Program-made: the position numbers and the translations under genes
The notes under the pieces: model-generated
What the model saw: only the letters and a program-made list of their open reading frames with translations
Told to the model about the DNA's origin: nothing
Databases searched by the model: none
Source of the DNA: Candidatus Gottesmanbacteria bacterium
GTDB lineage: Bacteria > Patescibacteriota > Microgenomatia > UBA10105 > UBA927
Assembly: GCA_016218215.1 (NCBI GenBank)
Contig: JACREM010000041.1
Coordinates: 1-62,805 of the forward strand
Direction: 5' to 3'
DNA: 62,805 nt
In this document: positions 1 to 62,805 of the stretch, piece after piece
Layout of the letters: each line of letters begins with the position of its first letter
Numbering within the stretch: the first letter of the stretch is position 1

Positions 1-105
1 GATAACAAAATATGTGAAGGAACAAGGACGAGAAAAAGAATACAAAAAGATGCACGTCGCGCAAATAACGATGTTTTAACAAAGAGCCTGTCGGGAGCAC
101 AATAG
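1..105 (+). CDS. 3' end of an unidentified CDS entering from upstream
   Basis: Frame +1 is open from the window edge to TAG at 103-105. The tail is basic (..TRTRKRIQKDARRANND..). No family recognised. Confidence 0.3.
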   Translation, partial: DNKICEGTRTRKRIQKDARRANNDVLTKSLSGAQ

Positions 106-130
106 ATACCCCGATGGCTCTGCCTCGGGG
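83..130. terminator. Hairpin-rich spacer between convergent gene ends (possible bidirectional terminator)
   Basis: AGAGCC(83-88)/GGCTCT(116-121) encloses TCGGG/CCCGA. A second pairing is CCCCGA(109-114)/TCGGGG(125-130). There is no clean T-tract. Confidence 0.35.
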
Positions 131-139
131 AGTGTCATT

Positions 140-1336
140 TTATAAGGTATTTTTAATAGCTTCTTCGATGAGATAATTTGTGTCGAATTTTTTTGCTAGT
201 TTGAGCGCATTTCTTCTATATGTTGAATATAGTTTTTCATTTGTAAGCAATTTAATAATTGAATCTGAAATATTTTTGATTTGGTATTCAACCATAAATC
301 CTGCGTGATGAAATTGAATAGTTTCTGCAATCGGTGGGACGTTTGTAATTACAACAGGAAGTCCACAACCCAAATAAAGTTTTGGCTTTCCTGGATCGGT
401 AAAATATGTGTAGCTATCTGGTGTGGGGGTGTAGGGCGCAAGTCCGATTGCTGAAGCACAAAGAATTTTTTCTAAGTCATCATGATTCTTTATAAACCCT
501 AGAAATTGTACATACTTTGCAAGCTGAAGGCTTTTTACTAATGCTTTGAGTGTATTTTCATATTCACCTTTTCCTATAATGAGAAGTTGAACATCAGTAA
601 TTCTATTTATTATATATGGAAGTGCTTTTATCATGAGTTGAAGCCCTTGTTTTTCTAAAAGATGACCTGCGAAAACTAGTTGATGCCGATTGATTTTTGA
701 AATTGGGAGTGGATGAATTCGAGATAAATTGGCTCCCATTGGTAACATAACCTGAGGCGCTATTCTAGTGATGCCATATTTTTTCCGCATCTCCGTCATT
801 TTAGGAGAAAGCACCCAAAGCGCATCAGAATACATGCATGCAACTTTGTCGACTAGATGATATAGAAAATTCAAAGGCTTGCTCTCAAATCGTACCGGAA
901 CATAATCAATTGAATAAAAGATGAGTTTGCTAATTTTTCCGAGCAAACGAAAAGGCATTACTGAGACAGTGTTGAGGCTGTCAAGAGCAATGCAAGCTGT
1001 AAATGATATGTGAGATTGCAATATGTATTTGGCACTAATCCAGATGTCTGCAATGTAAAAAATTATTTCGTGATAGCACCTTATTGGTGTAAAGTATTGG
1101 CTTATTAATTTACCGTTTTGGTAAATTCTCATCGAGGATCGTTTGTCATCGGCGTATGGAAATGGATGCTCTATATAAACGATTTTGTTCACCTTTTTTA
1201 AAAGAAAATCTCTGACTTCTTGAGCTGGCCCGCCACCAGATATTGTCCGGGTGTAGTAGTGTGAAATAATAAGTACACTTGAGTTTTGTAATAAATTCAT
1301 ACGATTAATGATAGCTACAATACGCTTTTCATTCAA
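140..1336 (-). CDS. GT4-type (GT-B fold) glycosyltransferase
   Basis: 398 aa ORF. The C-terminal domain is typical of the family (LLIIGKGEYE.., GLAPY.., GKPKLYLGCGLPVVITNVPPIAE). The internal Met at MNLLQNSSVLIISHYY (start about 1300) is an alternative start. Confidence 0.8.
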   Translation of the reverse strand: MNEKRIVAIINRMNLLQNSSVLIISHYYTRTISGGGPAQEVRDFLLKKVNKIVYIEHPFPYADDKRSSMRIYQNGKLISQYFTPIRCYHEIIFYIADIWISAKYILQSHISFTACIALDSLNTVSVMPFRLLGKISKLIFYSIDYVPVRFESKPLNFLYHLVDKVACMYSDALWVLSPKMTEMRKKYGITRIAPQVMLPMGANLSRIHPLPISKINRHQLVFAGHLLEKQGLQLMIKALPYIINRITDVQLLIIGKGEYENTLKALVKSLQLAKYVQFLGFIKNHDDLEKILCASAIGLAPYTPTPDSYTYFTDPGKPKLYLGCGLPVVITNVPPIAETIQFHHAGFMVEYQIKNISDSIIKLLTNEKLYSTYRRNALKLAKKFDTNYLIEEAIKNTL

Positions 1337-1362
1337 TGAGCGTGTTGATATAATAATCAGGA

Positions 1363-3051
1363 ATGAAATTATTTCAAAAAGATTCTATATTTCAGTGTAT
1401 TGTTTTTTTGTTCATCACTTTTGTTGTGCTAGCTACTTATCATGGAGTTTTCTTTACTTTTTTTCAGCAAGATGAATGGCAAAATTATGGACATCATTTA
1501 CTGAAAGGCGCAGGAGTACTATTTGACACAGATCGTGGCCAAAATCTCCTCAAACTTTTTTTTGCAGAAGGACGGGTACTATCAGAAGTGATGTATCTAC
1601 TTCTTTATGGTATAAGCAGGTTTTCAGTTGTTCCAATATTTATTTTTAGCATTTTCGTACAAGTAATTAATTCATATTTAGTATTTATATTAGGAAAAAA
1701 TATCTCGAAATCTTTATTTTTTGGGATAATTGCATCGTTATTTTTTGCAGTAAATAGTGTGTCTAGCCAAGCTGTGACTTGGGCGGCTGCCGTAGGAACT
1801 TTGCCTGCAGCAACATTCTTGCTTTTTTCGTTGTTGTTGTATGTTGAGTATCTTGAAGGCGGAAATACGCGAAAGCGTAATTTTTCTTATTTTCTTGGTA
1901 TTCTCTCTCTATTTTTTAAAGAAACAGGTTTATTTATTTTCGTATTATACCCATTGCTATATCTTCTTTGGGGAAAAGTTAAAAAGATACAAGATATTTT
2001 TCTCGTACATGCACCACTACTTTTGTATGGTATAGCACTTGTCTTGTTTCGAATGTACGAATTGCTTTCGGCACCAAAATCTGCCGCTGGGTTTGTGGGT
2101 CCAGATAGTGGAGGGTTCATTTTGCCAATGTTGTATCACAGTATAGTTAATCCAATGATTTCTCTTATTCAGATGTTTATTCCTCCACTTGATATATATG
2201 CATTCATTCCAACTATTGTTCGGAGCGAATACAGGATGCTTGTTGGTTCCCCGATGTTTGATCTGGTAGGGCAAAGTGCTGTGACAGACGTTGTTTCCCT
2301 CGCCGGGAGCATGATTGTGCTCTTTATTTTGGGCGGTATGCTTTTAGCAGAAAAGAATGAAAATTACGCAAAGAAAACTTTAACTTTTGGATTATTGCTT
2401 TTTTGGCTGAGTTTCCTGCCTTATGCTGTCTTGCATAAAGAATTTTCCTATATGTCATCACGGTATTATTATGTTGGAGCGATCGGTGCTGCTATAGTAT
2501 TTGGGTACCTTGTTGATTGGTTTTTGTGTAGGGTTCATTTTATTGGAAAATCATTCATTTTTGGTTTGGTTGGAATATTTTTAGTGCATCAGATGCAATC
2601 AATTCAAAATGATATTAGACCTCAGATTGTACTTGCCAATGAGAGGAAAAATTATCTGAATGAAATTAAGAGAGTTCATCCGAAGCTGGAAAATAAAACC
2701 ATATTTTATATTACGAGTGATAAAAAATTTCTTGGAGAAATTACGTATCCGTTTCAGAATGGATTGGGATACATATTAGAAGTTCAGTATTATAATACCG
2801 GCAAGATACCAAGAAGTTTCTTAGCGACGGATTTTCTTTGGGATTTGGGAAGTGAGGGATTTAGGGATGAGAACGGTTCTATCTTTGGTTATTTTGAACA
2901 TCTGGATCTGATTGGAGCGGCCGTAAAAGAAGGAAAAATTTCTCCACAAATAGTGTATAGCTATATTTATAATAGTAAAACTCATACAATGAGTGATATC
3001 TCGCTTTCAGTAAGAGAACAGCTTGCCACGCTGAGCGGAAGCTTGCAATGA
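1363..3051 (+). CDS. Polytopic membrane protein, GT-C/PMT-like glycosyltransferase candidate
   Basis: 562 aa with about 10 or more hydrophobic helices and an acidic motif in the first loop (FFQQDEWQNYGHH). A soluble domain of about 150 aa lies at the C-terminus. Function assigned from architecture only. Confidence 0.55.
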   Translation: MKLFQKDSIFQCIVFLFITFVVLATYHGVFFTFFQQDEWQNYGHHLLKGAGVLFDTDRGQNLLKLFFAEGRVLSEVMYLLLYGISRFSVVPIFIFSIFVQVINSYLVFILGKNISKSLFFGIIASLFFAVNSVSSQAVTWAAAVGTLPAATFLLFSLLLYVEYLEGGNTRKRNFSYFLGILSLFFKETGLFIFVLYPLLYLLWGKVKKIQDIFLVHAPLLLYGIALVLFRMYELLSAPKSAAGFVGPDSGGFILPMLYHSIVNPMISLIQMFIPPLDIYAFIPTIVRSEYRMLVGSPMFDLVGQSAVTDVVSLAGSMIVLFILGGMLLAEKNENYAKKTLTFGLLLFWLSFLPYAVLHKEFSYMSSRYYYVGAIGAAIVFGYLVDWFLCRVHFIGKSFIFGLVGIFLVHQMQSIQNDIRPQIVLANERKNYLNEIKRVHPKLENKTIFYITSDKKFLGEITYPFQNGLGYILEVQYYNTGKIPRSFLATDFLWDLGSEGFRDENGSIFGYFEHLDLIGAAVKEGKISPQIVYSYIYNSKTHTMSDISLSVREQLATLSGSLQ

Positions 3052-6000
3052 AACGAATACATTCCATAGTCGAAATACTCTTTATCTTTTTTTGTAGTCT
3101 GACACCACTTCTTTGGCTACGAAATGGTGAGATAATTTTGGGACATGATAGCGGGTTTCGTTTAGATCCATTTCAATATCTTCATACGCTTTGGTATTCG
3201 TGGAATCCAAACTCAGGATTTGGAGTGGATGTAAATAATTATTCCGGATTTCTTATTGCTCAATTTCCTGAAGCGTTTTTTTCTCATGTATTTGGCTCTT
3301 TGAACGCTGGTCAGACGATGAGTTTTATTTTTTGGTTTTTTACCATAGGTATATCAATGTTTATATTGATGAGAAATTTTTTTACTGAAAAAAAGTATTG
3401 GTCGATACGAATTCTCGCTAGTATTTTTTACATGTATAATTTTTATCTTCTTCAGGGATGGTTTATATCAGAAAGAGCTAAATTTTCTCTTTTTGCAGCA
3501 TTACCGCTTTTATTTCTTATTTTCTGGAAAATGCTTTCACATAAATGGGGGATCTTACAAGGTAGTATTTTGATTGCTCTTACGCTATTTTTTCTTAATG
3601 GTGGAGGATCCCCTCCGTTATATGGAGGAATTCTAGTTGCGCTCGGAATATTATTTGCATATTTTATAGTGCTTTCTATTATAAAAAGAAATTTTATTGA
3701 GATAATTTATGTATTACGCTGTGTTTTATCTATTGGAGTCGCAACTGTATGTATAAATGCATATTGGGTATTACCTCAACTTTATTTCGCATTTAATCAG
3801 TATGCTTCTCAGCTTTCATCTTCCGGGGGAATTGCAGGAATACTTTCGTGGGAGGAGGCTGTAAATAGATATGCAAGTTTAATAAATTTACTTCGATTGC
3901 AAGGTATACCTGATTGGTATGAAAATCCAATGCATCCATATTCTGGTATATTTTTAACTTCACCAATTCTCATTATCGCGAGTTTCATCCCGAGTGCAAT
4001 TATGCTTTATGTTCTTATGAAAAAAACGTTAAGAGAGAAATTAAAAGATCAAAGAGTATTTTTATTTGTCTGTTTCATGGTTTTTTTGATTGGACTTGTT
4101 ATGACAGCAGGTTCTCATAGACCATTCGGCTTTATATACATTTTTCTTTTGAAATATTTGCCTGGATTTGCCATATTTCGTTCAGCATTTTATAAATTTG
4201 GACCTTCGTATTGGTTTTCTGCTGTTATATTATTTAGTGTTTCATTTTATTTATTTATTTCTCAAGTAATTAAAAATAATTTATATCAAAAAATAGCTCT
4301 GAGTTTTGTTATTATTGGTGTACTTCTATATCATTTTCCGTATTTTACGGGTACTTTTTTTCTTTGGAATAAGCCATTTTCAACTAAAATAGTTTTGCCC
4401 CAATATGTAAAAAACATGTTTCAGTATTTAAATAGTACATACCTGACTCAGGATAATCATATTTTAATTCTGCCACCACTCGATACTGCATACTATGCTG
4501 ATAGTTATAGTTGGGGTTTCTGGAGCCTAGATTTACTTGCTCGGTTAAGCTTACGTTCTTCGGTCATTGCAAATGATTCCAAAGGACCACTTGTTGCTGC
4601 CCTCTATGACGCTGCTTTGCGAAATAGGAATGATATTTTCGAAGCAATAGCCGGAAGGCTCGGGATAGACAAGATTTTATGGAGAAATGATATATTATAT
4701 TCCGATAAAAAATCTGACAGCAGGAACTTTTCATATATTCGAGATTCAATATTAAAAAGTACAGCATTTTATAATGAAAAGACTTTTGGTGAATGGTTCC
4801 TTTATTCTACAAATAAATTATTAAATTCAAATAATATAGTGAGTGTTGAGCCTCTGATTTATAGAGCAGATATTTATAATTCTGATATTTCATATTTTTT
4901 TAATGCAAATGGCGTTTTGGAATACCCATTTGTTTTTAGTAGTGATTTACATAAGAATATTACAGAGCAAAATTTAGGCACTTTTATAAAAGGAAATGTG
5001 CTTCAAGCTGAGTGCATGTTCTGTGGGTATGAGGGGGCTAAGAATAAAGATGTGATATTTATTGATCAGTATGCAAGATTTTTACCTAGCTCTCCATTCT
5101 ATACTTTTATTCGACAAAAAGAGACAAAATTATTATCAAGCGTGCAAGGCATTCCAGAAGCATTGGTGGATGCGGATCTCGGTCTTGCTACAAAACGAAT
5201 AGTTGAGTTATCCGGAGTCATAAATCAAGAGGGTAGGGATAATATAGAGCTTTTATCTCGTGATATCGTTATGCGTTTTAAGGAAAGAATAGATGATGCA
5301 TTTTTACAAATTGAAAAATTAGGAGATGTGAAGAAAAATATATATAAGGTAAAAATCAATTTGTATATTCGTTATTTTATCAAATATATTGCTGAGATTG
5401 AAAAAAAGAATATATTACCTGGTAATTTTATCTCTTCATTCTATGAATATTTGCGAAATGCAACAGAAAAATTATCTTTGGAAACATGGATAAGTGATGG
5501 AAATGGTCATGATAGGTATTTTCTTACGATACCGACAAAAGGTTTGTATCACTTTTTAATTTCGAATTATAATAAAAGTTTAAATTCGATAAAAATAGAT
5601 AATGAAACTATACTTGATTATTCCCAGGTCGATTTGTCAGAAGGTATTCATAAAATAGAATTGACATATGAACCAATAAATGAAATTGCGGAGAATGTTG
5701 GTGCCACAGAGAAAATATTTTTAACCTACCACAACAAAAAATCTTATATTCTACCAGCTTTGTCATCTTTAGATAATTATGAGTTGCAATTTCAATATAA
5801 GATTTCTCAAGGTCGAAGTATTTATGTTGCACTTTACCAAAACAATGATTCACTCGATAAATCTGGCAATATAAAGCGCGCAGTATACTCAGAACTTGAG
5901 GATGACGGAAAATGGCATTCAGCAAATTTTGTAATTCAACCTAATTTTGGCGTATCAACTGGGGAAGTAGTATTCTTTACTGCGAATACTTCAAATGATT

Positions 6001-6485
6001 TAAATGCATTAGAAGTAGAAAATTTGACTGTTAGAAACATTTCCCCATCTAGAATTTTTGTGGTCCGAGAAAATGAAAAAGTTCCAGTTGAGATGCCTAG
6101 TATTAATGTAAAAAGAAATAATTCGGCTATATACACCGTGAAGGTAGATGAAGCAAAACATCCGTATATTTTAAATTTTAAGCAAACTTTTAATCAAGGA
6201 TGGAAAGCATTTGTAATACCGTCTGGAGATACTGAAAAATATGAGAATGCATGGCAGAGATTTAAGTTATTATTTCAATCCCCTGTCGAAGAAACACAAC
6301 ATTTCTCGATAGACGGATATACAAATGCTTGGATTATAAAAAATACTGGTTCATACACAGTACTTCTCGTATATTGGCCACATATGCTATTTCTTGTATC
6401 AGTTGTATGTTCTGTTATTTCGATTTTATTGACTTGCTTAGTAGTGTTAAAGATTATTAGAGAAAAGGGCAAATCACATGAATAG
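3048..6485 (+). CDS. Giant GT-C-like membrane glycosyltransferase (AftD/DUF3367- or YfhO-like architecture)
   Basis: 1145 aa. The N-terminus reads GHDSGFRLDPFQYLHTLWYSWNPNSGFG and is followed by about 12 TM helices. A soluble region of about 650 aa and a single C-terminal TM anchor (LFLVSVVCSVISILLTCLVVL) follow. ATGA overlap with the upstream gene. Confidence 0.6.
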   Translation: MKRIHSIVEILFIFFCSLTPLLWLRNGEIILGHDSGFRLDPFQYLHTLWYSWNPNSGFGVDVNNYSGFLIAQFPEAFFSHVFGSLNAGQTMSFIFWFFTIGISMFILMRNFFTEKKYWSIRILASIFYMYNFYLLQGWFISERAKFSLFAALPLLFLIFWKMLSHKWGILQGSILIALTLFFLNGGGSPPLYGGILVALGILFAYFIVLSIIKRNFIEIIYVLRCVLSIGVATVCINAYWVLPQLYFAFNQYASQLSSSGGIAGILSWEEAVNRYASLINLLRLQGIPDWYENPMHPYSGIFLTSPILIIASFIPSAIMLYVLMKKTLREKLKDQRVFLFVCFMVFLIGLVMTAGSHRPFGFIYIFLLKYLPGFAIFRSAFYKFGPSYWFSAVILFSVSFYLFISQVIKNNLYQKIALSFVIIGVLLYHFPYFTGTFFLWNKPFSTKIVLPQYVKNMFQYLNSTYLTQDNHILILPPLDTAYYADSYSWGFWSLDLLARLSLRSSVIANDSKGPLVAALYDAALRNRNDIFEAIAGRLGIDKILWRNDILYSDKKSDSRNFSYIRDSILKSTAFYNEKTFGEWFLYSTNKLLNSNNIVSVEPLIYRADIYNSDISYFFNANGVLEYPFVFSSDLHKNITEQNLGTFIKGNVLQAECMFCGYEGAKNKDVIFIDQYARFLPSSPFYTFIRQKETKLLSSVQGIPEALVDADLGLATKRIVELSGVINQEGRDNIELLSRDIVMRFKERIDDAFLQIEKLGDVKKNIYKVKINLYIRYFIKYIAEIEKKNILPGNFISSFYEYLRNATEKLSLETWISDGNGHDRYFLTIPTKGLYHFLISNYNKSLNSIKIDNETILDYSQVDLSEGIHKIELTYEPINEIAENVGATEKIFLTYHNKKSYILPALSSLDNYELQFQYKISQGRSIYVALYQNNDSLDKSGNIKRAVYSELEDDGKWHSANFVIQPNFGVSTGEVVFFTANTSNDLNALEVENLTVRNISPSRIFVVRENEKVPVEMPSINVKRNNSAIYTVKVDEAKHPYILNFKQTFNQGWKAFVIPSGDTEKYENAWQRFKLLFQSPVEETQHFSIDGYTNAWIIKNTGSYTVLLVYWPHMLFLVSVVCSVISILLTCLVVLKIIREKGKSHE

Positions 6486-6840
6486 GATGCAAATTCAGTG
6501 TATGGAATTTGTTGCAAAAAATGGTTCAAAATTAATTGTATTTACTCTCGCTGTAGTTTTGCTAATATTCCTAGAGAAGTTTCCCTATTTAAACATTCTA
6601 TTGTCTTATCCTTTTACCTGGAATCTATTTGTAATCCTTTTTTTCTTGTTAGTTGTACTTTTTAAGCCCACAGAGTCTTTTTCCTTTTTTTCTTCTTTGG
6701 TATTTTTATGTTTTTCAGCTATATTTTCTATTTTTCGAAAAGATATGGCTGCTCAAGGAGTCGGAAATATCGCTGTGTATTTATTGATATTTGGATTTTT
6801 ACAAATAGTTCTTTTTAAGTTAAAAGTAAATCATGTATGA
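6478..6840 (+). CDS. Small 4-TM membrane protein
   Basis: 120 aa with four hydrophobic segments. It overlaps both neighbouring genes (8 nt and 4 nt), which implies co-translation with the flanking GT-C genes. Confidence 0.6.
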   Translation: MNRMQIQCMEFVAKNGSKLIVFTLAVVLLIFLEKFPYLNILLSYPFTWNLFVILFFLLVVLFKPTESFSFFSSLVFLCFSAIFSIFRKDMAAQGVGNIAVYLLIFGFLQIVLFKLKVNHV

Positions 6841-8867
6841 AAAAATTTATTGAGAAAATTCTTTTAACGAATAGATTTCAAGTGGTTATGTTTGTGTTTG
6901 TGATATTGTATATAGCATTAGTGTTTCGCGGTTGGTTTTCTTTTTCACTTCATGTATCTGGCGACTTTTTATATAAGTTTCCTGAGGCGGTAAAGGATTT
7001 TCCATTGTTTCCTTCACTTTGGAATTCAATCATAGCCGGGGGACTCGGTGGAAATGCAAGTTTTCTTCTGGGACTAGAGTCCTGGTACTTAGCATCTGCA
7101 AAGATATTTGGTTTTTTTGGTCTCGGATGGGAGTGGGTAGAAAAGATAATCTGGTTCTATCCATTTCTGTTTATTTCATTTTTAGGCAGTTTTTTCCTTG
7201 GGAAAAGGATCCTTCATTCAAGTATTTGGGCTCTCATTTCATCTGTGATTTATTGTACGAATACATATGTCCTCATGATCTCAGGGGGAGGCCAGATTGG
7301 CGTACTGCTTTCAGTTGCTCTTGCTCCATGGGTACTTGATCGATCCTTGGCATTACTCGACCACCTTAGTAGAAAGAATATTGTTTATCTTAGTATTGTG
7401 CTTGCTTTTCAAATGCTGTTTGATGCACGGATGGTGTTTGTTACGAGCATGGGGATTGCTTTATTATTCTTTTTTCAAATTTCATCAATTTCATGGCTTA
7501 AGGATCGATTGCTTTACCTTGGCATTTCATTTTTCTTTGCTTTCGGACTTCTCTCGTGGTGGCTTTTGCCTTTTGTTTTTTCTCCTCATGAAACTTTAAG
7601 TTCCATGGGATTATCGTCAGTATCTCTTTCTGCTGTGCGTTATTTCAGTTTCGCGCCATTTGAGCATGCAATCTCGCTTCTTCATCCCAATTGGCCGGAG
7701 AATATATTTGGCAAGATCCACTTTTTGCAGCCGGAATTTTTACTATTACCGTTTTTGGCATTTTTAAGTTTATCCTTCATACATAAGAGTGAAACGAAGA
7801 GATATTTATATATAGGTTTTGTCATAACAGCACTAGTAGGAGCGTTTTTAGCAAAAGGATCTCAGCCTCCGTTTGGGAATATATATGAATATTTATATAT
7901 GCATGTTCCGGGTTTTAGTTTGTTCCGTGACCCGACTAAATTTTTATTGCTTGTAGCACTTTCGTATTCAGTTTTGATTCCGTACACGCTTCAGAGATTT
8001 GCTGAAATTATTAAAACTAAATATGGAAACAAAAAAGAGAGAACCGTAGTTGGTATTCTGATCTTGTTTTTTATTTTTCTCTGGGGCACAGTGCATAGAG
8101 AAATTTTTACTCCGGGGCTTGGTGGGACTTTTCAGGAGCACGGAGTAAATATAGAATACACTCAGCTGAAAGATTTTTTGTTAAAAGATAAAGAATTTGG
8201 ACGAATGCTTTGGGTGCCAACAACCCATAAATTAGGGTTTTCTTCAGGTTTACATCCATCAATATCCGCTATGGATGTATTGAAAAGTACAAATTCCGCT
8301 GAATTATTTGACAGACTACAGAATTCAGAAACGCTACGAAAACTTGAAGAATGGGCAGTGTCATATATCGTGGTTCCTGAGGATACGAGTGCCGAGATAT
8401 TCGCGACAGACCGAAGGTATGACGACAAAAAATATCAAGAAGCACTTAGGGCCATGGAGATTGTTCCTGGATTCCATGTTGCTGCGCAGTTAGGGAAAAT
8501 TGTAGTTTTCCAATCTAACTTGCCGGTTCGGCACGTGTGGATTATCGGTGATGGAAATATTTCTGTTTCTGCCGAGTATAAAAAATTATCGAATACTTCT
8601 TACATTTTGGACAAACCCATCGGAATAACGTTGACTGCACTCTATTTGTCAGAAAGATATGATCCGGGATGGGTAGCGCGGATAGGTGATTTGCGTATCG
8701 CTTCGACGAAGACAGATACCAATATTAATATGTTTAACATCCCAGATGGAGCATCAGATTCAATTCTGATTGAATACGAGCCGCAAAAATATGTAATTGC
8801 GGGAATGATTTTGTCGATTCTGACCGGATGTGCCATGGCGGTGTATTTTTTCAATAGAAAATTATGA
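6837..8867 (+). CDS. GT-C-like polytopic membrane glycosyltransferase candidate
   Basis: 676 aa. It has an N-terminal multi-TM domain, a soluble C-terminal domain and a terminal TM anchor (VIAGMILSILTGCAMAVYFF). The layout matches the 3048-6485 protein. Confidence 0.6.
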   Translation: MKKFIEKILLTNRFQVVMFVFVILYIALVFRGWFSFSLHVSGDFLYKFPEAVKDFPLFPSLWNSIIAGGLGGNASFLLGLESWYLASAKIFGFFGLGWEWVEKIIWFYPFLFISFLGSFFLGKRILHSSIWALISSVIYCTNTYVLMISGGGQIGVLLSVALAPWVLDRSLALLDHLSRKNIVYLSIVLAFQMLFDARMVFVTSMGIALLFFFQISSISWLKDRLLYLGISFFFAFGLLSWWLLPFVFSPHETLSSMGLSSVSLSAVRYFSFAPFEHAISLLHPNWPENIFGKIHFLQPEFLLLPFLAFLSLSFIHKSETKRYLYIGFVITALVGAFLAKGSQPPFGNIYEYLYMHVPGFSLFRDPTKFLLLVALSYSVLIPYTLQRFAEIIKTKYGNKKERTVVGILILFFIFLWGTVHREIFTPGLGGTFQEHGVNIEYTQLKDFLLKDKEFGRMLWVPTTHKLGFSSGLHPSISAMDVLKSTNSAELFDRLQNSETLRKLEEWAVSYIVVPEDTSAEIFATDRRYDDKKYQEALRAMEIVPGFHVAAQLGKIVVFQSNLPVRHVWIIGDGNISVSAEYKKLSNTSYILDKPIGITLTALYLSERYDPGWVARIGDLRIASTKTDTNINMFNIPDGASDSILIEYEPQKYVIAGMILSILTGCAMAVYFFNRKL

Positions 8868-8985
8868 AAAAAAGTTCTCATTACCGGTTCAGCAGGACTT
8901 ATAGGCAGTGAAGCGGTGCGATATTACTGTCAAAAAGGATTCGAAGTACATGGTATAGACAATAACATGCGAGCTTATTTTTTTA
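8864..8985 (+). pseudogene. Frameshifted, truncated 5' fragment of the NAD-dependent epimerase gene (paralogous to 10394-10520)
   Basis: 8874-8984 translates to [37 protein letters not shown], against [37 protein letters not shown] in the intact gene. The ATG at 8864 is out of frame because of an A7 run (8867-8873). Homology ends at about 8984. Confidence 0.8.
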
Positions 8986-9004
8986 GGTACGTAATAAATA
9001 GTAT

Positions 9005-9033
9005 TTGATAAAATGATTCCAACGGAATATACT
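9005..9033 (+). promoter_or_regulatory. Sigma70-like promoter for abiEi/abiEii
   Basis: TTGATA (9005-9010), a 17-nt spacer, then TATACT (9028-9033), 38 nt upstream of the abiEi ATG. Confidence 0.45.
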
Positions 9034-9043
9034 CATTACAGTA

Positions 9044-9063
9044 ATTACCTATATTTAGGTAAT
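9044..9063 (+). promoter_or_regulatory. Perfect 8-bp inverted repeat, candidate AbiEi operator
   Basis: ATTACCTA-tatt-TAGGTAAT lies between the -10 element and the abiEi start codon. Confidence 0.45.
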
Positions 9064-9070
9064 AAATGAA

Positions 9071-9667
9071 ATGAAAACATCACTTTTAGCCATCAGAGAC
9101 ACTTTGTTAGCGAAACATCTCCCGATATTTTCAGCGCGGGAGTTTGGAGCGCTGCTTTCTTTATCGAACAGACAAACGCTATATTATCTCCAAAAAGGTG
9201 CTGAGAATGGATTGTTTATTCAAGCTAAACGTGGGATATATTACCTTAAGACTGATCCGCCTTCTGAGTTGGAAATTGCTAATCAGCTCTACCGCCCTTC
9301 ATATATTTCATTTGAATTTGCGCTTGCCTACTACAATCTTTTACCTGAAATGGTCTATACCATAACTTCAGCTACTACTAAGCCTACCCGGGAATATACG
9401 GTTGAAACAAAAATCTTTCGTTATACCACTATTAAACTTAGTGCATATACAGGATATGAAATGAAAGTAGCTAATCATAAACGATTTTTTATTGCTGAAC
9501 CGGAAAAAGCTATTGTCGATTATCTGTATGCGGTTTCTCTCGGGAGACGGGCATTATCAGAACGTCTTGACCTGTCTACTGTTGATATAAAAAAGATAAA
9601 AATATATACAACGCTTTTCGCCAGTAAATCTTTGAATGCTTTAGTAACCAAAGTATTTCAAAAATAA
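9071..9667 (+). CDS. abiEi: Type IV toxin-antitoxin / abortive infection antitoxin, AbiEi family
   Basis: 198 aa. It has an N-terminal wHTH-like region (FSAREFGALLSLSNRQTLYYLQKGAENGLFIQAKRGIYY) and the family-typical SFEFALAYYNLLPE. It sits 3 nt upstream of an AbiEii gene. Confidence 0.8.
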   Translation: MKTSLLAIRDTLLAKHLPIFSAREFGALLSLSNRQTLYYLQKGAENGLFIQAKRGIYYLKTDPPSELEIANQLYRPSYISFEFALAYYNLLPEMVYTITSATTKPTREYTVETKIFRYTTIKLSAYTGYEMKVANHKRFFIAEPEKAIVDYLYAVSLGRRALSERLDLSTVDIKKIKIYTTLFASKSLNALVTKVFQK

Positions 9668-9669
9668 TT

Positions 9670-10389
9670 ATGCTTAGTCCATTATATTTACAACAACTTG
9701 CTACCAAATATCAAACGCCGGACATAAATATTTGTCGGGAATATGGACAACATGTACTCTTAAGCTATCTTTATCAAAGATCGGAAGCAAAAGATCTGTA
9801 TTTTAAAGGAGGAACAGCACTCCGGTTGCTTTACAGAAGCACTCGTTTTTCTGAAGATTTAGATTTCGATACTGTCGTACATACTAGCGGGATTTGGGAA
9901 AATGTATTGCAGGATACTCTTGTAGATGTCTCTCGCGAAGGCATAGAGACAGACATAAAAGAGAGTAAAACTACCAGTGGTGGTTATCTTTGTATTGTAA
10001 TATTGAGAAATATTGGTCAGCCTATCACTATTCACTTAGAAATATCATTTCGGAAAGATATAGTGCTAGGAGAGATATTTACCGTCGAAAATGATTTTGT
10101 TTCTGTTTATCCGGTAAAAAGTTTACCTACCAAAAATTTAATTGAAGGTAAATTTCATGCACTATTTGATCGTCAGAAGGCTCGTGATTTTTATGATATA
10201 TATTTTTTGTTACGGGCAAATCTGCTAACCCCCGGCCAAAAAAAACAGTTATATAAAGTGAAACAATTACTTTCCAAAACAACATTGAGTTTTGACAGAG
10301 AGCTATCATTGTTTCTTCCAAAGAGCCAGGTTTTGATTATCCGGGACTTTCGTAATACTTTGTTACGGGAGATTGAACGAAACATTTAA
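9670..10389 (+). CDS. abiEii: Nucleotidyltransferase toxin, AbiEii/AbiGii family
   Basis: 239 aa with the signature [24 protein letters not shown] and the C-terminal motif [11 protein letters not shown]. Confidence 0.85.
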
Positions 10390-10393
10390 CACT

Positions 10394-11443
10394 ATGAAAC
10401 GAAAAAAAGTCCTTATTACTGGATCTGCCGGGCTGATCGGATCGGAAGCCGTACGATTTTATTGTGATAAAGGTTCCGAAGTTCACGGTATAGACAATAA
10501 CATGCGAGCGTATTTTTTCGGCGCAGACGGAGACACCGGTTGGAATAAAAAAAAGCTAATCAAAGATTACAAAAATTATATTCATCATCAGATTGATATA
10601 CGCGACGAAAAAAAGATAGATGATATTTTTAAATCTATACGCTTTGATCTCATCATTCATGCCGCCGCTCAACCATCACATGATTGGGCTGCAAAGGAGC
10701 CGATGACTGATTTTACCATTAATGCCGTAGCGACTCTTCTGCTTCTTGAAAAAACAAGAACGTATGCTAAAGATGCGGTGTTTATTTTTACGTCAACGAA
10801 TAAAGTGTACGGGGATAATCCAAATCTCCTGCCGCTCATAGAAGAAGCAACACGGTACGAATTACCAAAGAGTCATCCGATGTATAAGGGCATAGATGAG
10901 AGTATGAGTCTCGACCATACGACACATAGCATTTTTGGTGTTTCTAAGGCGTCAGCAGATCTCATGGTACAGGAGTACGGCAGGTATTTTGGTCTTTATA
11001 CCGGTGTTTTCCGAGGCGGATGTCTCACAGGAAGTGCTCATTCGCCCTCAAAATTTCACGGTTTCCTTGCATATCTCGTGAAATGTATCCGTGAAGGTAT
11101 TCCATACACTATCATCGGATACAAAGGAAAACAGGTGCGGGATAATATCCATTCACATGATCTGATAACGGCTTTTGATGCGTTCTTTGAGAATCCAAAA
11201 AAAGGCGAGGTCTATAATATCGGCGGCTCCCGACATTCAAATATTTCCATGACCGAGGCTGTGAAGTGTGTTGAAGCGATACTCGGTAAAAAAGCAAAAG
11301 TGACATATATTGATACTCCCAGAGTAGGTGATCATATGTGGTACGTTTCAGACACCGGAAAATTTCAAAGGCATTATCCCAAATGGAAATATGAATATGA
11401 TATCGAGAAAATTCTCCAGGATTTGTGCAAAGGATACAGGTAA
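10394..11443 (+). CDS. NAD-dependent sugar epimerase (SDR; CDP-paratose/tyvelose 2-epimerase-like)
   Basis: Rossmann motif [10 protein letters not shown], then STNKVYGD and the catalytic YxxxK (FGVSKASAD). Overall layout resembles CDP-tyvelose 2-epimerase. I placed the start at [10 protein letters not shown], 4 nt after the abiEii stop, rather than at the ORF-track ATG 10373. Confidence 0.7.
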
Positions 11444-11455
11444 TACTATAAGTAT

Positions 11456-12244
11456 ATGAAAACAATCATTTTGTGTGGTGGAATAGGATATAGATTAAAA
11501 GAAGAGACAGAATTTAAGCCAAAGCCCATGGTTCAAATCGGCAATAAGCCGATACTCTGGCATATCATGAAAATCTATGCACACTTTGGGTATAACGAAT
11601 TTATTATTGCGCTCGGATACAAAGGTGATGATATAAAAGAATATTTTTTGAATCAAAAATATTTTACTCATGATTTTACACTTTTGACGAAAAGCGGAGT
11701 GACGAAAATTCATAAGGAAAATGATAATGGCAAGGGAGTGGATGAATTTAAAATTACATTTGTTGATACGGGTCGCGATACGCTTCCGGGAGAACGAATT
11801 TTACGACTTCAGGAGTATATTCCAAAGACCGATAAAAGTTTTATGGTGACGTATGGCGACGGAGTCAGCAACATAGACATTCGGAAACTTGTCGTGTTTC
11901 ACAACAAACAAAAAACTATAGGAACTGTAACCGGTGTACATCCGAGGAGCAAATACGGTCTCATATCTTTAAATACGAAAACACATATCATAGATGGGTT
12001 TACCGAGAAACCGGTGTTAAATGAGTGGGTAAATGGGGGATTTATGGTATTTAGAAAAGAATTTTTTTCATACCTTAGAAAAGGAGAGATGGAGCATGAA
12101 GCAATACGTCGTCTTATAGCGATAAAACAGCTATCTTTGTATATTCATACCGGTTTTTGGCATGCGATGGATACGTATGTCGATGTGGAAAACCTTAATA
12201 AATACTGGCATGAAAAACCGGAATGGAAGATATGGAAAGACTGA
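11456..12244 (+). CDS. rfbF: Glucose-1-phosphate cytidylyltransferase
   Basis: MKTIILCGGIGYRLKEETEFKPKPMVQIGNKPILWHIMKIYAHFGYNEFIIALGYKG closely parallels the Salmonella RfbF N-terminus. Confidence 0.9.
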   Translation: MKTIILCGGIGYRLKEETEFKPKPMVQIGNKPILWHIMKIYAHFGYNEFIIALGYKGDDIKEYFLNQKYFTHDFTLLTKSGVTKIHKENDNGKGVDEFKITFVDTGRDTLPGERILRLQEYIPKTDKSFMVTYGDGVSNIDIRKLVVFHNKQKTIGTVTGVHPRSKYGLISLNTKTHIIDGFTEKPVLNEWVNGGFMVFRKEFFSYLRKGEMEHEAIRRLIAIKQLSLYIHTGFWHAMDTYVDVENLNKYWHEKPEWKIWKD

Positions 12245-13200
12245 AAAACGTCAGGGTGCTTGTTACCGGAGGATCAGGATTCATAGGGGGATACGTAGTT
12301 AAAAAATTACTTTCAAAAGGTTACAAAGTAAGTGTTATAGATATCAATATCCATAGTTCTTCAGTATTTTTTCTTGAGAAATTAAAATCACAGGTGAAGT
12401 TTACTAATTTAGACATACGCGACAGACCGAAGGTTTTTCGATTTTTTTCAAAATATAAATTTGACTATGTCATCCATCTCGCCGCCGAGCCAATCGTTGA
12501 ACGTGGATATGATGATCCTCTCAAGACATTTGAAACAAATATCATGGGAACAGCAAATGTGCTCGAGGGCTTACGAAGATCGTCTCCTAAGACTGGAGTT
12601 ATTGTGGCTTCTTCTGATAAAGCGTACGGAAAGACTCAAGATAAAACGTATACAGAGAAGTCTCCGCTCGTAGGCGATCACCCGTATGATGTATCAAAAT
12701 CCTGTACGGACCTCATTGCCCAGACATATGCCAAGACCTACGGTATGCCGATCGTGGTGACGAGATTTGGAAACGTCTACGGTGGAGGGGATGTACATCT
12801 CGATCGGATTATCCCCGGTATATGCATGGCAATCATAGATAAGAAGAAATTAAACGTACGAAGTGATGGGACGTATGTCCGTGATTATATATATGTCGAA
12901 GATGTCGCGGATGGATACATATTTTTACTCAAAAATATAGATAAAGCGGCGGGGCAGGTATATAATTTTTCTTCCGACGATAATTTTTCCGTCGTTGATT
13001 TAATACATAAAGCGTCGGAGTATTTAGGAGAAAAAATTTCATATAATATATTAAATTCTGCAAAGAATGAAATACCATATCAACATCTGGATTATTCAAA
13101 AATTCGAACATTAGGATGGAAGCCAAAGCATACATTAAAAGTCGGACTGGAAAAAACACTTTCCTGGTATAAAAAATTTTATAAAGCCGGATTAAATTAG
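12223..13200 (+). CDS. rfbG: CDP-glucose 4,6-dehydratase-like SDR
   Basis: VTGGSGFIGG, ASSDKAYG and YDVSKSC (YxxxK) are present. GNVYGGGDVHLDRIIPG matches the RfbG motif GNVIGGGDWALDRIVPD. The start could be 12223 or 12232. Confidence 0.7.
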   Translation: MEDMERLKNVRVLVTGGSGFIGGYVVKKLLSKGYKVSVIDINIHSSSVFFLEKLKSQVKFTNLDIRDRPKVFRFFSKYKFDYVIHLAAEPIVERGYDDPLKTFETNIMGTANVLEGLRRSSPKTGVIVASSDKAYGKTQDKTYTEKSPLVGDHPYDVSKSCTDLIAQTYAKTYGMPIVVTRFGNVYGGGDVHLDRIIPGICMAIIDKKKLNVRSDGTYVRDYIYVEDVADGYIFLLKNIDKAAGQVYNFSSDDNFSVVDLIHKASEYLGEKISYNILNSAKNEIPYQHLDYSKIRTLGWKPKHTLKVGLEKTLSWYKKFYKAGLN

Positions 13201-13210
13201 GAGGTATAGT

Positions 13211-14341
13211 ATGAAACAGAAGAAAAAATTTTCTCCCAAAGAGCTCATCCTCACCGCGGGTCCCTCTGTGTCGGAAAAAGAAGTGAGGTATGTGACGGAT
13301 GCCGTGAAGCATGGATGGAATAACCATTATAGAGATTATATAGAGAAATTTGAGAGCGCTTTTGCAAAATATATCGGCGTGAAATACGCGCTTTCATTAT
13401 CCAGCGGCACAGCTGCTCTTCATCTGGCTGCAATAGGGTGCGACATCGGGCCAGGTGATGAAGTGATTGTACCCGAAATTACTTTTGTCGCTTCAGCAAA
13501 TGTGGTGAAATACGTGGGTGCAACACCTGTTTTCGTTGATATTGAATCCGATACCTGGTGCATGGATCCGGTGAGCTTGAGAAAAGCGATAACTAAAAAA
13601 ACAAAAGCCATCATGCCTGTCCATATCTACGGACATCCGGCAAACATGATCGAGATCAACAAAATAGCCAAAGAATTCAAGCTGAAAGTTATTGAGGACG
13701 CGTGCCCGTCCATAGGCGCAGAGGTAAACGGCAAGAAAACAGGTGCATTAAGTGACGTCGGATGTTTTAGTTTTCAGGGTGCAAAAGCTGTGGTGACCGG
13801 AGAGGGCGGGATGCTTGTAACTGATGACAGATATATCTATGAAAAAGCCAGAGACTACGGAAATCATGCTAAGGATCACACCAAAGCTATGTGGCATACA
13901 GACATAGGCTACATGTACAGAATGACGAATATGCAGGCGGCATTTGGGCTTGCCCAGATAGAGCGGGTGGGAACGATGGTAGAGAAAAAAAGGAAGATTT
14001 TTAGTTGGTATAAGGAATTTTTAGATGGAGTGCACGGAATTACACTGAATACTGAAAAGCCATGGGCAAAAAATGAATACTGGATGTCCTCGATAGTTCT
14101 TGATAAGAGCGTACGAATAACCAGAGATGATATGATGGTGGAATTGAAAAAGAGGAATATTGATACTCGTCCATTTTTCTATCCCATCAGCATGCTGCCG
14201 ATGTATTCATCGGTCAAGGTGAATAATCCCGTCGCTTACTATGTAGGCCCACATGGGATCAATCTTCCGAGTGGACATAATCTGACTCGTGAACAAGTGA
14301 GATATGTGAGTTTGGCTGTAAAGGAGCTAATTCGGAAGTAA
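13211..14341 (+). CDS. DegT/DnrJ/EryC1/StrS family PLP-dependent sugar aminotransferase
   Basis: 376 aa with GTAALHLA, VIVPEITFVASAN and the FSFQGAKAVVTGEGG Schiff-base lysine context. A GGAGG Shine-Dalgarno sequence lies upstream. Confidence 0.85.
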   Translation: MKQKKKFSPKELILTAGPSVSEKEVRYVTDAVKHGWNNHYRDYIEKFESAFAKYIGVKYALSLSSGTAALHLAAIGCDIGPGDEVIVPEITFVASANVVKYVGATPVFVDIESDTWCMDPVSLRKAITKKTKAIMPVHIYGHPANMIEINKIAKEFKLKVIEDACPSIGAEVNGKKTGALSDVGCFSFQGAKAVVTGEGGMLVTDDRYIYEKARDYGNHAKDHTKAMWHTDIGYMYRMTNMQAAFGLAQIERVGTMVEKKRKIFSWYKEFLDGVHGITLNTEKPWAKNEYWMSSIVLDKSVRITRDDMMVELKKRNIDTRPFFYPISMLPMYSSVKVNNPVAYYVGPHGINLPSGHNLTREQVRYVSLAVKELIRK

Positions 14342-14348
14342 ATATTGC

Positions 14349-14406
14349 TGTCATCCCCGACCTGATCGGGGATCCAGACTGGATTCCCGCGTTCGCGGGA
14401 ATGACA
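14349..14406. repeat. Intergenic double-hairpin palindromic element (REP-like)
   Basis: ATCCCCGA-cctga-TCGGGGAT (14353-14373) and ATTCCCGC-gttc-GCGGGAAT (14383-14402) are closed by TGTCAT/ATGACA (14349-14354 / 14401-14406). Confidence 0.55.
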
Positions 14407-14423
14407 ATTGCATTTGGTTTTTT

Positions 14424-15101
14424 ATGAAAGAATCAATGGTTAAGCGCGAAAAAAGAATAGAAACATTACTCCATGATATAAAGCATGCAAATTCAGGTGA
14501 TGAGTATGCTCTTCAATTTTCGGTAGACGCAAAAAAATATCGACTCATACCCATAACATACAAAGATCAAGAGTCACGAAATGCAGTAATACTACTTACA
14601 GCATGGAGAAAGAAAAATGATTGGTGGTTTCCGTCGCAGTTTAAAGTGACGTACGAGGGTACGAAGAGATGGCTTACTTCACAGCTTCTAGAAAAAAAAG
14701 GGAGAGTATTATTTTTTCTTGAAGATGAGAAGCGAAATAAAATTGGTCACTTGGGGCTTTATTCTTTTGATTTCAAGCATAACTCGTGTGAGATAGATAA
14801 TGTGATACGCGGAGAAGAAAGTGCTCCCGGGGTTATGACGGATGCACTCAATACTCTCATGCAGTGGACGTATGACGTGTTAAAAATTAAGACCATGTAT
14901 CTTCGGGTTTTTAGTGACAACGAGCGGGCGATAAAATTATACAGACGGTGTAACTTTGTAGATGATGATTTAATTCCACTAGTGAAGGAGGTTCGAGATG
15001 ACGGCACGTATTGGATTGAAGATTCAAAAATGAAAGCTAAGCCTGAGAGAAGTTTTCTCAAAATGAGGCATGTGCCAAAAAAGTTGAAAGACACAAGATG
15101 A
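14424..15101 (+). CDS. GNAT family N-acetyltransferase
   Basis: 225 aa. The acetyl-CoA-binding region reads RGEESAPGVMTDALNTLMQW..LRVFSDNERAIKLYRRCNF. Confidence 0.75.
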   Translation: MKESMVKREKRIETLLHDIKHANSGDEYALQFSVDAKKYRLIPITYKDQESRNAVILLTAWRKKNDWWFPSQFKVTYEGTKRWLTSQLLEKKGRVLFFLEDEKRNKIGHLGLYSFDFKHNSCEIDNVIRGEESAPGVMTDALNTLMQWTYDVLKIKTMYLRVFSDNERAIKLYRRCNFVDDDLIPLVKEVRDDGTYWIEDSKMKAKPERSFLKMRHVPKKLKDTR

Positions 15102-15919
15102 AAGATATAGGCCAACTTAAACAAATAGCAAGAGAAGTGAGAAAAAATATACTCACAATGAGTGCGAGAGCAAAAAGTGCACACATGGGAGGAGCCCTTT
15201 CCGTCGTTGAAATTCTCGTGACTTTGTACTATCAGATTATGAAAAATAACCCCAAAAATCCGGAAGATCCCAAGCGCGACAGACTGATATTAAGCAAGGC
15301 ACACGATGCTAAGGCGCTTTTTGCTGTACTCGCAGAGTGTGGATATTTTGATAAAAAAATTCTCGAAGGATATGAAATGGATGGCGGAATTCTCGCCGGA
15401 CACTCTGTGCGTCATGCAGTGCCCGGAGTGGAGGCGTCAGCCGGAGCATTGGGTCACGGGCTGTCAATCGCGACAGGCGTTGCCCTCGCCGGCAAAAAAT
15501 CGGGTCAGAAATATAAAACATATGCGATTCTCTCTGACGGTGAGTGCGACGAGGGGTCTATCTGGGAAGCAGCTCTATTTGCCGGTCATCATGCACTGGA
15601 AAATCTCGTCGTTGTTATTGACCATAACAAACTTCAAGGGTATGGATATACGAAAGATGTTCTCAATTTAGAGCCATTTGCCGAAAAGTGGGAGAGTTTT
15701 GGCTTTGGAGTAAAAGAAGTAGAGGGACATGATATGAAAAAGCTTTCATCGGTATTTAGTAAAACCCCGTTTAAAAAACACAAACCAAGTGTCGTCATCG
15801 CACATACCATAAAGGGACTAGGGGGGATGAAACAGCACATCGGACAGATTTCTTCCCAATATAAACCACCGACGCAGGATGAGCTTGCAGATTTACTCAT
15901 AGAATTGGAGAAGTCATGA
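15098..15919 (+). CDS. Transketolase, N-terminal (ThDP/PP-binding) subunit
   Basis: GHSVRHAVPGVEASAGALGHGLSIATG and LSDGECDEGSIWEAALFAGHHALENLVVVIDHNKLQ are present. ATGA overlap on both sides. Confidence 0.85.
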   Translation: MKDIGQLKQIAREVRKNILTMSARAKSAHMGGALSVVEILVTLYYQIMKNNPKNPEDPKRDRLILSKAHDAKALFAVLAECGYFDKKILEGYEMDGGILAGHSVRHAVPGVEASAGALGHGLSIATGVALAGKKSGQKYKTYAILSDGECDEGSIWEAALFAGHHALENLVVVIDHNKLQGYGYTKDVLNLEPFAEKWESFGFGVKEVEGHDMKKLSSVFSKTPFKKHKPSVVIAHTIKGLGGMKQHIGQISSQYKPPTQDELADLLIELEKS

Positions 15920-16845
15920 GAAATACGTTTGCAAAAGTGCTACTTGAGGAGGCAAAGAAAAATAAGAAGGTTATTTTTCTGACAGGAGATCTTGGTTTCT
16001 CTGTGTTTGAGGATTTCCAGAAGGAGTGCCCGGATCAGTTTATAAACGCGGGTGTAGCTGAACAGAACATGACGGGTGTGGCAGCCGGGCTTGCCATGGA
16101 AGGCATGATTCCCATCATCTATTCCATCATCCCATTTGTGACGATGAGAAATTTTGAACAGATACGAAATGATATCTGTTATCAGAATTTGAATGTAAAG
16201 ATTGTTGCAGTTGGTGCTGGTTTTTCGTACGGACCATACGGACATACCCACCATGGACTTGAAGATATTGGAATCATGAGAACGCTCCCGGGGTTGACAA
16301 TTCTTGCTCCCGGGGACCCTACAGAGGCACGGCTTGCAACTGAAGCGATGTTTAAATATGTAGGGCCTACGTATCTTCGACTTGGAAAGGGCGGAGAGCC
16401 AATTGTTCATGAGGCTGAGCCTCTGTTTACCATAGGAAAAGCAATTGAACTTTCCAAAGGACGCGATATTACAATTGTGACCACTTCAAATATGCTCTCC
16501 CGGGGCAATGAAGTGAGGTTAGATTTGGAGACAAAAGGGTATTCGGTCGGACTTGTCAGCATGCATACGATAAAACCTTTAGATGTGTCGTTCATTCTGA
16601 GATTATCCAATTCCTGCAGGGCGATTTTTACCATAGAGGAGCATAGTATTATAGGAGGACTTGGGAGCAGTGTCGCCGAGGTGTTAGCGGAACAGAATAA
16701 TACAGTAATTTTTAAGAGGTTCGGAGTTTCTGATAGGTTTACGAAAGTGAATGGATCCCGGACGTATCTACAAAAAGCAAATGGGCTTAATACTGAGACT
16801 CTTTCAGAGTCTATGATACATATTATGAAAAAGAAAAAGATATGA
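15916..16845 (+). CDS. Transketolase, C-terminal (pyrimidine-binding) subunit
   Basis: FINAGVAEQNMTGVAAGLAMEG and HHGLEDIGIMRTLPGLTILAPGD are present. It is paired with the N-terminal subunit gene. Confidence 0.85.
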   Translation: MRNTFAKVLLEEAKKNKKVIFLTGDLGFSVFEDFQKECPDQFINAGVAEQNMTGVAAGLAMEGMIPIIYSIIPFVTMRNFEQIRNDICYQNLNVKIVAVGAGFSYGPYGHTHHGLEDIGIMRTLPGLTILAPGDPTEARLATEAMFKYVGPTYLRLGKGGEPIVHEAEPLFTIGKAIELSKGRDITIVTTSNMLSRGNEVRLDLETKGYSVGLVSMHTIKPLDVSFILRLSNSCRAIFTIEEHSIIGGLGSSVAEVLAEQNNTVIFKRFGVSDRFTKVNGSRTYLQKANGLNTETLSESMIHIMKKKKI

Positions 16846-18143
16846 GAGATGTTTCGCTTGAAACTTTTATAAAAAAGTATTACCGCTCGCATTTTCGTTT
16901 GAAAAAATTTGAACCCGGTGTGACACCTGTTCCCGTGTCGGGAAAAGTTTTTGATGATAGAGAATTACTGTTTGGAACTCAAGCAGTACTAGACGGATGG
17001 TGGACAGAAGGGGAGTTTGCAGAGAAGTTTGAAAAAGATTTTTCTATGGTTGTGGGCGCAAGATATGTGAGTCTCGTAAATTCCGGCTCATCAGCGAATT
17101 TGATTGCTTTTTCAGCTTTGACATCGACCGTTTTTGGTGAGAGGGCTCTCAAACCCGGGGATGAGGTCATAACAGTTGCGACAGGTTTTCCAACGACGGT
17201 AAATCCGATCATTCAGAATCGTTGTATTCCTGTATTTATTGACAATGATATTGCGACGAAAAATGCAACGATTGACGGCATAAAAAAAGCGCTTTCAAAA
17301 AAAACAAAAGCCATCATGCTTGCTCATACTCTCGGAAATCCATTGCCGTTGGATGAGATATTAGCTTTAGTGAAAGAGAAAAGACTTTGGTTTATAGAAG
17401 ACTGCTGCGATGCTCTTGGATCTACCTATAAGGGGAAACACGTGGGTACATTTGGAGATATAGCGACGTTTTCTTTTTACCCTGCACACCAGATTACCAT
17501 GGGCGAAGGGGGCGCCGTAGTAGCTCAGAAGCCACTATTACACAAAGCGATCCGTCAGTTCCGTGATTGGGGTCGCGACTGTTGGTGCGACACGGGAAAA
17601 GATGATACATGTCACAGACGATTTAAGTGGCAGCTTGGTGATCTTCCCATGGGGTACGATCATAAATATATCTATTCTCAGATCGGCTACAACGTAAAGC
17701 TGACCGATATGCAAGTTGCGATTGGGCTCGCTCAACTTGGAAAACTTCCCGGATTTATCAAGAAACGGAAGAGTAACTTTGGCAAACTCTATACAGGATT
17801 ATTAAAGTACTCAAGGTTTCTAACATTTTCGACTGCGGAAAATGGATCGGATCCTTGCTGGTTTGGTTTTGCAATAGTCGTGAACAAAAACGCCCCGTTT
17901 TTTAAACTAGATCTGGTTCAGTATCTGGAGTCGAAAAAAATAGGAACAAGAAGTTTATTTGCAGGTAATTTATTAAAGCATCCTGCGTATAAAGGAAGAA
18001 CTGACATACGTCTTTCCGGAGCTCTGACAAATTCTGACGTACTTATGGAGAATGGCTTTTGGATAGGTGTGTATCCTGGCATCTCAGAGGAGATGATACG
18101 GTATATTCTCCGTACATTCGATATGTTTATGAAACAATGGTAA
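16842..18143 (+). CDS. rfbH: CDP-6-deoxy-4-hexulose 3-dehydrase (E1, RfbH/DdhC type; PMP and [2Fe-2S])
   Basis: 433 aa aminotransferase fold. His replaces the PLP lysine (FSFYPAHQIT). The exact C-X57-C-X1-C-X7-C spacing is present (EDCC..57 aa..DCWCDTGKDDTCHRRF). Confidence 0.85.
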   Translation: MRDVSLETFIKKYYRSHFRLKKFEPGVTPVPVSGKVFDDRELLFGTQAVLDGWWTEGEFAEKFEKDFSMVVGARYVSLVNSGSSANLIAFSALTSTVFGERALKPGDEVITVATGFPTTVNPIIQNRCIPVFIDNDIATKNATIDGIKKALSKKTKAIMLAHTLGNPLPLDEILALVKEKRLWFIEDCCDALGSTYKGKHVGTFGDIATFSFYPAHQITMGEGGAVVAQKPLLHKAIRQFRDWGRDCWCDTGKDDTCHRRFKWQLGDLPMGYDHKYIYSQIGYNVKLTDMQVAIGLAQLGKLPGFIKKRKSNFGKLYTGLLKYSRFLTFSTAENGSDPCWFGFAIVVNKNAPFFKLDLVQYLESKKIGTRSLFAGNLLKHPAYKGRTDIRLSGALTNSDVLMENGFWIGVYPGISEEMIRYILRTFDMFMKQW

Positions 18144-18152
18144 AATGGTTTC

Positions 18153-19097
18153 ATGGATCCTCAAAGAACGGTTCTTGTCACGGGTGGTGCAGGGTTTATC
18201 GGTTCCCACCTTTGCGACGAACTTCTTGCCCAGAAGTATTCAGTTATTTGTTTTGATAGCCTCATAACGGGTGCAAAAAGTAATATCTCCAAGGCACTTA
18301 CAAACCCCAATTTTAGATTTATCGAGTGTGACGTGACACAGGAGTTACCGAAATTGCCAAAATTATCTTACATCTTTCATCTCGCCTCGCCTGCTTCGGT
18401 CATAGATTATCAGGCACATCCTGAAGAGACGGCGCTCGTAAACTCCATGGGTACAATCGAAATGTTAAAGCTCGCACAGGAACACCAGGCACGGTTTTTG
18501 TTTACGTCAACCTCTGAAATATACGGAGATCCATTAGAACATCCTCAGAAAGAAACGTATTGGGGAAATGTAAACACGGTTGGTGTCAGGTCTTGTTATG
18601 ATGAGTCAAAAAGATTTGGTGAAACGATGACCGATCTTTATGTGGGTAAATATGGGATTGATGGTCGGATAGTTCGAATATTTAATACATACGGACCACG
18701 AATGAGGAAGACAGACGGACGCGTCATATCAAACCTAGTCAATCAGGCTCTCGAGGGAAAACCGCTCACTGTCTATGGAGACGGATTACAGACACGCTCT
18801 TTTTGTTTTGTCTCTGACCTTGTGGATGGGATCATGAAGATGATGGTTACAGACGGACTATCCGGGGAGGTGGTAAATCTCGGAAATCCGGAAGAGTATA
18901 CCACTCTTGATTTAGCTCGAAAAGTACTGTCGATGACCGGCTCTTCTTCGACTATAGTTTTTTACCCGCTCCCCAAAGATGATCCAAAGATGCGGTGCCC
19001 TGATATATCAAAGGCGATACAATTACTCGGATGGAAACCGACGGTAACACTCGAAGAAGGACTTGGGAAAACAATTGAATATTACAAAACCGTATAA
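18153..19097 (+). CDS. uxs: UDP-glucuronate decarboxylase (UDP-xylose synthase)
   Basis: VTGGAGFIGSHLCD, TSTSEIYGDPLEHPQKETYWGNVN, CYDESKR, RIFNTYGPRM and DGRVISNLV are all present. Confidence 0.85.
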   Translation: MDPQRTVLVTGGAGFIGSHLCDELLAQKYSVICFDSLITGAKSNISKALTNPNFRFIECDVTQELPKLPKLSYIFHLASPASVIDYQAHPEETALVNSMGTIEMLKLAQEHQARFLFTSTSEIYGDPLEHPQKETYWGNVNTVGVRSCYDESKRFGETMTDLYVGKYGIDGRIVRIFNTYGPRMRKTDGRVISNLVNQALEGKPLTVYGDGLQTRSFCFVSDLVDGIMKMMVTDGLSGEVVNLGNPEEYTTLDLARKVLSMTGSSSTIVFYPLPKDDPKMRCPDISKAIQLLGWKPTVTLEEGLGKTIEYYKTV

Positions 19098-19116
19098 ATT
19101 TTTATTATTGCATGCC

Positions 19117-19359
19117 ATGAAACCACAGGATATTATATTTTTTATCATATTTTTTGGCCTCATTTCACAGAGAAAATTTGAGTGGCTTGCTGTACTTGGA
19201 CTATTTTGTATTGTGCTCAGTATCCCGCTTTTTTCTCTATGGATTTTTTTCACTGCTGAAAGACTTACGTGGTACGCGGCTCTTTGTATCGCGGTTTCTG
19301 CAATACATCTACTCATTTCACTCAGACACAATGAATATTTGGAGAGGAAGGATATATGA
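19117..19359 (+). CDS. Small membrane protein (about 80 aa)
   Basis: Start trimmed to MKPQDIIFFIIFFGL, after the uxs stop. Two or three hydrophobic helices. ATGA-coupled to galE. No family recognised. Confidence 0.4.
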   Translation: MKPQDIIFFIIFFGLISQRKFEWLAVLGLFCIVLSIPLFSLWIFFTAERLTWYAALCIAVSAIHLLISLRHNEYLERKDI

Positions 19360-20339
19360 AGTTCCTCATCACCGGCGGGGCAGGATATATAGGATCTATC
19401 ACGAATTCGGTTCTTCAAAAAGCCGGACATGAAACAGTAATTTATGACAGAGTCGCATGCCGGAAGAGTAAGGTAGGGGTTCAAACGGAGAGTATAGTAG
19501 GCGATCTCCGTGATCTGTCAGCGATACAAAAAGTATTTAAAACCCATACATTTGATGCGGTCATCCACTTTGCAGCATCTGCGCTTGCGGGTGAATCTAT
19601 GCTTCGTCCACACGAGTATTTTGAAAACAATATTCTCGGCGGATTAAATCTTCTGGAGGCCATGAAGGATAGTGCATGTAAAAATTTTATATTTTCATCG
19701 ACCTGTGCTGTCTATGGATATCCGACAAAGACTCCCGTGACGGAAGATGAAACGATAAAGCCTGTGTCAGTGTACGGAGCGTCCAAGAGGATGTTTGAGG
19801 AGATATTGGCGTGGTATGAAACGTTGTATGGCATCAAGATAGGAATCCTGAGGTACTTTAATGCATCGGGCGCAGCACTTGACGGATCACTCGGTGAACT
19901 TCATGTCCCGGAGACGCACATAATCCCGATCGCGCTTGACGTGGCACTTGGGAAACAGAAAGAATTTTCTCTCTATGGCAATGATTATGAAACAAAGGAT
20001 GGTACATGTGTGCGGGATTATATCCATGTCTTGGATCTCGCAGACGCGCATATACTCGCGGCTTCGCATCTTCGGTCCGGAGGAGCATCATTTACCGTGA
20101 ACTTAGGAGTCGGCAGGGGATATTCGAATCTTGAAATATTATCCATGATAGAAAAAGTCACCCTTAAAAATATTCCATACAAGATACTTCCCCGGCGTGC
20201 CGGTGACCCGGCAAAGATTTTTGCCGATAATACAAAGGCGAAAGAGTTTCTTGGATGGACGCCAAAATATTCGGATCTGGAAACGATCATTTCTTCAGCA
20301 TGGAAATGGCATTCCTTCTTACGGAAGGAAGGATCATGA
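19356..20339 (+). CDS. galE: UDP-glucose 4-epimerase
   Basis: ITGGAGYIGS, SSTCAVYG, YGASKRMFEEIL, RYFNASGA and VRDYIHVLDLADAH are present. Confidence 0.85.
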   Translation: MKFLITGGAGYIGSITNSVLQKAGHETVIYDRVACRKSKVGVQTESIVGDLRDLSAIQKVFKTHTFDAVIHFAASALAGESMLRPHEYFENNILGGLNLLEAMKDSACKNFIFSSTCAVYGYPTKTPVTEDETIKPVSVYGASKRMFEEILAWYETLYGIKIGILRYFNASGAALDGSLGELHVPETHIIPIALDVALGKQKEFSLYGNDYETKDGTCVRDYIHVLDLADAHILAASHLRSGGASFTVNLGVGRGYSNLEILSMIEKVTLKNIPYKILPRRAGDPAKIFADNTKAKEFLGWTPKYSDLETIISSAWKWHSFLRKEGS

Positions 20340-20884
20340 AAATCGGCATAGACATAAGTCAGATAGTTCATGAAGGCACAGGAGTTTCACGATACGTGAG
20401 AGAATTAGTCAGATCACTCCTTGCCATGGATACGAAAAATGAGTATGTTCTTTTTGGCTCGTCACTTCGGAAAAGAGAATCCTTGCATGCCTTTTTTAGA
20501 ACCCTTGGAACGAATGCACGAATCCGGCTCGTCGTTATCCCTTTGCCGCCGACGCTTTTAGATTTTCTTTGGAATGTATTGCATATTCTTCCTATAGAAT
20601 TTTTTATTGGAAAAGTCGACATATTCTGGAGTAGCGACTGGACACAGCCGCCGCTCTTGAGAGCGAGAGGTATTACGACCATACACGACGTGTCTTTCTT
20701 GCGGTATCCTGAAAGTTTTTCTGAGAATATTGTCTCAGTACAAAAGAGGCGACTAAGACATGCGATACGTGAATGTCAGACGATATTGTGTGATTCTCTG
20801 GCGACAAAAGATGACGTGAGCTCATTTTTTTCGCTCGCTCAAGACCGGTTGCAGGTGATATATCCGGGGATAACAACAGTATGA
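20336..20884 (+). CDS. GT4 N-terminal-domain-only protein (truncated glycosyltransferase, possible remnant)
   Basis: 182 aa starting at MKIGIDISQIVHEGTGVSRYVRELV. It ends at the interdomain linker ([10 protein letters not shown]). There is no C-terminal catalytic domain. ATGA overlaps on both sides. Confidence 0.6.
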   Translation: MKIGIDISQIVHEGTGVSRYVRELVRSLLAMDTKNEYVLFGSSLRKRESLHAFFRTLGTNARIRLVVIPLPPTLLDFLWNVLHILPIEFFIGKVDIFWSSDWTQPPLLRARGITTIHDVSFLRYPESFSENIVSVQKRRLRHAIRECQTILCDSLATKDDVSSFFSLAQDRLQVIYPGITTV

Positions 20885-22035
20885 TCATCGCCATAGACGG
20901 ATATGAAGCTAACCATCTAAATAGGGTCGGAATAGGGCGGTATGCGTTTGAAATTTTAAAGCATCTGTATGAGATAGAAGAGAAACGGTTAGAGAGAAAT
21001 GAGTATCGCATCTACCTCCCTTCTGTTCCACTTTCGGATCTACCCAAGGAAACATCGTGGTGGAAATACCGCGTCATACATCCGCGAAAATTTTGGACAT
21101 TCATAGCTTTTCCTCTGGCACTCACTTCTGATATGCCAAGGGCTCACGTCGTCTTTTCTCCGACGCATTATGCCCCGCGATTTGTAACTCTTCCGAGAGT
21201 CATCTCCATCATGGATCTGTCGTATCTCCGGTATCCGGAACTTTTTCGTCCAAGAGACTTATTTAAACTTACCCAGTGGACAAAATATAGTGCAGTAAGC
21301 GCAAAAGCGATATGCACCATCAGTGAATTTAGCCGTCATGATATACTGCATGAGTACCGGGTTGATCCTGCTGCGGTAGTCGTAACGTATCCCGGTATAT
21401 CATTTTCAAGCACAAAAAATATGGATACAAAGTCTTCAGATATCGATGTGATTGCTCTTCCAAAGAAATATATACTGAGCGTAGGCACGCTTCAGCCACG
21501 GAAAAATTATGTACGTCTCATTGACGCTTTTTCGCGACTAAAAACATCTCATGTGAAAGAATATTCCGACGTTTCTCTGCTGATAGTCGGGAAAAAAGGA
21601 TGGCTGTATGACGAGATACTTCATAGTCCCAAAAAGTACGGAGTAGAGTCGTCTGTCCGCTTTTTGGATTTTGTGGAAGACTCTGATCTTCCATCTCTTT
21701 ATAAAAAGGCTCTCTGTTTCGTGCTTCCAAGTCTGTATGAAGGGTTTGGTCTTCCCATACTTGAGGCTATGGCGTATGCATGTCCCGTGGTGGTAAGTAA
21801 CGTATCGAGTCTGCCTGAGATAGCCCTAGGCGCGGGTGTGTATGTAGAGCCTGAAAACATTCAGAGTATTGTCGATGGCATACACAAAGCTATAGTTGAG
21901 AAACAGTTCGATGAAGGGAAAAAACGTATCAAGACTGGTCTTGCACAAGTGAAGAAATTTTCCTGGGAGAATGCAGCCAAAAAAACTCTTGAAATACTCG
22001 AAAAAGTCGGTCAGAAAGGGAAGACACATGAATAG
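20881..22035 (+). CDS. GT4 glycosyltransferase
   Basis: 384 aa, full two-domain protein with [32 protein letters not shown] (EX7E region). Confidence 0.85.
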
Positions 22036-22630
22036 ATGGATTATAGATTTCTGGGTGTATCTGGCCACTCTCACGGGGTATATCCCAAGTCATACGATAC
22101 GGCTTTTTTTGTATCAGAATTTTTTCCGTATCAAAATAGGAAAAGATTCGTCCGTACACTGGCGCGCGCGGTTTAATCTTCCATCTGGGATCGCGATCGG
22201 ACGCAATACCATCATCGGCAACGATGCATTTCTTGATGGCCGGTTTGTCCGAGAGTGGGCTTCCGGTGAGTCGAAGATTTCGGGATATATTAGAGACTTT
22301 TTACATCCGAAGTGTCGTCCGCTTCGGATCGGAAATAATGTCTCAATAGCAGGAGAGGTACGGATATTTACCATGGAACATGATATAGATAGTTCTGATT
22401 TTAAAGAACAGGCGGGAGAAGTCATAATAGATGACTACGTCGTTATCGGGACGAGAGTTATAATTCTTCCCGGTGTGCATGTAGGAAAAGGTGCTGTGAT
22501 TGCCTCCGGAGCAGTCGTCACAAAAGACGTAGAACCATATGCCGTGGTCGGGGGAGTTCCGGCAAAATTGATAAAAACACGATTTAAGGATCTTCGGTAT
22601 ACGCTCAAATTTTCCCGTTTATTCCAGTAA
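22028..22630 (+). CDS. Hexapeptide-repeat (LbH) O-acetyltransferase
   Basis: Start trimmed to MNRWIIDFW (8-nt overlap). LbH repeats are present ([14 protein letters not shown].., [42 protein letters not shown]). Confidence 0.8.
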
Positions 22631-22643
22631 ATACGTATTTATC

Positions 22644-23507
22644 ATGGATCTAAGCATTATTATTCCGAATTTTAATACAAAAAATCTTCTCACAAAGTGT
22701 CTTACATCTATCGAAACTTCGCTTTCTGCGGCTTTAATACGGTATGAAATTATTGTTATTGATAATGGGTCGAAGGATGGGTCTATTGCACTGATAAAAA
22801 GAAGCTTTCCTCATGTCGTTTTAATACAGAATAAAACGAATGTGGGGTACGGAAAGTCAAATAATGTAGGCATAAAAAGAGCAAAAGGTGAGTGTGTATT
22901 GCTTTTAAATTCGGATATTGAAGTGTTGGACTCAGCTATAAAAACCCTATACTCTTCTATACAAACGTCGAAGGACATTTTTTTAGGTGGACGGTTGTTA
23001 AATCCTGATTATTCTCCTCAGTCATCCTGTGGACCCATGTATACACTTCCCGTCGTTTTCACGATGCTATTCCTTAAGGGAGATGTGCTTGGAATTACTC
23101 GGGGCTCTCCTTCGAGAATTTCAAAAGTCGATTGGATATCCGGAGCATGTCTTATGGGCCGAAAGACAGATTTTATACAGATTGGTCTTTTTGATGAAAA
23201 GATTTTTATGTATATGGACGAGATTGATTTTCTCTATCGGGCAAAGCAAAAAGGGTATACGATAGTATATAATCCAGATGCCCGATTTATCCATGTGGGA
23301 GCTGCGAGCAGCGGGACAAAAAAAACGCCGATTCTCAATATCTATACGGGACTTTTATATTTTTACTCAAAACACCGTTCTCAATCAGAGCTTAGTGTTT
23401 TAAAGGTGTTGTTGCGTATAAAAGCTCGGATGGTAATAGTGATTTGTAATCTCATTGGCCGAAAGGAAATAGTTTCAATATATGAAAAAGCTCTGGCTCT
23501 GGTGTAA
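22644..23507 (+). CDS. GT2 family glycosyltransferase
   Basis: LSIIIPNFN, VIDNGSKDGS, LLLNSDIEV and GACLMGRK..FDEKIFMYMDEIDFLYRAKQKGY are present. Confidence 0.85.
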   Translation: MDLSIIIPNFNTKNLLTKCLTSIETSLSAALIRYEIIVIDNGSKDGSIALIKRSFPHVVLIQNKTNVGYGKSNNVGIKRAKGECVLLLNSDIEVLDSAIKTLYSSIQTSKDIFLGGRLLNPDYSPQSSCGPMYTLPVVFTMLFLKGDVLGITRGSPSRISKVDWISGACLMGRKTDFIQIGLFDEKIFMYMDEIDFLYRAKQKGYTIVYNPDARFIHVGAASSGTKKTPILNIYTGLLYFYSKHRSQSELSVLKVLLRIKARMVIVICNLIGRKEIVSIYEKALALV

Positions 23508-26500
23508 AGAAAATATTTTGTTTATAAGCAGTATTGTTTTGCTTATTTTCATTCCGTTGTATCCGAAGTTTCCTTTACTGGATATAAAAAATACATGGGT
23601 GTATGTGCGGATAGAAGATTTTCTGGTGCTGGCAGTACTTTTCATATGGGGTCTACTTGCCCTCAAACATCGTATTAGCCTCAAAACTCCGATCACGATT
23701 CCTATATTTCTCTTTTGGCTCTCCGGTGCCATAGCGACACTGCATGGGATATTACTTATATTTCCAACACTCCAGGTGGCCTATCCGAACGTAGCGTTTT
23801 TAAGCTTTCTCCGTCGTATGGAGTATATTTCCATGTTTTTTGTGGCATACGCTTCAGTCAAGGAAAAGAAGTATCTGGGTGTGTTGGTTCTCGCGATAGT
23901 TTTTACGCTTCTCTCAGTCTCTCTCTATGGCATCGGACAAATATATGTGGGTTTCCCGGCATTTCTGACCATGAACGAAGAGTATGCCAAAGGACTTGCT
24001 ATCCATCTGTCGAGGTTATCCCGGATATCTTCGACGTTTAGCGGGCATTATGATCTTGCTGCATATCTTGTACTCATACTGCCTATTATCGCGAGCATGA
24101 TTTTTGGTTTCCGGAATTTATTTGTACGGGTGTTTTTGGTCTTCAGTGCGGTACTCGGGTTTATCGCACTTTTTATGACCGTATCCCGGATATCGTTTTT
24201 TGCGCTATTTGTGTCGTTTGGCTTGGTACTTTTTATGCACAAGAAAAAATTCGTATTATATTCTATCCCGGTGGTGGTGGTGCTTGCTCTTTTATTTTTA
24301 AGTCTTTCTCCGAAGGTGTTTGAGCGGTTTAGCAATACGATAAAAGCGATAGATGTCGTAGTCGACGCGAAAACCGGGGATCCTATCGGACATACCAAAA
24401 CCGTACCAAGAAGCTACTTTGTCGATAAAACCGTTAAGCAACAATACACTCAATCAATAAAAAATATCTACGGGTATGCAAGCGCGTCTGCAATGCTCAT
24501 AGTACACGAAGCTGAATTACCCGAGAAGGTAACGTTACTTCTTGAACCCAGTTCACCGACCGGAGAAGATTTGCCCCAGGGTACGGGCTATATAAATCTG
24601 TCGCTTTCACCAATACTTCAAAAGCTCGATACGTTTTTGTATGAACCAAAGCCAAGAGTAGCGACTACGTCGGCAGAGGTATTTGTCATAAATGGAAATT
24701 TTCTTGTGAAGAAAGTATTTACGTATGATCTCTCGTTTACCACCCGGTTTCAGGGCGAATGGCCGAAGGCAATGGAAGCATTTTCTAAAAATATTCTTTT
24801 CGGGAGCGGGTATGGGTCGATAGGACTTGCGGTAGACAATAGCTATCTTCGGATGTTAGCCGAGGTTGGGCTTCTGGGTTTTTTCTCGTTTTTCTCAATT
24901 TTTATCATAGTCGGAGTCTACATAAAAAAGATTTTGCCTGATGTTGATTCCAGACTTCTTCGAAGTGTTGTCATCGGTTTTACCGCAGGGCTCGTTGGCC
25001 TTGCAATCAATGCGCTATTTATAGACGTATTTGAGGCGTCTAAGGTCGCATTTGTCACATGGATATTCCTTGGATTTATCTTGGGTTTACTAAGACTCTA
25101 TGAGCGAAAACCGGTACATATCTCTAAAGAGTTTTTACATGTATTGGTCTCGACTCCAGCGATAGTCGTATATATCGCACTTACCGCATTTCTTCTTTAC
25201 TCTCCTATGACACATAATTATTTTGTGGGAGATGATTTTACCTGGTTTCGGTGGGCTTCCGACTGTAGTGTAAAAACCGCATCAGGATCATGTCCGGTTG
25301 ATGCAAAGACGATTGTGCGGTATTTTACCGAGTCGAATGGATTTTTCTACAGACCGGGATCGAAGGTGTATTTTCTTCTCATGTATTCTCTTTTTTGGCT
25401 CAATCAATCTGCATATCATATAGTCTCTCTCATGCTGCATGGGGTAGTGGCCATACTTGTATTTTTTCTTTCTAAAAAATTATTGAAAAATATATATTTT
25501 GCCCTCTCAGCAGGTATATTATTTTTACTACTTAACGGAAATGCAGAGGCGGTGTACTGGGTCAGTGCGACCGGGTTTCTATTTAGTGCTGTCTTTTCGC
25601 TCTTGGGACTTTTAAGTTTTATATCGTTTGAAGAAAATAAAGAACGTAGGTTTGTCGTATTTTCAGTGATGTTTATATTGCTCTCTACGTTTTTTCACGA
25701 AGTCGGTATAGTGACTCCAATTCTCATACTGCTTTACCGGAGTATATATAGTCCGGGTGAATCTATGCGTAGACTTTGGACTGATAAAATATCAAAGTTG
25801 TTGTTTTTGCCGGTTCCGGTATATTTGTCTATGCGCTACATATCCCAGAGTCATTGGCTTTCTGGTGACTATAGCTATAATCTGTTGCGGCTGCCTCTAA
25901 ACGTCGCCGGAAATAGTTTTGGATATCTGATGCTCACTGTTTTTGGTCCTATCTCTGAGCCTTTGTATCAGATTATCCGGACAGGGTTAAAAGCGCATGT
26001 CATCATTGCCGCGATTATCATAGTATCGGCATCTGTCGTCGGTGTATGGTTTGTCCGGAAATACAGTCACATTTTAGAAAAACAGGACAGGCTCACCATA
26101 CATTTTGGCATACTCTTTTTTGTAGTTTCGCTCCTGCCGTTTTTAGGTCTTGGAAATATGTCATCCCGGTATAGTTATCTCTCGACTATCGGCGTGATTT
26201 TTATACTCATAATAATTGCTAAATATCTCTTTAAGTCTTTACTATATAACGGAAAAATGATTGCAGGCTTTGGTACGGCGGTAGCAATATCTGCATTTGT
26301 GCTTTTTCAGATCATCCAGCAGCAGCAGATAACGTCGGACTGGTATGAGGCGGGAAAAAGAACGCATGCATTTATCGTTTCCATGGGAGGATCGTATGAA
26401 AACGGATGGGCAAGCATGCCTATGGAGCTTCATTTTGTGAATGTTCCGATACGGCATGGCGGTGCATGGGTGTTTCCTGTAGGCATGCCTGATGCATTGT

Positions 26501-26658
26501 GGCTTTTGTATCGAAATCCAAAACTACGGATATTTGCCTGGCCGTCTTTATCACAGGCTTTTGACGCTGTGATGGCAGGCTCTGATACCCAAAAGGTATT
26601 TGAATTTGAGGAAAAAGGAAGTGTGGTTGAACGCATAAAACCGCAGACGATACAATGA
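23482..26658 (+). CDS. Fusion protein: O-antigen ligase/polymerase (Wzy_C-like) domain plus a second GT-C-like multi-TM module
   Basis: 1058 aa. The N-terminal half carries Wzy_C-like features (SRLSRISSTFSGHYDLAAY.., FMTVSRISFFAL, FGSGYGSIGLAVDNSYLRMLAEVGLLGF). The C-terminal half has another 10 or more TM helices opening with YFVGDDFTWFRW. Confidence 0.65.
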   Translation: MKKLWLWCKENILFISSIVLLIFIPLYPKFPLLDIKNTWVYVRIEDFLVLAVLFIWGLLALKHRISLKTPITIPIFLFWLSGAIATLHGILLIFPTLQVAYPNVAFLSFLRRMEYISMFFVAYASVKEKKYLGVLVLAIVFTLLSVSLYGIGQIYVGFPAFLTMNEEYAKGLAIHLSRLSRISSTFSGHYDLAAYLVLILPIIASMIFGFRNLFVRVFLVFSAVLGFIALFMTVSRISFFALFVSFGLVLFMHKKKFVLYSIPVVVVLALLFLSLSPKVFERFSNTIKAIDVVVDAKTGDPIGHTKTVPRSYFVDKTVKQQYTQSIKNIYGYASASAMLIVHEAELPEKVTLLLEPSSPTGEDLPQGTGYINLSLSPILQKLDTFLYEPKPRVATTSAEVFVINGNFLVKKVFTYDLSFTTRFQGEWPKAMEAFSKNILFGSGYGSIGLAVDNSYLRMLAEVGLLGFFSFFSIFIIVGVYIKKILPDVDSRLLRSVVIGFTAGLVGLAINALFIDVFEASKVAFVTWIFLGFILGLLRLYERKPVHISKEFLHVLVSTPAIVVYIALTAFLLYSPMTHNYFVGDDFTWFRWASDCSVKTASGSCPVDAKTIVRYFTESNGFFYRPGSKVYFLLMYSLFWLNQSAYHIVSLMLHGVVAILVFFLSKKLLKNIYFALSAGILFLLLNGNAEAVYWVSATGFLFSAVFSLLGLLSFISFEENKERRFVVFSVMFILLSTFFHEVGIVTPILILLYRSIYSPGESMRRLWTDKISKLLFLPVPVYLSMRYISQSHWLSGDYSYNLLRLPLNVAGNSFGYLMLTVFGPISEPLYQIIRTGLKAHVIIAAIIIVSASVVGVWFVRKYSHILEKQDRLTIHFGILFFVVSLLPFLGLGNMSSRYSYLSTIGVIFILIIIAKYLFKSLLYNGKMIAGFGTAVAISAFVLFQIIQQQQITSDWYEAGKRTHAFIVSMGGSYENGWASMPMELHFVNVPIRHGGAWVFPVGMPDALWLLYRNPKLRIFAWPSLSQAFDAVMAGSDTQKVFEFEEKGSVVERIKPQTIQ

Positions 26659-28103
26659 AAAAGTTAACGGTGTTTTTACTTTTAGCTCTCGTGATCCTTG
26701 ATATTGGGGTTCGTTTGTATCATGTAACAAGCCCTGTCGCAGACTGGCATAGTTGGCGGCAATCAGACACTGCGGCAGTCGCCAGAAATTTTATCAAACG
26801 GGGATTTGATCCGTTTCGGCCACGCTATGATGATCTATCAAACATACAATCAGGAAAAGATAATCCACAAGGGTATCGCATGGTGGAATTCCCGCTGTAC
26901 CAGACAATAGGTTTTGGACTGTGGAAAATTTTCCCCAAATTGTCGATTGAAGAATCTCTTAGGATAGTGAGTATTTTTTCTTCAGTAGTGAGTGTGGTAA
27001 CGTTATTTTATATTGCATCCGTTATCCGTTCTCCCGTAGTTGGATTTTTTTCTGCTCTGACTTTTGCACTCCTGCCATACAATGTGTACTTCGGGAGGGT
27101 GATTTTGCCTGAATCATTTATGGTTTCACTTGTTCTTGTATCCATCGCTGTTGGTTTATATGCATCAATATCTCGTGGCAGTGCAAAATATGTTTTGTTT
27201 TTCGTCTCAGCGCTCTGTTCTGCCTTGGCATTTTTGGTAAAGCCGACTGCCGGTTTTTTTCTTTTACCGCTTCTCCCCATATTTATAGCCGGATTCGGAG
27301 TTTCTTTTGAAAGTATCGTACTTGCGCTTTTGTATATAACTGTTTCGATCGTTCCACTTCTCCTTTGGAGAAAATGGATACTTCAATTTCCTGAAGGTAT
27401 TCCCGTTTTTGAGTGGCTTTTTAACGGAAATGGGATTCGATTTACCCCGGCGTGGTTACGATGGATATTTTCTGAAAGAATTGCTCAACTTATACTTGGC
27501 TCTTGGGGCTTGGTATTTCTTTGCCTTGGAATGCTTGGCAGTAAAAACAGGAGAGAGGCGTGGTTTATCTTTCTTTGGATAGCGGGTGTACTCGGATACG
27601 TAGCGATTGTCGCTACCGGCAACGTCCAGCATGATTATTATCAGGTGCCTTTGATACCAGTCATAAGTTATCTTGTTGGAAGAGGGATGCTTATTTTGTG
27701 GAGAGTTGCAGAAAAGGAGCGTATTGCAGGGGTTATTATAATAGGGTGCGTATATGTGCTTATGGTTACCATACCCTGGTATACCATGAAGACGTATTAT
27801 TGGATAAATCGTCAGGCGATCGTTGACGCTGGATCGTTTGCCGATAGGGTGTTGCCAAAAGACGCGAAAGTTATAGCGCCGTACAACGGAGATACGACGT
27901 TTTTGTATCAGACAAACAGACCAGGCTGGCCACTCGGATTTGATATTGCCCAAAAAATAAAATTCGGAGCCACTCATTACGTGACTGTTTCTCCGACGGA
28001 TTTGGATCTTGAGACTCGCGATCTTACCAATATGTATACAGTAGTTGAGCGAAATGAGCAGTTTGCCATTATTGATCTTACTAAACCTCGAAAGGCGCCA
28101 TGA
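26655..28103 (+). CDS. GT39/ArnT-like (GT-C) membrane glycosyltransferase
   Basis: 482 aa. The first-loop motif DWHSWRQSDTAAVARNF is followed by about 11 TM helices and a small soluble C-terminal domain. Confidence 0.7.
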   Translation: MKKLTVFLLLALVILDIGVRLYHVTSPVADWHSWRQSDTAAVARNFIKRGFDPFRPRYDDLSNIQSGKDNPQGYRMVEFPLYQTIGFGLWKIFPKLSIEESLRIVSIFSSVVSVVTLFYIASVIRSPVVGFFSALTFALLPYNVYFGRVILPESFMVSLVLVSIAVGLYASISRGSAKYVLFFVSALCSALAFLVKPTAGFFLLPLLPIFIAGFGVSFESIVLALLYITVSIVPLLLWRKWILQFPEGIPVFEWLFNGNGIRFTPAWLRWIFSERIAQLILGSWGLVFLCLGMLGSKNRREAWFIFLWIAGVLGYVAIVATGNVQHDYYQVPLIPVISYLVGRGMLILWRVAEKERIAGVIIIGCVYVLMVTIPWYTMKTYYWINRQAIVDAGSFADRVLPKDAKVIAPYNGDTTFLYQTNRPGWPLGFDIAQKIKFGATHYVTVSPTDLDLETRDLTNMYTVVERNEQFAIIDLTKPRKAP

Positions 28104-29281
28104 ATATATTGGTAGTCAGTGCAGTATTGCCGTTTCCGTTATATTCCGGAGGACAGATTCGATTGTATAATTTACTCCGGATTCTTTCTTCTGAACATAC
28201 TATTCATCTGGTCTCGTATATTCGGGATGAGAGCGAAAAAGCATATCTTTCCGAGCTTTCTTTTTGTGCATCGGTTCGAACGATAAAACGCGGCAGGGCA
28301 TGGCAAGGATCGTACGTACTAAAAACGTGTTTTAGTCAATATCCGTTTCTTTACGAGACATATACTGCAAGAGAAGCTTACGGTCAGATTCAGGAAGTAT
28401 TGAATACAAATCATATTGACTTAATTCACATAGAGCCTTCGTATGTCGGTCTCGGGATTCCAAAGACTACGCTACCAGTTATAGCAGTAGAACATAATAT
28501 TGAGCATGAAATATATATGCAATTCGTACATAAGGTACGATTCCCTTGGCTTCGTTGGCTTTTGAAATTTGATATTAAGAAAATGATTCATGCTGAAGAG
28601 ACAACCTGGAAATCCGTTGCTGGCGTAGTTGCGGTTTCGGAGGATAACAAATCCTATATTGAGAGAAAAGCTTTGGGAACACCGGTATATCTTGTGCGAA
28701 ATGGGGTAGATCTGCAAAAATTTTTATATCAGGACGAAAAAAAGAAACAGGTTCAACCTGTATTTTTATATGTTGGTAATTTTGCATGGATGGAAAATCA
28801 GGATGCGGTTTCATATTTAGTGTCAAAGCTTTGGCCTCATATACTTGCTCACTATCCCGGAGCCACTCTTCGAATTGTTGGCAAATCTATGTCAAACGCT
28901 TTGTCTCAAAAGATAAAAGGCACGAATGTTAAGATTCTCTCTGATGTTGAAAATATTCAAGAGGAATTGGATACTGCGACAATTATGCTTGCGCCTATAA
29001 GAATTGGTGGCGGAACAAAATATAAAATACTTGAATCTATGGCTTGCGGACTTCCGGTTGTAACAACAACGCTTGGTTCTGAAGGGATACATGCCCGTCA
29101 CGGAGTGCATTTGTATTGCGCAGACAGTCTTGATGAAACATTGTTTGCCATACATGCACTTCTTGGAAGTACCCGCGTATATAATACGATAAGAAAACAG
29201 GCTCGAAAACTTATCGAATCACGGTATTCCTGGGAGATGATTGCAAAAGATTTGGACTTTGCCTGGAAAAATACGCGATGA
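28100..29281 (+). CDS. GT4 glycosyltransferase
   Basis: 393 aa with MLAPIRIGGGTKYKILESMACGLPVVTTTLGSEG. Confidence 0.85.
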   Translation: MNILVVSAVLPFPLYSGGQIRLYNLLRILSSEHTIHLVSYIRDESEKAYLSELSFCASVRTIKRGRAWQGSYVLKTCFSQYPFLYETYTAREAYGQIQEVLNTNHIDLIHIEPSYVGLGIPKTTLPVIAVEHNIEHEIYMQFVHKVRFPWLRWLLKFDIKKMIHAEETTWKSVAGVVAVSEDNKSYIERKALGTPVYLVRNGVDLQKFLYQDEKKKQVQPVFLYVGNFAWMENQDAVSYLVSKLWPHILAHYPGATLRIVGKSMSNALSQKIKGTNVKILSDVENIQEELDTATIMLAPIRIGGGTKYKILESMACGLPVVTTTLGSEGIHARHGVHLYCADSLDETLFAIHALLGSTRVYNTIRKQARKLIESRYSWEMIAKDLDFAWKNTR

Positions 29282-30153
29282 AAGATATACAAGTTTCTAT
29301 CATTATTGTGAGTTTTAATACGAAGGAATTGCTGAAGGGCTGTCTTCATTCTATTGAAGCGTCACAGTGTCCGACTGATGCATGGGAAATTATTGTTGTC
29401 GATAATGCATCAACTGATGGATCGGCACAGTATCTCAAAAAAAAGAATCACGTTGTTTCTGTATTTAATGATACAAACGTAGGATTTTCCCGGGCGAATA
29501 ATCAGGGAATTTCGAAAGCGCACGGCAGATATGTGTTGTTTTTGAATTCTGATACAGAACTTTTGCCAAATAGCCTTCAGGTACTTTTGGCCTATATGGA
29601 TACATATCGTCGCGTGGGCGTTGTAACGTGTCGCGTGGAACTAGCAAACGGTGCCATAGATCCTGCATGTCATAGAGGTTTTCCGACTCCGTGGGCAGCC
29701 TTCACATATTTTTTTGGCTTAGAACGGCTTTTTCCCCGTTCGATTTATTTTTCTTCGTATCATCTTGGGTACAAAGATATGCAAACCATTCATGAAATAG
29801 ATGCACCAACTGGAGCTTTTTTTCTGACTCGAAGCGAAATCCTTCATACGCTGCATGGTTTTGATGAGGAATATTTTATGTATGGAGAAGATTTAGACCT
29901 TGCCTATCGAATTAAGAAGGCTGGTTGGCCAATTGTATATTATCCAAAAGTGTCGATATTGCACAGGAAAAAACAAAGCGGGAGAAGTGGAAAAAATGGA
30001 GAAATTAAAAAGCGTACTGATATCTATTTTTATGATACTATGAAAATTTTTTATAAAAAGTATTTTATGAAGGCATACCCCTTTTTTGTTACACGATTTA
30101 TCTTTATGATTTTATCTTTTAGGATCTGGATTATAAAAACGATCGGATGGTGA
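29278..30153 (+). CDS. GT2 family glycosyltransferase
   Basis: VSIIIVSFN, VVDNASTDGS, LFLNSDTEL and GAFFLTRSE..FDEEYFMYGEDLDLAYRIKKAGW are present. The C-terminus is hydrophobic. Confidence 0.85.
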   Translation: MKDIQVSIIIVSFNTKELLKGCLHSIEASQCPTDAWEIIVVDNASTDGSAQYLKKKNHVVSVFNDTNVGFSRANNQGISKAHGRYVLFLNSDTELLPNSLQVLLAYMDTYRRVGVVTCRVELANGAIDPACHRGFPTPWAAFTYFFGLERLFPRSIYFSSYHLGYKDMQTIHEIDAPTGAFFLTRSEILHTLHGFDEEYFMYGEDLDLAYRIKKAGWPIVYYPKVSILHRKKQSGRSGKNGEIKKRTDIYFYDTMKIFYKKYFMKAYPFFVTRFIFMILSFRIWIIKTIGW

Positions 30154-30156
30154 TAT

Positions 30157-31287
30157 ATGAAAATTGGCATCGATGCACGGCTTTATAGTGAAACGGGAGT
30201 TGGACGATATATTGCAAATATTATATCGCAATTACAGCAGATTGATCATGAGAATGAATACGTCGTGTATATGGGACGACGTGAAGCGGTCCTTTGTAAA
30301 ATCGTAAACGAAAAATTTATTATTCATCAGATTGAAGTTCCCTGGCATACCATACGGGAACAGATCATTATGCCCTGGTATTTTATTCGGGATGGAGTTG
30401 ATCTTGTCCATGCGCCGTATTTTACAATTCCTATATTTTTTCCCAAAAAAATCATAGTTACGGTTCATGACCTGATACTTTCTCATTTTACTACCGGAAA
30501 AGCGTCTACTCTGCCATTTTATTATTACGCGTTAAAAAGAATCGGGTATGAAGCGCTTATGAGATTCGGTTTGTTTAGAGCGTCGAAAATTATCGCAGTT
30601 TCTCATTCTACTGCACGGGATATTGAAAAAACATACGGGTATTCACATAAAATTCTTACCATTCCTGAAGGAATAGATCATATGACAAGGCTTAAGTTCG
30701 AACTGCCGAACATCAAAAATATCGCAAGTCATACAATAAAGAATTTTATTAAGTCTCCGTATATTCTCTATGTTGGAAATGCTTACCCCCATAAAAATCT
30801 TGAAATTCTTTTACAAAGTTTTTCTGAAGTGGTAAAAAGACAACACAAAACTGTATATTTAGCACTTGTTGGAAAGAATGACTATTTTTATAGTCATCTT
30901 CAAAAAAGCATTGATGATCGAGGGCTATCTGACCGGGTGAAGATATTTCATGACGCTTCAGATGAAGACCTCTCGATACTTTATGAGCATGCAGTCGTTA
31001 CAGCTTCTTTGTCGCTTTCCGAAGGCTTTGGTTTTCCGGTTCTTGAAGCTTTGGTTATGGGGTCTCGAATACTCTGTTCTGATATAGCTGTTTTTCATGA
31101 AGTGGCGGGGTCGTTACCTATATATGTTGATCCAAAAAACATCGGCATGATTGCCCAAGAAATGATGACATGTATGAGAGACACCGTGTATAAGGTTCCT
31201 TCAGAATCTGATATTTCTCTCCTTGTAAAGTCGTATAAATGGAAGGATGCTGCTTCTCAAACAAAAATCGCGTATGGTCTTGCGTAA
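30157..31287 (+). CDS. GT4 glycosyltransferase
   Basis: 376 aa with MKIGIDARLYSETGVGRYI and LSLSEGFGFPVLEALVMGSRILCSDIAVFHEV. Confidence 0.85.
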   Translation: MKIGIDARLYSETGVGRYIANIISQLQQIDHENEYVVYMGRREAVLCKIVNEKFIIHQIEVPWHTIREQIIMPWYFIRDGVDLVHAPYFTIPIFFPKKIIVTVHDLILSHFTTGKASTLPFYYYALKRIGYEALMRFGLFRASKIIAVSHSTARDIEKTYGYSHKILTIPEGIDHMTRLKFELPNIKNIASHTIKNFIKSPYILYVGNAYPHKNLEILLQSFSEVVKRQHKTVYLALVGKNDYFYSHLQKSIDDRGLSDRVKIFHDASDEDLSILYEHAVVTASLSLSEGFGFPVLEALVMGSRILCSDIAVFHEVAGSLPIYVDPKNIGMIAQEMMTCMRDTVYKVPSESDISLLVKSYKWKDAASQTKIAYGLA

Positions 31288-31296
31288 CGAAATCGT

Positions 31297-32436
31297 ATGA
31301 AAGTCGCGATTGTGTATGATCGAATGAATAAAGTCGGGGGAGCGGAGAGGATTTTAGTAAATCTTCATGCCATCTTTCCCGATGCTCCATTTTACACCTC
31401 GGTATTTGACCCGTCGGGCGCGGCGTGGTCAGCAGGTTTTCGAGTAATTCCAAGTTTTCTTCAAAAGATTTCGTTTGCTAGGAAAAATCATGAATTTTTT
31501 CCGTGGGTGACTCCTCTGGCGTTTGAAAATTTCTCTTTTAACTCATTTGATGTTGTTATAAGTGTGACGTCTGCGGAGGCAAAATCAGTCATTACAAAAC
31601 CAGAAACGCTTCATATTTGTTATTGCCTGACACCAACGAGGTATCTTTGGAGCGGGGTCAAAGAGTATGCAACTCATTCATCTTCTGGCGGTCTAGCCCG
31701 CATTGCGTCATGGTTTTTGAGAGTTTTTCTTAGATCGCTTCGAATGTGGGATAAAAGAGCATCATTTCGTCCTGACGCGTGGATTGCAATATCTGCTCTT
31801 GTAAAAAAAAGAATTGAATCATATTATTCAAAGCATGTTTTTTCTATTGTCTATCCTCCTGTTGATGACATGTTTTTCCAGAGTCCACTGCCGATGGCAA
31901 AAGGAGAATATTTTCTTATTGTATCTAGACTCGTTTCATACAAGCGAATTGATATTGTTATCAAAGCCTGTAATGTGCTTCGGAAAAAGCTTATTGTTGT
32001 GGGAGACGGCAGGGAGAAACGATACCTAAAAAAGCTTGCAGGAAGAACAGTGCAATTTATTGATAGATATCTGACAGATGTAGAGTTACTTTCATATTAT
32101 AGAGCCTGTTCGGCTTTTCTATTTGCAGGAGTAGAGGATTTTGGTCTTGTTGCGGCAGAGGCTCAGGCGGTAGGCAAACCGGTGATTGCATATAGTAAAA
32201 GCGGCATTTCGGAAATTATAGACGATCGTAAAACTGGAATATTGTTTCATGAACAATCCGTGCAAAGTCTTGTTGACGCGATGCGGCAATTTGATACAAT
32301 GAATTTTTCATCAAAGGATTGTCGGGCCCAGGTTCTAGCATTTAGAAGCATGATATTTAAGAAAAAATTTCTTTCTACGGTGAAAGACGTATATAATACT
32401 TATATGAAGAACATAAGAGAAGGGAATACTCTATGA
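31297..32436 (+). CDS. GT4 glycosyltransferase
   Basis: 379 aa with FLIVSRLVSYKRIDIVIKA and FAGVEDFGLVAAEAQAVGKPVIAYSKSG. Confidence 0.85.
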   Translation: MKVAIVYDRMNKVGGAERILVNLHAIFPDAPFYTSVFDPSGAAWSAGFRVIPSFLQKISFARKNHEFFPWVTPLAFENFSFNSFDVVISVTSAEAKSVITKPETLHICYCLTPTRYLWSGVKEYATHSSSGGLARIASWFLRVFLRSLRMWDKRASFRPDAWIAISALVKKRIESYYSKHVFSIVYPPVDDMFFQSPLPMAKGEYFLIVSRLVSYKRIDIVIKACNVLRKKLIVVGDGREKRYLKKLAGRTVQFIDRYLTDVELLSYYRACSAFLFAGVEDFGLVAAEAQAVGKPVIAYSKSGISEIIDDRKTGILFHEQSVQSLVDAMRQFDTMNFSSKDCRAQVLAFRSMIFKKKFLSTVKDVYNTYMKNIREGNTL

Positions 32437-33515
32437 AAGCAGTAATATTTGCAGGAGGAGTCGGAAGCAGACTTTGGCCATTATCCCGCAAAAAATCACC
32501 AAAGCAATTTGAAAAAATTATCGGTGAGCACTCCACGCTTCAATTAGCAGCAAATAGGCTACAGCCTGATTTTTCTTGGAAAGATGTCTATGTGTCTACT
32601 GGTACGAGCTATGTTCCGCTCGTACAAAAACAACTTGACTTACTCCCTCCCGACCATGTCATCGGAGAACCTCAGATGAGAGATGTAGGCCCAGCGGTCG
32701 GACTTGTGACAGCAATTTTGACAAAAGAATCTCCACATGAGCCAATGGTTATTTTATGGAGCGATCATCTGGTAAAAAAAGAGGCATTGTTTCGCTCTAT
32801 ACTGCAATCAGCAGGCGATCTGGTAAAAAAAGATCCAAAAAAAATTATCTTTGTATCTCAAAAGCCCAGATTTGCCAGTGAAAATCTAGGCTGGATCGAG
32901 TACGGGAAAGAAATTGCGAATCATGAAGGTATATCATTCCATTCATTTGTAGACTTTCAATATCGCCCGGATAAAAAAACGGCAGAAGCGTATTTTGCGA
33001 GCGGTCATCATGCATGGAATTTGGGATATTTTGTTACAACGCCAGGATTTCTGTGGGAGCAGTATAAACGATTCGTTCCAAATGTTTACGAGGGATTATC
33101 TCGTATTCGTGACGCGTGGAGGACGGATAAGTATGAGGAAGTACTAAACAGTGTTTATCCGACGTTTGAAAAAATTCATTTTGACAACGCGATTCTTGAA
33201 AAACTTGATCCGTCTCAGGCTCTGGTTGTATCTGAAAATATAGAGTGGAGTGATATAGGAGCATGGGAAGCGCTAAAGGAAGCGCTACAGGAAGCGAGTG
33301 ATAAAAATGTAACGAACGGGAACGTACTTTTAGAGACAACGAATGATTCGCTCGTGTATAACTACACGGATCAGATGGTTGTTGGCATTGATCTTGACCA
33401 GATGCTCGTTGTCAATACCGGTGACGTTGTTTTAGTGTGTAAAAAATCGTCTGTTCCAAAGATTAAAAAATTTGTTGAATCTCTTTCGGGCACCGAACAC
33501 GAACATCTGACATAA
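32433..33515 (+). CDS. manC: Mannose-1-phosphate guanylyltransferase-like nucleotidyltransferase
   Basis: MKAVIFAGGVGSRLWPLSRKKSPKQF and GEPQMRDVGPAVGL are present. At 360 aa it has no C-terminal isomerase domain. Confidence 0.8.
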   Translation: MKAVIFAGGVGSRLWPLSRKKSPKQFEKIIGEHSTLQLAANRLQPDFSWKDVYVSTGTSYVPLVQKQLDLLPPDHVIGEPQMRDVGPAVGLVTAILTKESPHEPMVILWSDHLVKKEALFRSILQSAGDLVKKDPKKIIFVSQKPRFASENLGWIEYGKEIANHEGISFHSFVDFQYRPDKKTAEAYFASGHHAWNLGYFVTTPGFLWEQYKRFVPNVYEGLSRIRDAWRTDKYEEVLNSVYPTFEKIHFDNAILEKLDPSQALVVSENIEWSDIGAWEALKEALQEASDKNVTNGNVLLETTNDSLVYNYTDQMVVGIDLDQMLVVNTGDVVLVCKKSSVPKIKKFVESLSGTEHEHLT

Positions 33516-33524
33516 ATTCCGATT

Positions 33525-34163
33525 ATGGTATATATATTACTTAAGCGGGCAATTGATATCTGTGGTAGCCTTATTCTCTGGATTATTTTTTTCCCGGTTT
33601 GTTTGGTTACTGCTGTAGCCATAAAGCTCGATAGCCCAGGTCCAATTTTAGCAGATACTCCGGATAGGGTTGGGAAAGAAGGGAGACTGTTTAAGCTGTT
33701 TAAGTTTCGATCAATGATTGTAAATGCACACGAAACTCTTCGGACGAACCCAAAATTTTCAAAACTTTATAGTGAATACAAGAAAAATAGTTATAAATTA
33801 AAAGAGGATCCTCGCGTGACCCGCATAGGACGGTTTATTAGAAAACATTCCATTGATGAGATACCACAGTTGTTAAATGTGCTTCGTGGAGAGATGAGTC
33901 TGGTTGGCCCGCGTCCGTATTATCCTGATGAGCTTGTTGATCAACAAAGAAAGTATCCTCATACGCAGGAACTTGTGAAAGTCGTATTGTCTGCAAAACC
34001 GGGGATTACAGGTCATTGGCAGGTGTCTGGACGAAGCGAAGTAAATTTTGACAAGCGTATAAAAATGGACGCGGACTATGTAAAGAAGCGTTCGATTGTT
34101 TTAGATATTACCATTTTATTTAAAAGTCCGTGGGCAATGATTTCCGGTAAGGGCGCTGTTTGA
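33525..34163 (+). CDS. Polyprenyl-phosphate sugar-1-phosphate transferase (small monotopic PGT, WbaP/PglC-like)
   Basis: [37 protein letters not shown] and [21 protein letters not shown] are present. Confidence 0.9.
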
Positions 34164-36181
34164 CAATGCTCTCTTCTTTCGAGACAATACTAGTCATGCC
34201 AGATACTATGCAGGTAACACAAGTCCCTATGCAGGAACACACGCCTTCTGCTATTCCAAATAAACCTAAGAACCTCATTTTGCGCCGTATTGGTGTCATA
34301 TCTCTAATTCTTTTAGTAATTATTCTTATAGTTTTTGGTATTTTTGCAGTGACGCTCATGCCATTAAAAGATGTCTATGCAAAAACCCAGGAGGTTATGG
34401 TCGTCGGAAAGGAAGTCGGGGTGGCGCTAAAATCTCAAAATCTCGACCAGATGAAAGAAAAACTTGCTGCCACCCGTGTCAAGATGAAAGAGCTCGAGAC
34501 TACGTATGGCCGAGTCACGGGTCTTTCGAGTGTGCCTTTTCTTGGACTGTATATCCAAGATGGATCACATGCTATAAAAGCTGGATTTGCCGGTCTGGAT
34601 GCTTTAGAAAATGCAGTATTGGCGCTTGAGCCTCATGCAGATTTATTGGGTTTGAAAGGGAAAAGCAAATTTGTACAAGGGACAGCTGACGATCGCATTC
34701 AGACAGCCGTAAAAACCATGAACGCACTGCTTCCAAAAGTAACCGCAATTGCAGAAAACGTAAAAGTGCTTCAAAAAGAACTTGTTGCAATTGACCCGTC
34801 AAGGTACCCGGAAAATGTAAAAGGCCTTGCGGTTCAAAGTCAGATTCAGTCAACAAAGGATGTCATCGATAATGCGGCGACACTTTTTGTCAACGCTCAG
34901 CCTTTTCTCATGAATTTGCCAAAGCTGCTCGGAGAACCAACTGAAAAACGATATTTAGTATTATTTCAAAATGACAAGGAGCTGCGACCTACAGGCGGTT
35001 TCTTAACCGCATATGCGCAGTTTCGTCTGGTTCACGGGAAAATGATACTAGAAAAAGCGGATGATATATACAAACTTGATGCTTCCTTAAAAAAAGAGTT
35101 TAAAGCGCCGCGTGAGATTCTCACGTTTCACAAAGGCGTGTATACACTTCATATACGAGACAGTAATCTTTCTCCTGACTTTAAGCTTTCTATGCAGCAG
35201 TTTGAGGAAATGTATAATACCGCCTCAGGAAAAGAAAAAATTGATGGAATTTGGGCTGTCGATACGCACGTACTTGTAGAAGCATTGAAAATTTTAGGTC
35301 CTATGTACTTGAGTGGAAAAGAGTTTAGCGCTGATAATGACAAACGATGCGATTGTCCGAAAGCAGTATACGAATTGGAAGACTATTCAACCCGTCCAGT
35401 TGGATATGTGCGAGAAGATAGAAAGGACGTTATAGGAATACTTCTACGAGATCTTTTACAAAAAGCTCTTGGAGTTTCACCTTCACAATACTGGGGGAGG
35501 CTGTTTCAGATGCTCTTTTCAGAGATAAATCAAAAACATGTACTTGCGTATTTTAAGGATTCGGCAGTTCAGAAATCCGTTGAAAGTTTTAATCTCGCCG
35601 GTCGGATTATGACTTCTACAGAAAGTGCAGCGCTATTAAAATATCAGGAAGGAACATGGGACTATTTGCATGTAAATAACAGCAATATGGCTGGTGCTAA
35701 GTCTAATTTATTCGTTTCTGAAAAAATCACGAAGGATACGACTGTTGAATCTAATGGTGCTTTGACAACGAGATTGACAGTCGAATACAAAAATCCCTTC
35801 AAAGGATCGGATTGCGGCCTTGAAAGCGGAGGACTCTGTCTCAATGCGCCGCTTCGAAATTGGGTGAGGGTGTATGTTCCAAGGGGAAGTAAACTCGTCG
35901 AGAGTAAAGGGACGCAATCACCCAAAGATGGAAAACCTGTTTTGATGGATACGTATGATAGTCTTGATAAAACTGTATTTGAAGGATTTTTGGTCGTCAA
36001 TCCCCTGGGTACGGCTCGGCTTGATGTGACGTACACATCAACGGTTAAAGACTCAGTAAACGGGTATAAACTTCTCATTCAAAAACAACCTGGCACTGAT
36101 AAACAGGAATATATTCTCAAGCTTAACGGAAAAGATCGGAAGAAATTTGAGCTTCTCTCTGATACTGAAGTTCAACTTTAA
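34160..36181 (+). CDS. DUF4012-type membrane-anchored extracytoplasmic protein
   Basis: 673 aa with a single N-terminal TM helix. The family-typical core is LFQNDKELRPTGGFLTAYAQFRLVHGKM. ATGA-coupled to the PGT gene. Confidence 0.7.
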   Translation: MTMLSSFETILVMPDTMQVTQVPMQEHTPSAIPNKPKNLILRRIGVISLILLVIILIVFGIFAVTLMPLKDVYAKTQEVMVVGKEVGVALKSQNLDQMKEKLAATRVKMKELETTYGRVTGLSSVPFLGLYIQDGSHAIKAGFAGLDALENAVLALEPHADLLGLKGKSKFVQGTADDRIQTAVKTMNALLPKVTAIAENVKVLQKELVAIDPSRYPENVKGLAVQSQIQSTKDVIDNAATLFVNAQPFLMNLPKLLGEPTEKRYLVLFQNDKELRPTGGFLTAYAQFRLVHGKMILEKADDIYKLDASLKKEFKAPREILTFHKGVYTLHIRDSNLSPDFKLSMQQFEEMYNTASGKEKIDGIWAVDTHVLVEALKILGPMYLSGKEFSADNDKRCDCPKAVYELEDYSTRPVGYVREDRKDVIGILLRDLLQKALGVSPSQYWGRLFQMLFSEINQKHVLAYFKDSAVQKSVESFNLAGRIMTSTESAALLKYQEGTWDYLHVNNSNMAGAKSNLFVSEKITKDTTVESNGALTTRLTVEYKNPFKGSDCGLESGGLCLNAPLRNWVRVYVPRGSKLVESKGTQSPKDGKPVLMDTYDSLDKTVFEGFLVVNPLGTARLDVTYTSTVKDSVNGYKLLIQKQPGTDKQEYILKLNGKDRKKFELLSDTEVQL

Positions 36182-36187
36182 AGCATC

Positions 36188-36751
36188 ATGAGATCACAGC
36201 GAATGTATAGGGCTGAAGGCGTGATAATTCATCGGAAGATTTACGGTGAAGCTGATAGATTTCTGACTATATTCACAAAACATCAGGGGAAGATTCGAGT
36301 CCTGGCAAAAGGAATCCGAAAAATTACCAGTAAACGTGCTCCACATCTGGATACACTAAGCATTGTATCTATGATTGTGTATGCCGGGAAAAGCGTTGAT
36401 ATTGTTGGAGAATGTGCTCGATTTGGGAAGCAGTTTTCATTTTCAGACGATCTGGTTAAAGTAAGTTTTTCCTATTATGTGTGTGAGCTTGTTGATGCAC
36501 TTACAGCATTAAATATTGCAAATGAAAATCAATATTTTATGTTTGTTCGTACTCTTCAAAAAATAGAGCGTGCTACTTCTCGAAGTGAATTATATCAAAT
36601 TGTGTATGAGTTCGCGCTGTCACTTCTCATAGCCCTTGGGTTTTTGCCGGGATCGTCTGAGGTTCAAAAAGAGACGATAAATCAGTTCATAGAGTCAATT
36701 ATCGAGCGAAGGCTTAAGACCGTACGACTCTTGACAAGTTTTGCAAACTGA
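36188..36751 (+). CDS. recO: DNA repair protein RecO (short form)
   Basis: The N-terminal OB fold reads YRAEGVIIHRKIYGEADRFLTIFTKHQGKIRVLAKGIRKITSKRAPHLD. It is only 187 aa. Confidence 0.75.
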   Translation: MRSQRMYRAEGVIIHRKIYGEADRFLTIFTKHQGKIRVLAKGIRKITSKRAPHLDTLSIVSMIVYAGKSVDIVGECARFGKQFSFSDDLVKVSFSYYVCELVDALTALNIANENQYFMFVRTLQKIERATSRSELYQIVYEFALSLLIALGFLPGSSEVQKETINQFIESIIERRLKTVRLLTSFAN

Positions 36752-36760
36752 GGGTACACT
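36731..36760 (+). promoter_or_regulatory. Sigma70-like promoter for the glyS leader
   Basis: TTGACA (36731-36736), an 18-nt spacer, then TACACT (36755-36760). It lies in the last codons of recO. Confidence 0.5.
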
Positions 36761-36899
36761 AGAGAAAGAAGGCGAAGATCTCATGGCACGAGGGAGCCAA
36801 AATGAAAAATTGAGGTGCTTCTTAAAGAAAGAAGAAGAAGGGTGGAACCGTCCTACGAATATAGGATCCCTGACACAATTATTGTGGAGGGGATTTTTT
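36761..36899 (+). promoter_or_regulatory. T-box leader (tRNA-Gly-sensing transcription attenuator), compact Stem I
   Basis: AGAGA box at 36761-36765. The T-box core is AAGGGUGGAACCGUCC (36838-36853). The antiterminator is GGG(36840-42)/CCC(36868-70), a 7-nt bulge UGGAACC (36843-49) and GUCCU/AGGAU (36850-54/36863-67). It competes with the terminator at 36866-36899. Gly codons GGC/GGU lie in the upstream stem region. Confidence 0.65.
36866..36899 (+). terminator. Intrinsic terminator of the T-box leader
   Basis: The stem is AUCCC..CACAA (36866-78) paired with UUGUG..GGGAU (36882-94). A U-run follows to 36899. Its 5' arm overlaps the antiterminator 3' arm. Confidence 0.7.
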
Positions 36900-36915
36900 G
36901 TAGGATTTTTTATTT

Positions 36916-38310
36916 ATGACAACACTTGATACAATCGTCAGTTTATGTAAGAGACGGGGGTTTGTATATCCCAATTCAGAAATTTATGGTGGGATAGCCG
37001 GGTTTTACGACATGGGCCCGATGGGACATCTTTTGCGTCAGAATATGAAAAAACTCTTTTGGGAGTTCATGCTGGTTGATCATGAAAATATTTTTCCGAT
37101 CGATGGGACAATTATTACACATCCAAAGGTGTGGGAGGCATCCGGGCATGTAGGGAGCTTTGCAGATGCAATGGTTGAATCTACTGGCGGACATGCAGGC
37201 AACAAAAGATATCGCGCTGACCATCTGATAGAAGAAATGTACTCCGAAGCTGAGCTAAGGTCTGCTGATTTAGCTGCAAAAAAAGAAGGAATGAGTAGCA
37301 TTGAGGCTTATTCAATATTATTAAAAGGGAAAAAAGCACCAGATGGAGGAATTTTGGGGGAAGTCAAAAAATTCAGCCTCATGGTTGAGACTTCGCTCGG
37401 TGTTGTGGAGGGCGATAAAAAAAGTGCATATCTCAAAGGAGAGGCATGCCAGACTATTTATCTTGATTATCAGAATGTGCTCGACAGCATGCATCCAAAG
37501 ATACCATTCGGGATTGCTCAGATAGGAAAAGCATTTCGCAATGAAGTGGCGAACCCTCAGTTTATGTTAAGACTCAAAGAGTTTGAGCAGTGGGATATGC
37601 AGTTTTTTGTCAATCCAAAAGAAATGGATACATGGTATGAATATTGGAAAGAGCAGAGAATGAATTGGTATAAATCCATATTTAACGATAAAGAGAACTT
37701 GAGATTTAGACAGCATAGAGATGATGAATTGGCTCATTATGCCAAAAAGGCTTTTGACATAGAGTATAAGACACCGTCAGGATGGAAAGAAGGAGAAGGA
37801 ATACATTGGAGGGGGGATTGGGACCTGTCGCGTCACGGGAAATACAGTGGTCATGATTTTACGTATACAGATGCAGAGACTGGAGAAAAGTTTATTCCCT
37901 GGATCGTGGAAACTTCGGGGGGAGTAGATCGCACATTTCTATTTTTATTGCTCGATGCATACAAAGAGGATGGAGATCGTGTTTTTCTAAAACTTCATCC
38001 CAAATTGTCACCATATACTGTGGCTGTATTTCCATTGGTTCGAAACAAGCCGGATATCACTGTAAAGGCGAAAGACGTGTATAAACATTTGAAGTTAGAT
38101 TTGAAAATGTCCACCGCGTGGGATGACCGAGGGAATATTGGGAAGAGATATTATGCCCAGGATGAGATAGGAACACCCTGGTGTATTACAATAGACTATA
38201 CAACGCTTGAAGATAATACGGTTACACTACGAGATCGCGATACGGCAACTCAGATTCGTTTGCCTATAGATAAAATTCGTGAATATGTATTTACACGTAT
38301 GCAGGTTTAG
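36916..38310 (+). CDS. glyS: Glycine--tRNA ligase (dimeric class II GlyRS)
   Basis: CKRRGFVYPNSEIYGGIAGFYDMGPMG, GKAFRNE, ETSGGVDR and the anticodon-binding C-terminus are present. Confidence 0.92.
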   Translation: MTTLDTIVSLCKRRGFVYPNSEIYGGIAGFYDMGPMGHLLRQNMKKLFWEFMLVDHENIFPIDGTIITHPKVWEASGHVGSFADAMVESTGGHAGNKRYRADHLIEEMYSEAELRSADLAAKKEGMSSIEAYSILLKGKKAPDGGILGEVKKFSLMVETSLGVVEGDKKSAYLKGEACQTIYLDYQNVLDSMHPKIPFGIAQIGKAFRNEVANPQFMLRLKEFEQWDMQFFVNPKEMDTWYEYWKEQRMNWYKSIFNDKENLRFRQHRDDELAHYAKKAFDIEYKTPSGWKEGEGIHWRGDWDLSRHGKYSGHDFTYTDAETGEKFIPWIVETSGGVDRTFLFLLLDAYKEDGDRVFLKLHPKLSPYTVAVFPLVRNKPDITVKAKDVYKHLKLDLKMSTAWDDRGNIGKRYYAQDEIGTPWCITIDYTTLEDNTVTLRDRDTATQIRLPIDKIREYVFTRMQV

Positions 38311-38330
38311 GTACAAAGGAGGACATAATT

Positions 38331-38807
38331 ATGAATAAAAAAATGATGATTATAGTTGGCGCGGCACTCGCCCTTGTAATTTTTGTTGTTATTTTAGTTG
38401 TGAATATTGCAAAGAGCATGAGCGTAAAACCGTCAAAGCAGGCAGCAAGTCAGGATGAGATCGATCTGACGTTACCCACGGCTGATTCGTCAATACTCGT
38501 AAATGCTACTTCGAGTAAAACCAAAGATAATACTGTCGTATTGACCGCAAGCGGACTTGCAGGTAAAGTGAGTCTGGTTGCCTATGAAATGACGTACGAA
38601 AGCGGCGGGCTTGTGAAGGGAGTAAATTCCGGCAGTAAGCCAATTGAAACCATGGGAAAAGATAGTTTTGAGCGTGAGGTGTATCTTGGCACGTGTTCCA
38701 AAAATGTCTGCAAGCCGGACGGCGGAGTAAACAAAATTTCAGTTGTTATGGAATTTACTGACGGGAATGGAAAAAAGAGCCAATTTTCAAAAGATTTTCC
38801 TCTCTAG
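38331..38807 (+). CDS. Membrane-anchored extracytoplasmic protein, unknown function
   Basis: 158 aa with an N-terminal TM helix (MMIIVGAALALVIFVVILVV) and a Ser/Thr/Gly-rich beta-type domain. An AAGGAGG Shine-Dalgarno sequence lies upstream. Confidence 0.6.
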   Translation: MNKKMMIIVGAALALVIFVVILVVNIAKSMSVKPSKQAASQDEIDLTLPTADSSILVNATSSKTKDNTVVLTASGLAGKVSLVAYEMTYESGGLVKGVNSGSKPIETMGKDSFEREVYLGTCSKNVCKPDGGVNKISVVMEFTDGNGKKSQFSKDFPL

Positions 38808-38923
38808 GTATTGGGTCGTTGGTTGACCTCCTCTGATTTTTATATATTCTTTTTGTCTGATGTGATTTTTCGCGCATTATTCTCGTATTGATGGCTAAGC
38901 CCTCAATATTGTCTTGCTCCCTC

Positions 38924-38951
38924 TTGACACATACCAAAAAATGGTTAATTA
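38924..38951 (+). promoter_or_regulatory. dcw (mraZ) promoter candidate
   Basis: TTGACA (38924-38929), a 16-nt spacer, then TAATTA (38946-38951). Confidence 0.45.
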
Positions 38952-38983
38952 TGGATATTAATGGGAAGAAGTGGTAAAAATGA
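38941..38983 (+). promoter_or_regulatory. 10-bp-phased TGG(G) direct repeats, candidate MraZ operator
   Basis: aTGGttaatt aTGGatatta aTGGGaagaa gTGGtaaaaa TGA. The repeats sit at 38942, 38952, 38962 and 38972, with a degenerate one at 38981. They overlap the -10 element and end 4 nt before the mraZ ATG. Confidence 0.55.
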
Positions 38984-38986
38984 ATC

Positions 38987-39391
38987 ATGAAGGTGTTCCT
39001 TGGGGAATATGACCATAGCATCGATGAGCGCGGCCGCATAACATTGCCGCGCAAGATTCGATTTGAAATAAACGACCATGAATTAATACTTTCTCGCGGG
39101 TTTGATAGCTGCATCTTTGGGTTTGACCGAGAGCGATGGGAGAGGGAGTCAGAAAAACAACTCGAAACGCCTATTACAGAAGAAAAGGGAAGAAGTTTAC
39201 GCCGATACATGTTTTCTGCTGCGGAAAAGGTAGAGATTGATAAGCTTGGTCGAATATTGATGCCTACCCACCTTAAGGAATACGCTTCAATTGAAAAAGA
39301 GGTAATCATCATCGGAGCAGGGGACCATTTTGAAATTTGGGATAAAGAGAAGTGGGAGAAGTACTCGATGGAGATGGATGCGCATGGATAA
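38987..39391 (+). CDS. mraZ: Transcriptional regulator MraZ
   Basis: FLGEYDHSIDERGRITLPRKIR and a second SpoVT/AbrB-like half with DKLGRILMPTHLKEY. Confidence 0.9.
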   Translation: MKVFLGEYDHSIDERGRITLPRKIRFEINDHELILSRGFDSCIFGFDRERWERESEKQLETPITEEKGRSLRRYMFSAAEKVEIDKLGRILMPTHLKEYASIEKEVIIIGAGDHFEIWDKEKWEKYSMEMDAHG

Positions 39392-40247
39392 GTTCCATAT
39401 TTCCATCATGTCGGAGGAGATCGTAGCTGCGCTTTGTATTGTAAAAGATAGATGGTACGTCGATGCGACTGTAGGAAGTGGGGGACATACCGAGGCGATT
39501 GCACGATCCGGCGGGAGGGTGTTGGGACTTGATGTCGACCCTGATGCAATTGAATACGCGAAAAAGAGATTAGCCGGTATGGAGGGGGTCATATTGCAAC
39601 ATCGTTCATATGCAGAATTGGAAAGGGCGGTAAAGGAGGCCGGGATAGAGCGAGTAGATGGTATAGTTTTTGATCTTGGAGTGTCAAGTTTTCAATTGGA
39701 TACTCCTGCGAGAGGGTTTAGTTATCGATTTGAGGACGCGCCTTTAGACATGAGATTTGGAGATATCAAAAAGAAGACAGCAGAAGAAGTATTGTCGCAG
39801 GCAAATGAAGAGGAGTTATATGAAATTATTGCAACGTATGGTGAAGAAGAGCGTGCTCGGTCAATTGCTCATGCTCTTGTCCGCGCCCGTAAGATAAAAA
39901 AGATTGTCAGTGTTTCAGACTTAAATAGTGCCTTAATCACTATTGGAGGAACCGGACATGATCATTTTCGAATGTTGTCACGAGTGTATCAGGCGTTACG
40001 CATTGTGGTAAACGATGAAATGAGGCAGTTGCAGAATGGATTACTGGAGGCCGAAAAAGCACTAGGTTCGGGAGGAAAGTTAATAGTGTTAACGTTTCAT
40101 TCTATTGAGGATAGGGTGGTAAAGCGATTTATGCTTTCTCACGCTTTTACTGTTTTGACAAAAAAACCAATAATGCCGTCGAAACATGAGCTTTATGAAA
40201 ACTCTCGAGCAAGAAGCGTGAAGATGAGGATCGCAGAAAAACTATGA
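39384..40247 (+). CDS. rsmH: 16S rRNA (cytosine1402-N4)-methyltransferase RsmH/MraW
   Basis: DATVGSGGHTEAI, FDLGVSSFQLD and TFHSIEDRVVKRF are present. Start trimmed to MDKFHISIM (8-nt overlap with mraZ). Confidence 0.9.
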   Translation: MDKFHISIMSEEIVAALCIVKDRWYVDATVGSGGHTEAIARSGGRVLGLDVDPDAIEYAKKRLAGMEGVILQHRSYAELERAVKEAGIERVDGIVFDLGVSSFQLDTPARGFSYRFEDAPLDMRFGDIKKKTAEEVLSQANEEELYEIIATYGEEERARSIAHALVRARKIKKIVSVSDLNSALITIGGTGHDHFRMLSRVYQALRIVVNDEMRQLQNGLLEAEKALGSGGKLIVLTFHSIEDRVVKRFMLSHAFTVLTKKPIMPSKHELYENSRARSVKMRIAEKL

Positions 40248-40549
40248 ATCGATTCGCATACATAGTAAAACCAGCATTTTTTGTGTCATGTTTTTTTGTG
40301 TTTTTTCTTGTGGTAATCGAGATTGTCGCCGCGAACTCGATGGTTACACTTGGAAAAGAAGTAAAGTCAATAAATGACAAGCTTGATGTGGTTTTGTATG
40401 AAAATGAAGCACTTGAGAAAAAAATAGCTTCTGCTTCATCTATAGCATCAATTGAGGTTCGTGCACGGGAGTTTGGATTTGCAGAACGGATTAAAACTGT
40501 ACATATCGGACAACAATCACTTACCGCAAAACTTCCCGGTATTCGATAG
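40244..40549 (+). CDS. ftsL: FtsL-like cell division protein
   Basis: 101 aa with one TM helix, a coiled coil and IASIEVRAREFGF. It occupies the canonical position between rsmH and ftsI. Confidence 0.6.
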   Translation: MNRFAYIVKPAFFVSCFFVFFLVVIEIVAANSMVTLGKEVKSINDKLDVVLYENEALEKKIASASSIASIEVRAREFGFAERIKTVHIGQQSLTAKLPGIR

Positions 40550-40552
40550 TCT

Positions 40553-42232
40553 ATGAGTCGAATTTCAACGGTTTTCCTCTTTTTTTGTTTTATTTTTGTA
40601 CTCGTTTTATCTCGATTATATTACTGGCAGATTGTAGCTCGTGACGCACTTCAGGCAGAGGCAGACTCACAGCATTATTTTAAATTTTCCCTCCCAGCTG
40701 TTCGTGGTGAAATTCGTTCGTGGGATGCGACTCCACTCGTAATGAATGATCAGGTGTATCTGGTCTATGCAGAGCCAAAAAATATTGAAAATTTAGGCTT
40801 TTTTGCAAAAAGCATATCGGAAATATTGTCCGTAGACATGGCAACTCTTCTGACTAAAATATCAGATAATAAAACACTTTGGGTTCCCTTGAAGCATAAA
40901 GTGGGTGAAGACATAGTATCAAAACTTAAAACATTAAAGATGAAAGGCTTAGGGTATGAACGTGAGTCTCATCGGTACTATCCTGAGTCATCAATGTCTG
41001 CCCATATTTTGGGGTTTGTCGGTTCAGACGAAAATGGGAATGATAAAGGGTATTTTGGACTTGAGGGGTATTATAATCGAGAGCTTCGTGGTAAAAACGG
41101 GAGTTTACTTCAAGAAAAAGACGTTCGTGGTGCTCCAATATTAGTTGGAGATGTAACAAGAATTGATCCAGAAAATGGCCGAACGCTTGTGCTGTATCTA
41201 GATCGTATTGTTCAACATATAATTGAGAAAAAATTACTCGATGGAATAGAAAAATATGGAGCAAAAGAAGGCTCTATTGTCATTATGGATCCAAAAATTG
41301 GTGGCATAATCGCATCTGCATCGTTTCCGTCATACGACCCATCGAACTATACAGCATTTGATAAGGGGGTATACAAAAATCCTGTCGTCGGAAGTAGTTA
41401 TGAGCCTGGATCAACGTTTAAGTCGCTTGTTATGGCAGCTGGTATAGAGGAAGGTGCGGTAACCCCTATGACAACGATGGATGAAAGTGGCCCTGTGCGG
41501 GTAGGTGAGTATGCTATTCGGACATGGAACAACGAATATCACGGGAAAATTACCATGACACAGATATTAGAACGATCCTCAAATGTTGGGATGGTGTATG
41601 TTGGGGAAAAACTTGGAAAAGATAAACTTTTACAATATATACACGATTTTGGATTCGGACAGGCAACAGGAGTGGATCTGGAAGATGAAAGTAGCCCTGA
41701 ACTTCGCGAGTCATCAAAGTGGGGAGATATTGATCTTGCTACAGCATCATTTGGTCAGGGAATCGCTGTCACACCTCTACAGATGGTTCGAGCAGTGGCT
41801 GCACTCGCTAATGGAGGTATGCTTATGGAGCCTCATGTTGTACGTGAAATGAGAGACTTACGCGGGAATGTGTTTCCTGTCCCTGTAAACAAGATTCGAA
41901 GAGTAGTAAGCGAGCGCACGGCTAAACAGGTGACAGAGATGTTGGTGTCATCTGTAGACAATGGGGAAGCTAAATGGGCAAAGCCAAAAGGATATAGGAT
42001 AGCAGGAAAAACCGGTACTGCTCAGATTCCTGTTGCGGGCCACTATGATGCAACGAAGACCATTGCATCGTTTGTTGGATATGCTCCAGCAGATGATCCA
42101 AAATTTGTGATGCTTGTGCTCTTGAGTGAACCTTCTTCATCACAGTGGGGATCTGAGACCGCAGCACCGTTGTTTTTTTCGATAGCAAAAGAGTTGTTTT
42201 TGCACTACAATATAGCGCCAATCGGCTTCTAG
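40553..42232 (+). CDS. ftsI: Class B penicillin-binding protein (FtsI/PBP transpeptidase)
   Basis: N-terminal TM helix, dimerisation domain and the SXXK (GSTFKS), SXN (RSSNVG) and KTG (GKTGTAQ) motifs. Confidence 0.9.
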   Translation: MSRISTVFLFFCFIFVLVLSRLYYWQIVARDALQAEADSQHYFKFSLPAVRGEIRSWDATPLVMNDQVYLVYAEPKNIENLGFFAKSISEILSVDMATLLTKISDNKTLWVPLKHKVGEDIVSKLKTLKMKGLGYERESHRYYPESSMSAHILGFVGSDENGNDKGYFGLEGYYNRELRGKNGSLLQEKDVRGAPILVGDVTRIDPENGRTLVLYLDRIVQHIIEKKLLDGIEKYGAKEGSIVIMDPKIGGIIASASFPSYDPSNYTAFDKGVYKNPVVGSSYEPGSTFKSLVMAAGIEEGAVTPMTTMDESGPVRVGEYAIRTWNNEYHGKITMTQILERSSNVGMVYVGEKLGKDKLLQYIHDFGFGQATGVDLEDESSPELRESSKWGDIDLATASFGQGIAVTPLQMVRAVAALANGGMLMEPHVVREMRDLRGNVFPVPVNKIRRVVSERTAKQVTEMLVSSVDNGEAKWAKPKGYRIAGKTGTAQIPVAGHYDATKTIASFVGYAPADDPKFVMLVLLSEPSSSQWGSETAAPLFFSIAKELFLHYNIAPIGF

Positions 42233-42271
42233 TAGCGCTCTGGTAGATCGTTTTCATGGTATAATACAGGG

Positions 42272-43444
42272 ATGATACGGATGATCAAAAATTGGTATCA
42301 TTTCATGCGGGCTGTAGCTTCGATACTGTATTTTCGGTTTCCAGACAGGAATCTCGTTGTCATTGGAGTTACTGGTACAGACGGGAAAACGACAACCACA
42401 ACCCTTATTTATCACATATTGCGATCCTTAGGGGTGAAAACCTCGATGATAACATCTGTTCATGCGGTCATTGCCGGAAAGGAGTATGACACGGGGTTTC
42501 ATGTGACATCTCCGGATTCGTACTACATTCAAAAATATCTTCGAGAGGCAATTGATCACGGTGATACGCATTTTGTCCTTGAGGTCACATCTCATGGATT
42601 GGCTCAGCACAGATTTTTCGGTGTTCGATTTTCTGTCGGCGTACTGACAAATATTACTCACGAACATCTCGATTGGCATAGGTCGTTTGATGAGTATATG
42701 AGAACAAAATTTACTCTTTTACGACGATCAGCCATAGCAGTATTAAATCGAGATGAAACAGATGTATATACAAAAGCAGTAGCAAGTATGGGAAACAAGA
42801 AAATAGTAACGTATGCCATACGAAGAGATGCAATGATGACAACGAATAACACGCCGTTTCAAACGTTACTTCCGGGAGAATTCAATCAATACAATAGCTT
42901 AGCTGCAATTTCAGCACTATATGCTCTGGGTTTTCCTATGAAAAAGATTGTCCGAGCTGTTTCAACATTTCAGGGAGTTGTAGGAAGAATGGAAGTACTG
43001 AAAGTTCGCCCGTTTCGTATCATCGTAGATTTTGCTCATACCCCAAATGCTATAGAGCAGGTAGGGAAAACCGTACGGGCGCAAACAAAAGGAAAACTTA
43101 TCCATGTATTTGGTTCAGCAGGCCTTCGGGACGCGTCTAAACGCCCTATGATGGGAAAAAATTCGTCCCAATTTGCTGATGTTATTGTTTTAACAGAAGA
43201 AGATTATCGTACAGAGAATGTACAAGATATCATGACTTCTATTCGAAAGGGGATTTCGATTGATACCCCAACATACCAGTATGAAAATAGGTACGATGCT
43301 ATCGAATTCGCGCTGTCTATCGCAAAGCCCGGGGACACAGTGCTTGTAACAGGGAAAGGACATGAGAAAAGTCTTTGCCGCGGAACAGTTGAGATTCCAT
43401 GGAGCGATCAGGAAACAATACAACAGATATTGAAAAAGATTTGA
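42272..43444 (+). CDS. murE: Mur ligase, MurE-like, lacking the N-terminal UDP-binding domain
   Basis: The P-loop GVTGTDGKTTTT is already at residues 33-44. DFAHTPNA and GSAGLRDASKRPMMG..VLTEEDYRTEN are present. The protein is only 390 aa. Confidence 0.75.
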   Translation: MIRMIKNWYHFMRAVASILYFRFPDRNLVVIGVTGTDGKTTTTTLIYHILRSLGVKTSMITSVHAVIAGKEYDTGFHVTSPDSYYIQKYLREAIDHGDTHFVLEVTSHGLAQHRFFGVRFSVGVLTNITHEHLDWHRSFDEYMRTKFTLLRRSAIAVLNRDETDVYTKAVASMGNKKIVTYAIRRDAMMTTNNTPFQTLLPGEFNQYNSLAAISALYALGFPMKKIVRAVSTFQGVVGRMEVLKVRPFRIIVDFAHTPNAIEQVGKTVRAQTKGKLIHVFGSAGLRDASKRPMMGKNSSQFADVIVLTEEDYRTENVQDIMTSIRKGISIDTPTYQYENRYDAIEFALSIAKPGDTVLVTGKGHEKSLCRGTVEIPWSDQETIQQILKKI

Positions 43445-43448
43445 AACA

Positions 43449-44213
43449 TTGGGGTCAATATTCATGAATGATATACAAAAAAAATACTATTATACTTCGC
43501 CGTTATTTGCACAATATAACGAGGTTTTTCATGGGACAACAACGAAGCAGTATGGTCCAATAAAGAGAGATGCATCCACAATAGAATATCTTTGCGGTGT
43601 TTTTGGTCGCAAAAAACAAGACTTTATTACCGGACAACAAACACATGGAAATACGGTATTGGAAGTGAATTCAACGCATAGAGGAGTTGTGGCGCCATCC
43701 ACTGACGGATTAGTATTGCATGTAAATGATAAGAGTCAGTCAAAAAAATTGTTTATAGGTGTATTTACAGCGGATTGTGTCCCTGTTTTTTTCTACGATC
43801 CAAAGAATTCTCTCGTTGGTATCTGTCATGCAGGATGGAAAGGGGTTATCGGAAAAATCGTGAAGAACATGGTAAAACAATGTATAAAATGCGGCAGCAA
43901 CCCGGGCAATCTTCGGGTTTGCTTGGGTCCTCACATACGTTCGTGCAGTTACTCTGTTGCCATAGAACGAGCAAGACTGTTTGAGGAGACGTATGGAAAA
44001 GATTCAGGTGTTGTCGCGGTGCATGACTCAAAGCATTTTATAAATCTTTCAGAAGCAATTTCCCTTGATCTAAAAGCAAGCGGCGTGAATCCTCGGCATA
44101 TAGATCATGACTGCTCACCGTGCACTTATTGCGATAGCGAAATGTTTTATTCGTATAGAAGACGAATCGGTGAAGAAATGCATGAGATGATAAGTTTTAT
44201 TGGTATTCATTAA
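43449..44213 (+). CDS. pgeF: YfiH/PgeF (DUF152) family protein, peptidoglycan editing factor / laccase-domain protein
   Basis: FTADCVPVFFYD, CHAGWKG and GPHIRSCSY are present. The start could be 43449 or 43464. Confidence 0.8.
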   Translation: MGSIFMNDIQKKYYYTSPLFAQYNEVFHGTTTKQYGPIKRDASTIEYLCGVFGRKKQDFITGQQTHGNTVLEVNSTHRGVVAPSTDGLVLHVNDKSQSKKLFIGVFTADCVPVFFYDPKNSLVGICHAGWKGVIGKIVKNMVKQCIKCGSNPGNLRVCLGPHIRSCSYSVAIERARLFEETYGKDSGVVAVHDSKHFINLSEAISLDLKASGVNPRHIDHDCSPCTYCDSEMFYSYRRRIGEEMHEMISFIGIH

Positions 44214-44214
44214 A

Positions 44215-45645
44215 ATGATCGATATCGAAAAGGCTCAAGACGTATATTTTGTTGGAATAAAAGGTGTTGCAATGACAGCACTTGCTTTATATCTTCGAGC
44301 TAAGGGTGTTCGTGTGTCCGGATCGGATGTGAAAGACCGATTTCCGACGGATGAGATGCTTTTAAAATTTCACATACCGGTTCTTGAGGGTTTTACGTCC
44401 GAACACATTGATTCATTAAAAAAAATAGATCTTTTGATTTATACAGGAGCTCATGATGGTCAAAATAACTCGGAAGTTTTGGAAGCACAAAGACTTGGTA
44501 TTCCTATTCTCCCGCACGGAAAAGCACTCGGTTTATGCATGGAATCTTCAAAGCAGATATCTGTCGGGGGATCTCACGGCAAGACAACGACGAGTGCCAT
44601 GATTGCGACTGTTCTTTCGTTGGCTAAAAAAAGTCCATCATATGCGATTGGGTGCGGGGAGATATTTCCACTGAATGCTCCGGGAACATACGGAAAAGGG
44701 GAATGGTTCGTTGCCGAAGCAGATGAATATGCGACTGATCCTAAATACGATAAAACACCGCGTTTTCTTTTTCAGCACCCTGATATATTTGCTGTGACAA
44801 ATATCGATTACGACCACCCTGATATATACGCCGATATAGCTTCGGTACAGAAGGCATTCGTGTCGATGAAATCAAATCTTCGCGGTCTCTCTACTCTTGT
44901 TGTAAACGCAGATGATCCCAAAAGCGTATGTCTACGGCAGGATCAAAATGGAACAATCGTTACCTTTGGAACAGGTGTTGGAAGTGACTATCAAATTCTG
45001 GACACAACATTTTTAGAGGGTGAGACAGAGTTTATGCTCCTATGCCCCGAGGGAACGAAGCACATGTTTCGATTAAAGATTCCCGGAATTCACAATGTAC
45101 TCAATGCAGTATGTGCGGTTGCAGTATTGCGTCTATGCGGCCTAACCTGGAAAGAGATCTATCAAGGATTATTGAAGTTTCATGGAACAAAACGGCGTTT
45201 TGAATATATTGGAAGCATTGGAAAATGTATTTTTTACGATGATTATGCCCATCACCCAAACGAGATACTTGCGACTCTTTCCGGTGCTCGGAAGTGGTAC
45301 CCTGATAGAAAGATCTATTGTATTTTTCAAGCTCATACTTATACAAGAACAAAAGCATTGCTTTCTCAATTTGCGAGGGCTTTTTCTGATGCGGATTCAC
45401 TCGTTTTGGTCGATATTTACGCATCAGCACGAGAAATACAAAACGATGGTATGACAGGAGAAATATTAGCAAGAGAATGCAAGAAACATCATAAAGATGT
45501 GCATTTTGTGCGAAATGAAAACGGGGTGCTTTCATTTCTTTCTACGATTTCAGATGAAAAAGCTGTTTTTATTTTTATGGGAGCTGGAGATATATATCTT
45601 TGGGGACGTCGTATACTCGATGCATTAAAAGACCAAGTGAAATAA
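44215..45645 (+). CDS. murC: UDP-N-acetylmuramate--L-alanine ligase
   Basis: YFVGIKGVAMTALALYLRAKGVRVSGSD, GGSHGKTTTS and DDYAHHPNE are present. Start trimmed to MIDIEKA. Confidence 0.9.
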   Translation: MIDIEKAQDVYFVGIKGVAMTALALYLRAKGVRVSGSDVKDRFPTDEMLLKFHIPVLEGFTSEHIDSLKKIDLLIYTGAHDGQNNSEVLEAQRLGIPILPHGKALGLCMESSKQISVGGSHGKTTTSAMIATVLSLAKKSPSYAIGCGEIFPLNAPGTYGKGEWFVAEADEYATDPKYDKTPRFLFQHPDIFAVTNIDYDHPDIYADIASVQKAFVSMKSNLRGLSTLVVNADDPKSVCLRQDQNGTIVTFGTGVGSDYQILDTTFLEGETEFMLLCPEGTKHMFRLKIPGIHNVLNAVCAVAVLRLCGLTWKEIYQGLLKFHGTKRRFEYIGSIGKCIFYDDYAHHPNEILATLSGARKWYPDRKIYCIFQAHTYTRTKALLSQFARAFSDADSLVLVDIYASAREIQNDGMTGEILARECKKHHKDVHFVRNENGVLSFLSTISDEKAVFIFMGAGDIYLWGRRILDALKDQVK

Positions 45646-45650
45646 ATATT

Positions 45651-46634
45651 ATGATGGCTGAAGCATACCAGACCTTTGTTGAGAAATTTCCAGGCTTAGT
45701 GAAAAAAGATGTTTTGCTGGCGCCATATACGACCTTTAAGATCGGCGGACCGGCTGACTTACTTGTCGAAGCGAGAAACAGAGAGGAACTTGTCGCCTTT
45801 GTTTTAAGCGCAAGAGATATGAATATTCCAATCACATTTCTTGGCGGCGGATCAAATCTTCTCATTGGAGACAGAGGGATACGAGGTCTTGTTGTACGGA
45901 ATTTGACTCAGAAGATTGTAATTATGGGCATGAAAGGTGCAATGAATGAACTCAAAACATCGGGTACGGTGTATGTAGAGGCAGATAGCGGGGTTCCGAT
46001 AAATAAATTTGTCCGATATACCGTCGAAGAGGGATTGTCCGGACTTGAAATGCATCTTGGGCTTCCGGGTAGTGTGGGCGGGGCAGTCTATATGAATTCA
46101 AAATGGACGAATCCTGTCGGGTACGTTGGTGATGCGGTGTATCAAGCGAGCATATTAACGAATTCAGGTGAAGTAAAGACAGTCCCAAAACGGTATTTTC
46201 AGTTTGCGTATGACATGAGTATTCTTCAAAAAACACATGAATTGGTGCTTAGTGTCGTATTTACGTTAAAAAAAGAATCGAAAGAATTGCTTTGGAAACA
46301 AGCAAATGAAAGTATAGCCCATAGGCGAGCGACTCAGCCGCAAGGAGTATTCACAGCAGGGTGCATATTTCAAAACCTCTCGGAGTCTGACGCACTCACA
46401 TTTGCAACACCAGGCCACAGTCGATCTGCGGGGTACCTCATAGACTCGGCGGGATTTAAAGGAAAACAGATAGGCGGCGCAGTGGTATCAAGCGTCCATG
46501 CAAATTTCATCGTGAATATGGGCAAAGCCAGCGCATCTGACGTGCTACAATTAATTTCCATGATAAAAGAGAAGGTACACTCGCAATTTGGAGTGACACT
46601 AAAAGAGGAAATTCAACATATGGGGGAATTTTAA
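45651..46634 (+). CDS. murB: UDP-N-acetylenolpyruvoylglucosamine reductase
   Basis: TTFKIGGPADLLVEA, LGGGSNLL and GLPGSVGGAVYMN are present. Start trimmed to MMAEAYQ. Confidence 0.9.
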   Translation: MMAEAYQTFVEKFPGLVKKDVLLAPYTTFKIGGPADLLVEARNREELVAFVLSARDMNIPITFLGGGSNLLIGDRGIRGLVVRNLTQKIVIMGMKGAMNELKTSGTVYVEADSGVPINKFVRYTVEEGLSGLEMHLGLPGSVGGAVYMNSKWTNPVGYVGDAVYQASILTNSGEVKTVPKRYFQFAYDMSILQKTHELVLSVVFTLKKESKELLWKQANESIAHRRATQPQGVFTAGCIFQNLSESDALTFATPGHSRSAGYLIDSAGFKGKQIGGAVVSSVHANFIVNMGKASASDVLQLISMIKEKVHSQFGVTLKEEIQHMGEF

Positions 46635-46637
46635 TTT

Positions 46638-47969
46638 ATGCAAACGTTTGAAATTACTGGGGGTACGCCACTATTGGGGACGATAGAGGTTGGTGGTGCA
46701 AAGAATGTCGCATTGAAGCTTTTGGTTGCAAGCTTGCTTACTGATGACGAGCTTATTATCCACAATGTGCCCAAGCTACGCGATGTCCTTTTTATGCTTG
46801 ATGTGCTAAAAAGTCTTGGTGTTAAAGAGTCTTTTGTTGGAAATACCGTGAGAATTCAGGGAGGGGCAAATGTAGCCACCACAGTGCCCCTAGAGGTTGG
46901 GGCTCGCCTTCGGACATCTTCTATGGTACTCGGCCCTATGCTTGCCCGTTTTGGCGAAGCAAAGCTTCCAAACCCCGGGGGTTGTCGTATCGGCGCGAGG
47001 CCTATAGACCGGCATATTGAGGGCTTAAAGAAGATGGGTGCTACTATTTCTTATCACTCTGATGACGGTTATTTTTACGGTGTTGCAAAAAAACTTACTG
47101 GCGCAGACATTACGTTTGAAAAGAACACTCATACGGGCACAGAAACATTAATTCTGGCTGCAGTTCTTGCTTCAGGGAAAACTATTCTTCGTAACGCAGC
47201 GAGTGAAGTAGAGGTAGACGATCTCATAGGATTTTTGAATTCCATGGGCGCAAGAATACAAAGAACAGCAGAGAATGAGATTACTATCGATGGCGTCGAA
47301 TCCCTGCATGGATCGGAATATACAGTGATGCCAGATAGAAACGAAGAAGTTACGTTTGCAATTGCTGCAGTTGTGACAAAAGGAGATCTTACTATAAAAA
47401 ATTCTCAGAGGAATAATTTAGAATCATTTATTCAGAAATTTTCTCAGGTTGGTGGCGGTATCGAAGAAATAGATGATAAAACGACACGGTATTACTATAA
47501 AGAACCCCTAAAGGCAAGTGACATAATGACCCAGAGGTATCCGGGATTCATGACCGATTGGCAAGCACCCTGGGCTCTTCTCATGACCCAGTCAGAAGGC
47601 GTTTCAACACTCCATGAAACAGTGTTTGAAAGTAGATTTTCATACGTATCAGAATTAAAAAAGATGGGTGCAGTGATAGAATTTTATACCCCGAAGGTCG
47701 CAGATCCTGAAAAGTTTTATAATTTTAACTGGGATGATAAAGTAGAAGGATATTTTCAGGGCATACGTATAACAGGTCCTACAGCTCTTCATAATGCAGT
47801 ACTTTCCATTGACGATTTGCGCGCGGGTGCCACGCTTGTGTTGGCGGCACTTTCTGCAAACGGTCAGAGCTATGTGCATGGTGTGGAGCAGGTTGATCGC
47901 GGATATGAAAAAATTGAAAAAAGATTGTCTCGTGTCGGTGCCCACATTAAACGCATCGAGGAGGAGTAA
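46638..47969 (+). CDS. murA: UDP-N-acetylglucosamine 1-carboxyvinyltransferase
   Basis: GGAKNVALKLLVASLL and the active-site loop PNPGGCRIGARPIDRHI are present. Confidence 0.92.
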   Translation: MQTFEITGGTPLLGTIEVGGAKNVALKLLVASLLTDDELIIHNVPKLRDVLFMLDVLKSLGVKESFVGNTVRIQGGANVATTVPLEVGARLRTSSMVLGPMLARFGEAKLPNPGGCRIGARPIDRHIEGLKKMGATISYHSDDGYFYGVAKKLTGADITFEKNTHTGTETLILAAVLASGKTILRNAASEVEVDDLIGFLNSMGARIQRTAENEITIDGVESLHGSEYTVMPDRNEEVTFAIAAVVTKGDLTIKNSQRNNLESFIQKFSQVGGGIEEIDDKTTRYYYKEPLKASDIMTQRYPGFMTDWQAPWALLMTQSEGVSTLHETVFESRFSYVSELKKMGAVIEFYTPKVADPEKFYNFNWDDKVEGYFQGIRITGPTALHNAVLSIDDLRAGATLVLAALSANGQSYVHGVEQVDRGYEKIEKRLSRVGAHIKRIEEE

Positions 47970-47973
47970 TAGT

Positions 47974-49287
47974 ATGAAAAATAATGTTACATGTGTTGTT
48001 CTTGCTGGTGGAGAGGGAAAACGGTTTTGGCCGCTTTTAACAAATAAAGTGCTATTTCCCTTTTTTGGGAAACCTTTGTTTGATTATTCCGTAAGAGATG
48101 TTTTGCCAAAAGAAGTAGACAATGTTGTCATCGTAGCACGTCCCTCAACAAAAGTTGTATATGAGTCTCTGACGTTGCCCGTGAAACATTCAGTAGTCGT
48201 ACAAGAACAGCCTCTCGGCATGGCAGATGCGCTTCTCCAGTCAAAAGAGTTTCTCCCAAAACACACACCAATTTTGATAGCCATAGCAGACGACGTCGCT
48301 GATCCTTTGCTTTTCTCTGAACTGTTAAAGACAGCTGCGAAAAAAAATGCATTTGGCGTAATTCCCGGGTGGAAAGTCGAAACATATCATGATTTAGGAT
48401 ATCTCGTTTTGGACGGAGAGCGTGTCACATCGATAGTGGAAAAACCCAGTGAAGGGAATGAACCAAGCTCGTATGTGTATATTTCCGGACAGTATATATC
48501 TGACTGCACCATATTATTTGATCAAATTGAAAAAATTTCTAGTGAAAAGGATGATGTTTTTGAGAAGGCAGTTTCTCGCCTCATGGAGAAAAATTTGTTT
48601 GTCATGCATCCATATTCAGGTAGCGATGCGACGCTTAAGCTTCCTTGGCATGTGCTTGATGTCATGGACCAGTTATTTTTACGCGTAAAATCTCATAGAG
48701 GGAAAAACGTTGTTATTAAATCAAACGTAGTCATTGAGGGAGAAGTTTACATAGACGATGACGTGAAGATTTATGAAAATACGAAAATTGTAGGTCCGGC
48801 ATACATTGGTCGAGGGACGATTGTCGGAAACAACAATATGATCCGTCACAGTCACATTGGAGCTGGATGCGTGACCGGATTTAATACGGATATAACCCGA
48901 AGTTATGTAGGAGATTCCTGCTGGTTTCACATGAATTACATAGGGGACAGTGTCCTTGAAAGTGAGATAACGCTCGGTGGAGGTGCGATGCTTGCTAATT
49001 TACGTCTTGATGACGGAGAGATTCGATCGGAAGTAAAAGGTGAAATGAAAAAGACACAAAAAAATAAACTTGGAAGCATCATTGGAAGAGGAGTTCGGAT
49101 CGGCGCAAATACAACGATTATGCCGGGGATAAAAATCGGCAAGGGCACGCTTATTTCTTCTGGACTTGTTATAGATCGTGATATCCCTGACGGGTCGTTT
49201 GTAAAAGGAATCACCAACTATACAATCGTATCGAATAAAGACGCCGTTCATCCTCTCTCCCGGGATGAATTTAAAAAGAAACTGTAA
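47974..49287 (+). CDS. GlmU-like bifunctional sugar-1-phosphate nucleotidyltransferase / LbH acyltransferase
   Basis: Start trimmed to MKNNVTCVVLAGGEGKRFWPL. The C-terminus holds hexapeptide repeats (IGRGTIVGNNNMIRHSHIGAG.., IGANTTIMPGIKIGKGTLISSG). Confidence 0.7.
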   Translation: MKNNVTCVVLAGGEGKRFWPLLTNKVLFPFFGKPLFDYSVRDVLPKEVDNVVIVARPSTKVVYESLTLPVKHSVVVQEQPLGMADALLQSKEFLPKHTPILIAIADDVADPLLFSELLKTAAKKNAFGVIPGWKVETYHDLGYLVLDGERVTSIVEKPSEGNEPSSYVYISGQYISDCTILFDQIEKISSEKDDVFEKAVSRLMEKNLFVMHPYSGSDATLKLPWHVLDVMDQLFLRVKSHRGKNVVIKSNVVIEGEVYIDDDVKIYENTKIVGPAYIGRGTIVGNNNMIRHSHIGAGCVTGFNTDITRSYVGDSCWFHMNYIGDSVLESEITLGGGAMLANLRLDDGEIRSEVKGEMKKTQKNKLGSIIGRGVRIGANTTIMPGIKIGKGTLISSGLVIDRDIPDGSFVKGITNYTIVSNKDAVHPLSRDEFKKKL

Positions 49288-49292
49288 TTATT

Positions 49293-50009
49293 ATGAAGAG
49301 AGATATTATTATTCTCCATGGGTGGGGGCTTGATGGTTCCCGTTTCACTCCGTTAAAAACAGAACTTGAAAAACGTGGAGCGAGAGTATGGGCACCGGAT
49401 TTTCCTGGCTTTGGTTCGGCAAAAAATCCACAAGCACCCTATCATCTTTTTGAGTATGCGATGTTTTTACGAGATTTTATGAAAAAATATAAGATACAAA
49501 ATCCCGGTTTTATCGGCCATTCCTTTGGAGGAAGAGTAGCACTCAAGTATGATTTTCTCTTTCCAAAAAGCGTGCGTTGGATAGTGCTCACTGGTACACC
49601 AGGGTTTCGATCGTCTTCATCGCTTAAGGTGAGTTTGGGTATTGCAATTGTAAAATTGGGTAAATATTTTGTTTCATTACCTCTCATGAAAAACTTTAAG
49701 AACTCAATAACTCAGAGCTATTATTCTTTTATAGGTGTTCAAGGGTATGGTCGTGCTCAAGGGACAATGAAAGACACATTTAAATATATTGTTTCTGAGC
49801 CACTTGAATCATATATGAAATCGCTTTCAGTCCCGTGTTTACTTCTTTGGGGTGAACTTGACACCCTCGTTCCAACCCAAATAGCGGTGAGAATGCATAA
49901 CGCTATACCAAATTCTACTGTATCTATTATTCGTGGATTTGGCCACTCAGTGCCATATACAAGTCCGTATGATTTTGTGAGGCTCATGAAGCAACATAAT
50001 TTTATATGA
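49293..50009 (+). CDS. Alpha/beta-fold hydrolase
   Basis: HGWG, the nucleophile elbow GHSFGG, Asp in GELDTLVP and His in GFGHSV. Confidence 0.75.
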   Translation: MKRDIIILHGWGLDGSRFTPLKTELEKRGARVWAPDFPGFGSAKNPQAPYHLFEYAMFLRDFMKKYKIQNPGFIGHSFGGRVALKYDFLFPKSVRWIVLTGTPGFRSSSSLKVSLGIAIVKLGKYFVSLPLMKNFKNSITQSYYSFIGVQGYGRAQGTMKDTFKYIVSEPLESYMKSLSVPCLLLWGELDTLVPTQIAVRMHNAIPNSTVSIIRGFGHSVPYTSPYDFVRLMKQHNFI

Positions 50010-51481
50010 ATATTGCTATTACTATCGTCGCTTTCTTCTGGGCGCTTCGAATTTTAAGAAATATTCTTTCTTATGCACAACTTTGGTATGTAAAAGAGTA
50101 TCGGCTGGATCGGATGCTTATTCATCTTCGTACTGATCAAGGGAAGCGGATATTTAATCCAAGTTTCAGGAGACCTCCAATTTCACCTAAGTCAGTTGTA
50201 CTTGTTGGTGTGACTTTTATTGCTTTTAGTGTTTTTGTGTATTCATTTTCTGCGCCGATTTTTTTGTCTTTATTAATAACCGATTTATTGCTTTTTCCAT
50301 GTATGGGTTTTTTTGTGTTCATCCTCAATATGCCAACGTTTATGTATCATTCACTCCTTATTTCTCTTGCGGTATCAAAATTACGATCACACGGAAAAAT
50401 GGTCTGTATCGGTATCACCGGAAGTTATGGAAAAACTTCGACAAAAGAGTATCTCGCTACAATTTTGGAACAGTCCGATACCGTACTCAAAACCGCGGCA
50501 AGTAAAAATTCTCCGATTGCAATAGCAGAGCTCGTTTTACACAATTTGAAACCATCTCATAGAATTTTTATAGTAGAAATGGGAGCGTACAAAGAAGGAG
50601 AAATTGCACAAATGTGCCGTATGGTGCTTCCTGAAATAGGTATTGTTACTGCGATAAATGAGCAGCATCAGGATTTGTTTGGAAATATAGAGACAACCAT
50701 GAAGGCAAAATATGAACTCATTTCATCACTCTCTGGTAAAAAAATTGCCATCATGAATGCGGATAACCCGTATGTATTTGCGATGGCAGAGCAGGCAAAA
50801 AAAGATGGAGTAGATGTGTGGTGTTATACGAAGGATGTGAAGAAAAAATTTTCCTTCGGGCATGTGTTTTATATTCGCAATATTCATGAGAGTGTTGATA
50901 AATTACGATTTACGATTCTATACAAGAAAAAATCATACGATGTGTCAGCACCCGTGATTGGTGCATTTCAGGCACAAAATATTACCGCTGCAATTGCTGG
51001 AAGTATCGCAGGTGGAATGGAAATAATTGATGCTGTAGAGGCGTGCAACAGTCTTCAGTCTGTGCCAAAGATGATGCAGAAGCTGGACGGTATACATGGG
51101 TCTATATATATAAATGATACATTTAACAATAATCCCGATGCGGCATGTGCCGCTCTTGAATATTTACGGATAGGAGAAGAACGTAAAATTCTCGTCTTTC
51201 AGCCGATGATTGAGCTAGGATCGTTTTCGCAAGTCGCACATGAGCGGGTCGGAAAACTTGCAGGAGAAGTGTGTGATGAAATACTTCTGACAAATACAAA
51301 TTTTCGTACACCGTTTTTACAAGGCGTCAAATTGAGCGGAGGCAATGCACGCGTTTTTGTATTAGATTCAAATAAAGCTCAAAAATTCTTGAGAAATTAT
51401 CTGCACGCGGGAGACATGGTGTTATTTAAAGGCAAAGAAGCCCAATCAGTGATTACGCTACTTGAAGAAAAATCTTTATGA
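50006..51481 (+). CDS. murF: MurF-like Mur ligase with an N-terminal multi-TM domain
   Basis: Residues 1-125 contain about four hydrophobic helices. These are followed by GITGSYGKTSTKEY, VEMGAYKEGEI and INDTFNNNPDAA. Confidence 0.8.
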   Translation: MNIAITIVAFFWALRILRNILSYAQLWYVKEYRLDRMLIHLRTDQGKRIFNPSFRRPPISPKSVVLVGVTFIAFSVFVYSFSAPIFLSLLITDLLLFPCMGFFVFILNMPTFMYHSLLISLAVSKLRSHGKMVCIGITGSYGKTSTKEYLATILEQSDTVLKTAASKNSPIAIAELVLHNLKPSHRIFIVEMGAYKEGEIAQMCRMVLPEIGIVTAINEQHQDLFGNIETTMKAKYELISSLSGKKIAIMNADNPYVFAMAEQAKKDGVDVWCYTKDVKKKFSFGHVFYIRNIHESVDKLRFTILYKKKSYDVSAPVIGAFQAQNITAAIAGSIAGGMEIIDAVEACNSLQSVPKMMQKLDGIHGSIYINDTFNNNPDAACAALEYLRIGEERKILVFQPMIELGSFSQVAHERVGKLAGEVCDEILLTNTNFRTPFLQGVKLSGGNARVFVLDSNKAQKFLRNYLHAGDMVLFKGKEAQSVITLLEEKSL

Positions 51482-52704
51482 TATTTTCACCAATCACGTG
51501 TTCTCTGTCGCCAAATACTGAGATATCAGACGTATGGACAGCGTGTAAGACGCTTTTTATGCCGTGGAAATGGATGACAGGTGGCGAGATTACGAAAGTT
51601 GAGTCTTGGTTTCATACAAGATACCCATTATATGTTAGCCTTTCCACTAACAGCGGAAGAAGTGCTCTGTACCTACTTTTACAATCATTTGGAATAGGAG
51701 AGGGAGATGAGGTTATCGTTCAATCTTTTACCTGCGTCGCTTTGCCAAATGCAGTGCTTTGGACCGGAGCGACTCCTGTATATGCGGATATTGATACACG
51801 GTTTAATATAGATCCTTTGTCGATTGAAAAACATATTCATCCGCAAACAAAGGCGATCATCATTCAGAATACGTTTGGCATACCAGCACAGTATGAAAAA
51901 ATTGCAGAGATTGCAAAGAAACAGAACATTCTCTGTATAGAAGATTGTGCTCATAGCCTGGGTGGTCGATATGAATCTGGTGCTTTAATAGGCGGGGTTG
52001 GGGATGCAAGTTTTTTTAGTTTTGGGAGAGATAAGATTATTTCAAGTGTTTTTGGCGGGGTCGGAAGCATACACAAAAAACATACAAAAGCGGTGGCAAG
52101 ATTTATATCGTTACATAGTAAACTACAATTTCCAAACCCAATCTGGGTATTTCAGCAAATTTTTCATCCAATTGCGTTTTCGTTCATATTGCCTTTGTAT
52201 TCATTGGGAATTGGAAAAGCATTGCTTTTTCTCCTTCAAAAATTGAAATTGCTTTCGTTTCCTGTATATAAAGAGGAAAAGGAGGGAAAAAGACCGACTG
52301 ATTTTCCTAAAAAATATCCAAACGCGCTGGCTCAAATGCTTATTCCTCAACTTAAAAAATTAGAGAGATATACTGCCCAAAGAACTGTAATCTCTGGGTA
52401 TTATAAAAAATCATTAGGCTCCTCATTTTCTCCGATGGATCTCGTGACTGGTTCAGTATTTTTACGGTATCCGGTTCTTTCTCAAAAAAGGGATGAGATT
52501 ATTTCAAAAGCAAAATCACAAGGGATACTCCTTGGGACGTGGTACAGTAATATTCTTGATCCCAAGGGTACGAATTTCCACAATTTGTATTATACAAAGG
52601 GTTCATGTCCAAAATCAGAGAGGTGTGCATCCCTTATCCTTAATCTTCCGACGCGAATATCACTTGCTGATGCAAAGAAAGTAGTTGCATCTTTACAACA
52701 ATGA
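51478..52704 (+). CDS. DegT/DnrJ/EryC1/StrS family aminotransferase-fold protein with a hydrophobic insert
   Basis: NSGRSALYLLL, VIVQSFTCVALPNAV and FFSFGRDKIISSVFGG are present. The insert reads IWVFQQIFHPIAFSFILPLYSLGIGKALLFLLQKL. ATGA overlaps on both sides. Confidence 0.75.
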   Translation: MIFSPITCSLSPNTEISDVWTACKTLFMPWKWMTGGEITKVESWFHTRYPLYVSLSTNSGRSALYLLLQSFGIGEGDEVIVQSFTCVALPNAVLWTGATPVYADIDTRFNIDPLSIEKHIHPQTKAIIIQNTFGIPAQYEKIAEIAKKQNILCIEDCAHSLGGRYESGALIGGVGDASFFSFGRDKIISSVFGGVGSIHKKHTKAVARFISLHSKLQFPNPIWVFQQIFHPIAFSFILPLYSLGIGKALLFLLQKLKLLSFPVYKEEKEGKRPTDFPKKYPNALAQMLIPQLKKLERYTAQRTVISGYYKKSLGSSFSPMDLVTGSVFLRYPVLSQKRDEIISKAKSQGILLGTWYSNILDPKGTNFHNLYYTKGSCPKSERCASLILNLPTRISLADAKKVVASLQQ

Positions 52705-53714
52705 AAAAAATACATATTCAATCAATAATAGATAAATCAACGTGGGATGAATTTATGATGCGATTTGGAAAAGCATCGCTTTTCCAAAGTTTTGAATGGG
52801 GCGAAGTAGAGGCACGTATGGGTATTCCATTATCTCGTCATGGATTATTCGAGGGAAATACTCTTGTAGGGGTATTTCAGATCGCAGTTATGAAATCCCG
52901 CCGAGGCATATTCCTCCATGTCCGGCATGGGCCTGTTTTATCCAGTCAATCTGAGGATTACTGGGACACATTTATATCGTATATGAAGGATATGGGAAAA
53001 AGAGAGAATGCTTACTTTTTCCGGGTAAACCCAATGATTTTTGATTCGGAGGAACAGAGGAAAATGCTCAGAGATCTAGGGTTTCGTCCGTCACCCATAC
53101 ATGCCATGGACGCAGAGTATTGTTTGGTCCTTGATATCACGAAAAGCGAGGAAGAATTGCTCTCCTCTATGAGAAAAACCACACGATATGAAATCCGAAA
53201 AGCAGACTCTCTTGGCGTCAAAGTATCTCACTATGTAGATAAAAGACACTTAGATCATTTTTTTGATCTGTACAAAAAAACTGCGCTTCGCCATGAGTTT
53301 GTACCTCATAGCGGTATACGCGAAGAATTTGATGTTTTTGTGAGAGACGGGAAGGCGGTGTATATAGAAGCGCAGTACGGAAGTGAAATTCTTGCCGGAG
53401 CGATTATCCTTTTTTATATGGGACAGGCGATTTATCACCATGGAGCATCAATTCCCTCTAAAATTCCTGCTGCCTACGCCATACAATGGGCCGCGATAAG
53501 AGAAGCAAAAAAAAGAGAATGTACTCGGTATAATTTTTGGGGTATAGCACCGGAAGATAAAAAAAATCATCCATGGAGAGGAATTACTGGGTTTAAATAC
53601 GGATTTGGCGGAGTTCCTGAATCGTACATGCACGCTCATGATTTCCCGTTGGATATTCGGTACTCAATTTCATATCTTATTGAAACAGTAAGGCGTATAA
53701 AAAAAGGATATTAA
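52701..53714 (+). CDS. FemAB/FemX family aminoacyl-tRNA-dependent peptidoglycan peptidyltransferase
   Basis: ASLFQSFEWGEV, MRKTTRYEIRKADSLG, YHHGAS, RYNFWGI and GITGFKYGFGG are present. Confidence 0.85.
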   Translation: MKKIHIQSIIDKSTWDEFMMRFGKASLFQSFEWGEVEARMGIPLSRHGLFEGNTLVGVFQIAVMKSRRGIFLHVRHGPVLSSQSEDYWDTFISYMKDMGKRENAYFFRVNPMIFDSEEQRKMLRDLGFRPSPIHAMDAEYCLVLDITKSEEELLSSMRKTTRYEIRKADSLGVKVSHYVDKRHLDHFFDLYKKTALRHEFVPHSGIREEFDVFVRDGKAVYIEAQYGSEILAGAIILFYMGQAIYHHGASIPSKIPAAYAIQWAAIREAKKRECTRYNFWGIAPEDKKNHPWRGITGFKYGFGGVPESYMHAHDFPLDIRYSISYLIETVRRIKKGY

Positions 53715-53732
53715 GAGTTAGTGGTATAATCA

Positions 53733-54113
53733 ATGGTACGCATGAAAGAACTATTACGTACGCATCATATTTCGTTTAAAAATGCGTTTGCCGGTGTCTT
53801 GTGGTCATTTAGGACTCAGCCAAATTTTCGGATTCATGCACTTTTATCTGCCTTTGTGCTTTTTGCGGCAAGTTTTTTCCAAATTGAAAAAATAGAGTAC
53901 GTAGTATTACTCTTTGCAATCGTCCTTGGGTTTACGAGCGAGATGCTCAATACTTCAGTTGAATCCATGACAGATCTCATATCGACTGAGTGGAAAAAAG
54001 AAGCAAAAATAGCAAAAGACGTTGCTGCGGGCATGATGCTTTTTACGGCGTTTGGAACCGCTGCCATAGCAGTCATTATTTTTTATCCATATATTGCGAA
54101 ACTTTTTATCTAG
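53733..54113 (+). CDS. dgkA: Diacylglycerol/undecaprenol kinase (DgkA family)
   Basis: SFKNAFAGV..FRIH, SEMLNTSVESMTDL and AKDVAAGMML are present. Three TM helices. Confidence 0.85.
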   Translation: MVRMKELLRTHHISFKNAFAGVLWSFRTQPNFRIHALLSAFVLFAASFFQIEKIEYVVLLFAIVLGFTSEMLNTSVESMTDLISTEWKKEAKIAKDVAAGMMLFTAFGTAAIAVIIFYPYIAKLFI

Positions 54114-54118
54114 ACTGT

Positions 54119-55171
54119 ATGACGGAACTTCTTGGGATATTATTATTTTCTTGGCTTATTCATAGCATCCTCTATGTCCCATTTATCCGAACCTTATATT
54201 CTCTCAAGCTTCAGAGATTAGAGCAAAAGACACGCGATGCGTTTGACAAGCGTACGCCGATTTTTGACAAACTTCATCAACACAAAGCTGGTACCCCTGT
54301 AGGCGGAGGGTTACTTATTATCCTTGTGACAACTGTTCTCGTCCCATTCATTCTCCTTCTTATGAAGTATTTTTGGTTTCCGATCACTTCGGTATTTCCT
54401 CTTTTTTCGGAGATAAAAGTAGTGCTTTTTGCTTTTCTCTCGTTTGGATTATTAGGCCTCGTAGATGATATGAAAAAAACGTTCGCCTGGAACGGGGCAT
54501 CAGGGATCTTTGGACTTCGACTCCGGCATAAACTGATTTTAGAGATCATTCTTGCTGTCGTTCTCTCATTTTGGATGGTATATGAGTTAAAAATTGATAT
54601 CTTTTATCTTCCGTTTTTTGGTGTATTTCGGATGGGGTGGTTTTATATCCCGTTTGCTGCATTTGTAATTATAGCGTTTGCCAATGCGTTTAACATTACA
54701 GATGGTTTGGATGGGTTATCATCGGGAGTGCTTACGGTTGCATTGGTTGCATTCTGGTTTATCTCAGCTACCATTCTCGATACTCCGCTCTCTATATTCT
54801 TAGCAATTTGGATAGGTGGCCTTGTTTCTTTTTTGTATTTTAATGTGGCCCCGGCTCGTATATTTTTAGGTGACGTGGGGGCACTATCGTTCGGAGCGAC
54901 CTTTGCAGTGGTGGGCCTTATGCTTGGGAAAGCCCCTGCTCTTGTTGTCATCGGCGGAATTTTTGTCGTTGAAGTTTTATCATCTCTTCTTCAGCTGTTG
55001 TCTAAAAAATATCTGGGAAGAAAACTATTTGTGGTTGCACCATTTCATCTCTGGCTTCAGTATAAAGGATGGCCGGAAACAAAAATTGTCATGCGATTTT
55101 GGATTATCGGAATTATTCTGGCAATTTTTGGACTATGGTTAGCGCTTCTAACCAAGCAGACAACTTTGTAA
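54119..55171 (+). CDS. mraY: Phospho-N-acetylmuramoyl-pentapeptide transferase
   Basis: KAGTPVGGG, GLVDD, AFNITDGLDGLSSG and IFLGDVGALSFGA are present. Start trimmed to MTELLGILL. Confidence 0.92.
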   Translation: MTELLGILLFSWLIHSILYVPFIRTLYSLKLQRLEQKTRDAFDKRTPIFDKLHQHKAGTPVGGGLLIILVTTVLVPFILLLMKYFWFPITSVFPLFSEIKVVLFAFLSFGLLGLVDDMKKTFAWNGASGIFGLRLRHKLILEIILAVVLSFWMVYELKIDIFYLPFFGVFRMGWFYIPFAAFVIIAFANAFNITDGLDGLSSGVLTVALVAFWFISATILDTPLSIFLAIWIGGLVSFLYFNVAPARIFLGDVGALSFGATFAVVGLMLGKAPALVVIGGIFVVEVLSSLLQLLSKKYLGRKLFVVAPFHLWLQYKGWPETKIVMRFWIIGIILAIFGLWLALLTKQTTL

Positions 55172-55177
55172 TCTTCT

Positions 55178-55972
55178 ATGACTGATGCGCCCATAGGAAT
55201 TTTTGACTCTGGATCTGGGGGCCTATCTATATATGAAACTTTAGAGCGGGAGCTGTCAAACGAGTCGTATATATATATCGGTGATCATGCAAATCTTCCG
55301 TACGCAAATAAAAAAGCAGAAGAGATTCATAGTCGCGTATTTCGTTTAATAGAGTTTTTTCTTGCGCGAAACGTAAAAGCAATTGTTATAGCATGCAATA
55401 CCGCCACTGTTGCAGGCATTGAGCTTTATCGGTCTCGTTTTCCACGAGTTCCCATTCTGGGTGTTGTTCCTGTAGTAAAAACAGCAGCAGAAGTGACTAA
55501 ATCGAATAAGATATTAGTATTGTCTACTCCATTTACGACTGCAAGTGAATATCAAAAAAAATTAATAGCGTCTTTTGCAACAGATAAACAGGTATATTCT
55601 GTCGGTTGTCCAGAGCTCGTTCCTCTCATTGAAAAAGGTATAATATCTGGGCATGAGGTTAAATTGGCATTACAAAATACGATAGAACCGTACTTAGAAA
55701 AAGGAGCAGATGTCATTGTTCTCGGATGTACTCATTATCCATTTCTCTTGCCCACGATACGTGATATTCTTAAAAAGAAAGATGTACTGGTATTAGATTC
55801 AAGCGGGGCAGTAATGCGTCAGTTGAAACGAGTGTTGTTTCATAACGGCATAGAAGCAAAGACTCAGCATGGTACGAGTGAGTTTTTTACAACCGGAGAA
55901 GCGGAAACAATTTCTAAGGTATCATCTTTTCTTTTGAAGAAAGAGATACATTTTAATTATGTCAATGTATAA
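55178..55972 (+). CDS. murI: Glutamate racemase
   Basis: IGIFDSGSGGLS, IACNTATV and LGCTHYPFL are present. Confidence 0.9.
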   Translation: MTDAPIGIFDSGSGGLSIYETLERELSNESYIYIGDHANLPYANKKAEEIHSRVFRLIEFFLARNVKAIVIACNTATVAGIELYRSRFPRVPILGVVPVVKTAAEVTKSNKILVLSTPFTTASEYQKKLIASFATDKQVYSVGCPELVPLIEKGIISGHEVKLALQNTIEPYLEKGADVIVLGCTHYPFLLPTIRDILKKKDVLVLDSSGAVMRQLKRVLFHNGIEAKTQHGTSEFFTTGEAETISKVSSFLLKKEIHFNYVNV

Positions 55973-57347
55973 AAATAAAAAGATCGCAATTATCGGAATT
56001 TCTGTAGAAGGAATAGATGCGGTAAAATATTTTGCTTCAATCGGGATTCACGTAGATTGTCTAGACAGAAGAAATGAAGATTCATTAAAAGATACGCTTG
56101 ATGTTATAAAAAACCTTAAGAACGTAGATTCGTTTCGCTTTGGGGAGTCATATCTAAAAAATCTTTCTTCATACGACATTATCGTTCGGACTCCGGGAAT
56201 GCTTCTGAGAGCTTTGGAGCTTGAAAAGGCAAAAAATAGTGGGTGTCAAATAACAAGCATGACAAAACTTTTTCTCGATATATGCCCGGCTTCTACCATT
56301 GGTGTCACTGGAACAAAAGGAAAAGGAACAACAAGCACACTTATTGCATCAATATTAAAAGAGGACGGGAAAAATGTATACCTTGGAGGTAACGTCGGGA
56401 CGCCGCTTTTATCCCGAGTGCAAGAGATGAAGTCAACAGACTGGGTAGTGCTTGAAATGTCTTCATTTCAACTTGAAGATCTTCACAAAAGCCCCCATAT
56501 TGCGGTCGTGCTCCGTGTTACTCAGGATCATCTCCAAAATACAGACCCTAATGCGTCAAACTTTCATGAAACGCGAGATGCGTATGTTCAAGCAAAGACA
56601 CAAATTGTGAGATTTCAGAAAAAAGATGATTTCGCGATTTTTTGTAAAGACGACAAAACGAGTGCTTCGTTTGCATCTTTTACCTCTGGAAAAGTTTTGC
56701 ATTATGGAAGACTCACTCGAGCAGATTCGTATGTTCGTGATGAGTCTACTGTTGTGTTGCAAACGGAAAATAGAGAAATTGATATTTGCACACTGGACGC
56801 GATACACCTACGGGGAGCTCATAATTTAGAAAATATCGCAGCCGCAACACTCGCTGGGTACGTAGCGCATGTAACTGTTGATGTAATTATTCGTGCTGTT
56901 AAAAAGTTTAAGCCTCTTGAACATCGACTTGAGTTTGTACGAAAGGTACATGGAGTGACGTATTATAATGATTCATTTTCCACAGTGCCCGAACCAACAA
57001 TCGCAGCGCTTCAGTCTTTTCAAGAGCCGATAGTCCTTATCATAGGCGGAACAGATAAAGGCTCAGATTTTACTACACTAGGCCAAATACTCATGAATCG
57101 ATCTATTCGAGGTATTATCGTTATCGGGGCAATCACCAAAAAAATTTGCACAGTATTTAAAAAATCTGGATACGAGGGGTCGCTCGTTACAGGATTAGCC
57201 ACAATGCATGAGATAGTGAATCGTGCATCAACGCTTGCTCAGAATGGTGATGTGGTGTTGCTCTCTCCGGCATGTGCTTCATTTGATATGTTTAAGAATT
57301 ATAAACAGCGGGGAATTCTTTTTAAAAATGAAGTTTCTCTTCTTTAG
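55959..57347 (+). CDS. murD: UDP-N-acetylmuramoylalanine--D-glutamate ligase
   Basis: GVTGTKGKGTTST, HNLENIAAA, NDSFSTVPE and SPACASFDMFKNYKQRG are present. Confidence 0.9.
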   Translation: MSMYKNKKIAIIGISVEGIDAVKYFASIGIHVDCLDRRNEDSLKDTLDVIKNLKNVDSFRFGESYLKNLSSYDIIVRTPGMLLRALELEKAKNSGCQITSMTKLFLDICPASTIGVTGTKGKGTTSTLIASILKEDGKNVYLGGNVGTPLLSRVQEMKSTDWVVLEMSSFQLEDLHKSPHIAVVLRVTQDHLQNTDPNASNFHETRDAYVQAKTQIVRFQKKDDFAIFCKDDKTSASFASFTSGKVLHYGRLTRADSYVRDESTVVLQTENREIDICTLDAIHLRGAHNLENIAAATLAGYVAHVTVDVIIRAVKKFKPLEHRLEFVRKVHGVTYYNDSFSTVPEPTIAALQSFQEPIVLIIGGTDKGSDFTTLGQILMNRSIRGIIVIGAITKKICTVFKKSGYEGSLVTGLATMHEIVNRASTLAQNGDVVLLSPACASFDMFKNYKQRGILFKNEVSLL

Positions 57348-58467
57348 GTTACACATATCTTTACCTCACAGATTGAATTTTGGCAGAGGAAACACGAAAG
57401 CGTCTGTTGATGTGCCATTTCTTGTCATGGTTATCGCGCTTTCACTCTTTGGAGTGCTCATGGTGTATAACTCTTCAGTGGCTCTCGCGATCCGGGATTT
57501 TTCTGATCCGCTTTACTACGTAAAGGAACAGGTGAAATGGCTCGTGTTGGGATTTATGAGTTTATATGTATGTTCGCTCGTCCGCTATACTCTCTGGCGG
57601 GAAATAGCAGTGCCGATGCTTTTGATCACTCTTGCGCTTTTATTTGCTGTGTTTCTTCCGGGAATTGGCGTGAGTGCTTTAGGTGCGCATAGGTGGATAC
57701 GGCTTGGATTTACGGTATTTCAGCCGGCGGAACTGGCGAAATTATCACTCATTTTTTATCTCTCAGCGTGGTTTACCTCGAGGGAAAATAGCAGGCTCAC
57801 GTCTTTTTTGACTCTTCTGGGACTCGTAGTGGGTCTCGTCGTTTTGGAGCCGGATTTAGGTACAGCCATGATTATCACCTCTGTCGGGGTATGTATGTAT
57901 TTTCTCTCCGGTTCCCCACTAAAACATTTTGCAATTTTAGTGCCAAGCCTGATTGCGGGAATTTTGATTCTTGCGGTCATTTCTCCATACAGGTTTGAGC
58001 GCCTTACTTCATTTCTTCATCCGGAAAAAGATCCTCTCGGTTCTTCGTATCAGATGCGCCAATCACTTATCGCGTTTGGAAGCGGGGGTTTAACTGGCAT
58101 TGGACTTGGAAAATCTCGGCAAAAATATGAATATCTACCGGAGGCAAATACCGACTCAATATTTGCAATCATTGGTGAGGAGCTCGGATTTATCGGTACA
58201 TCTTCTGTGGTATGTTTTTATCTCTTGCTCCTGTGGCGGGCATTTGCTCTAGCCCGTAGGGCACCGGATGCATTTAGTAGGCTTGTAGCAGTTGGCATCG
58301 CTTCTTGGATTGGGATACAGACATCGCTTAATTTTTCAGCATTAGTTGCCTTGGTGCCGCTGACAGGCATACCGCTTCCCCTTGTGTCATACGGGGGCTC
58401 AAGCCTGATAGTATTGCTCTCTGGGATTGGCATTCTGTTAAATATCAGTAGATATCGTAAAATATAG
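57328..58467 (+). CDS. ftsW: SEDS family peptidoglycan glycosyltransferase FtsW
   Basis: LEPDLGTAMII, QSLIAFGSGGLTGIGLG, YLPEANTDSIFAIIGEELGFIG and PLPLVSYGGSS are present. Start trimmed to MKFLFFRL (20-nt overlap with murD). Confidence 0.88.
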   Translation: MKFLFFRLHISLPHRLNFGRGNTKASVDVPFLVMVIALSLFGVLMVYNSSVALAIRDFSDPLYYVKEQVKWLVLGFMSLYVCSLVRYTLWREIAVPMLLITLALLFAVFLPGIGVSALGAHRWIRLGFTVFQPAELAKLSLIFYLSAWFTSRENSRLTSFLTLLGLVVGLVVLEPDLGTAMIITSVGVCMYFLSGSPLKHFAILVPSLIAGILILAVISPYRFERLTSFLHPEKDPLGSSYQMRQSLIAFGSGGLTGIGLGKSRQKYEYLPEANTDSIFAIIGEELGFIGTSSVVCFYLLLLWRAFALARRAPDAFSRLVAVGIASWIGIQTSLNFSALVALVPLTGIPLPLVSYGGSSLIVLLSGIGILLNISRYRKI

Positions 58468-58470
58468 AGT

Positions 58471-59580
58471 ATGAAGGTATGTATTACTGGCGGACATCTC
58501 TCTCCTGCACTCGCGACAGCAGCAGAGCTACAAATACGGCATCCAGATTGGAAGATTATCTGGATAGGGAGAACAAAGGCCCTTGCCGGCGATCGCGAGG
58601 TTTCAACCGAGTCGCTTAAAGTAAAGGAACTAGGAATTCCATTTTTTCCTCTTACGACAGGAAGATTAAACCGTACGTTTTCTCTTGAGACCCTGCTCTC
58701 GGTTTTGTATATTCCACTCGGGTTTTTTGAAGCTTTGCGATTGGTCTTACGGGAGTCTCCGTCGATAATCGTTTCCTTCGGAGGATATCTCGCGCTTCCG
58801 GTTGTTGTCGCCGGTGGTATTTGCCGCATACCAGTCGTGACGCACGAACAAACGAGAGTACCTGGACTAGCAAATAAAATTATCGCCGTCTTTGCAGATA
58901 CAATCTGCGTAAGTTTCCCCGAAATGACACAAGATTTTTGGAAAAAGAAAGTGATATGTACTGGATTACCGCTTCGAAAAGAGTTATTTGTCAAAAACAA
59001 TAAGATGCTGCCATTTTCGCGGAACAAAAAGCCGCTTTTGTATATAGGAGGCGGGACGACCGGATCGGTAAGCATGAATGCATTATTTTTTAGCTGTCTT
59101 ACACTTCTTCTGAAAGATTTTCAGATTGTGCATCAGACAGGAAGCCAATCATACGAATCTGCAATGGGACTTAAAAACACGCTATCTACGGTAGATAAAG
59201 ATTCGTATATCCCCCTAAAATATCTTGGTCCCGAAGTGCTGAAGTCGGTATATGTAGAGAGTTCTCTTTACATTGGAAGATCAGGTGCAAATACAGTATA
59301 CGAGCTTGCGGTATTTGGAAAGCCATCGATTTTTATCCCTCTTCCCTGGTCTTCTGGGGGTGAACAGCAGGCAAACGCCGAGTTTCTTGCATTACACGGC
59401 GGTGCGCTTGTGTTAGAACAGCAGTCTCTTGAGTCTTTAGAGATTCCCAAAATAGTTCGTACATTTTATACGAAAATTTCTCAATGGAAAGAAAAGATGA
59501 AAAATGTACGTCTCATGTTTCCCGTAGATGGGGCCATAAGACTTGCCGATGTGATTGATGGAGCAGTAAGTACAAAATGA
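58471..59580 (+). CDS. murG: Undecaprenyldiphospho-muramoylpentapeptide beta-N-acetylglucosaminyltransferase
   Basis: ITGGHLSPALA, IGGGTTGS and GRSGANTVYELAVFGKPSIFIPLPWSSGGEQQANAEFL are present. Confidence 0.9.
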   Translation: MKVCITGGHLSPALATAAELQIRHPDWKIIWIGRTKALAGDREVSTESLKVKELGIPFFPLTTGRLNRTFSLETLLSVLYIPLGFFEALRLVLRESPSIIVSFGGYLALPVVVAGGICRIPVVTHEQTRVPGLANKIIAVFADTICVSFPEMTQDFWKKKVICTGLPLRKELFVKNNKMLPFSRNKKPLLYIGGGTTGSVSMNALFFSCLTLLLKDFQIVHQTGSQSYESAMGLKNTLSTVDKDSYIPLKYLGPEVLKSVYVESSLYIGRSGANTVYELAVFGKPSIFIPLPWSSGGEQQANAEFLALHGGALVLEQQSLESLEIPKIVRTFYTKISQWKEKMKNVRLMFPVDGAIRLADVIDGAVSTK

Positions 59581-59590
59581 ATTCATTCTT

Positions 59591-60280
59591 ATGCGTACAA
59601 CACGAGTCCATGGAGTGGTAAAGTCAGTGCTTTTTTGTATCATTGCGATACTTTTCTCTATAGGCGGGACATGTGCTCTTTTTTACGGATTTAGGATTCA
59701 AAACATTTATATAGAAGGCGACCATGTCACGTTTGACATAGATCAGTCCAAGGTTACACGGAATTTATTATTTTTTCCAAGTGAAAAAGTGAGGCAGTCG
59801 CTTCTTCTCGCATTTCCGATCGTGAAAGATATCGAGATTCAAAAAATGTATCCGTCTACGCTCAAATTTATAGTGACCCAGCGTCTGCCACTCGCCCGAC
59901 TCGTAACGCATGATCAGTCTTTTGTTCTTGATGAAGATGGGTATGCAATCGGGACGCCGGATGAAAAAACGAAAACGCTTGTTCCGCTCTATTTTGACGT
60001 ACCTATGCAAGAAGTGGGTGAAAAAGTGAAAAGTGACCCGGTACAAAGGGCTCTTCATATTTTTCGGGAATTTCCGAAAGAGTACCCGATTATAAAAATA
60101 GAATCTATAGAAAAGCAGTCTATACGCGTAGTTATCTCACAATCAGATATATTTTTTCCTCAAGAAGGGGATGTTGTAGAGCATATACGTACTTTACAAA
60201 CTTTGTTAGCGGGGTTTAGAATAAAAGGAGCAATGCCCGCGCATATAGATCTTCGGTTTGGAAAACCAATCGTGCGGTAA
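59591..60280 (+). CDS. ftsQ: FtsQ/DivIB-like cell division protein
   Basis: 229 aa with an N-terminal TM helix and a POTRA-like segment (IQNIYIEGDHVT..). It occupies the canonical position between murG and ftsA. Confidence 0.6.
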   Translation: MRTTRVHGVVKSVLFCIIAILFSIGGTCALFYGFRIQNIYIEGDHVTFDIDQSKVTRNLLFFPSEKVRQSLLLAFPIVKDIEIQKMYPSTLKFIVTQRLPLARLVTHDQSFVLDEDGYAIGTPDEKTKTLVPLYFDVPMQEVGEKVKSDPVQRALHIFREFPKEYPIIKIESIEKQSIRVVISQSDIFFPQEGDVVEHIRTLQTLLAGFRIKGAMPAHIDLRFGKPIVR

Positions 60281-60292
60281 TTTTAGTATCAT

Positions 60293-61591
60293 ATGGCCCG
60301 CGACAATATCATCTCGAGTATTGATATCGGAACGTCCAAAATTACGACACTTGTTGCGTCTATTGACGAAGAAGGGATTGCACATATTCTTGGGGTATCT
60401 ACCGTACCAAGCAGGGGACTGAGAAAAGGTCAGGTTGTCAATATTGACGAAGCGACGTCTGCAATTTCAAGTTCTATAGACGCAGCTGAGCGAATGAGCG
60501 GATCGTCTGTGGGGCGAGCGGTGATCTCTATAGGCGGAAGCCATATAGCGTCACTTAACTCTCACGGCGTGGTGGCTGTATCTGATCCTGAAAAAGAGAT
60601 AACGGAGAGCGATCTTCATAGGGTCATAGATGCGGCCAAAGCCGTATCTTTGCCATCTTCCCGAGAGATACTGCATGTTCTTCCGCGTGGGTATATCGTG
60701 GATGGGCAAGAGGGCATTGTTGACCCTATCAGTATGACTGGGGTCAGACTTGAGGTGGATACACACCTCGTCACTGGTGGTGCGACTGCTATACGAAATT
60801 TGTATAAATGTGTTGAGGAGCTCGGGGTTGAGATCGTGTCCGTTGCGTTTAGCGGTTATGCGTCGTCATTTGCATGTCTTTCGGATACAGAAAAAGAGCT
60901 TGGAGTGGTACTTGTAGACATAGGCGGAGGGACGACAGATGTCGCTATTTTTGTAGAAGGCGCGCTCTCATATTCTTCGGTGATACCTGTCGGAGCGATA
61001 AATATTTCAAAAGATCTGGCCGCGGGATTACGTGTGTCTCTTGAGAGTGCCGAGAAAATTAAGCTTTTCCTAGGGCGTACGCCAAAGCTTCCGGTAATGT
61101 CACCTGATCATGACGAAAAAAGCAGAAGAAGAAATTTACTGCTGGATGATCTTGATATTTCAAGCCTCATGCTTCCAGAAGAGATACGAAGCGTATCGCA
61201 AAAAACATTGGTAGAAGGGATCATAAAACCAAGACTTAACGAAATATTTACCATGGTAGGTCTTGAGATAAAGCGAAGTGGTTTTGGCGGGTTGACACCA
61301 TCGGGTGTTGTGATAACCGGAGGCGGCGCGATGACAGTAGGAGCCGTAGACTGTGCAAAAAAGAACCTTGTCATGCCGGTTCGGATTGGGACCCCGCTTC
61401 ACATTACTGGACTTATAGATGAGATTCTGACTCCTGCATTTTGTACAAGCGTTGGGTTGCTTTTGTATAGCGTAAAAGACAAAGAGAGTGAATCTGAATC
61501 CCGATTTGGAGGATTTAAAAAATTCGGAGGTATTCAAATAAAAGGACTTGCAGGGAAGGTAGTGGATTTGGTAAAGTCATTATTGCCCTAG
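60293..61591 (+). CDS. ftsA: Cell division protein FtsA
   Basis: SIDIGTSKITTLVA, VLVDIGGGTTDVAIF and VVITGGGA (actin fold) are present. Confidence 0.92.
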   Translation: MARDNIISSIDIGTSKITTLVASIDEEGIAHILGVSTVPSRGLRKGQVVNIDEATSAISSSIDAAERMSGSSVGRAVISIGGSHIASLNSHGVVAVSDPEKEITESDLHRVIDAAKAVSLPSSREILHVLPRGYIVDGQEGIVDPISMTGVRLEVDTHLVTGGATAIRNLYKCVEELGVEIVSVAFSGYASSFACLSDTEKELGVVLVDIGGGTTDVAIFVEGALSYSSVIPVGAINISKDLAAGLRVSLESAEKIKLFLGRTPKLPVMSPDHDEKSRRRNLLLDDLDISSLMLPEEIRSVSQKTLVEGIIKPRLNEIFTMVGLEIKRSGFGGLTPSGVVITGGGAMTVGAVDCAKKNLVMPVRIGTPLHITGLIDEILTPAFCTSVGLLLYSVKDKESESESRFGGFKKFGGIQIKGLAGKVVDLVKSLLP

Positions 61592-61657
61592 TGTGTTATT
61601 TTCTTCAGATATCGCTGCAAGAAACTTGCATCGATCCGCCCCTGAGAGAAGAGTGTT

Positions 61658-62805
61658 ATGCTTATAAAACCTGACGTTGCGAGATTTGCAAAAATAAAAG
61701 TAGTTGGTATAGGCGGTGGCGGGTGTAATGCAATAAACTCCATGGTGACGCTTAACCAGATAGCGGGAGTAGATTTTCTTGGAGTAAACACAGATGCTCA
61801 GGCACTTCTTGCGTGTCTTGCTCAAACTAAAATCCAGATTGGTGAGACGCTCACAAGAGGACTTGGTGCTGGCGGAAACCCGGAGATTGGAGCTCAGGCG
61901 GCGGAAGAATCCCAGGAAAAAATAAAAGAGTATCTGCGAGATGCGGACATGGTGTTTCTGACCTGCGGCGAAGGTGGAGGGACTGGGACCGGCGCTACTC
62001 CTATTATCGCGAAAATTGCCAAAGACCTCGGTGCGCTGACTGTCGCGGTCGTAACTAAACCATTTCAATTTGAAGGGGCAAGGCGGATGGTAAATGCTGA
62101 TGAGGGGATCATGAATCTAAAAGATAAGGTTGATACCCTTATTGTGATTCCAAATCAACGACTTTTGGAAGTGATAGACAAAAAAATGACTCTTCTTGAA
62201 GCTTTTCGGGTTGCAGATTCAGTGTTAAGCCAGGGAGTGCAAGGAATTTCCAATCTTATAACTCTTCCTGGACTAATAAATGTAGATTTTGCAGATGTTC
62301 GGGCGATTATGACGAACGCCGGATCGGCGCTTATGGGCATAGGTACAGGCGTTGGCGAAAATCGGGCCGCCACGGCGGCTAGAACCGCGATAGGCTCTGC
62401 GCTTCTGGAGGTATCTATAGAGGGGGCAAAAGGCGTGCTTTTTAGTATCACCGGCGGGTCTGACATGACCATGTCAGAGGTAGATGAAGCGGCAAAGATG
62501 ATCGCCTCTGCAGTGGATCCTGATGCAAATATTATCTTTGGCGCAAGTATAGACGAGTCACTTGTAGATCAGATTCGTATAACCGTGATTGCGACGGGAT
62601 TTGATGAAGCGAAAAAACGTCTTCGTGAATTAACTGGTCGAACTATCTATGGGACGATGCAGGAGTCTACTACACGTCAAGGCGGAGTGTCTCAGGGGGC
62701 AACATTTCGTAGCTCAAGCTCTCCATCAGTGATACAGCAGACAGTTCAGCCGATTGCGCCCTCAGACGAGGTACCTCCAGAAGAGGACGAATTCGATATC
62801 CCCGC
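61658..62805 (+). CDS. ftsZ: Cell division protein FtsZ (3' end beyond the window)
   Basis: This gene is not in the ORF track because no stop codon lies within the window. My own translation gives [30 protein letters not shown].., then [18 protein letters not shown], then [11 protein letters not shown]. The frame stays open to 62805. Confidence 0.95.

Follow-up and report, generated by a model that had tools for sequence, protein, structure and literature searches.

The 62,805-nucleotide stretch of Candidatus Gottesmanbacteria DNA analysed here (the window) probably carries, at positions 8985–10518, a discrete mobile defence cassette of 1,534 nt, which has no recombinase of its own and enters by homologous recombination through an "arm" that matches the start of a resident gene. 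The abiE part of the cassette lies between two copies of the start of an epimerase gene, of which only the second is live. From one copy to the next, the order is a promoter, a presumed operator palindrome, abiEi, abiEii, 4 nt and the live epimerase start, all on the forward strand.

The resident ORF upstream of the cassette (6837–8867) encodes a membrane protein of 676 aa. Its TGA stop codon (8865–8867) is overlapped by the ATG (8864–8866) of the first epimerase-start copy (L copy, 8864–8984), which forms the ATGA stop/start overlap of the original prediction at 8864–8867. The protein had been called GT-C and is possibly GT-C-like, but this name is not established: a Pfam search returned no family, the closest homologues are only 37–40% identical, and a few of them have PF11847 or PF09586. 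The second copy (R copy or arm, 10394–10518) opens the live gene (10394–11443), which encodes a 349-aa NAD-dependent epimerase/dehydratase (Pfam PF01370, E=4.7e-38). Its homologues are named CDP-paratose 2-epimerase by JGI.

The cassette begins with AGGTACGTAATAAATAGTAT (8985–9004), followed by a promoter (9005–9033; TTGATA and TATACT with a 17-nt spacer, 10/12 consensus matches). In seven remoter relatives of the cassette, similarity to the window sets in at a −35 box, there TTGACA. A perfect 8+4+8 palindrome, ATTACCTA-TATT-TAGGTAAT, can be read from the sequence at 9044–9063, downstream of the −10 box and ahead of abiEi; it is identical in two relatives (L004 and L178) and recognisable in remoter ones. 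AbiEi autoregulates its operon, and on this basis the palindrome is presumed to be the AbiEi operator.

Judged from its sequence, the operon qualifies as an AbiE type IV toxin-antitoxin or abortive infection system, with an AbiEii gene and an adjoining AbiEi gene upstream. abiEi (9071–9667) encodes a predicted antitoxin and transcriptional repressor of 198 aa, which matches the PADLOC AbiEi profile (E=1.4e-36) and, less well, Pfam AbiEi_4 (E=7.6e-4, below the cut-off) and NCBIfam TAA_AbiEi (weak). After a gap of 2 nt, abiEii (9670–10389) encodes a predicted nucleotidyltransferase toxin of 239 aa (Pfam PF08843, E=8e-24; PADLOC AbiEii, E=5.6e-25). The family alignment of this DUF1814 protein shows that the positions of the catalytic nucleotidyltransferase motifs, including KxxALxxRxKxRDxxD, are invariant across 38 homologues. 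The stop of abiEii at 10389 and the epimerase ATG at 10394 are separated by the linker CACT.

The two epimerase starts are clearly homologous. In its homologous frame (8874–8984), the dead fragment is identical to the live epimerase at 34 of 37 residues. The nucleotide alignment of 8866–8983 with 10401–10518 scores 116, far above shuffled sequences (16.3 ± 2.3, maximum 29), and these 118 nt are the longest direct repeat of the window. The copies are 79% identical overall. Of the first 78 nt, the proximal part, 55 match and 23 differ; the last 33 nt contain just 2 differences. The differences at codon positions 1, 2 and 3 number 2, 3 and 20, in line with the earlier remark that almost every third position differs in the first 26 or so codons; 19 of the differing codons are synonymous and 3 are non-synonymous. 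The distribution over codon positions implies that both copies diverged as working genes.

The distal block of the L copy (8952–8983) matches 10487–10518 at 31 of 32 positions. It starts with the 23-mer GGTATAGACAATAACATGCGAGC (8952–8974), which occurs exactly twice in the window, at 8952 and 10487. The 34/37 residues, the 23-nt repeat and its extension to 32 nt with one mismatch are thus all present as originally predicted. The 23-nt identity alone goes only weakly beyond expectation, because it falls in the GIDNNMRA motif, which orthologues conserve at the nucleotide level too (20/23 positions in the orthologue of relative L173, counted from aligned sequences). Only the distal 32 nt of the repeat behave as the duplication of one resident sequence.

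The L copy had been interpreted as the original 5′ end of the resident gene, which agrees with the equivalent fragment in another genome, L179. There, the fragment has kept its reading frame and shares the ATGA overlap with a different upstream gene, which belongs to that genome (an NAD-epimerase, instead of the GT-C-like gene of the window); the single target gene of the cassette-free relative L174 is arranged likewise. The frameshift of the window copy had been attributed to an A7 run. The fragment ATG is indeed out of frame, and its own frame gives a peptide other than that of 8874–8984, but a simple A6-to-A7 slip describes the change less well than a 2-nt difference from the in-frame ATGAAGAAAAAAGTT of L179, although the latter is an indel-prone assembly.

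The same cassette is found, at the corresponding place in the epimerase gene, in two assemblies independent of the window. L178 is just 1.56 kb long and ends exactly at the repeat; L179, a 60-kb contig of a separate project, is error-prone and has many ORFs broken by indels. Across the three genomes the identity is 98% for the cassette and 72–88% for the flanks, and both junctions, including that of the left end with the T-run of the L copy, are the same in all three. Between the window and L178, the cassettes are identical at 1375/1405 positions (97.9%) with no indels, and third codon positions differ at 17/439 in the cassette versus 20/36 in the adjacent epimerase 5′ ends (Fisher p=7e-16). 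Between the window and L179, the cassette is 98.1% identical versus about 83% for the body of the epimerase gene (p=2e-44). These comparisons support the claim that the cassette is mobile. L004 carries a relative of the cassette (AbiEii 89% identical) with decayed epimerase-start remnants on both sides.

The R copy shows how far each cassette reaches into the epimerase gene. Positions 10394–10410 are common to the window and L178, and 10394–10455 to the window and L179; indeed, over the first 62 nt of the live gene the window and L179 agree at all 59 compared positions, as expected if the cassette brings a replacement gene start. Cassette-type sequence gives way to resident-type sequence near nt 17 (L178), near nt 62 (L179) and, in the window, at nt 93 or beyond, the arm there joining the resident gene at or after 10486. 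The block 8952–8983 of the L copy most likely marks the crossover zone in the window genome. The variability of the switch point argues for homologous recombination with no fixed att core. The sequences therefore indicate that the cassette would spread in this way rather than by the site-specific recombination of islands. Thus, the idea of a self-repairing insertion without its own recombinase stands, but its island-like mode does not, and neither does the 23/32-nt repeat as a dedicated core. The distal portions of the L and R copies are more alike within each of the three genomes than between genomes (30/30 in L178, about 55/59, as counted, in L179).

Relatives without the cassette have a single target gene. 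In L174, an upstream epimerase gene is ATGA-coupled straight to it. L173, also without the cassette, shares the gene order of cassette-bearing L179 to the left and right of the site, and its single gene start aligns to both copies of the window, at 85/111 and 91/111 positions. Both relatives show the arrangement of an empty site. A strain-level empty site was not seen for the window's own locus, whose upstream gene has only the distant homologues described above.

The cassette unit contains only abiEi and abiEii. A scan of 55 window ORFs found no integrase, transposase or recombinase family, as the original prediction had stated for the first two, and no IntI-like protein; RecO is present among the window ORFs. 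The unit bounded by repeats also contains just the two abiE genes in L178, L179 and L004. In a wider survey, flanking direct repeats with a score of at least 40 were found at 22 of 140 AbiE operons, compared with 2/177 shifted controls and 0/42 gene-pair controls (Fisher p=0.003 for the latter comparison). They lie no more than 500 nt before abiEi and 300 nt past abiEii, and most of them are gene ends. The repeats at other AbiE loci are 30–118 nt long and unrelated in sequence, and at many loci they are 90–97% identical. Several defence cassettes are stacked behind one gene start at some loci, with arrays at L004, L118 and L037; in L004, the junction positions differ between cassettes that follow the same GT2 gene start. 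At one AbiE locus, L077, the flanking repeat resembles by eye the end of a tRNA gene (putative).

The most probable scenario is as follows. The cassette would consist of a left spacer, its own promoter and operator, abiEi, abiEii, the 4-nt linker and the arm, a copy of roughly the initial 125 nt of a conserved sugar-epimerase gene. Entry would occur by homologous recombination between the arm and the 5′ end of the resident epimerase gene, either by Campbell-type integration of a circle or, equally, through a looped-out heteroduplex formed with a linear donor fragment that carries the fragment, the cassette and the gene. The product would be an intact chimeric epimerase, with its start from the cassette and the remainder from the resident; this gene, which begins 4 nt past the abiEii stop, would now use the abiE promoter. 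Upstream, the displaced 5′ end of the resident gene would persist as a dead fragment and keep its coupling to the preceding gene. The pair of direct repeats may permit precise loss of the cassette and re-formation of the transferable unit, and the toxin-antitoxin pair is expected to penalise this loss. A simple Campbell integration predicts a donor-type distal part in the dead fragment, but a resemblance within each genome is found instead, so a later intragenomic gene conversion, a mismatch correction or a duplication step would be needed. It also counts against the scenario that no circular form, no donor and no strain-level empty site of this locus was seen, and that it draws on an error-prone assembly (L179) and a very short contig (L178).

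The within-genome resemblance speaks for an unlikely alternative, in which each lineage underwent its own de novo "insertion with long target duplication", by an unspecified mechanism. The cassette would then end at ~10410, with ~107 nt of resident sequence duplicated, and a later allelic replacement of one side would have produced the divergence in the window and in L179. Such insertions are documented for restriction-modification systems (PMC2853133), and both the near-identical distal copies and the many AbiE loci with 90–97% identical repeats fit this reading. But the gene start shared past the abiEii stop extends over 62 nt between L179 and the window, versus ~17 nt in L178, and an imported arm with a variable crossover is the simplest explanation for this. 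The duplication reading also needs an extra replacement in two of the three genomes, and both would have to begin precisely at the edge of the cassette. Site-specific integration by a recombinase acting in trans is rather improbable as well. The element would be cis-mobilizable or the remnant of an island, the 23–32-nt repeat would be the att core, and AbiE would be the last cargo of a larger, integrase-bearing island. Known islands of this kind replace gene ends and stack in tandem at one att site, and the arrays and the putative tRNA-like repeat of L077 would suit them. However, the switch point varies among the three genomes and the junctions vary within L004, the repeats elsewhere are unrelated in sequence and of variable length, and the motif around the 23-mer is conserved in any case. 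In addition, the repeats of the window, L178, L179 and L004 enclose nothing besides the two abiE genes, the survey repeats lie within the short distances given above, and no recombinase family was found among the 55 scanned window ORFs.

It is very unlikely that there was no insertion, and that two tandem epimerase genes flanked abiE until a deletion took most of the upstream copy. This, too, would leave the fragment and the live gene with mostly synonymous differences, as in coding sequence, but the explanation is already disfavoured by the same fragment end and junction in three genomes with different upstream genes, the 98% identity of the cassette within flanks of 72–88%, the single gene of cassette-free relatives, and the recurrence of the pattern at many unrelated genes. 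An assembly artefact joining strain variants is hardly credible at all, even if the source is a metagenome-assembled genome and the L178 contig breaks at the repeat. Indeed, two independent Logan assemblies from different runs (L001 and L002) are identical to the window, with no mismatches over 3.8 kb and 10.7 kb, which shows that the locus is not an assembly chimera, and the same architecture is found in the 60-kb contig of another project.

The closest precedent for the cassette is the "insertion with long target duplication" of restriction-modification (R-M) systems (Nobusato et al. 2000, Gene 259:99; Furuta, Abe and Kobayashi 2010, PMC2853133). These R-M units are of the addiction type, have no mobility gene and are flanked by long, variable target repeats (over 30 bp) which are statistically enriched; relatives have empty sites. 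Because a start or stop codon is often included in the repeats, the target gene survives. Furuta et al. consider complete systems in inserts under 20 kb, with no mobility gene, flanking repeats that copy the target over more than 30 bp, and a related empty site that aligns to both repeats (PMC2853133). Likewise, the window unit is 1.53 kb long with abiEi and abiEii and no mobility gene, its 118-nt flanking repeats are copies of the target, and the empty site is found in L174 and L173, both repeats aligning to the L173 gene start. Unlike in the R-M case, the repeats are not near-identical (79%), because part of one was imported with the cassette: the proximal R copy is common to the L179 cassette, not to the resident. 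The cargo also differs, being an AbiE toxin-antitoxin/abortive-infection pair in a Candidate Phyla Radiation (CPR) bacterium. The mechanism by which such R-M units spread was left open in those reports (PMC2853133). The arm linked to the cassette, with different crossover points in three genomes, suggests how such units spread.

Integrase-mediated islands replace the ends of their target genes, such as the 3′ ends of tRNA and tmRNA genes or the 5′ end of dusA. Like them, the cassette supplies a surrogate gene end which keeps the target functional and leaves the displaced end as a fragment, and in both cases several elements can stack at one site; unlike them, the cassette has two genes in 1.5 kb, no fixed crossover core and no integrase among the scanned ORFs. 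In Campbell-type integration, a non-replicating circle enters by a single homologous crossover, and the minimal mobile elements of Neisseria are exchanged by transformation and flanking homology. The cassette shares with both the proposed use of host homologous recombination, a duplicated homology segment and a variable crossover, but it is a defence cassette that occurs naturally and is complete in itself, with the beginning of a conserved gene as its homology segment. Its distal repeat parts look resident-derived, which distinguishes it from a plain Campbell event. Integron gene cassettes are also small, form head-to-tail stacks at one site, as in the three arrays, and commonly carry toxin-antitoxin cargo. 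In contrast to these, the boundaries here are copies of host gene starts and apparently not attC sites, no IntI was found among the 55 ORFs, and each cassette checked (that of the window and its close relatives) has its own promoter.

The AbiE cassette of the window (8985–10518) begins with a 20-nt spacer (8985–9004), which is followed by a promoter, TTGATA-17-TATACT (9005–9033), and by a perfect palindrome, ATTACCTA-TATT-TAGGTAAT (9044–9063). Next come abiEi (9071–9667, PADLOC E=1.4e-36) and abiEii (9670–10389, Pfam PF08843 E=8e-24), whose nucleotidyltransferase motifs are invariant across the family alignment. Directly 3' of abiEii, the four bases CACT precede the ATG of an epimerase gene. 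As had been claimed, the locus shows no mobility gene: none of the 55 window ORFs scanned matches an integrase or transposase family. The Rfam scan of window positions 8000–11500 gave no match, and the viral contig scan found nothing relevant. The window, which comes from a Candidatus Gottesmanbacteria genome, carries a glycan-synthesis cluster of about 36 kb, then recO, then a cell-division and cell-wall cluster; recO directly follows the glycan genes, and after it come mraZ, mraW, a penicillin-binding protein gene, mur ligase genes, ftsW, murG and ftsA (recO to ftsA: 36188–36751 and 38987–61591). The cassette thus sits in the core chromosome and not in a mobile region.

The original prediction described an AbiE pair inserted at the 5' end of the epimerase gene, with a dead copy of the gene start on one side and a live copy on the other, and all the features it listed are present in the window where it placed them. 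The TGA stop of the upstream ORF (6837–8867) overlaps an ATG at 8864. The reading frame from this ATG is broken, and in a shifted frame positions 8874–8984 encode 37 residues, 34 of which are identical to the start of the live epimerase (10394). The two starts align without gaps (8866–8983 with 10401–10518) at a score of 116, well above that of shuffled sequences (16.3 ± 2.3, maximum 29), and they form the longest direct repeat of the 62.8-kb window. The differences between them fall mainly at third codon positions (2, 3 and 20 at positions 1, 2 and 3), and 19 of the codon changes are synonymous, compared to 3 non-synonymous ones. This pattern implies that both copies evolved as working genes in separate lineages and were then brought together. 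The first 78 nt hold 23 of the differences, and the last 33 nt hold 2. Within the repeat, a 23-mer occurs in the window solely at 8952 and 10487. It was considered as a specific att core and rejected, because the motif is conserved among orthologues (20/23 positions in the orthologue of the cassette-free relative L173, counted from the alignment) and because the points at which cassette-type sequence gives way to resident-type sequence vary.

The cassette is also found in two further assemblies from other projects: L178, a 1,564-nt contig whose ends are bounded by the repeat, and L179 (ENA ERZ1286166 contig_1700), a 60-kb contig that is probably derived from long reads. Many ORFs of L179 are broken by indels, so that gene calls there are unreliable while substitutions are still informative; in L179:1-12162 nearly all genes are split into short ORFs, which is typical of uncorrected long-read indel errors. 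Since L178 is short and L179 error-prone, comparisons based on substitutions should be robust and those based on indels are not. The cassette of the window is 97.9% identical to that of L178 (1375/1405, no indels) and 98.1% identical to that of L179, and the latter two share 98.6% identity. The left junction (a T-run, then AGGTACGTAATAAAT) and the right junction (TAA-CACT-ATGAAACGAAAAAAAGT) are the same in all three, and beyond both of them identity collapses. Between the window and L179, the epimerase body is only about 83% identical, compared to 26 substitutions over 1,400 positions in the cassette (p=2e-44). Similarly, the third codon positions of the window and L178 differ at 17/439 sites in the cassette and at 20/36 in the adjacent gene start (p=7e-16). 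The near identity of the cassettes next to diverged epimerase genes indicates that the cassette moved between lineages much more recently than these genes diverged. In the genome and metagenome scans, the AbiEii matches listed are mostly relatives of about 30% identity, too distant to trace this particular cassette.

The live gene that follows abiEii begins with one shared type of sequence in the window, L178 and L179, up to a point that is specific to each genome. In L178 the switch to resident-type sequence occurs after about nt 17. The first 62 nt of the L179 gene are identical to those of the window (59/59 compared positions), and beyond nt 62 the gene is nearly identical to the upstream fragment of L179 itself. 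The two copies of the window remain different up to nt 93 and thereafter match at 31/32 positions; here the crossover can be placed only as one long identical block. Homologous recombination is expected to leave a variable switch point, while a site-specific enzyme would give a fixed one.

The upstream fragment is ATGA-coupled to different genes, a 676-aa membrane protein gene in the window and an NAD-dependent epimerase gene in L179, where the fragment is still in frame (ATGAAGAAAAAAGTT). Two relatives provide the empty site that the original prediction had called for: in L174, which has no cassette, an upstream epimerase of the L179 type is ATGA-coupled to an intact target gene, and L173, which also lacks the cassette, shares synteny with L179 to the left and right of it at 80–83%. 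The original prediction took the fragment for the resident 5' end and the cassette for the source of a new one, and the coupling in L179 together with L174 and L173 bears this out: the fragment is the resident's original start, for which the cassette supplies a replacement. A search by upstream-gene synteny found no strain-level empty site for the window's own locus, because the closest homologues of the upstream gene are only 37–40% identical. The converse idea, that the start and body of the live gene have one origin and the dead fragment is foreign, had rested on their similar identity to L173; it was dropped because L179 shows the gene start travelling with the cassette.

The best reading of the arrangement is homologous recombination guided by the cassette-borne gene start, or arm. 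A circle bearing the cassette and the arm could insert by a Campbell-type event, or a linear donor fragment could form a looped heteroduplex; in either case host recombination would join the cassette-borne start to the resident gene at variable points, so that the epimerase remains whole while its former start persists as a remnant. In a circular form, the end of the arm would join the left spacer, which would keep the junctions constant. Arm-guided recombination accounts for four features: junctions that are constant, a live gene that is chimeric, a resident start that has been displaced, and a crossover that varies. Within each genome the two copies are alike in their distal parts, which do not resemble those of the other genomes. 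This does not fit a plain Campbell event, and a later intragenomic gene conversion or a duplication step must be invoked.

A site-specific recombinase acting in trans could in principle move a cassette that has none of its own, but the varying switch points argue against it, as do the unrelated repeats found at other loci and the absence of any recombinase among the 55 window ORFs scanned. The 62-nt start common to the window and L179 makes it less parsimonious to assume that long target duplications arose de novo and independently and were followed by allelic replacement. The comparison of the three genomes argues against a deletion between tandem paralogues, and an assembly artefact is excluded, since two independent Logan assemblies show the same sequence as the window in this region.

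The closest described phenomenon is the "insertion with long target duplication" of restriction-modification units, which have no mobility genes and are flanked by long, variable target repeats, often over start or stop codons, mostly in naturally competent species (PMC2853133; PMC3457768). It has been described for restriction-modification systems since 2000, and the cited accounts leave its mechanism open. A limited literature search found no report of it for AbiE or for CPR bacteria. What is new here is the cargo (AbiE) and the host group (CPR bacteria), the direct evidence for import of part of one repeat along with the cassette, and the variable crossover points, which indicate spread by homologous recombination. 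There is a long-standing gap in explaining how small modules of defence or toxin-antitoxin genes travel without a mobility gene, and the window locus with its two near-identical relatives offers, for one case, a concrete answer that can be tested.

More distant relatives of the module (62–89% AbiEii identity) are similar only from the -35 box through the abiEii stop, and each lies in a different genomic context. The 89% relative, L004 (GCA_030679255.1, JAUXTO010000013.1, Candidatus Gottesmanbacteria), has decayed epimerase-start remnants on both sides (p about 0.002 for a 17-nt ACTATGAAACGAAAAAA match, p 0.002–0.004 for the right-flank remnant). A homology that would run through the T-run and link its left flank with the end of the dead fragment in the window is not significant (p about 0.4), and the idea that its remnant is nearer to the new copy than to the old one is unsupported. 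This relative is part of an array of defence cassettes (L004:3380-9870) that precedes a single GT2 gene. The array comprises three abiEi/abiEii pairs of different subtypes, one truncated AbiE cassette and a PDC-S01 (AAA_14/DUF4143) gene; five copies of the start of the GT2 gene, of three sequence types, separate these units, and the junction positions vary from cassette to cassette. The AAA_14 gene of L008, another locus, has no flanking repeat.

The AbiEii matches listed in the genome and metagenome scans contributed to a survey of 140 non-redundant AbiE operons from bacteria and archaea, in which the 500 nt upstream of abiEi were aligned with the 300 nt downstream of abiEii. A flanking repeat with a score of at least 40 is present in 22/140 operons (about 16%), compared to 2/177 shifted controls and 0/42 gene-pair controls (Fisher p=0.003 against the latter); the survey detects repeats and does not prove insertion at each locus. 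The repeats are mostly gene ends. Some are the 5' end of the downstream gene: a GT1 gene in L118 (clear), a glycosyltransferase-like gene in L121 (with weak Pfam support), an epimerase gene in L057, from an Altiarchaeales archaeon, a histidine phosphatase gene, and a putative leuS gene, named from its N-terminal sequence. The other gene-end repeats are the 3' end of a neighbouring gene. In L118:2024-4889 (JGI contig Ga0118677_10015943), three copies of a 61-nt GT1 gene start, 93–97% identical, bound two cassettes, one with an HTH-Fic/DOC gene and one with an AbiE pair. Three copies of a 35-nt segment are found in L037:778-4912 (Parcubacteria GW2011_GWA1_40_21) and L130:519-4811 (JGI contig), where they bound a 2.7-kb cassette with a reverse transcriptase (RVT_1) and an AbiE pair; the segment spans the ATG of a gene that, to judge from the MKKYEHKKIEKKWQKYW N-terminus of its product, probably encodes leucyl-tRNA synthetase. 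The AbiE pair of L057:4278-5887 (Candidatus Altiarchaeales archaeon) shares only 30% identity with that of the window; it lies at the 5' end of an NAD-dependent epimerase gene, with a 44-nt duplicate encoding VLVTGGAGFIGSH.

The survey suggests that such insertion is common for AbiE, and the arrays suggest that these cassettes can build multi-cassette defence islands inside the operons of very compact genomes. The cargo besides AbiE comprises PDC-S01 AAA_14/DUF4143 ATPases, HTH-Fic/DOC proteins and a reverse transcriptase. A broader view can be put forward only tentatively, and we hold it to be somewhat less probable than its opposite: AbiE and other small defence or addiction genes might be widespread recombinase-free cassettes, each equipped with a portable homology arm copied from the end of a conserved host gene. 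Such cassettes would pass between diverged genomes through the homologous recombination of their hosts and would form integron-like arrays where conserved genes begin (glycosyltransferases, epimerases, leuS), in CPR bacteria, in archaea and beyond, while addiction would guard them against precise repeat-mediated loss. For annotation, short "pseudogene" fragments of gene starts beside defence genes can be the footprints of such insertions.

Some minor observations concern single loci. L057 and the window share the same kind of target gene in different domains of life. In L121:2759-4361, the AbiE pair lies between 71-nt repeats (66/71 identical) with a TAATG stop/start overlap on both sides, so that the stop codon of abiEii is inside the duplicated target sequence. 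The repeat flanking the AbiE pair of L077:4226-5825 looks like a tRNA gene 3' end (GGTTCAAGTCC-type, other strand), and here the insertion may be of the classical integrase type instead of the arm type. In the window, a 31-nt stretch of the upstream membrane-protein gene (8395–8425) is 84% similar to one in a second epimerase gene (12411–12441), with 17 identical nt in a row (CGCGACAGACCGAAGGT); the two are read in different frames, and the size of this match is roughly at chance level for a window this long. Finally, a 14-nt exact direct repeat (CCAAATTATACACC) surrounds the 68%-identical cassette relative of L090, just outside the -35 box (2323–2336) and 14 nt past the abiEii stop (3739–3752); it is of borderline significance and may represent this kind of duplication on a much smaller scale.

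Follow-up and report, generated by a model that had tools for sequence, protein, structure and literature searches.

What is a split transketolase doing among genes for a CDP-3,6-dideoxyhexose? We addressed this question in a 62.8-kb stretch of a CPR/Patescibacteria genome (the window), which is the source-genome sequence covered by the analysis and in which a glycan locus is followed by the dcw cluster. The first-pass annotation had described a block of eight genes, ending with two transketolase-like subunits (TK-N and TK-C) and an E1 3-dehydrase, and had suggested that the pair forms a C–C bond on a CDP-ketosugar. All eight genes lie on the plus strand in the order and at the coordinates first given (Table 1), and the sequence contains the three 4-bp ATGA overlaps (GNAT/TK-N, TK-N/TK-C and TK-C/E1). 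The same TK pair recurs within NDP-sugar cassettes of >30 other genomes; the arrangement is thus not due to chance.

Table 1 Genes of the block and its downstream neighbour.
Feature	Coordinates	Strand	Family matches and remarks
CDP-tyvelose/paratose 2-epimerase-like SDR	10394..11443	+	Pfam Epimerase; alternative start TTG 10373
Glucose-1-phosphate cytidylyltransferase-like nucleotidyltransferase (RfbF-like)	11456..12244	+	TIGR02623
NDP-hexose 4,6-dehydratase-type SDR	12223..13200	+	TIGR02622, TIGR01181
DegT-family sugar aminotransferase	13211..14341	+	PF01041, 383 bits
GNAT N-acetyltransferase	14424..15101	+	PF13302, PF00583; stop overlaps TK-N start (ATGA)
Transketolase-like subunit A, PP domain (TK-N)	15098..15919	+	PF00456 (Transketolase_N)
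Transketolase-like subunit B, Pyr + TKC domains (TK-C)	15916..16845	+	PF02779 (Transket_pyr), PF02780 (Transketolase_C)
CDP-4-keto-6-deoxyglucose 3-dehydrase E1 (RfbH), PMP- and [2Fe-2S]-dependent type	16842..18143	+	NF011936; start overlaps TK-C stop
UXS/4,6-dehydratase-like SDR	18153..19097	+	Pfam Epimerase/GDP_Man_Dehyd; 9 bp past E1

A deoxysugar pathway with E1 and without E3

Related loci were compared using a set of 34 non-redundant loci of the TK clade to which the pair belongs (the Tyr469 clade, below), counting neighbours within 9 kb of the TK pair. The epimerase-like SDR, whose best PDB matches are the CDP-tyvelose 2-epimerases 9RL0 (1e-36) and 1ORR, is an accessory part found in only 4 of the 34. 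Homologues of the RfbF-like enzyme (58–90% identity) occur in 21; the window copy matches TIGR02623 over its full length with 253.6 bits, not reaching the cut-off of 300. The 4,6-dehydratase-type SDR is kept in 22 loci, and its nucleotide is ambiguous because the CDP model (TIGR02622, 200.9 bits) and the dTDP model (TIGR01181, 200 bits) score alike, both below cut-off. E1 is assigned more firmly, with 643.8 bits to NF011936 (cut-off 423), a full-length match of 490 bits to Yersinia E1 (3BCX), a C-X-C-X7-C motif (CWCDTGKDDTC) and the sequence YPAHQI, in which His replaces the PLP lysine. The SDR that follows E1 is possibly the ketoreductase of the pathway, its membership being uncertain; in L011 and L042, a homologue of 56% identity comes after E1 and after the 3-dehydratase-like gene, respectively.

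No RfbI/AscD-type Fe–S flavoprotein reductase (E3) is encoded anywhere in the 62.8-kb window, an absence passed over in the first-pass annotation, and the Pfam tables for the CPR E1 loci examined list no Fe–S-reductase-like ORF. Six sampled CPR loci with E1 homologues (66–74% identity) all contain a ThDP enzyme and none contains E3. In four of them this enzyme is a YerE-like protein of the acetolactate-synthase type, with no TK; in the other two it is the TK pair, adjacent or close to E1. Such a distribution is what one would expect of a TK pair that performs, on the E1 product, a task like that of YerE.

The active site of the TK pair is remodelled

Residues were mapped and numbered using E. 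coli TktA and the biochemically validated split transketolase of C. hydrogenoformans, to whose N chain (6YAK) TK-N matches with 200.6 bits and to whose C chain (6YAJ/6YAK) TK-C matches with about 210 bits (210.4). The pair retains H26, H66, H100, D155, N185, R358, S385, E411 and H473, among which H26, H66, H100, E411 and H473 are ThDP and donor residues. Four residues, all in their original state in the validated split enzyme, are replaced: TK-N carries Gln for His261, and TK-C, which bears the motif SYGPYGHTHHGLED, shows H461→G, D469→Y and R520→K. TK-N also reads SDG where transketolase has GDG. In E. coli transketolase, H461 binds the substrate phosphate, and substitutions at positions 461, 469 and 520 make the enzyme more active towards acceptors that lack a phosphate or a hydroxyl group: H461S and R520V do so for non-phosphorylated acceptors, and D469Y increases propionaldehyde activity 8-fold and reverses stereoselectivity (PMC3657141). 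The pair may still take a phosphorylated substrate, since it keeps R358, S385 and a basic side chain at position 520. In a 3-deoxy-4-keto acceptor, C-3 lacks the alpha-hydroxyl that Asp469 would bind. Judged by these residues, the pair is something other than an ordinary pentose-phosphate transketolase.

The clade is patchily distributed, its motifs matching 92 stretches in 185,579 species genomes. The motif search found family members among Geobacter, Helicobacter and Pelagibacteraceae, which have a normal tkt, and one Levybacteria locus holds two different TK-like pairs in tandem. The combination of H461 and D469 is absent from all 150 best 50%-identity cluster representatives. The first-pass annotation had called for a phylogeny against housekeeping transketolases; in our neighbour-joining tree, the Tyr469 sequences form a single monophyletic, derived group, with true transketolase basal.

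Synteny links the TK pair to 3-dehydratases

In 23 of the 34 loci, the TK pair has an RfbH-family 3-dehydratase no more than 9 kb away. Fifteen of these dehydratases are E1 enzymes with the Fe–S cysteines, mostly directly downstream of TK-C, and eight are ColD-like, with His replacing Lys and no Fe–S motif. Several of the loci lacking a 3-dehydratase are truncated contigs. L024, L028 and L041, which carry the TK pair with no 3-dehydratase within about 7–10 kb, count against a role on a 3-deoxygenated sugar.

The slot between the dehydratase and TK-N is variable. An aminotransferase plus N-acyltransferase module is present in 12 of the 34 loci, with a formyltransferase taking the place of the GNAT protein in L001, L004, L010, L013 and L022; elsewhere the slot is occupied by an SDR, in 11 loci, or by a YerE-like enzyme, in 6. 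The aminotransferase and the GNAT protein, the latter with weak matches to PseH and SpeG, are thus together a swappable tailoring module. Whatever fills the slot, the Gly461/Tyr469 signature is near-constant (the exception, L028, has Asn469), which suggests that the substrate is the intermediate common to these loci. The co-occurrence of a YerE-like enzyme and the TK pair in the 6 loci indicates that the two are not strictly interchangeable.

A proposed branching step on a keto sugar

Taken together, the remodelled channel, the patchy distribution, the 3-dehydratase synteny and the YerE-like sibling loci tie the TK pair to the deoxysugar pathway, as opposed to a co-located housekeeping role. 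The reading we favour, with guarded confidence, is that the pair would be a YerE-analogous, transketolase-type C–C ligase acting on CDP-4-keto-3,6-dideoxyhexose and recruited to nucleotide-sugar tailoring; the translational coupling of TK-N to the GNAT gene and of TK-C to E1 counts in its favour. The C–C bond-forming step first suggested for this block thereby gains a functional tie to the pathway, while its donor, acceptor and product are ones that we infer.

In the pathway we envisage, the RfbF-like enzyme, by its family, would supply CDP-glucose, which the SDR dehydratase would convert to CDP-4-keto-6-deoxyglucose. E1, whose family assignment is clear and for which no E3 is encoded here, would carry out C-3 deoxygenation. 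TK-N and TK-C, as a putative heterotetrameric ThDP-dependent enzyme of the transketolase superfamily, would then take up a two-carbon ketol, as dihydroxyethyl-ThDP, with hydroxypyruvate or a ketose phosphate as donor, and transfer it to CDP-4-keto-3,6-dideoxyhexose at the C-4 carbonyl. The resulting sugar would bear a 4-C-hydroxyacetyl branch, and the step would be a transketolase-type counterpart of the YerE reaction. More tentatively, the variable neighbouring module may process the new side-chain ketone: here, the aminotransferase and GNAT protein might yield a 1-acetamido-2-hydroxyethyl branch, and in sibling loci the SDR might play a YerF-like role. The locus also encodes glycosyltransferases and large membrane proteins, which would pass the product to a cell-surface glycan. 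The most likely role of the pair, on present sequence evidence, is therefore a two-carbon branch on an activated deoxysugar for the cell surface, not central metabolism.

The tailoring module can be read in two ways. The first-pass annotation had assigned it to a separate 4-acetamido branch, and the module may indeed, with equally tentative standing, draw off some of the 4-keto intermediate to make a 4-acylamino sugar. In L094, the TK pair is placed between the aminotransferase and the GNAT gene, an order that agrees no less well with all of them working on a single sugar. Counting against a single product, the aminotransferase belongs with those that act at ring C-4, its nearest structures being the sugar aminotransferase 7B0M and the perosamine synthetase 3BN1, with perosamine synthetase closest. 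It would use up the same C-4 ketone, so a single-product pathway needs the side-chain ketone as its substrate; to our knowledge, such an activity would be unprecedented.

Alternative explanations

It is very unlikely that the pair is a housekeeping split transketolase of the non-oxidative pentose-phosphate pathway merely sited in a glycan locus. Some Microgenomates normally have their transketolase gene split (PMC7143001), homologues are named 'transketolase' in public sources, R358, S385, H26, H66, H100 and H473 are kept, and three related loci (L001, L010 and L016) have a transaldolase/FSA gene at a distance of ~7 kb. However, that gene is nearby in only those 3 of 34 loci and on the opposite strand, whereas the NDP-sugar synteny is consistent, and H461, D469, R520 and H261 are all replaced here yet kept in the validated split enzyme. 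The 92 motif matches are far too few for a Microgenomates housekeeping gene, and the tandem pairs and the relatives in bacteria with a normal tkt point the same way. In a complete Microgenomates genome, the split transketolase lies in a different context, an operon with an aldolase (PMC7143001). Also unlikely, if less so, is a C–C ligase that acts on the same keto sugar and draws on a 2-oxo acid donor by decarboxylation, in the manner of DXS or PDH-E1; pyruvate would give a 4-C-acetyl branch by yersiniose-type chemistry. TK-C scores equally on the DXS and transketolase models (TIGR00204, 184 bits), DXS structures are its second-best PDB matches, Gln takes the place of H261, which binds the donor C1-OH, and PDH-E1-like two-subunit enzymes (alpha-KADH2 class) are known branching catalysts in some antibiotic pathways (PMC12247030). 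His100 argues against this donor: transketolases keep it, DXS consistently has Phe, and H100F/L push transketolase towards pyruvate (PMC7661550), yet every clade member retains it, and H26 and H473 are kept too.

The least probable account has the pair stand in for the missing E3, the dihydroxyethyl-ThDP carbanion being oxidized to glycolyl-ThDP and its two electrons passing to the E1 [2Fe-2S] cluster to complete C-3 deoxygenation. Ferricyanide can oxidize transketolases at the ThDP intermediate, and both the lack of an E3 candidate in the window and in the examined CPR E1 loci and the coupling of TK-C to E1, which follows TK-C in most E1-type loci, would fit. However, the enzyme has neither a redox cofactor nor an Fe–S motif, and the 8 loci with ColD-like enzymes pair a Tyr469 TK with a dehydratase that lacks Fe–S cysteines and needs no reductase. 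Moreover, the four sampled E1 loci without TK also lack E3, and E1 in these organisms evidently obtains its electrons elsewhere. Finally, we consider it rather improbable that the pair acts upstream or alongside on small molecules, making an unusual sugar phosphate for the nucleotidyltransferase or a glycolyl/C2 unit for N-acylation. Split transketolases donate glycolyl units in some non-ribosomal peptide pathways, the phosphate site is partly kept (R358, S385 and K520), and the pair often adjoins an N-acyltransferase, as in the L094 arrangement. Set against this, the pair is equally conserved in the 11 SDR-type loci, which have no aminotransferase or acyltransferase, the genes nearby include neither a carrier protein nor a lipoyl partner, the nucleotidyltransferase is of the ordinary RfbF-like kind, and the 3-dehydratase is the strongest and most specific partner.

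Comparison with known systems

Canonical transketolases, including the C. hydrogenoformans split enzyme (6YAK), are the closest solved structures and share the alpha2beta2 split architecture, the ThDP/metal motif, the cofactor-activating Glu and H26, H66, H100 and H473; they differ in serving central metabolism, whereas the TK pair lies in a glycan locus and has four residues replaced. The surrounding genes resemble the classical CDP-3,6-dideoxyhexose pathway (Salmonella rfbFGHI, Yersinia ddh/asc) in their RfbF-like and RfbG-like enzymes, bona fide E1 and tyvelose-epimerase-like SDR. In contrast to that pathway, E3 is encoded neither in the window nor in any related CPR locus, and a ThDP enzyme, an aminotransferase and an N-acetyltransferase are added.

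The route had first been called undescribed, which holds only in part. As summarized in PMC12247030, Krug et al. (2024) proposed split-gene transketolases for hydroxyacetyl branching in miharamycin, amipurimycin and 13 Streptomyces clusters; that account presents none as proven and treats ketone acceptance by transketolase-family enzymes as unproven even there. [quoted passage not shown] Members of the Tyr469 clade, by comparison, come from CPR and other bacteria, where they sit in loci for cell-surface glycans and are coupled to 3-dehydratases of the E1 or ColD type. YerE and YerE-like ThDP lyases (yersiniose, erwiniose and caryophyllose) occupy the same niche, beside RfbF/RfbG/E1-type genes that make NDP-4-keto-3,6-dideoxyhexose, and the reaction proposed for the TK pair would be alike: with ThDP as cofactor, an acyl anion equivalent would add to the C-4 ketone, and a tertiary alcohol would result (PMC12247030). 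YerE belongs to another ThDP superfamily, being a single-chain enzyme of the acetolactate-synthase type (TPP_enzyme_N/M/C) that decarboxylates 2-oxo acids, whereas the TK pair is a two-subunit member of the transketolase family that keeps the His residues binding a hydroxylated C2 donor.

Genomic organization of the transketolase operon

Ten consecutive genes occupy positions 10373-20339 on the + strand of the window, within a glycan locus that is followed by a dcw cluster, and the nearest homologues of the window's genes come from Gottesman-, Woese- and Levybacteria. These features, with the one-strand gene layout, mark the sequence as part of a CPR/Patescibacteria genome. Comparison with Pfam, NCBIfam and PDB bore out the gene families and order read by the first-pass annotation, and the ATGA overlaps by which it coupled the transketolase (TK) subunits to the GNAT gene and to E1 are present in the sequence at GNAT/TK-N, TK-N/TK-C and TK-C/E1. 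E1, the RfbH-family 3-dehydrase of the PMP- and [2Fe-2S]-dependent type, is translationally coupled to TK-C. By sequence comparison its assignment is unambiguous: besides its family score, it matches Yersinia E1 (3BCX) with 490 bits over its full length and carries both the iron-sulfur motif C-X-C-X7-C and a His replacing the PLP lysine.

Features of the window and of related loci (empty cells, not specified)
Feature	Position	Strand	Remarks
Gene 1, SDR, CDP-tyvelose-2-epimerase-like		+	Best PDB matches 9RL0 and 1ORR
Gene 2, RfbF-like nucleotidyltransferase		+	TIGR02623, 253.6 bits, full length, cut-off of 300 not reached
Gene 3, 4,6-dehydratase-type SDR		+	CDP and dTDP models tie at ~200 bits, both below cut-off
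Gene 4, DegT aminotransferase	13211-14341	+	
Gene 5, GNAT	14424-15101	+	
Gene 6, TK-N, Transketolase_N	15098-15919	+	PF00456
Gene 7, TK-C, Transket_pyr and Transketolase_C	15916-16845	+	PF02779, PF02780
Gene 8, RfbH/E1	16842-18143	+	NF011936, 643.8 bits against a cut-off of 423
Gene 9, UXS-like SDR		+	
Gene 10, GalE		+	
GT4 gene	140-1336	-	
Large-protein regions, window	3048-8867; 23482-28103		Weak homologues at 3048-6485 and 6837-8867
Large-protein regions, related loci	L006:13007-20389; L024:10908-17778		
ORF of 198 aa	9071-9667		No family match
AbiEii-type nucleotidyltransferase toxin gene	9670-10389	+	
GT4-fragment ORF, 209 aa	20255-20884	+	N-terminal GT4 domain only
GT4/GT1 gene, 384 aa	20881-22035	+	Full length
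dcw/mur cluster	42272-57347	+	Stretch within the cluster; five Mur-ligase-like genes
Mur-ligase-like gene	42272-43444	+	One of the five; lacks the N-terminal domain
Alpha/beta hydrolase	49293-50009	+	
DegT-like aminotransferase	51478-52704	+	
FemAB-family gene	52701-53714	+	
YerE-like gene neighbourhoods	L089:3961-9004; L092:1895-8479		
Tandem TK-like pairs	L007:10001-13525		Glycan locus; contig also sampled as L026
Distant Gly461 clade	L064:6304-12679; L080:7188-12850; L084:3376-5704		

The AbiEii-type toxin gene lies directly upstream of the sugar operon, and the ORF preceding it may encode the antitoxin; a TTG start at 10373 for the first SDR ORF would overlap the end of the toxin gene. The GT4-fragment ORF, which overlaps the next gene by 4 bp, may represent a shortened duplicate or one part of a split glycosyltransferase. 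One GT4 gene is the only family-matched ORF of the window on the - strand. Across positions 1-62805 the GC skew stays positive and its cumulative curve climbs monotonically; this one-strand bias and skew agree with an asymmetry between strands described in some Microgenomates (PMC7143001). The gene content of the dcw/mur cluster may indicate a peptidoglycan whose stem or cross-bridge is non-standard.

Active-site residues of the transketolase pair

We aligned the TK pair with E. coli TktA, whose residue numbers are used here, and with the characterised split TK of Carboxydothermus hydrogenoformans (PMC7661550), the closest solved structure (200.6 and 210.4 bits). The PP, Pyr and TKC domains are all present, together with the cofactor-activating Glu411 and the ThDP/metal motif GDG-X(25-30)-N, in which Ser takes the place of the first Gly (SDG). 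Residues H26, H66, H100, D155, N185, R358, S385, E411 and H473 are retained, while H461 is replaced by Gly, D469 by Tyr, R520 by Lys and H261, which with H26, H100 and H473 makes up the donor-site histidines, by Gln, the last on a short alignment (SSQYKPP versus VEWHG in the C. hydrogenoformans structure, 6YAK) that is consistent across the clade. The region around D469 reads SYGPYGHTHHGLED as opposed to GEDGxSHQ. The phosphate-binding set R358/S385/H461/R520 is incomplete, with the first two residues kept and the last two changed. Clade-wide, position 461 is Gly and position 520 is basic (Lys or Arg), and Asp469, the ligand of the acceptor 2-hydroxyl, is absent, being Tyr in 33 of the 34 CPR-clade loci and Asn in the other.

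E. coli TK binds phosphate through H461. Its D469Y mutant is 8-fold more active on propionaldehyde, with reversed stereoselectivity, and its H461S and R520V mutants work better on non-phosphorylated acceptors (PMC3657141). Set beside these mutants, the natural TK pair is altered at the positions where engineering moves TK off hydroxylated sugar phosphates. Searches of the pair against NCBIfam and Pfam returned only generic TK/DXS matches below cut-offs, so no curated family covers this clade; public records annotate the homologues as plain 'transketolase'.

Distribution and phylogeny

Scanning one genome from each of 185,579 species for the two most conserved clade motifs identified only 92 matching stretches, representing 80 loci. 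The hosts comprise many CPR lineages, one Aenigmatarchaeote, Verrucomicrobiota, Planctomycetota, Geobacter, Helicobacter, Sulfurospirillum, Arcobacter, Pelagibacteraceae and others, and the canonical H461/D469/R520 combination was absent from every family member in the scan. Approximately 20 cassette loci (including L010, L012, L013, L020, L021 and L023) are labelled 'uncultured Gammaproteobacteria' in GTDB records; judging from their gene content and from the 55-65% identity to CPR proteins, these labels seem to be placeholders or wrong.

TK-C was also compared by HMMER, exhaustively, with 1.84 billion cluster representatives, which produced 2,315 matches at E ≤ 1e-30. Among the best 150 of these, none combined H461 with D469 and 136 carried Gly461; position 469 was L in 64, A in 23, Q in 16, E in 11, N in 7 and Y in 6. 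The comparison with housekeeping transketolase proposed in the first-pass annotation set the clade apart: a neighbour-joining tree with E. coli TktA as root places the genuine split TK basally, together with H461-retaining sequences, and shows the Tyr469 clade as derived and monophyletic, its 48 tips coming from CPR, two Verrucomicrobiota and the archaeon.

One Levybacteria locus holds a tandem of two distinct TK-like pairs that share 45% identity; the second pair reads N-Q-L at 461/468/469 and keeps His261. A distant clade of the Gly461 family, from Geobacter, Sulfurospirillum and Helicobacter, has A, Q or S at position 469 and is accompanied by radical SAM/SPASM enzymes, a methyltransferase, an RmlD-like reductase and a GT9 heptosyltransferase. 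It appears to be a separate sugar-modifying system, likewise undescribed.

Genomic context of related loci

We annotated the loci with BLAST, using the proteins of the window and neighbouring proteins as reference. All 34 non-redundant loci of the Tyr469 clade have a glycan-locus setting. Within 9 kb of the pair, we found an RfbF-like nucleotidyltransferase in 21 of the 34, a 4,6-dehydratase in 22, an RfbH-family protein in 23, a GT2 glycosyltransferase in 18 and, on the opposite strand, a transaldolase in 3. Fifteen of the RfbH-family partners are E1 proteins with Fe-S cysteines, mostly encoded directly downstream of TK-C. The other eight, of ~400 aa, score best against RfbH and ColD; they have His for Lys and lack the Fe-S cysteines, and are thus ColD-like 3-dehydratases needing no reductase.

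Between the dehydratase and TK-N lies a variable slot, which (counted within 9 kb of the pair) holds an aminotransferase with a GNAT or formyltransferase in 12 loci, an SDR in 11 and a YerE-like, acetolactate-synthase-type ThDP enzyme in 6. The Gly461/Tyr469 signature is unaffected by slot content, with the one exception of L028 (Asn469), suggesting that the TK substrate is an intermediate common to all variants. This argues that the substrate would be the product of the nucleotidyltransferase, dehydratase and 3-dehydratase.

From a search with the window's E1 we sampled six CPR contexts of homologues with 66-74% identity (L089-L094). Four of these (L089-L092) encode a YerE-like ThDP enzyme and no TK, and the remaining two (L093, L094) contain a TK pair, suggesting that E1 goes with a ThDP carboligase in these bacteria. 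YerE-like proteins are also encoded in the sibling loci L008, L015 and L027, and the TK pair holds the place that such enzymes take in sibling loci. This shared place is the strongest support for the C-C bond-forming role put forward in the first-pass annotation.

The YerE-like gene of L089 and of L092 has on its flanks genes for aspartate kinase, aspartate-semialdehyde dehydrogenase and a class I/II aminotransferase, with homoserine dehydrogenase additionally present in L092. ErwE, a characterised YerE-like enzyme, uses 4-hydroxy-2-oxobutanoate as donor (PMC12247030). As the flanking set comprises the genes needed for this compound, CPR bacteria may, by analogy, make erwiniose-like long-branch sugars. 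Many CPR loci also have, downstream of the TK pair, recurring large proteins (~650-1240 aa) without a Pfam or NCBIfam match, accompanied by a small ~115-aa protein and a ~345-aa GT2. Together these may form a putative GtrB/GtrA/GT-C-like module for lipid-carrier glycosylation.

Proposed role of the pair and alternatives

Sequence comparison establishes the families to which E1 and the TK fold belong; the pathway that follows is a proposal. CDP-glucose would be converted to CDP-4-keto-6-deoxyglucose and then, by E1, to CDP-4-keto-3,6-dideoxyhexose. The TK-like enzyme would form dihydroxyethyl-ThDP from a ketol donor and add the dihydroxyethyl unit to C-4 of this keto sugar. Tyr469 would take the place of Asp469, which normally binds a 2-hydroxyl, and lie against the 3-methylene, and R358, S385 and Lys520 are candidate binders of the CDP diphosphate or the donor phosphate. 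The side-chain ketone would then be reduced (SDR variants, YerF-like) or, as in the window, aminated and N-acylated. An octose-type chain extension was rejected because the 4,6-dehydratase removes the sole position able to carry an aldehyde.

On balance, we judge the TK pair to be probably a C-C-forming enzyme acting on a nucleotide keto sugar. The same role with a 2-oxo acid as donor appears improbable; the retained H26, H100 and H473 speak for a C2 unit that is hydroxylated, and at position 100 the DXS-type enzymes carry Phe (PMC7661550). Alternatively, as the first-pass annotation suggested, the aminotransferase, which resembles ring C-4 types such as perosamine synthetase, may draw off some of the 4-keto intermediate into a 4-acylamino sugar. 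In L094 the TK pair sits between the aminotransferase and GNAT genes, which mildly favours one joint pathway. Substitution of the TK pair for E3, the RfbI/AscD-type reductase partner of E1, would fit the absence of E3 everywhere examined: no Fer2/FAD/NAD reductase was found among the window ORFs (Pfam, all long ORFs, 62.8 kb), none of the related CPR loci has an ORF with a plant-type ferredoxin motif (regex search), and no E3 lies in the six sampled E1 contexts. However, this role is disfavoured by the ColD-like partners without Fe-S clusters and by the four E1 loci with neither TK nor E3, where a YerE-like enzyme in place of TK weakens the case further.

A housekeeping role is unlikely. H461, D469, R520 and H261 are changed in the pair, whereas the C. 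hydrogenoformans split TK keeps all canonical residues; the distribution is patchy, the tree places the clade apart, a tandem second pair occurs in Levybacteria, and synteny ties the pair to glycan loci throughout. In a complete Microgenomates genome, by contrast, 'transketolase genes' lie in an operon with an aldolase (PMC7143001). Several independent comparative lines (residues, distribution, synteny and E1-side loci) support a non-housekeeping nature and a functional link to the deoxysugar genes. The first-pass reading of the pair is partly supported in these respects, and the reaction is a proposal.

More broadly, and tentatively, the large split TK-like family may consist of nucleotide-sugar C-C ligases, with the CPR Tyr469 clade producing 4-C-hydroxyacetyl-3,6-dideoxyhexoses whose side-chain ketone would be reduced, or aminated and N-acylated. 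So read, a family unrecognised so far would span at least 150 clusters at 50% identity, in CPR, a DPANN archaeon, Verrucomicrobiota, Planctomycetota, Geobacter, Epsilonproteobacteria and SAR11; Gly461 would mark a dismantled sugar-phosphate site, and position 469 would have diversified for different non-phosphorylated acceptors. If true, this would reveal an undescribed type of cell-surface sugar and the first natural TK-family enzymes with ketone acceptors. Ketone-accepting natural TKs have been sought without success in ThDP biocatalysis, with none characterised (PMC12247030); the assignment, if it holds, would supply them and points to Gly461, Tyr469 and Lys520 as the residues of interest. 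It would also mean that branched 3,6-dideoxyhexoses can arise by a further enzymatic route, independent of the first, and imply that CPR bacteria, known only from genomes, carry elaborate branched surface sugars. Pentose-phosphate scoring of CPR genomes by Pfam or KEGG may count a sugar-tailoring paralogue as housekeeping TK.

Comparison with known systems

YerE-like enzymes, members of the decarboxylase superfamily, are established catalysts of the ThDP-dependent branching of CDP-4-keto-3,6-dideoxyglucose, and PDH-E1-like enzymes perform related chemistry in antibiotic pathways (PMC12247030). Hydroxyacetyl branching by split-gene TKs has been proposed for miharamycin, amipurimycin and 13 further Streptomyces clusters, none of these TKs being characterised and with no structure of a ketone-accepting TK (PMC12247030). 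Our literature search on TK in O-antigen/rfbH, cell-surface glycan and CPR contexts returned no description of such pairs. The route that the first-pass annotation called undescribed has a precedent in kind in the Streptomyces proposals.

Relative to the RfbF/G/H/I pathway, the window has a clear E1 and lacks the E3 partner, and its RfbF-like and dehydratase proteins fall short of the family cut-offs (253.6 versus 300 bits; CDP/dTDP tie). The TK pair shares its domains with canonical TK (EC 2.2.1.1) and differs in the phosphate site and at Asp469. YerE has the acetolactate-synthase-type TPP_enzyme_N/M/C architecture, whereas the pair has TK-family domains only, yet both are associated with enzymes making NDP-4-keto-3,6-dideoxyhexoses. 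With the miharamycin and amipurimycin systems, as described in the literature, it has in common a two-gene TK within a sugar-tailoring cluster. By analogy, we predict that the TK pair works like YerE while resembling the proposed Streptomyces split TKs.

Follow-up and report, generated by a model that had tools for sequence, protein, structure and literature searches.

The leader of glyS at positions 36771-36899 of the window (the whole 62,805-nucleotide stretch of DNA analysed here) is probably a T-box transcription attenuator, specific for glycine and pared down to a minimal decoding module. A compact attenuator of this kind in front of glyS had been proposed in the initial annotation, and the proposal is supported by homology, covariation, gene context and the mutual exclusivity of a terminator and an antiterminator. 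Judging from their sequences, we interpret the leaders of its family as transcription attenuators that sense tRNA-Gly and represent a new, minimal variant of the T-box. The chances are roughly even that these leaders constitute a natural minimal class of transcriptional T-boxes that decodes with a 28-nt K-turn hairpin, lacks both the elbow platform and Stem II, occurs in the Candidate Phyla Radiation (CPR; Gottesmanbacteria, Saccharibacteria) as well as other uncultured lineages and goes unseen by annotation based on RF00230.

The 3' part of the leader carries the hallmarks by which it was first noticed (Table 1). The T-box core AAGGGUGGAACCGUCC is present at 36837-52, and AGGGUGGAACCGUC at 36839-52 agrees with the conserved T-box sequence AGGGUGGNACCGCG at 12 of 14 positions, the mismatches being the last two letters, which differ in the 'a-type' relatives too. 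The antiterminator had been described with its 7-nt bulge and two helices, all of which are there, but A1 and A2 are each one pair longer than proposed. Within the bulge, UGGA (36843-46) would pair with a 3' UCCA tRNA end. Positions 36866-71 are common to the antiterminator and the 5' arm of the terminator, and sequence and folding bear out the earlier view that the two structures share this strand and exclude one another, with computed stabilities of -15.0 kcal/mol for the terminator versus -9.4 kcal/mol for the antiterminator. The hairpin at 36866-94 was not listed by a terminator scan of the window, because a GA/GA internal loop breaks its stem, but it is evident on folding. The glyS ATG at 36916 lies 16 nt past the U-run.

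Table 1. Features of the glyS leader and the gene that it precedes (positions in the window)
Feature	Positions	Strand	Description	Basis
Putative sigma-70-type promoter	36731-36760	+	TTGACA 36731-36, 18-nt spacer, TACACT 36755-60	promoter scan (10/12 matches)
Ultrashort Stem I (K-turn and specifier hairpin, 28 nt)	36771-36798	+	K-turn: C-helix GGC 36771-73/GCC 36796-98, 3-nt bulge GAA 36774-76, tandem G.A pairs G36777 A36778/G36794 A36795, then U36779.G36793; specifier hairpin: helix CUC 36780-82/GAG 36790-92, 7-nt loop AUGGCAC 36783-89	anchored parse, covariation
Specifier codon and conserved purine	36785-36788	+	GGC (Gly) 36785-87, A36788	
Linker and RAG-NG motif	36799-36817	+	single-stranded, A/U-rich linker 36799-811 (13 nt); GAG 36812-14, GUG 36815-17	family alignment
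Stem III	36818-36834	+	CUUCUU 36818-23, loop AAAGA, AAGAAG 36829-34	covariation, register of model R2
Antiterminator	36839-36871	+	A1 AGGG 36839-42/CCCU 36868-71; 7-nt T-box bulge UGGAACC 36843-49 between A1 and A2; A2 GUCCUA 36850-55/UAGGAU 36862-67, loop CGAAUA	sequence; A1 and A2 covary
Intrinsic terminator	36866-36899	+	arms AUCCCU-GA-CACAA/UUGUG-GA-GGGGAU 36866-94, loop UUA; U-run 36894-99 (six U)	folding
Shine-Dalgarno and glyS start	36900-36918	+	AGGA 36902-05 within GUAGGA 36900-05; start codon 36916-18	
glyS, regulated gene	36916-38310	+	glycine--tRNA ligase, dimeric (alpha2) type, 464 aa	NCBIfam NF003211 (540 bits); Pfam tRNA-synt_2b and HGTP_anticodon

The letters of the promoter proposed earlier, TTGACA-18-TACACT, are in place, overlapping the recO stop codon (36749-51), and the related locus L003 has TTGACT-17-TAAAAT at the equivalent place; such sites, however, are not enriched over shuffled sequence, three being found in the window where 3.5 are expected. 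A transcription start is predicted near 36767. The supposed 'AGAGA box' (36761-65) amounts to letters that adjoin the -10 hexamer, 5' of the structured RNA, and AGAGA is absent at the equivalent position in the leaders of L001 and L003. As for a leader peptide, the 62-aa ORF with a TTG start at 36741-36929 was rejected, since homologous leaders show indels and base-pair-preserving variation, a non-coding pattern.

The decoding module is where the leader is most reduced. Stem I closes in a 7-nt loop only 3 bp above the K-turn, and both the distal part (the AG bulge and distal loop that form the tRNA-elbow platform) and the specifier-loop S-turn are absent. The K-turn layout (C-helix, 3-nt bulge, GA...GA) recurs in the window and 39 of 44 distinct leaders by anchored parse, the kink being predicted from sequence; in five glyA-type 'b' leaders UA replaces the K-turn GA. 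The C-helix and P1 covary. The terminal loop presents GGC, a codon for the amino acid that the product of the regulated gene, GlyRS, attaches, and with U36784 ahead of GGC-A it reads, letter for letter, like an anticodon loop (U-NNN-R). GGC-A is found in all seven leaders that were not selected by pattern (L001a, L001b, L003a, L003b, L008, L040a and L022b). Among the three candidate codons put forward initially, it is this GGC-A at 36785 that stands as the specifier: by homology and covariation GGC at 36771 forms the 5' side of the K-turn C-helix, and GGU-G at 36814, the one then favoured, belongs to the RAG-NG motif. The Stem I closing helix AAGAAG/CUUCUU of that annotation likewise falls away, as its CUUCUU (placed one position off) is the 5' strand of Stem III.

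Across the family the linker varies in length and sequence and is followed by a conserved aAg-gnG. In linkers of 13-30 nt there is no room and no conserved pairing for a Stem II (S-turn) or a IIA/B pseudoknot. Stem III is well supported by covariation, with all five modelled pairs changed on both sides and 95% of cells paired, and is followed by the spacer AAGA (36835-38), of which 36835-36 are the flanking AA. RAG-NG has been described for T-box discriminators, and that of the window has the published RAG/RRRNG - Stem III - AA signature (PMC7778990, PMC11297988). The element measures 101 nt, counted from Stem I through the antiterminator.

The comparative evidence carries most of the weight. 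A protein search together with a metagenome motif scan yielded 44 distinct related leaders, hosted by MAGs of Gottesmanbacteria/Patescibacteria and Saccharibacteria or found in metagenomes. The genomes closest to the window are MAGs of Candidatus Gottesmanbacteria and Patescibacteria, which fits the reduced-genome lineage surmised from the sequence at the outset. The genes downstream are all glycine-related: nearly all the leaders precede dimeric GlyRS (about 30 such genes), and a few precede SHMT (glyA) or PurU. The leaders share a common layout of K-turn, 3-4 bp helix, 6-9 nt U-GGC-A loop, linker ending in RAG-NG, Stem III, T-box bulge with UGGA, antiterminator and terminator; in one sub-family Stem III is long and its apex bears a conserved motif. 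TGGCA, GNGGGAG and AGGGTGGNACCG were obligatory in the pattern of the metagenome scan, and these letters are invariant in L010-L051 for that reason. Outside the discriminator the K-turn is the best-conserved feature. One entry, L046, was rejected as a chance pattern match, being GC-rich, with no K-turn and no match to the model. A tRNA search with ARAGORN found no tRNA gene in the window or in the 51 loci (404 kb in total).

Five helices covary, with 91.8% of cells paired (shuffles 71.3%, slid controls 41-50%), and both-side changes occur in 18 of their 23 pairs. An alignment made with MAFFT, which is not fitted to structure, gives much the same picture (90.1% paired; shuffles 76.7%, slid controls 39-51%), and RNAalifold unaided predicts the K-turn C-helix, A1, the 7-nt bulge and A2. 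A covariance model (R2) built from 25 leaders, leaving out the window and its close relatives, has a single significant match in the 62.8-kb window, at 36768-36873 (61.4 bits, E 5.6e-17); against model R1 the window scores 74 bits. Over 142 nt the window is 75% identical to T-box 'a' of L001. A terminator-like hairpin with a U-run is found in 39 of the 44 distinct leaders, most of these hairpins including the CCCU strand of A1; L029/L045, L031/L039 and L044 have no U-run, and there the Shine-Dalgarno is overlapped. The variable position of the UGGN bulge is A in 42 of 44 leaders. U73 is the usual discriminator base of bacterial tRNA-Gly, and by complementarity this A matches it.

The Rfam model RF00230, whose search the initial annotation had named as a possible refutation of the T-box, matches nothing in the window, whether at the gathering score or with E<=10, formally a negative result, and a permissive Rfam search of 36600-37000 returned only a chance GAIT match (E 2.2). 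RF00230 misses the window leader because the model expects a long Stem I, which is absent here. Related leaders score 24-51 bits against it, where the gathering score is 93, with just Stem III and the antiterminator aligning, and seven of the 20 loci tested give no match at E<=1. We do not take the miss as a refutation, because the matches of the relatives are themselves below threshold and limited to the discriminator.

What, then, might the element be if it is not a working T-box attenuator? A chance resemblance, or an ordinary post-recO terminator that senses nothing, is hardly credible: RF00230 is silent, and neither promoter-like sites nor words like GGTGGNACCG are enriched in the window, but the independent R2 match, a fold z-score of -4.3 and the consistency of the glycine-related gene context across the family speak against it, and the comparative data already disfavour it in that all the covariation would have to be an alignment artefact. 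Another alternative comes from the relatives. L001 and L003 have the order recO - T-box a - T-box b - glyA - glyS, of which the window has only T-box a, and L001, L003, L024, L033, L040 and L022/L035 have a pair of complete Gly T-boxes one after the other, each ending in a terminator of its own. The genome of the window lacks the second T-box and the glyA of this arrangement. In the close relatives L004 and L007 there is no T-box before glyS, from which it follows that the element is dispensable, and L002 has lost the leader as well. When the five closest genomes are aligned over the 230 nt preceding glyS, no conservation is seen, which is misleading because the T-boxes of L001 and L003 sit 1.3 kb upstream, before glyA. 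The window leader could accordingly be read as a decaying remnant, the first half of an ancestral tandem T-box/glyA/glyS operon that now acts as a constitutive partial terminator or is inactive; its K-turn bulge ends in A where most members have U, and two outer consensus A1 pairs are missing. We consider this quite unlikely, since all helices of the window are intact and its scores in R1 and R2 are as good as those of other members. Promoter-like hexamers, terminator, U-run and Shine-Dalgarno are all present, and where the window differs from L001a pairing is kept: A2 is GUCCUA/UAGGAU in the window versus GUCCUGC/GCAGGAU in L001a, and Stem III is wholly different in sequence, still paired.

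The other alternatives accept the T-box and concern how it works. Elbow contacts are held to be essential in transcriptional T-boxes, and a truncated Stem I to need Stem II for tRNA binding (PMC7583486, PMC6197855, PMC11297988); a leader with neither might bind tRNA too weakly or slowly alone. A K-turn-binding protein or a tertiary RNA contact could stand in for the elbow and Stem II contacts, an idea that draws on the conservation of the K-turn, on L7Ae-family proteins known to bind T-box K-turns (PMC7583486), on the roughly 50-fold fall in first-step affinity of glyQS without the elbow contact (PMC6197855), on the sub-family with the apical Stem III motif and on the tandem copies in several genomes. 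We regard such a helper as unlikely: the analysis turned up no candidate protein, Stem III of the window is short with an unconserved loop, and glycyl T-boxes are thought to dispense with Stem II because of the strong GGC:GCC pairing (PMC11404447). Mainly translational control, with hairpin and U-run secondary and a switch that exposes or hides the ribosome-binding site as in actinobacterial ileS, seems very unlikely. GUAGGA (36900-05) can pair with UCCUAC (36851-56) while A2 is unformed; the minimum-free-energy fold contains this pairing, which contributes about -5 kcal/mol to the terminator state and, more speculatively, could mask the glyS ribosome-binding site. The members without a U-run point the same way, as does the association, to date, of a short Stem I with translational T-boxes (PMC7583486). 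The anti-SD pairing is, however, unconserved in relatives, and the strong hairpin with six U in the window, together with the prevalence of hairpin plus U-run in the family, argues for termination.

For the reading we prefer, a tRNA-Gly-sensing attenuator, the following mechanism can be proposed; its elements and structures are those described above, from which we infer every step that involves tRNA or RNA polymerase. Transcription would begin near 36767, and the nascent RNA would fold the 28-nt K-turn hairpin, whose 7-nt loop would display GGC-A in the manner of an anticodon loop. The GCC anticodon of tRNA-Gly would pair with GGC, with A36788 stacking on the duplex, while the K-turn would redirect the 13-nt linker and so bring the discriminator (RAG-NG, Stem III, antiterminator) to the acceptor end. 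In uncharged tRNA the 3' UCCA would pair with UGGA and stabilise the weaker antiterminator, allowing read-through into glyS; with glycine-charged tRNA the antiterminator would go unstabilised, the stronger terminator would form and transcription would stop in the U-run. Because the leader, in contrast to all characterised T-boxes, lacks both the distal Stem I platform and any Stem II or IIA/B, tRNA capture in this model must depend solely on the NCCA contact and the three G-C pairs between codon and anticodon.

T-box riboswitches are a model for how one RNA reads another. On the current view, transcriptional T-boxes need a long Stem I platform in order to catch the tRNA elbow quickly, whereas a short Stem I functions only if Stem II is present, and only in translational control (PMC7583486, PMC6197855, PMC11297988). 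The minimal family keeps neither elbow platform nor Stem II, yet is mostly terminator-based. If it works as proposed and unaided, three G-C pairs and the NCCA contact would suffice for co-transcriptional tRNA sensing, which contradicts the view of the elbow contact as essential for transcriptional T-boxes. At about 100 nt through the antiterminator, the family would rank as the smallest natural T-box; it would allow the contacts that are truly required to be tested directly and would extend T-boxes into the Candidate Phyla Radiation. Surveys based on RF00230, such as TBDB, would then under-count T-boxes outside Firmicutes, and a compact scaffold for engineered tRNA-responsive switches would follow. 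In the searchable literature we found no report of T-boxes in CPR, Patescibacteria or Saccharibacteria, nor of glycine T-boxes with a truncated Stem I, though either may have been described earlier.

Tandem T-boxes are known before some Firmicutes operons. The relatives resemble these in carrying two T-boxes, both copies being of the minimal type, whereas the window has a single one. The closest known system is the glycine T-box of glyQS/glyS in Bacillus, Geobacillus and Staphylococcus, a class I transcriptional T-box covered by RF00230 and represented by the structures 4LCK, 4MGN and 6POM, as cited in PMC7583486. The window leader shares with it the basal Stem I K-turn, a GGC specifier followed by A, the regulation of GlyRS, a single-stranded linker in place of Stem II and IIA/B, the RAG-NG motif, Stem III and AA flanks, the 7-nt UGGA bulge and the overlap of the terminator with the antiterminator 3' strands. 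The glyQS/glyS T-box has, in addition, an S-turn, a hinge bulge and the AG bulge and distal loop that make up the interdigitated T-loop platform, none of which occurs in the window leader, and its specifier lies in an internal loop, as opposed to a terminal loop of 6-9 nt in the minimal family. A B. subtilis glyQS construct comprising the same parts measures 182 nt and is described as one of the simplest T-boxes (PMC6197855), compared with 101 nt here; RF00230 does not detect the latter. Truncation of Stem I is otherwise familiar from the short or 'ultrashort' translational T-boxes of actinobacterial ileS (Sherwood et al. 2015; structures 6UFG and 6UFM, from M. tuberculosis and N. farcinica; as cited in PMC7583486 and PMC11297988), which likewise lack the elbow platform, keep the K-turn and have a canonical discriminator. 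These retain the IIA/B pseudoknot and Stem II with its S-turn, which are reported to be essential for tRNA binding if Stem I is short; the 13-nt linker of the window shows neither such structure nor such conservation. They respond to Ile and act on translation; the minimal family is specific for Gly by its specifier codon and is dominated by terminator-like hairpins with U-runs. As regards an ileS-type sequestrator, the window has a terminator with six U, and an additional anti-SD pairing (36851-56/36900-05) is possible, though unconserved.

Judged from sequence, the leader that precedes glyS is a real glycine T-box attenuator, one that would sense tRNA-Gly. The initial annotation was right in this overall identification, in the positions of the promoter hexamers (though such promoter-like sites are not locally enriched), T-box core, antiterminator, terminator and U-run, and in the mutual exclusion of antiterminator and terminator, which both use 36866-71. 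The 5' half of the leader, however, had been mis-drawn: the Stem I closing helix proposed between AAGAAG and CUUCUU does not exist, and CUUCUU/AAGAAG at 36818-34 is Stem III. GGC-A at 36785 stands as the specifier among the three glycine codons put forward, but the family anatomy rules out both GGC at 36771, a strand of the K-turn C-helix, and GGU-G at 36814, which falls in the RAG-NG motif. The terminator is computed to be more stable than the antiterminator (-15.0 versus -9.4 kcal/mol), and the fold of the whole leader beats 200 of 200 shuffles (z = -4.3).

Features of the glyS leader and its flanking genes in the window, 5' to 3'
Feature	Position	Remarks
recO	36188-36751	Upstream of leader; Pfam RecO_N and RecO_C
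Promoter hexamers TTGACA-18-TACACT	36731-60	From sequence
Stem I C-helix GGC/GCC	36771-73/36796-98	From sequence and family parse
Stem I K-turn bulge GAA	Between C-helix and G36777	3 nt
Stem I K-turn G-A steps	G36777 A36778 facing G36794 A36795	
Stem I pair	U36779.G36793	
Stem I upper helix CUC/GAG		Encloses loop 36783-89
Stem I terminal loop AUGGCAC	36783-89	Holds specifier
Specifier GGC-A	From 36785	Loop of Stem I
Linker	3' of Stem I	A/U-rich, 13 nt; length and sequence variable across family
RAG-NG (GAG GUG)	36812-17	Conserved across family
Stem III CUUCUU/AAGAAG	36818-34	Followed by AA and a short spacer
T-box core	36837-52	From sequence
Antiterminator		AGGG/CCCU around bulge UGGAACC, plus GUCCUA/UAGGAU; from sequence
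Terminator	36866-94; U-run 36894-99	Shares 36866-71 with antiterminator
glyS	36916-38310	Downstream of leader; glycine--tRNA ligase, dimeric type, 464 aa; NCBIfam NF003211, 540 bits

By GlyRS identity (79-88%) the nearest genomes are Patescibacteria and Candidatus Gottesmanbacteria MAGs, or MAGs that are mislabelled but share the gene order, and the window is therefore assigned to a bacterium of the Candidate Phyla Radiation (CPR). An envelope cluster of glycosyltransferase, sugar-transferase and DUF4012 genes lies upstream of the leader (29278-36181); glyS is followed by the gene of a 158-aa membrane-anchored protein (38331-38807), conserved but matching no known family, and, further downstream, by a dcw cluster with mraZ, rsmH, an ftsL-like gene, a penicillin-binding protein and a Mur ligase (38987-43444). 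Two ARAGORN runs found no tRNA genes in the window (1-62805) or in all 51 loci (404 kb, mostly CPR-like), fewer than we had expected.

The window leader belongs to a family. The motif U-GGC-A-N-G-N-GGGAG, 42-53 nt 5' of AGGGUGGAACCG, is common to the window, to both tandem T-boxes (a and b) of the related loci L001 and L003, and to L008. A single metagenome scan with this combined pattern returned 42 loci; with the leaders of the genome loci added, and with duplicates and L046, a chance match, taken out, there are 44 distinct leaders. The scan fixed TGGCA, GNGGGAG and AGGGTGGNACCG, so that the invariance of these letters in L010-L051 is by construction, and only seven leaders are free of this bias. 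The first gene downstream encodes a dimeric GlyRS in about 30 leaders, is glyA in 'b' copies and encodes formyltetrahydrofolate deformylase (PurU) in three; all are tied to glycine or glycine-linked one-carbon metabolism.

An anchored parse, which uses no energy model, finds the same Stem I in 39 of the 44 leaders: a 2-8 bp helix, a 3-nt bulge, G-A, one nucleotide and a 3-bp helix on the 5' side, then a 6-9 nt loop with UGGCA, the return strand, G, G-A and the return of the first helix. The standard basal K-turn layout of T-box Stem I is kept, with the specifier loop as the terminal loop. The five glyA-type 'b' leaders carry UA in place of GA in the K-turn by the same parse; in the 'b' copy before glyA the K-turn is degenerate and also has a 7-nt 5' bulge. 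The RRRNG/RAG - Stem III - AA signature by which T-box discriminators are recognised in the literature (PMC7778990, PMC11297988) is present in the window and the family. Distal Stem I, with its S-turn, AG bulge and distal loop, is absent, and in the stretch that joins Stem I to Stem III the family alignment offers no candidate for Stem II or a IIA/B pseudoknot.

In one sub-family, which precedes glyA, purU and a subset of glyS genes, Stem III is long and bears the conserved apical motif ACUGG(R)NNAUCAU (alignment A3 columns 66-98; L001 1620-1650, L011 990-1020, L017, L021, L034, L050 and the second copy of L022). Conservation of this loop suggests a further tertiary or tRNA contact; the short Stem III of the window is without the motif. 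In L030 (607-800), Stem I, Stem III and the T-box bulge are intact and run directly into the GlyRS coding region without the A1 3' strand or a terminator, an arrangement that may reflect a deletion or an assembly artefact.

Covariation supports the family helices. A covariance model built from 22 leaders (R1) recovered every member and the extra tandem copies L040a (GGGCA) and L022b/L035b. The R1-derived alignment has 47 distinct rows, and 91.8% of its pair cells hold standard pairs; column shuffles give 71.3%, none of 500 being as high as the real alignment, and sliding the partners by 1-3 columns gives 41-50%. Both sides have changed in 18 of 23 pairs, and all five helices are individually supported. 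Because that alignment is fitted to the model, the count was repeated on a plain MAFFT alignment, in which 90.1% of cells are paired; the shuffles give 76.7% and the slid controls 39-51%. From the MAFFT alignment RNAalifold, unaided, recovered the C-helix of Stem I and both antiterminator helices, A1 and A2, with the 7-nt bulge. A second model (R2), built for an independent test of the window from 25 leaders, all of the other sub-type, has a sole significant match in the 62.8 kb, at 36768-36873 (61.4 bits, E 5.6e-17). On this evidence the leaders form one coherent family with covarying helices, a minimal T-box variant.

A match to RF00230, the Rfam T-box family, had been proposed as a test of the assignment, and its absence as a refutation. 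At gathering scores the window matches no Rfam family, and in 36600-37000 no T-box is found even at E<=10. A permissive scan of the related loci gives sub-threshold RF00230 matches about 1.3 kb upstream of glyS in L001 and L003 and immediately upstream in L008 (Saccharibacteria) and L006 (Chloroflexia); at E<=1, 7 of 20 loci have none. In its alignments of the family, RF00230 handles the real Stem I as an insertion and matches only Stem III and the antiterminator, and members score 24-51 bits against a gathering score of 93. The miss is an explained failure of the expected test, not a refutation.

The sequence elements, their covariation, the competing structures and the gene context are observed; the tRNA and RNA polymerase steps are inferred and would run as follows. 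The K-turn hairpin would offer GGC-A to the GCC anticodon of tRNA-Gly, the K-turn and flexible linker bringing the discriminator to the acceptor end; pairing of an uncharged 3' UCCA with UGGA (36843-46) would stabilise the antiterminator, and otherwise the terminator would fold and transcription stop at 36894-99. U73 is the usual discriminator base of bacterial tRNA-Gly, and the last position of UGGN, left free by the scan pattern, is A in 42 of 44 leaders, which fits. In 39 of 44 leaders a terminator-like hairpin precedes a run of four or more U, and in most of these its 5' arm contains the CCCU strand of A1. L029 2891-3060 (= L045), L031 3494-3660 (= L039) and L044 866-1010 probably act on translation with the same minimal T-box, since they have no U-run and their post-antiterminator hairpin overlaps the Shine-Dalgarno sequence. 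In the window alone, UCCUAC (36851-56) can pair with the GUAGGA ribosome-binding region (36900-05) and may mask it in the off state; this pairing is not conserved in relatives.

The order DUF4012 - recO - leader - (glyA) - glyS is conserved, and the presence of the leader is patchy. L001 and L003 read recO, T-box a, T-box b, glyA (serine hydroxymethyltransferase), glyS; the window leader is a homologue of T-box a, with which it shares 75% identity over 142 nt (E 7e-18), and T-box b and glyA are missing from the window. The arrangement is best read as a glyA-glyS operon with tandem T-boxes that has lost its T-box b and its glyA. That the remaining T-box is itself in decay is argued against by its intact state and by differences from L001a that preserve pairing. 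In the five closest genomes, the 230 nt that precede glyS do not align with the window. Close relatives of the same recO-glyS order have no T-box: L004 (2931-3001) and L007 (2072-2116) have spacers of 44-70 nt, and L002 (2462-3000) a replaced spacer of 540 nt, in which lies an unrelated ORF of about 125 aa and glyA is reduced to its last ~35 nt, so leader and glyA have been lost more than once. Tandem complete minimal glycine T-boxes, each with its own terminator, precede glyA-glyS in L001 (1405-1725), L003 (1390-1715), L024, L033 and L040, and glyS in L022/L035 (771-1048).

The searchable literature yielded no T-boxes in CPR lineages, which is absence of evidence only. L006 (2617-2960) holds a canonical long-Stem-I glycine T-box (RF00230, 65 bits) before the same GlyRS type; after it comes a direct duplication of about 75 nt, with a second copy of the discriminator's 3' half, of the Shine-Dalgarno sequence and of an ATG. 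Transcriptional T-boxes are held to need a long Stem I platform, whereas a short Stem I marks translational T-boxes, in which Stem II and IIA/B compensate (PMC7583486, PMC11297988). In glyQS, first-step affinity falls about 50-fold when the elbow contact is lost (PMC6197855), and glycyl T-boxes can dispense with Stem II owing to strong GGC:GCC pairing (PMC11404447). The main interest of the present family is that standard models miss it, and that both known auxiliary tRNA contacts are absent and yet it is terminator-based: unlike long-Stem-I T-boxes it has no distal Stem I elements, and unlike short-Stem-I translational ones it has no Stem II or IIA/B and mostly ends in a hairpin and U-run. 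From Stem I to the antiterminator the window leader spans 101 nt (36771-36871), against 182 nt in B. subtilis glyQS, which has been called one of the simplest T-boxes (PMC6197855).
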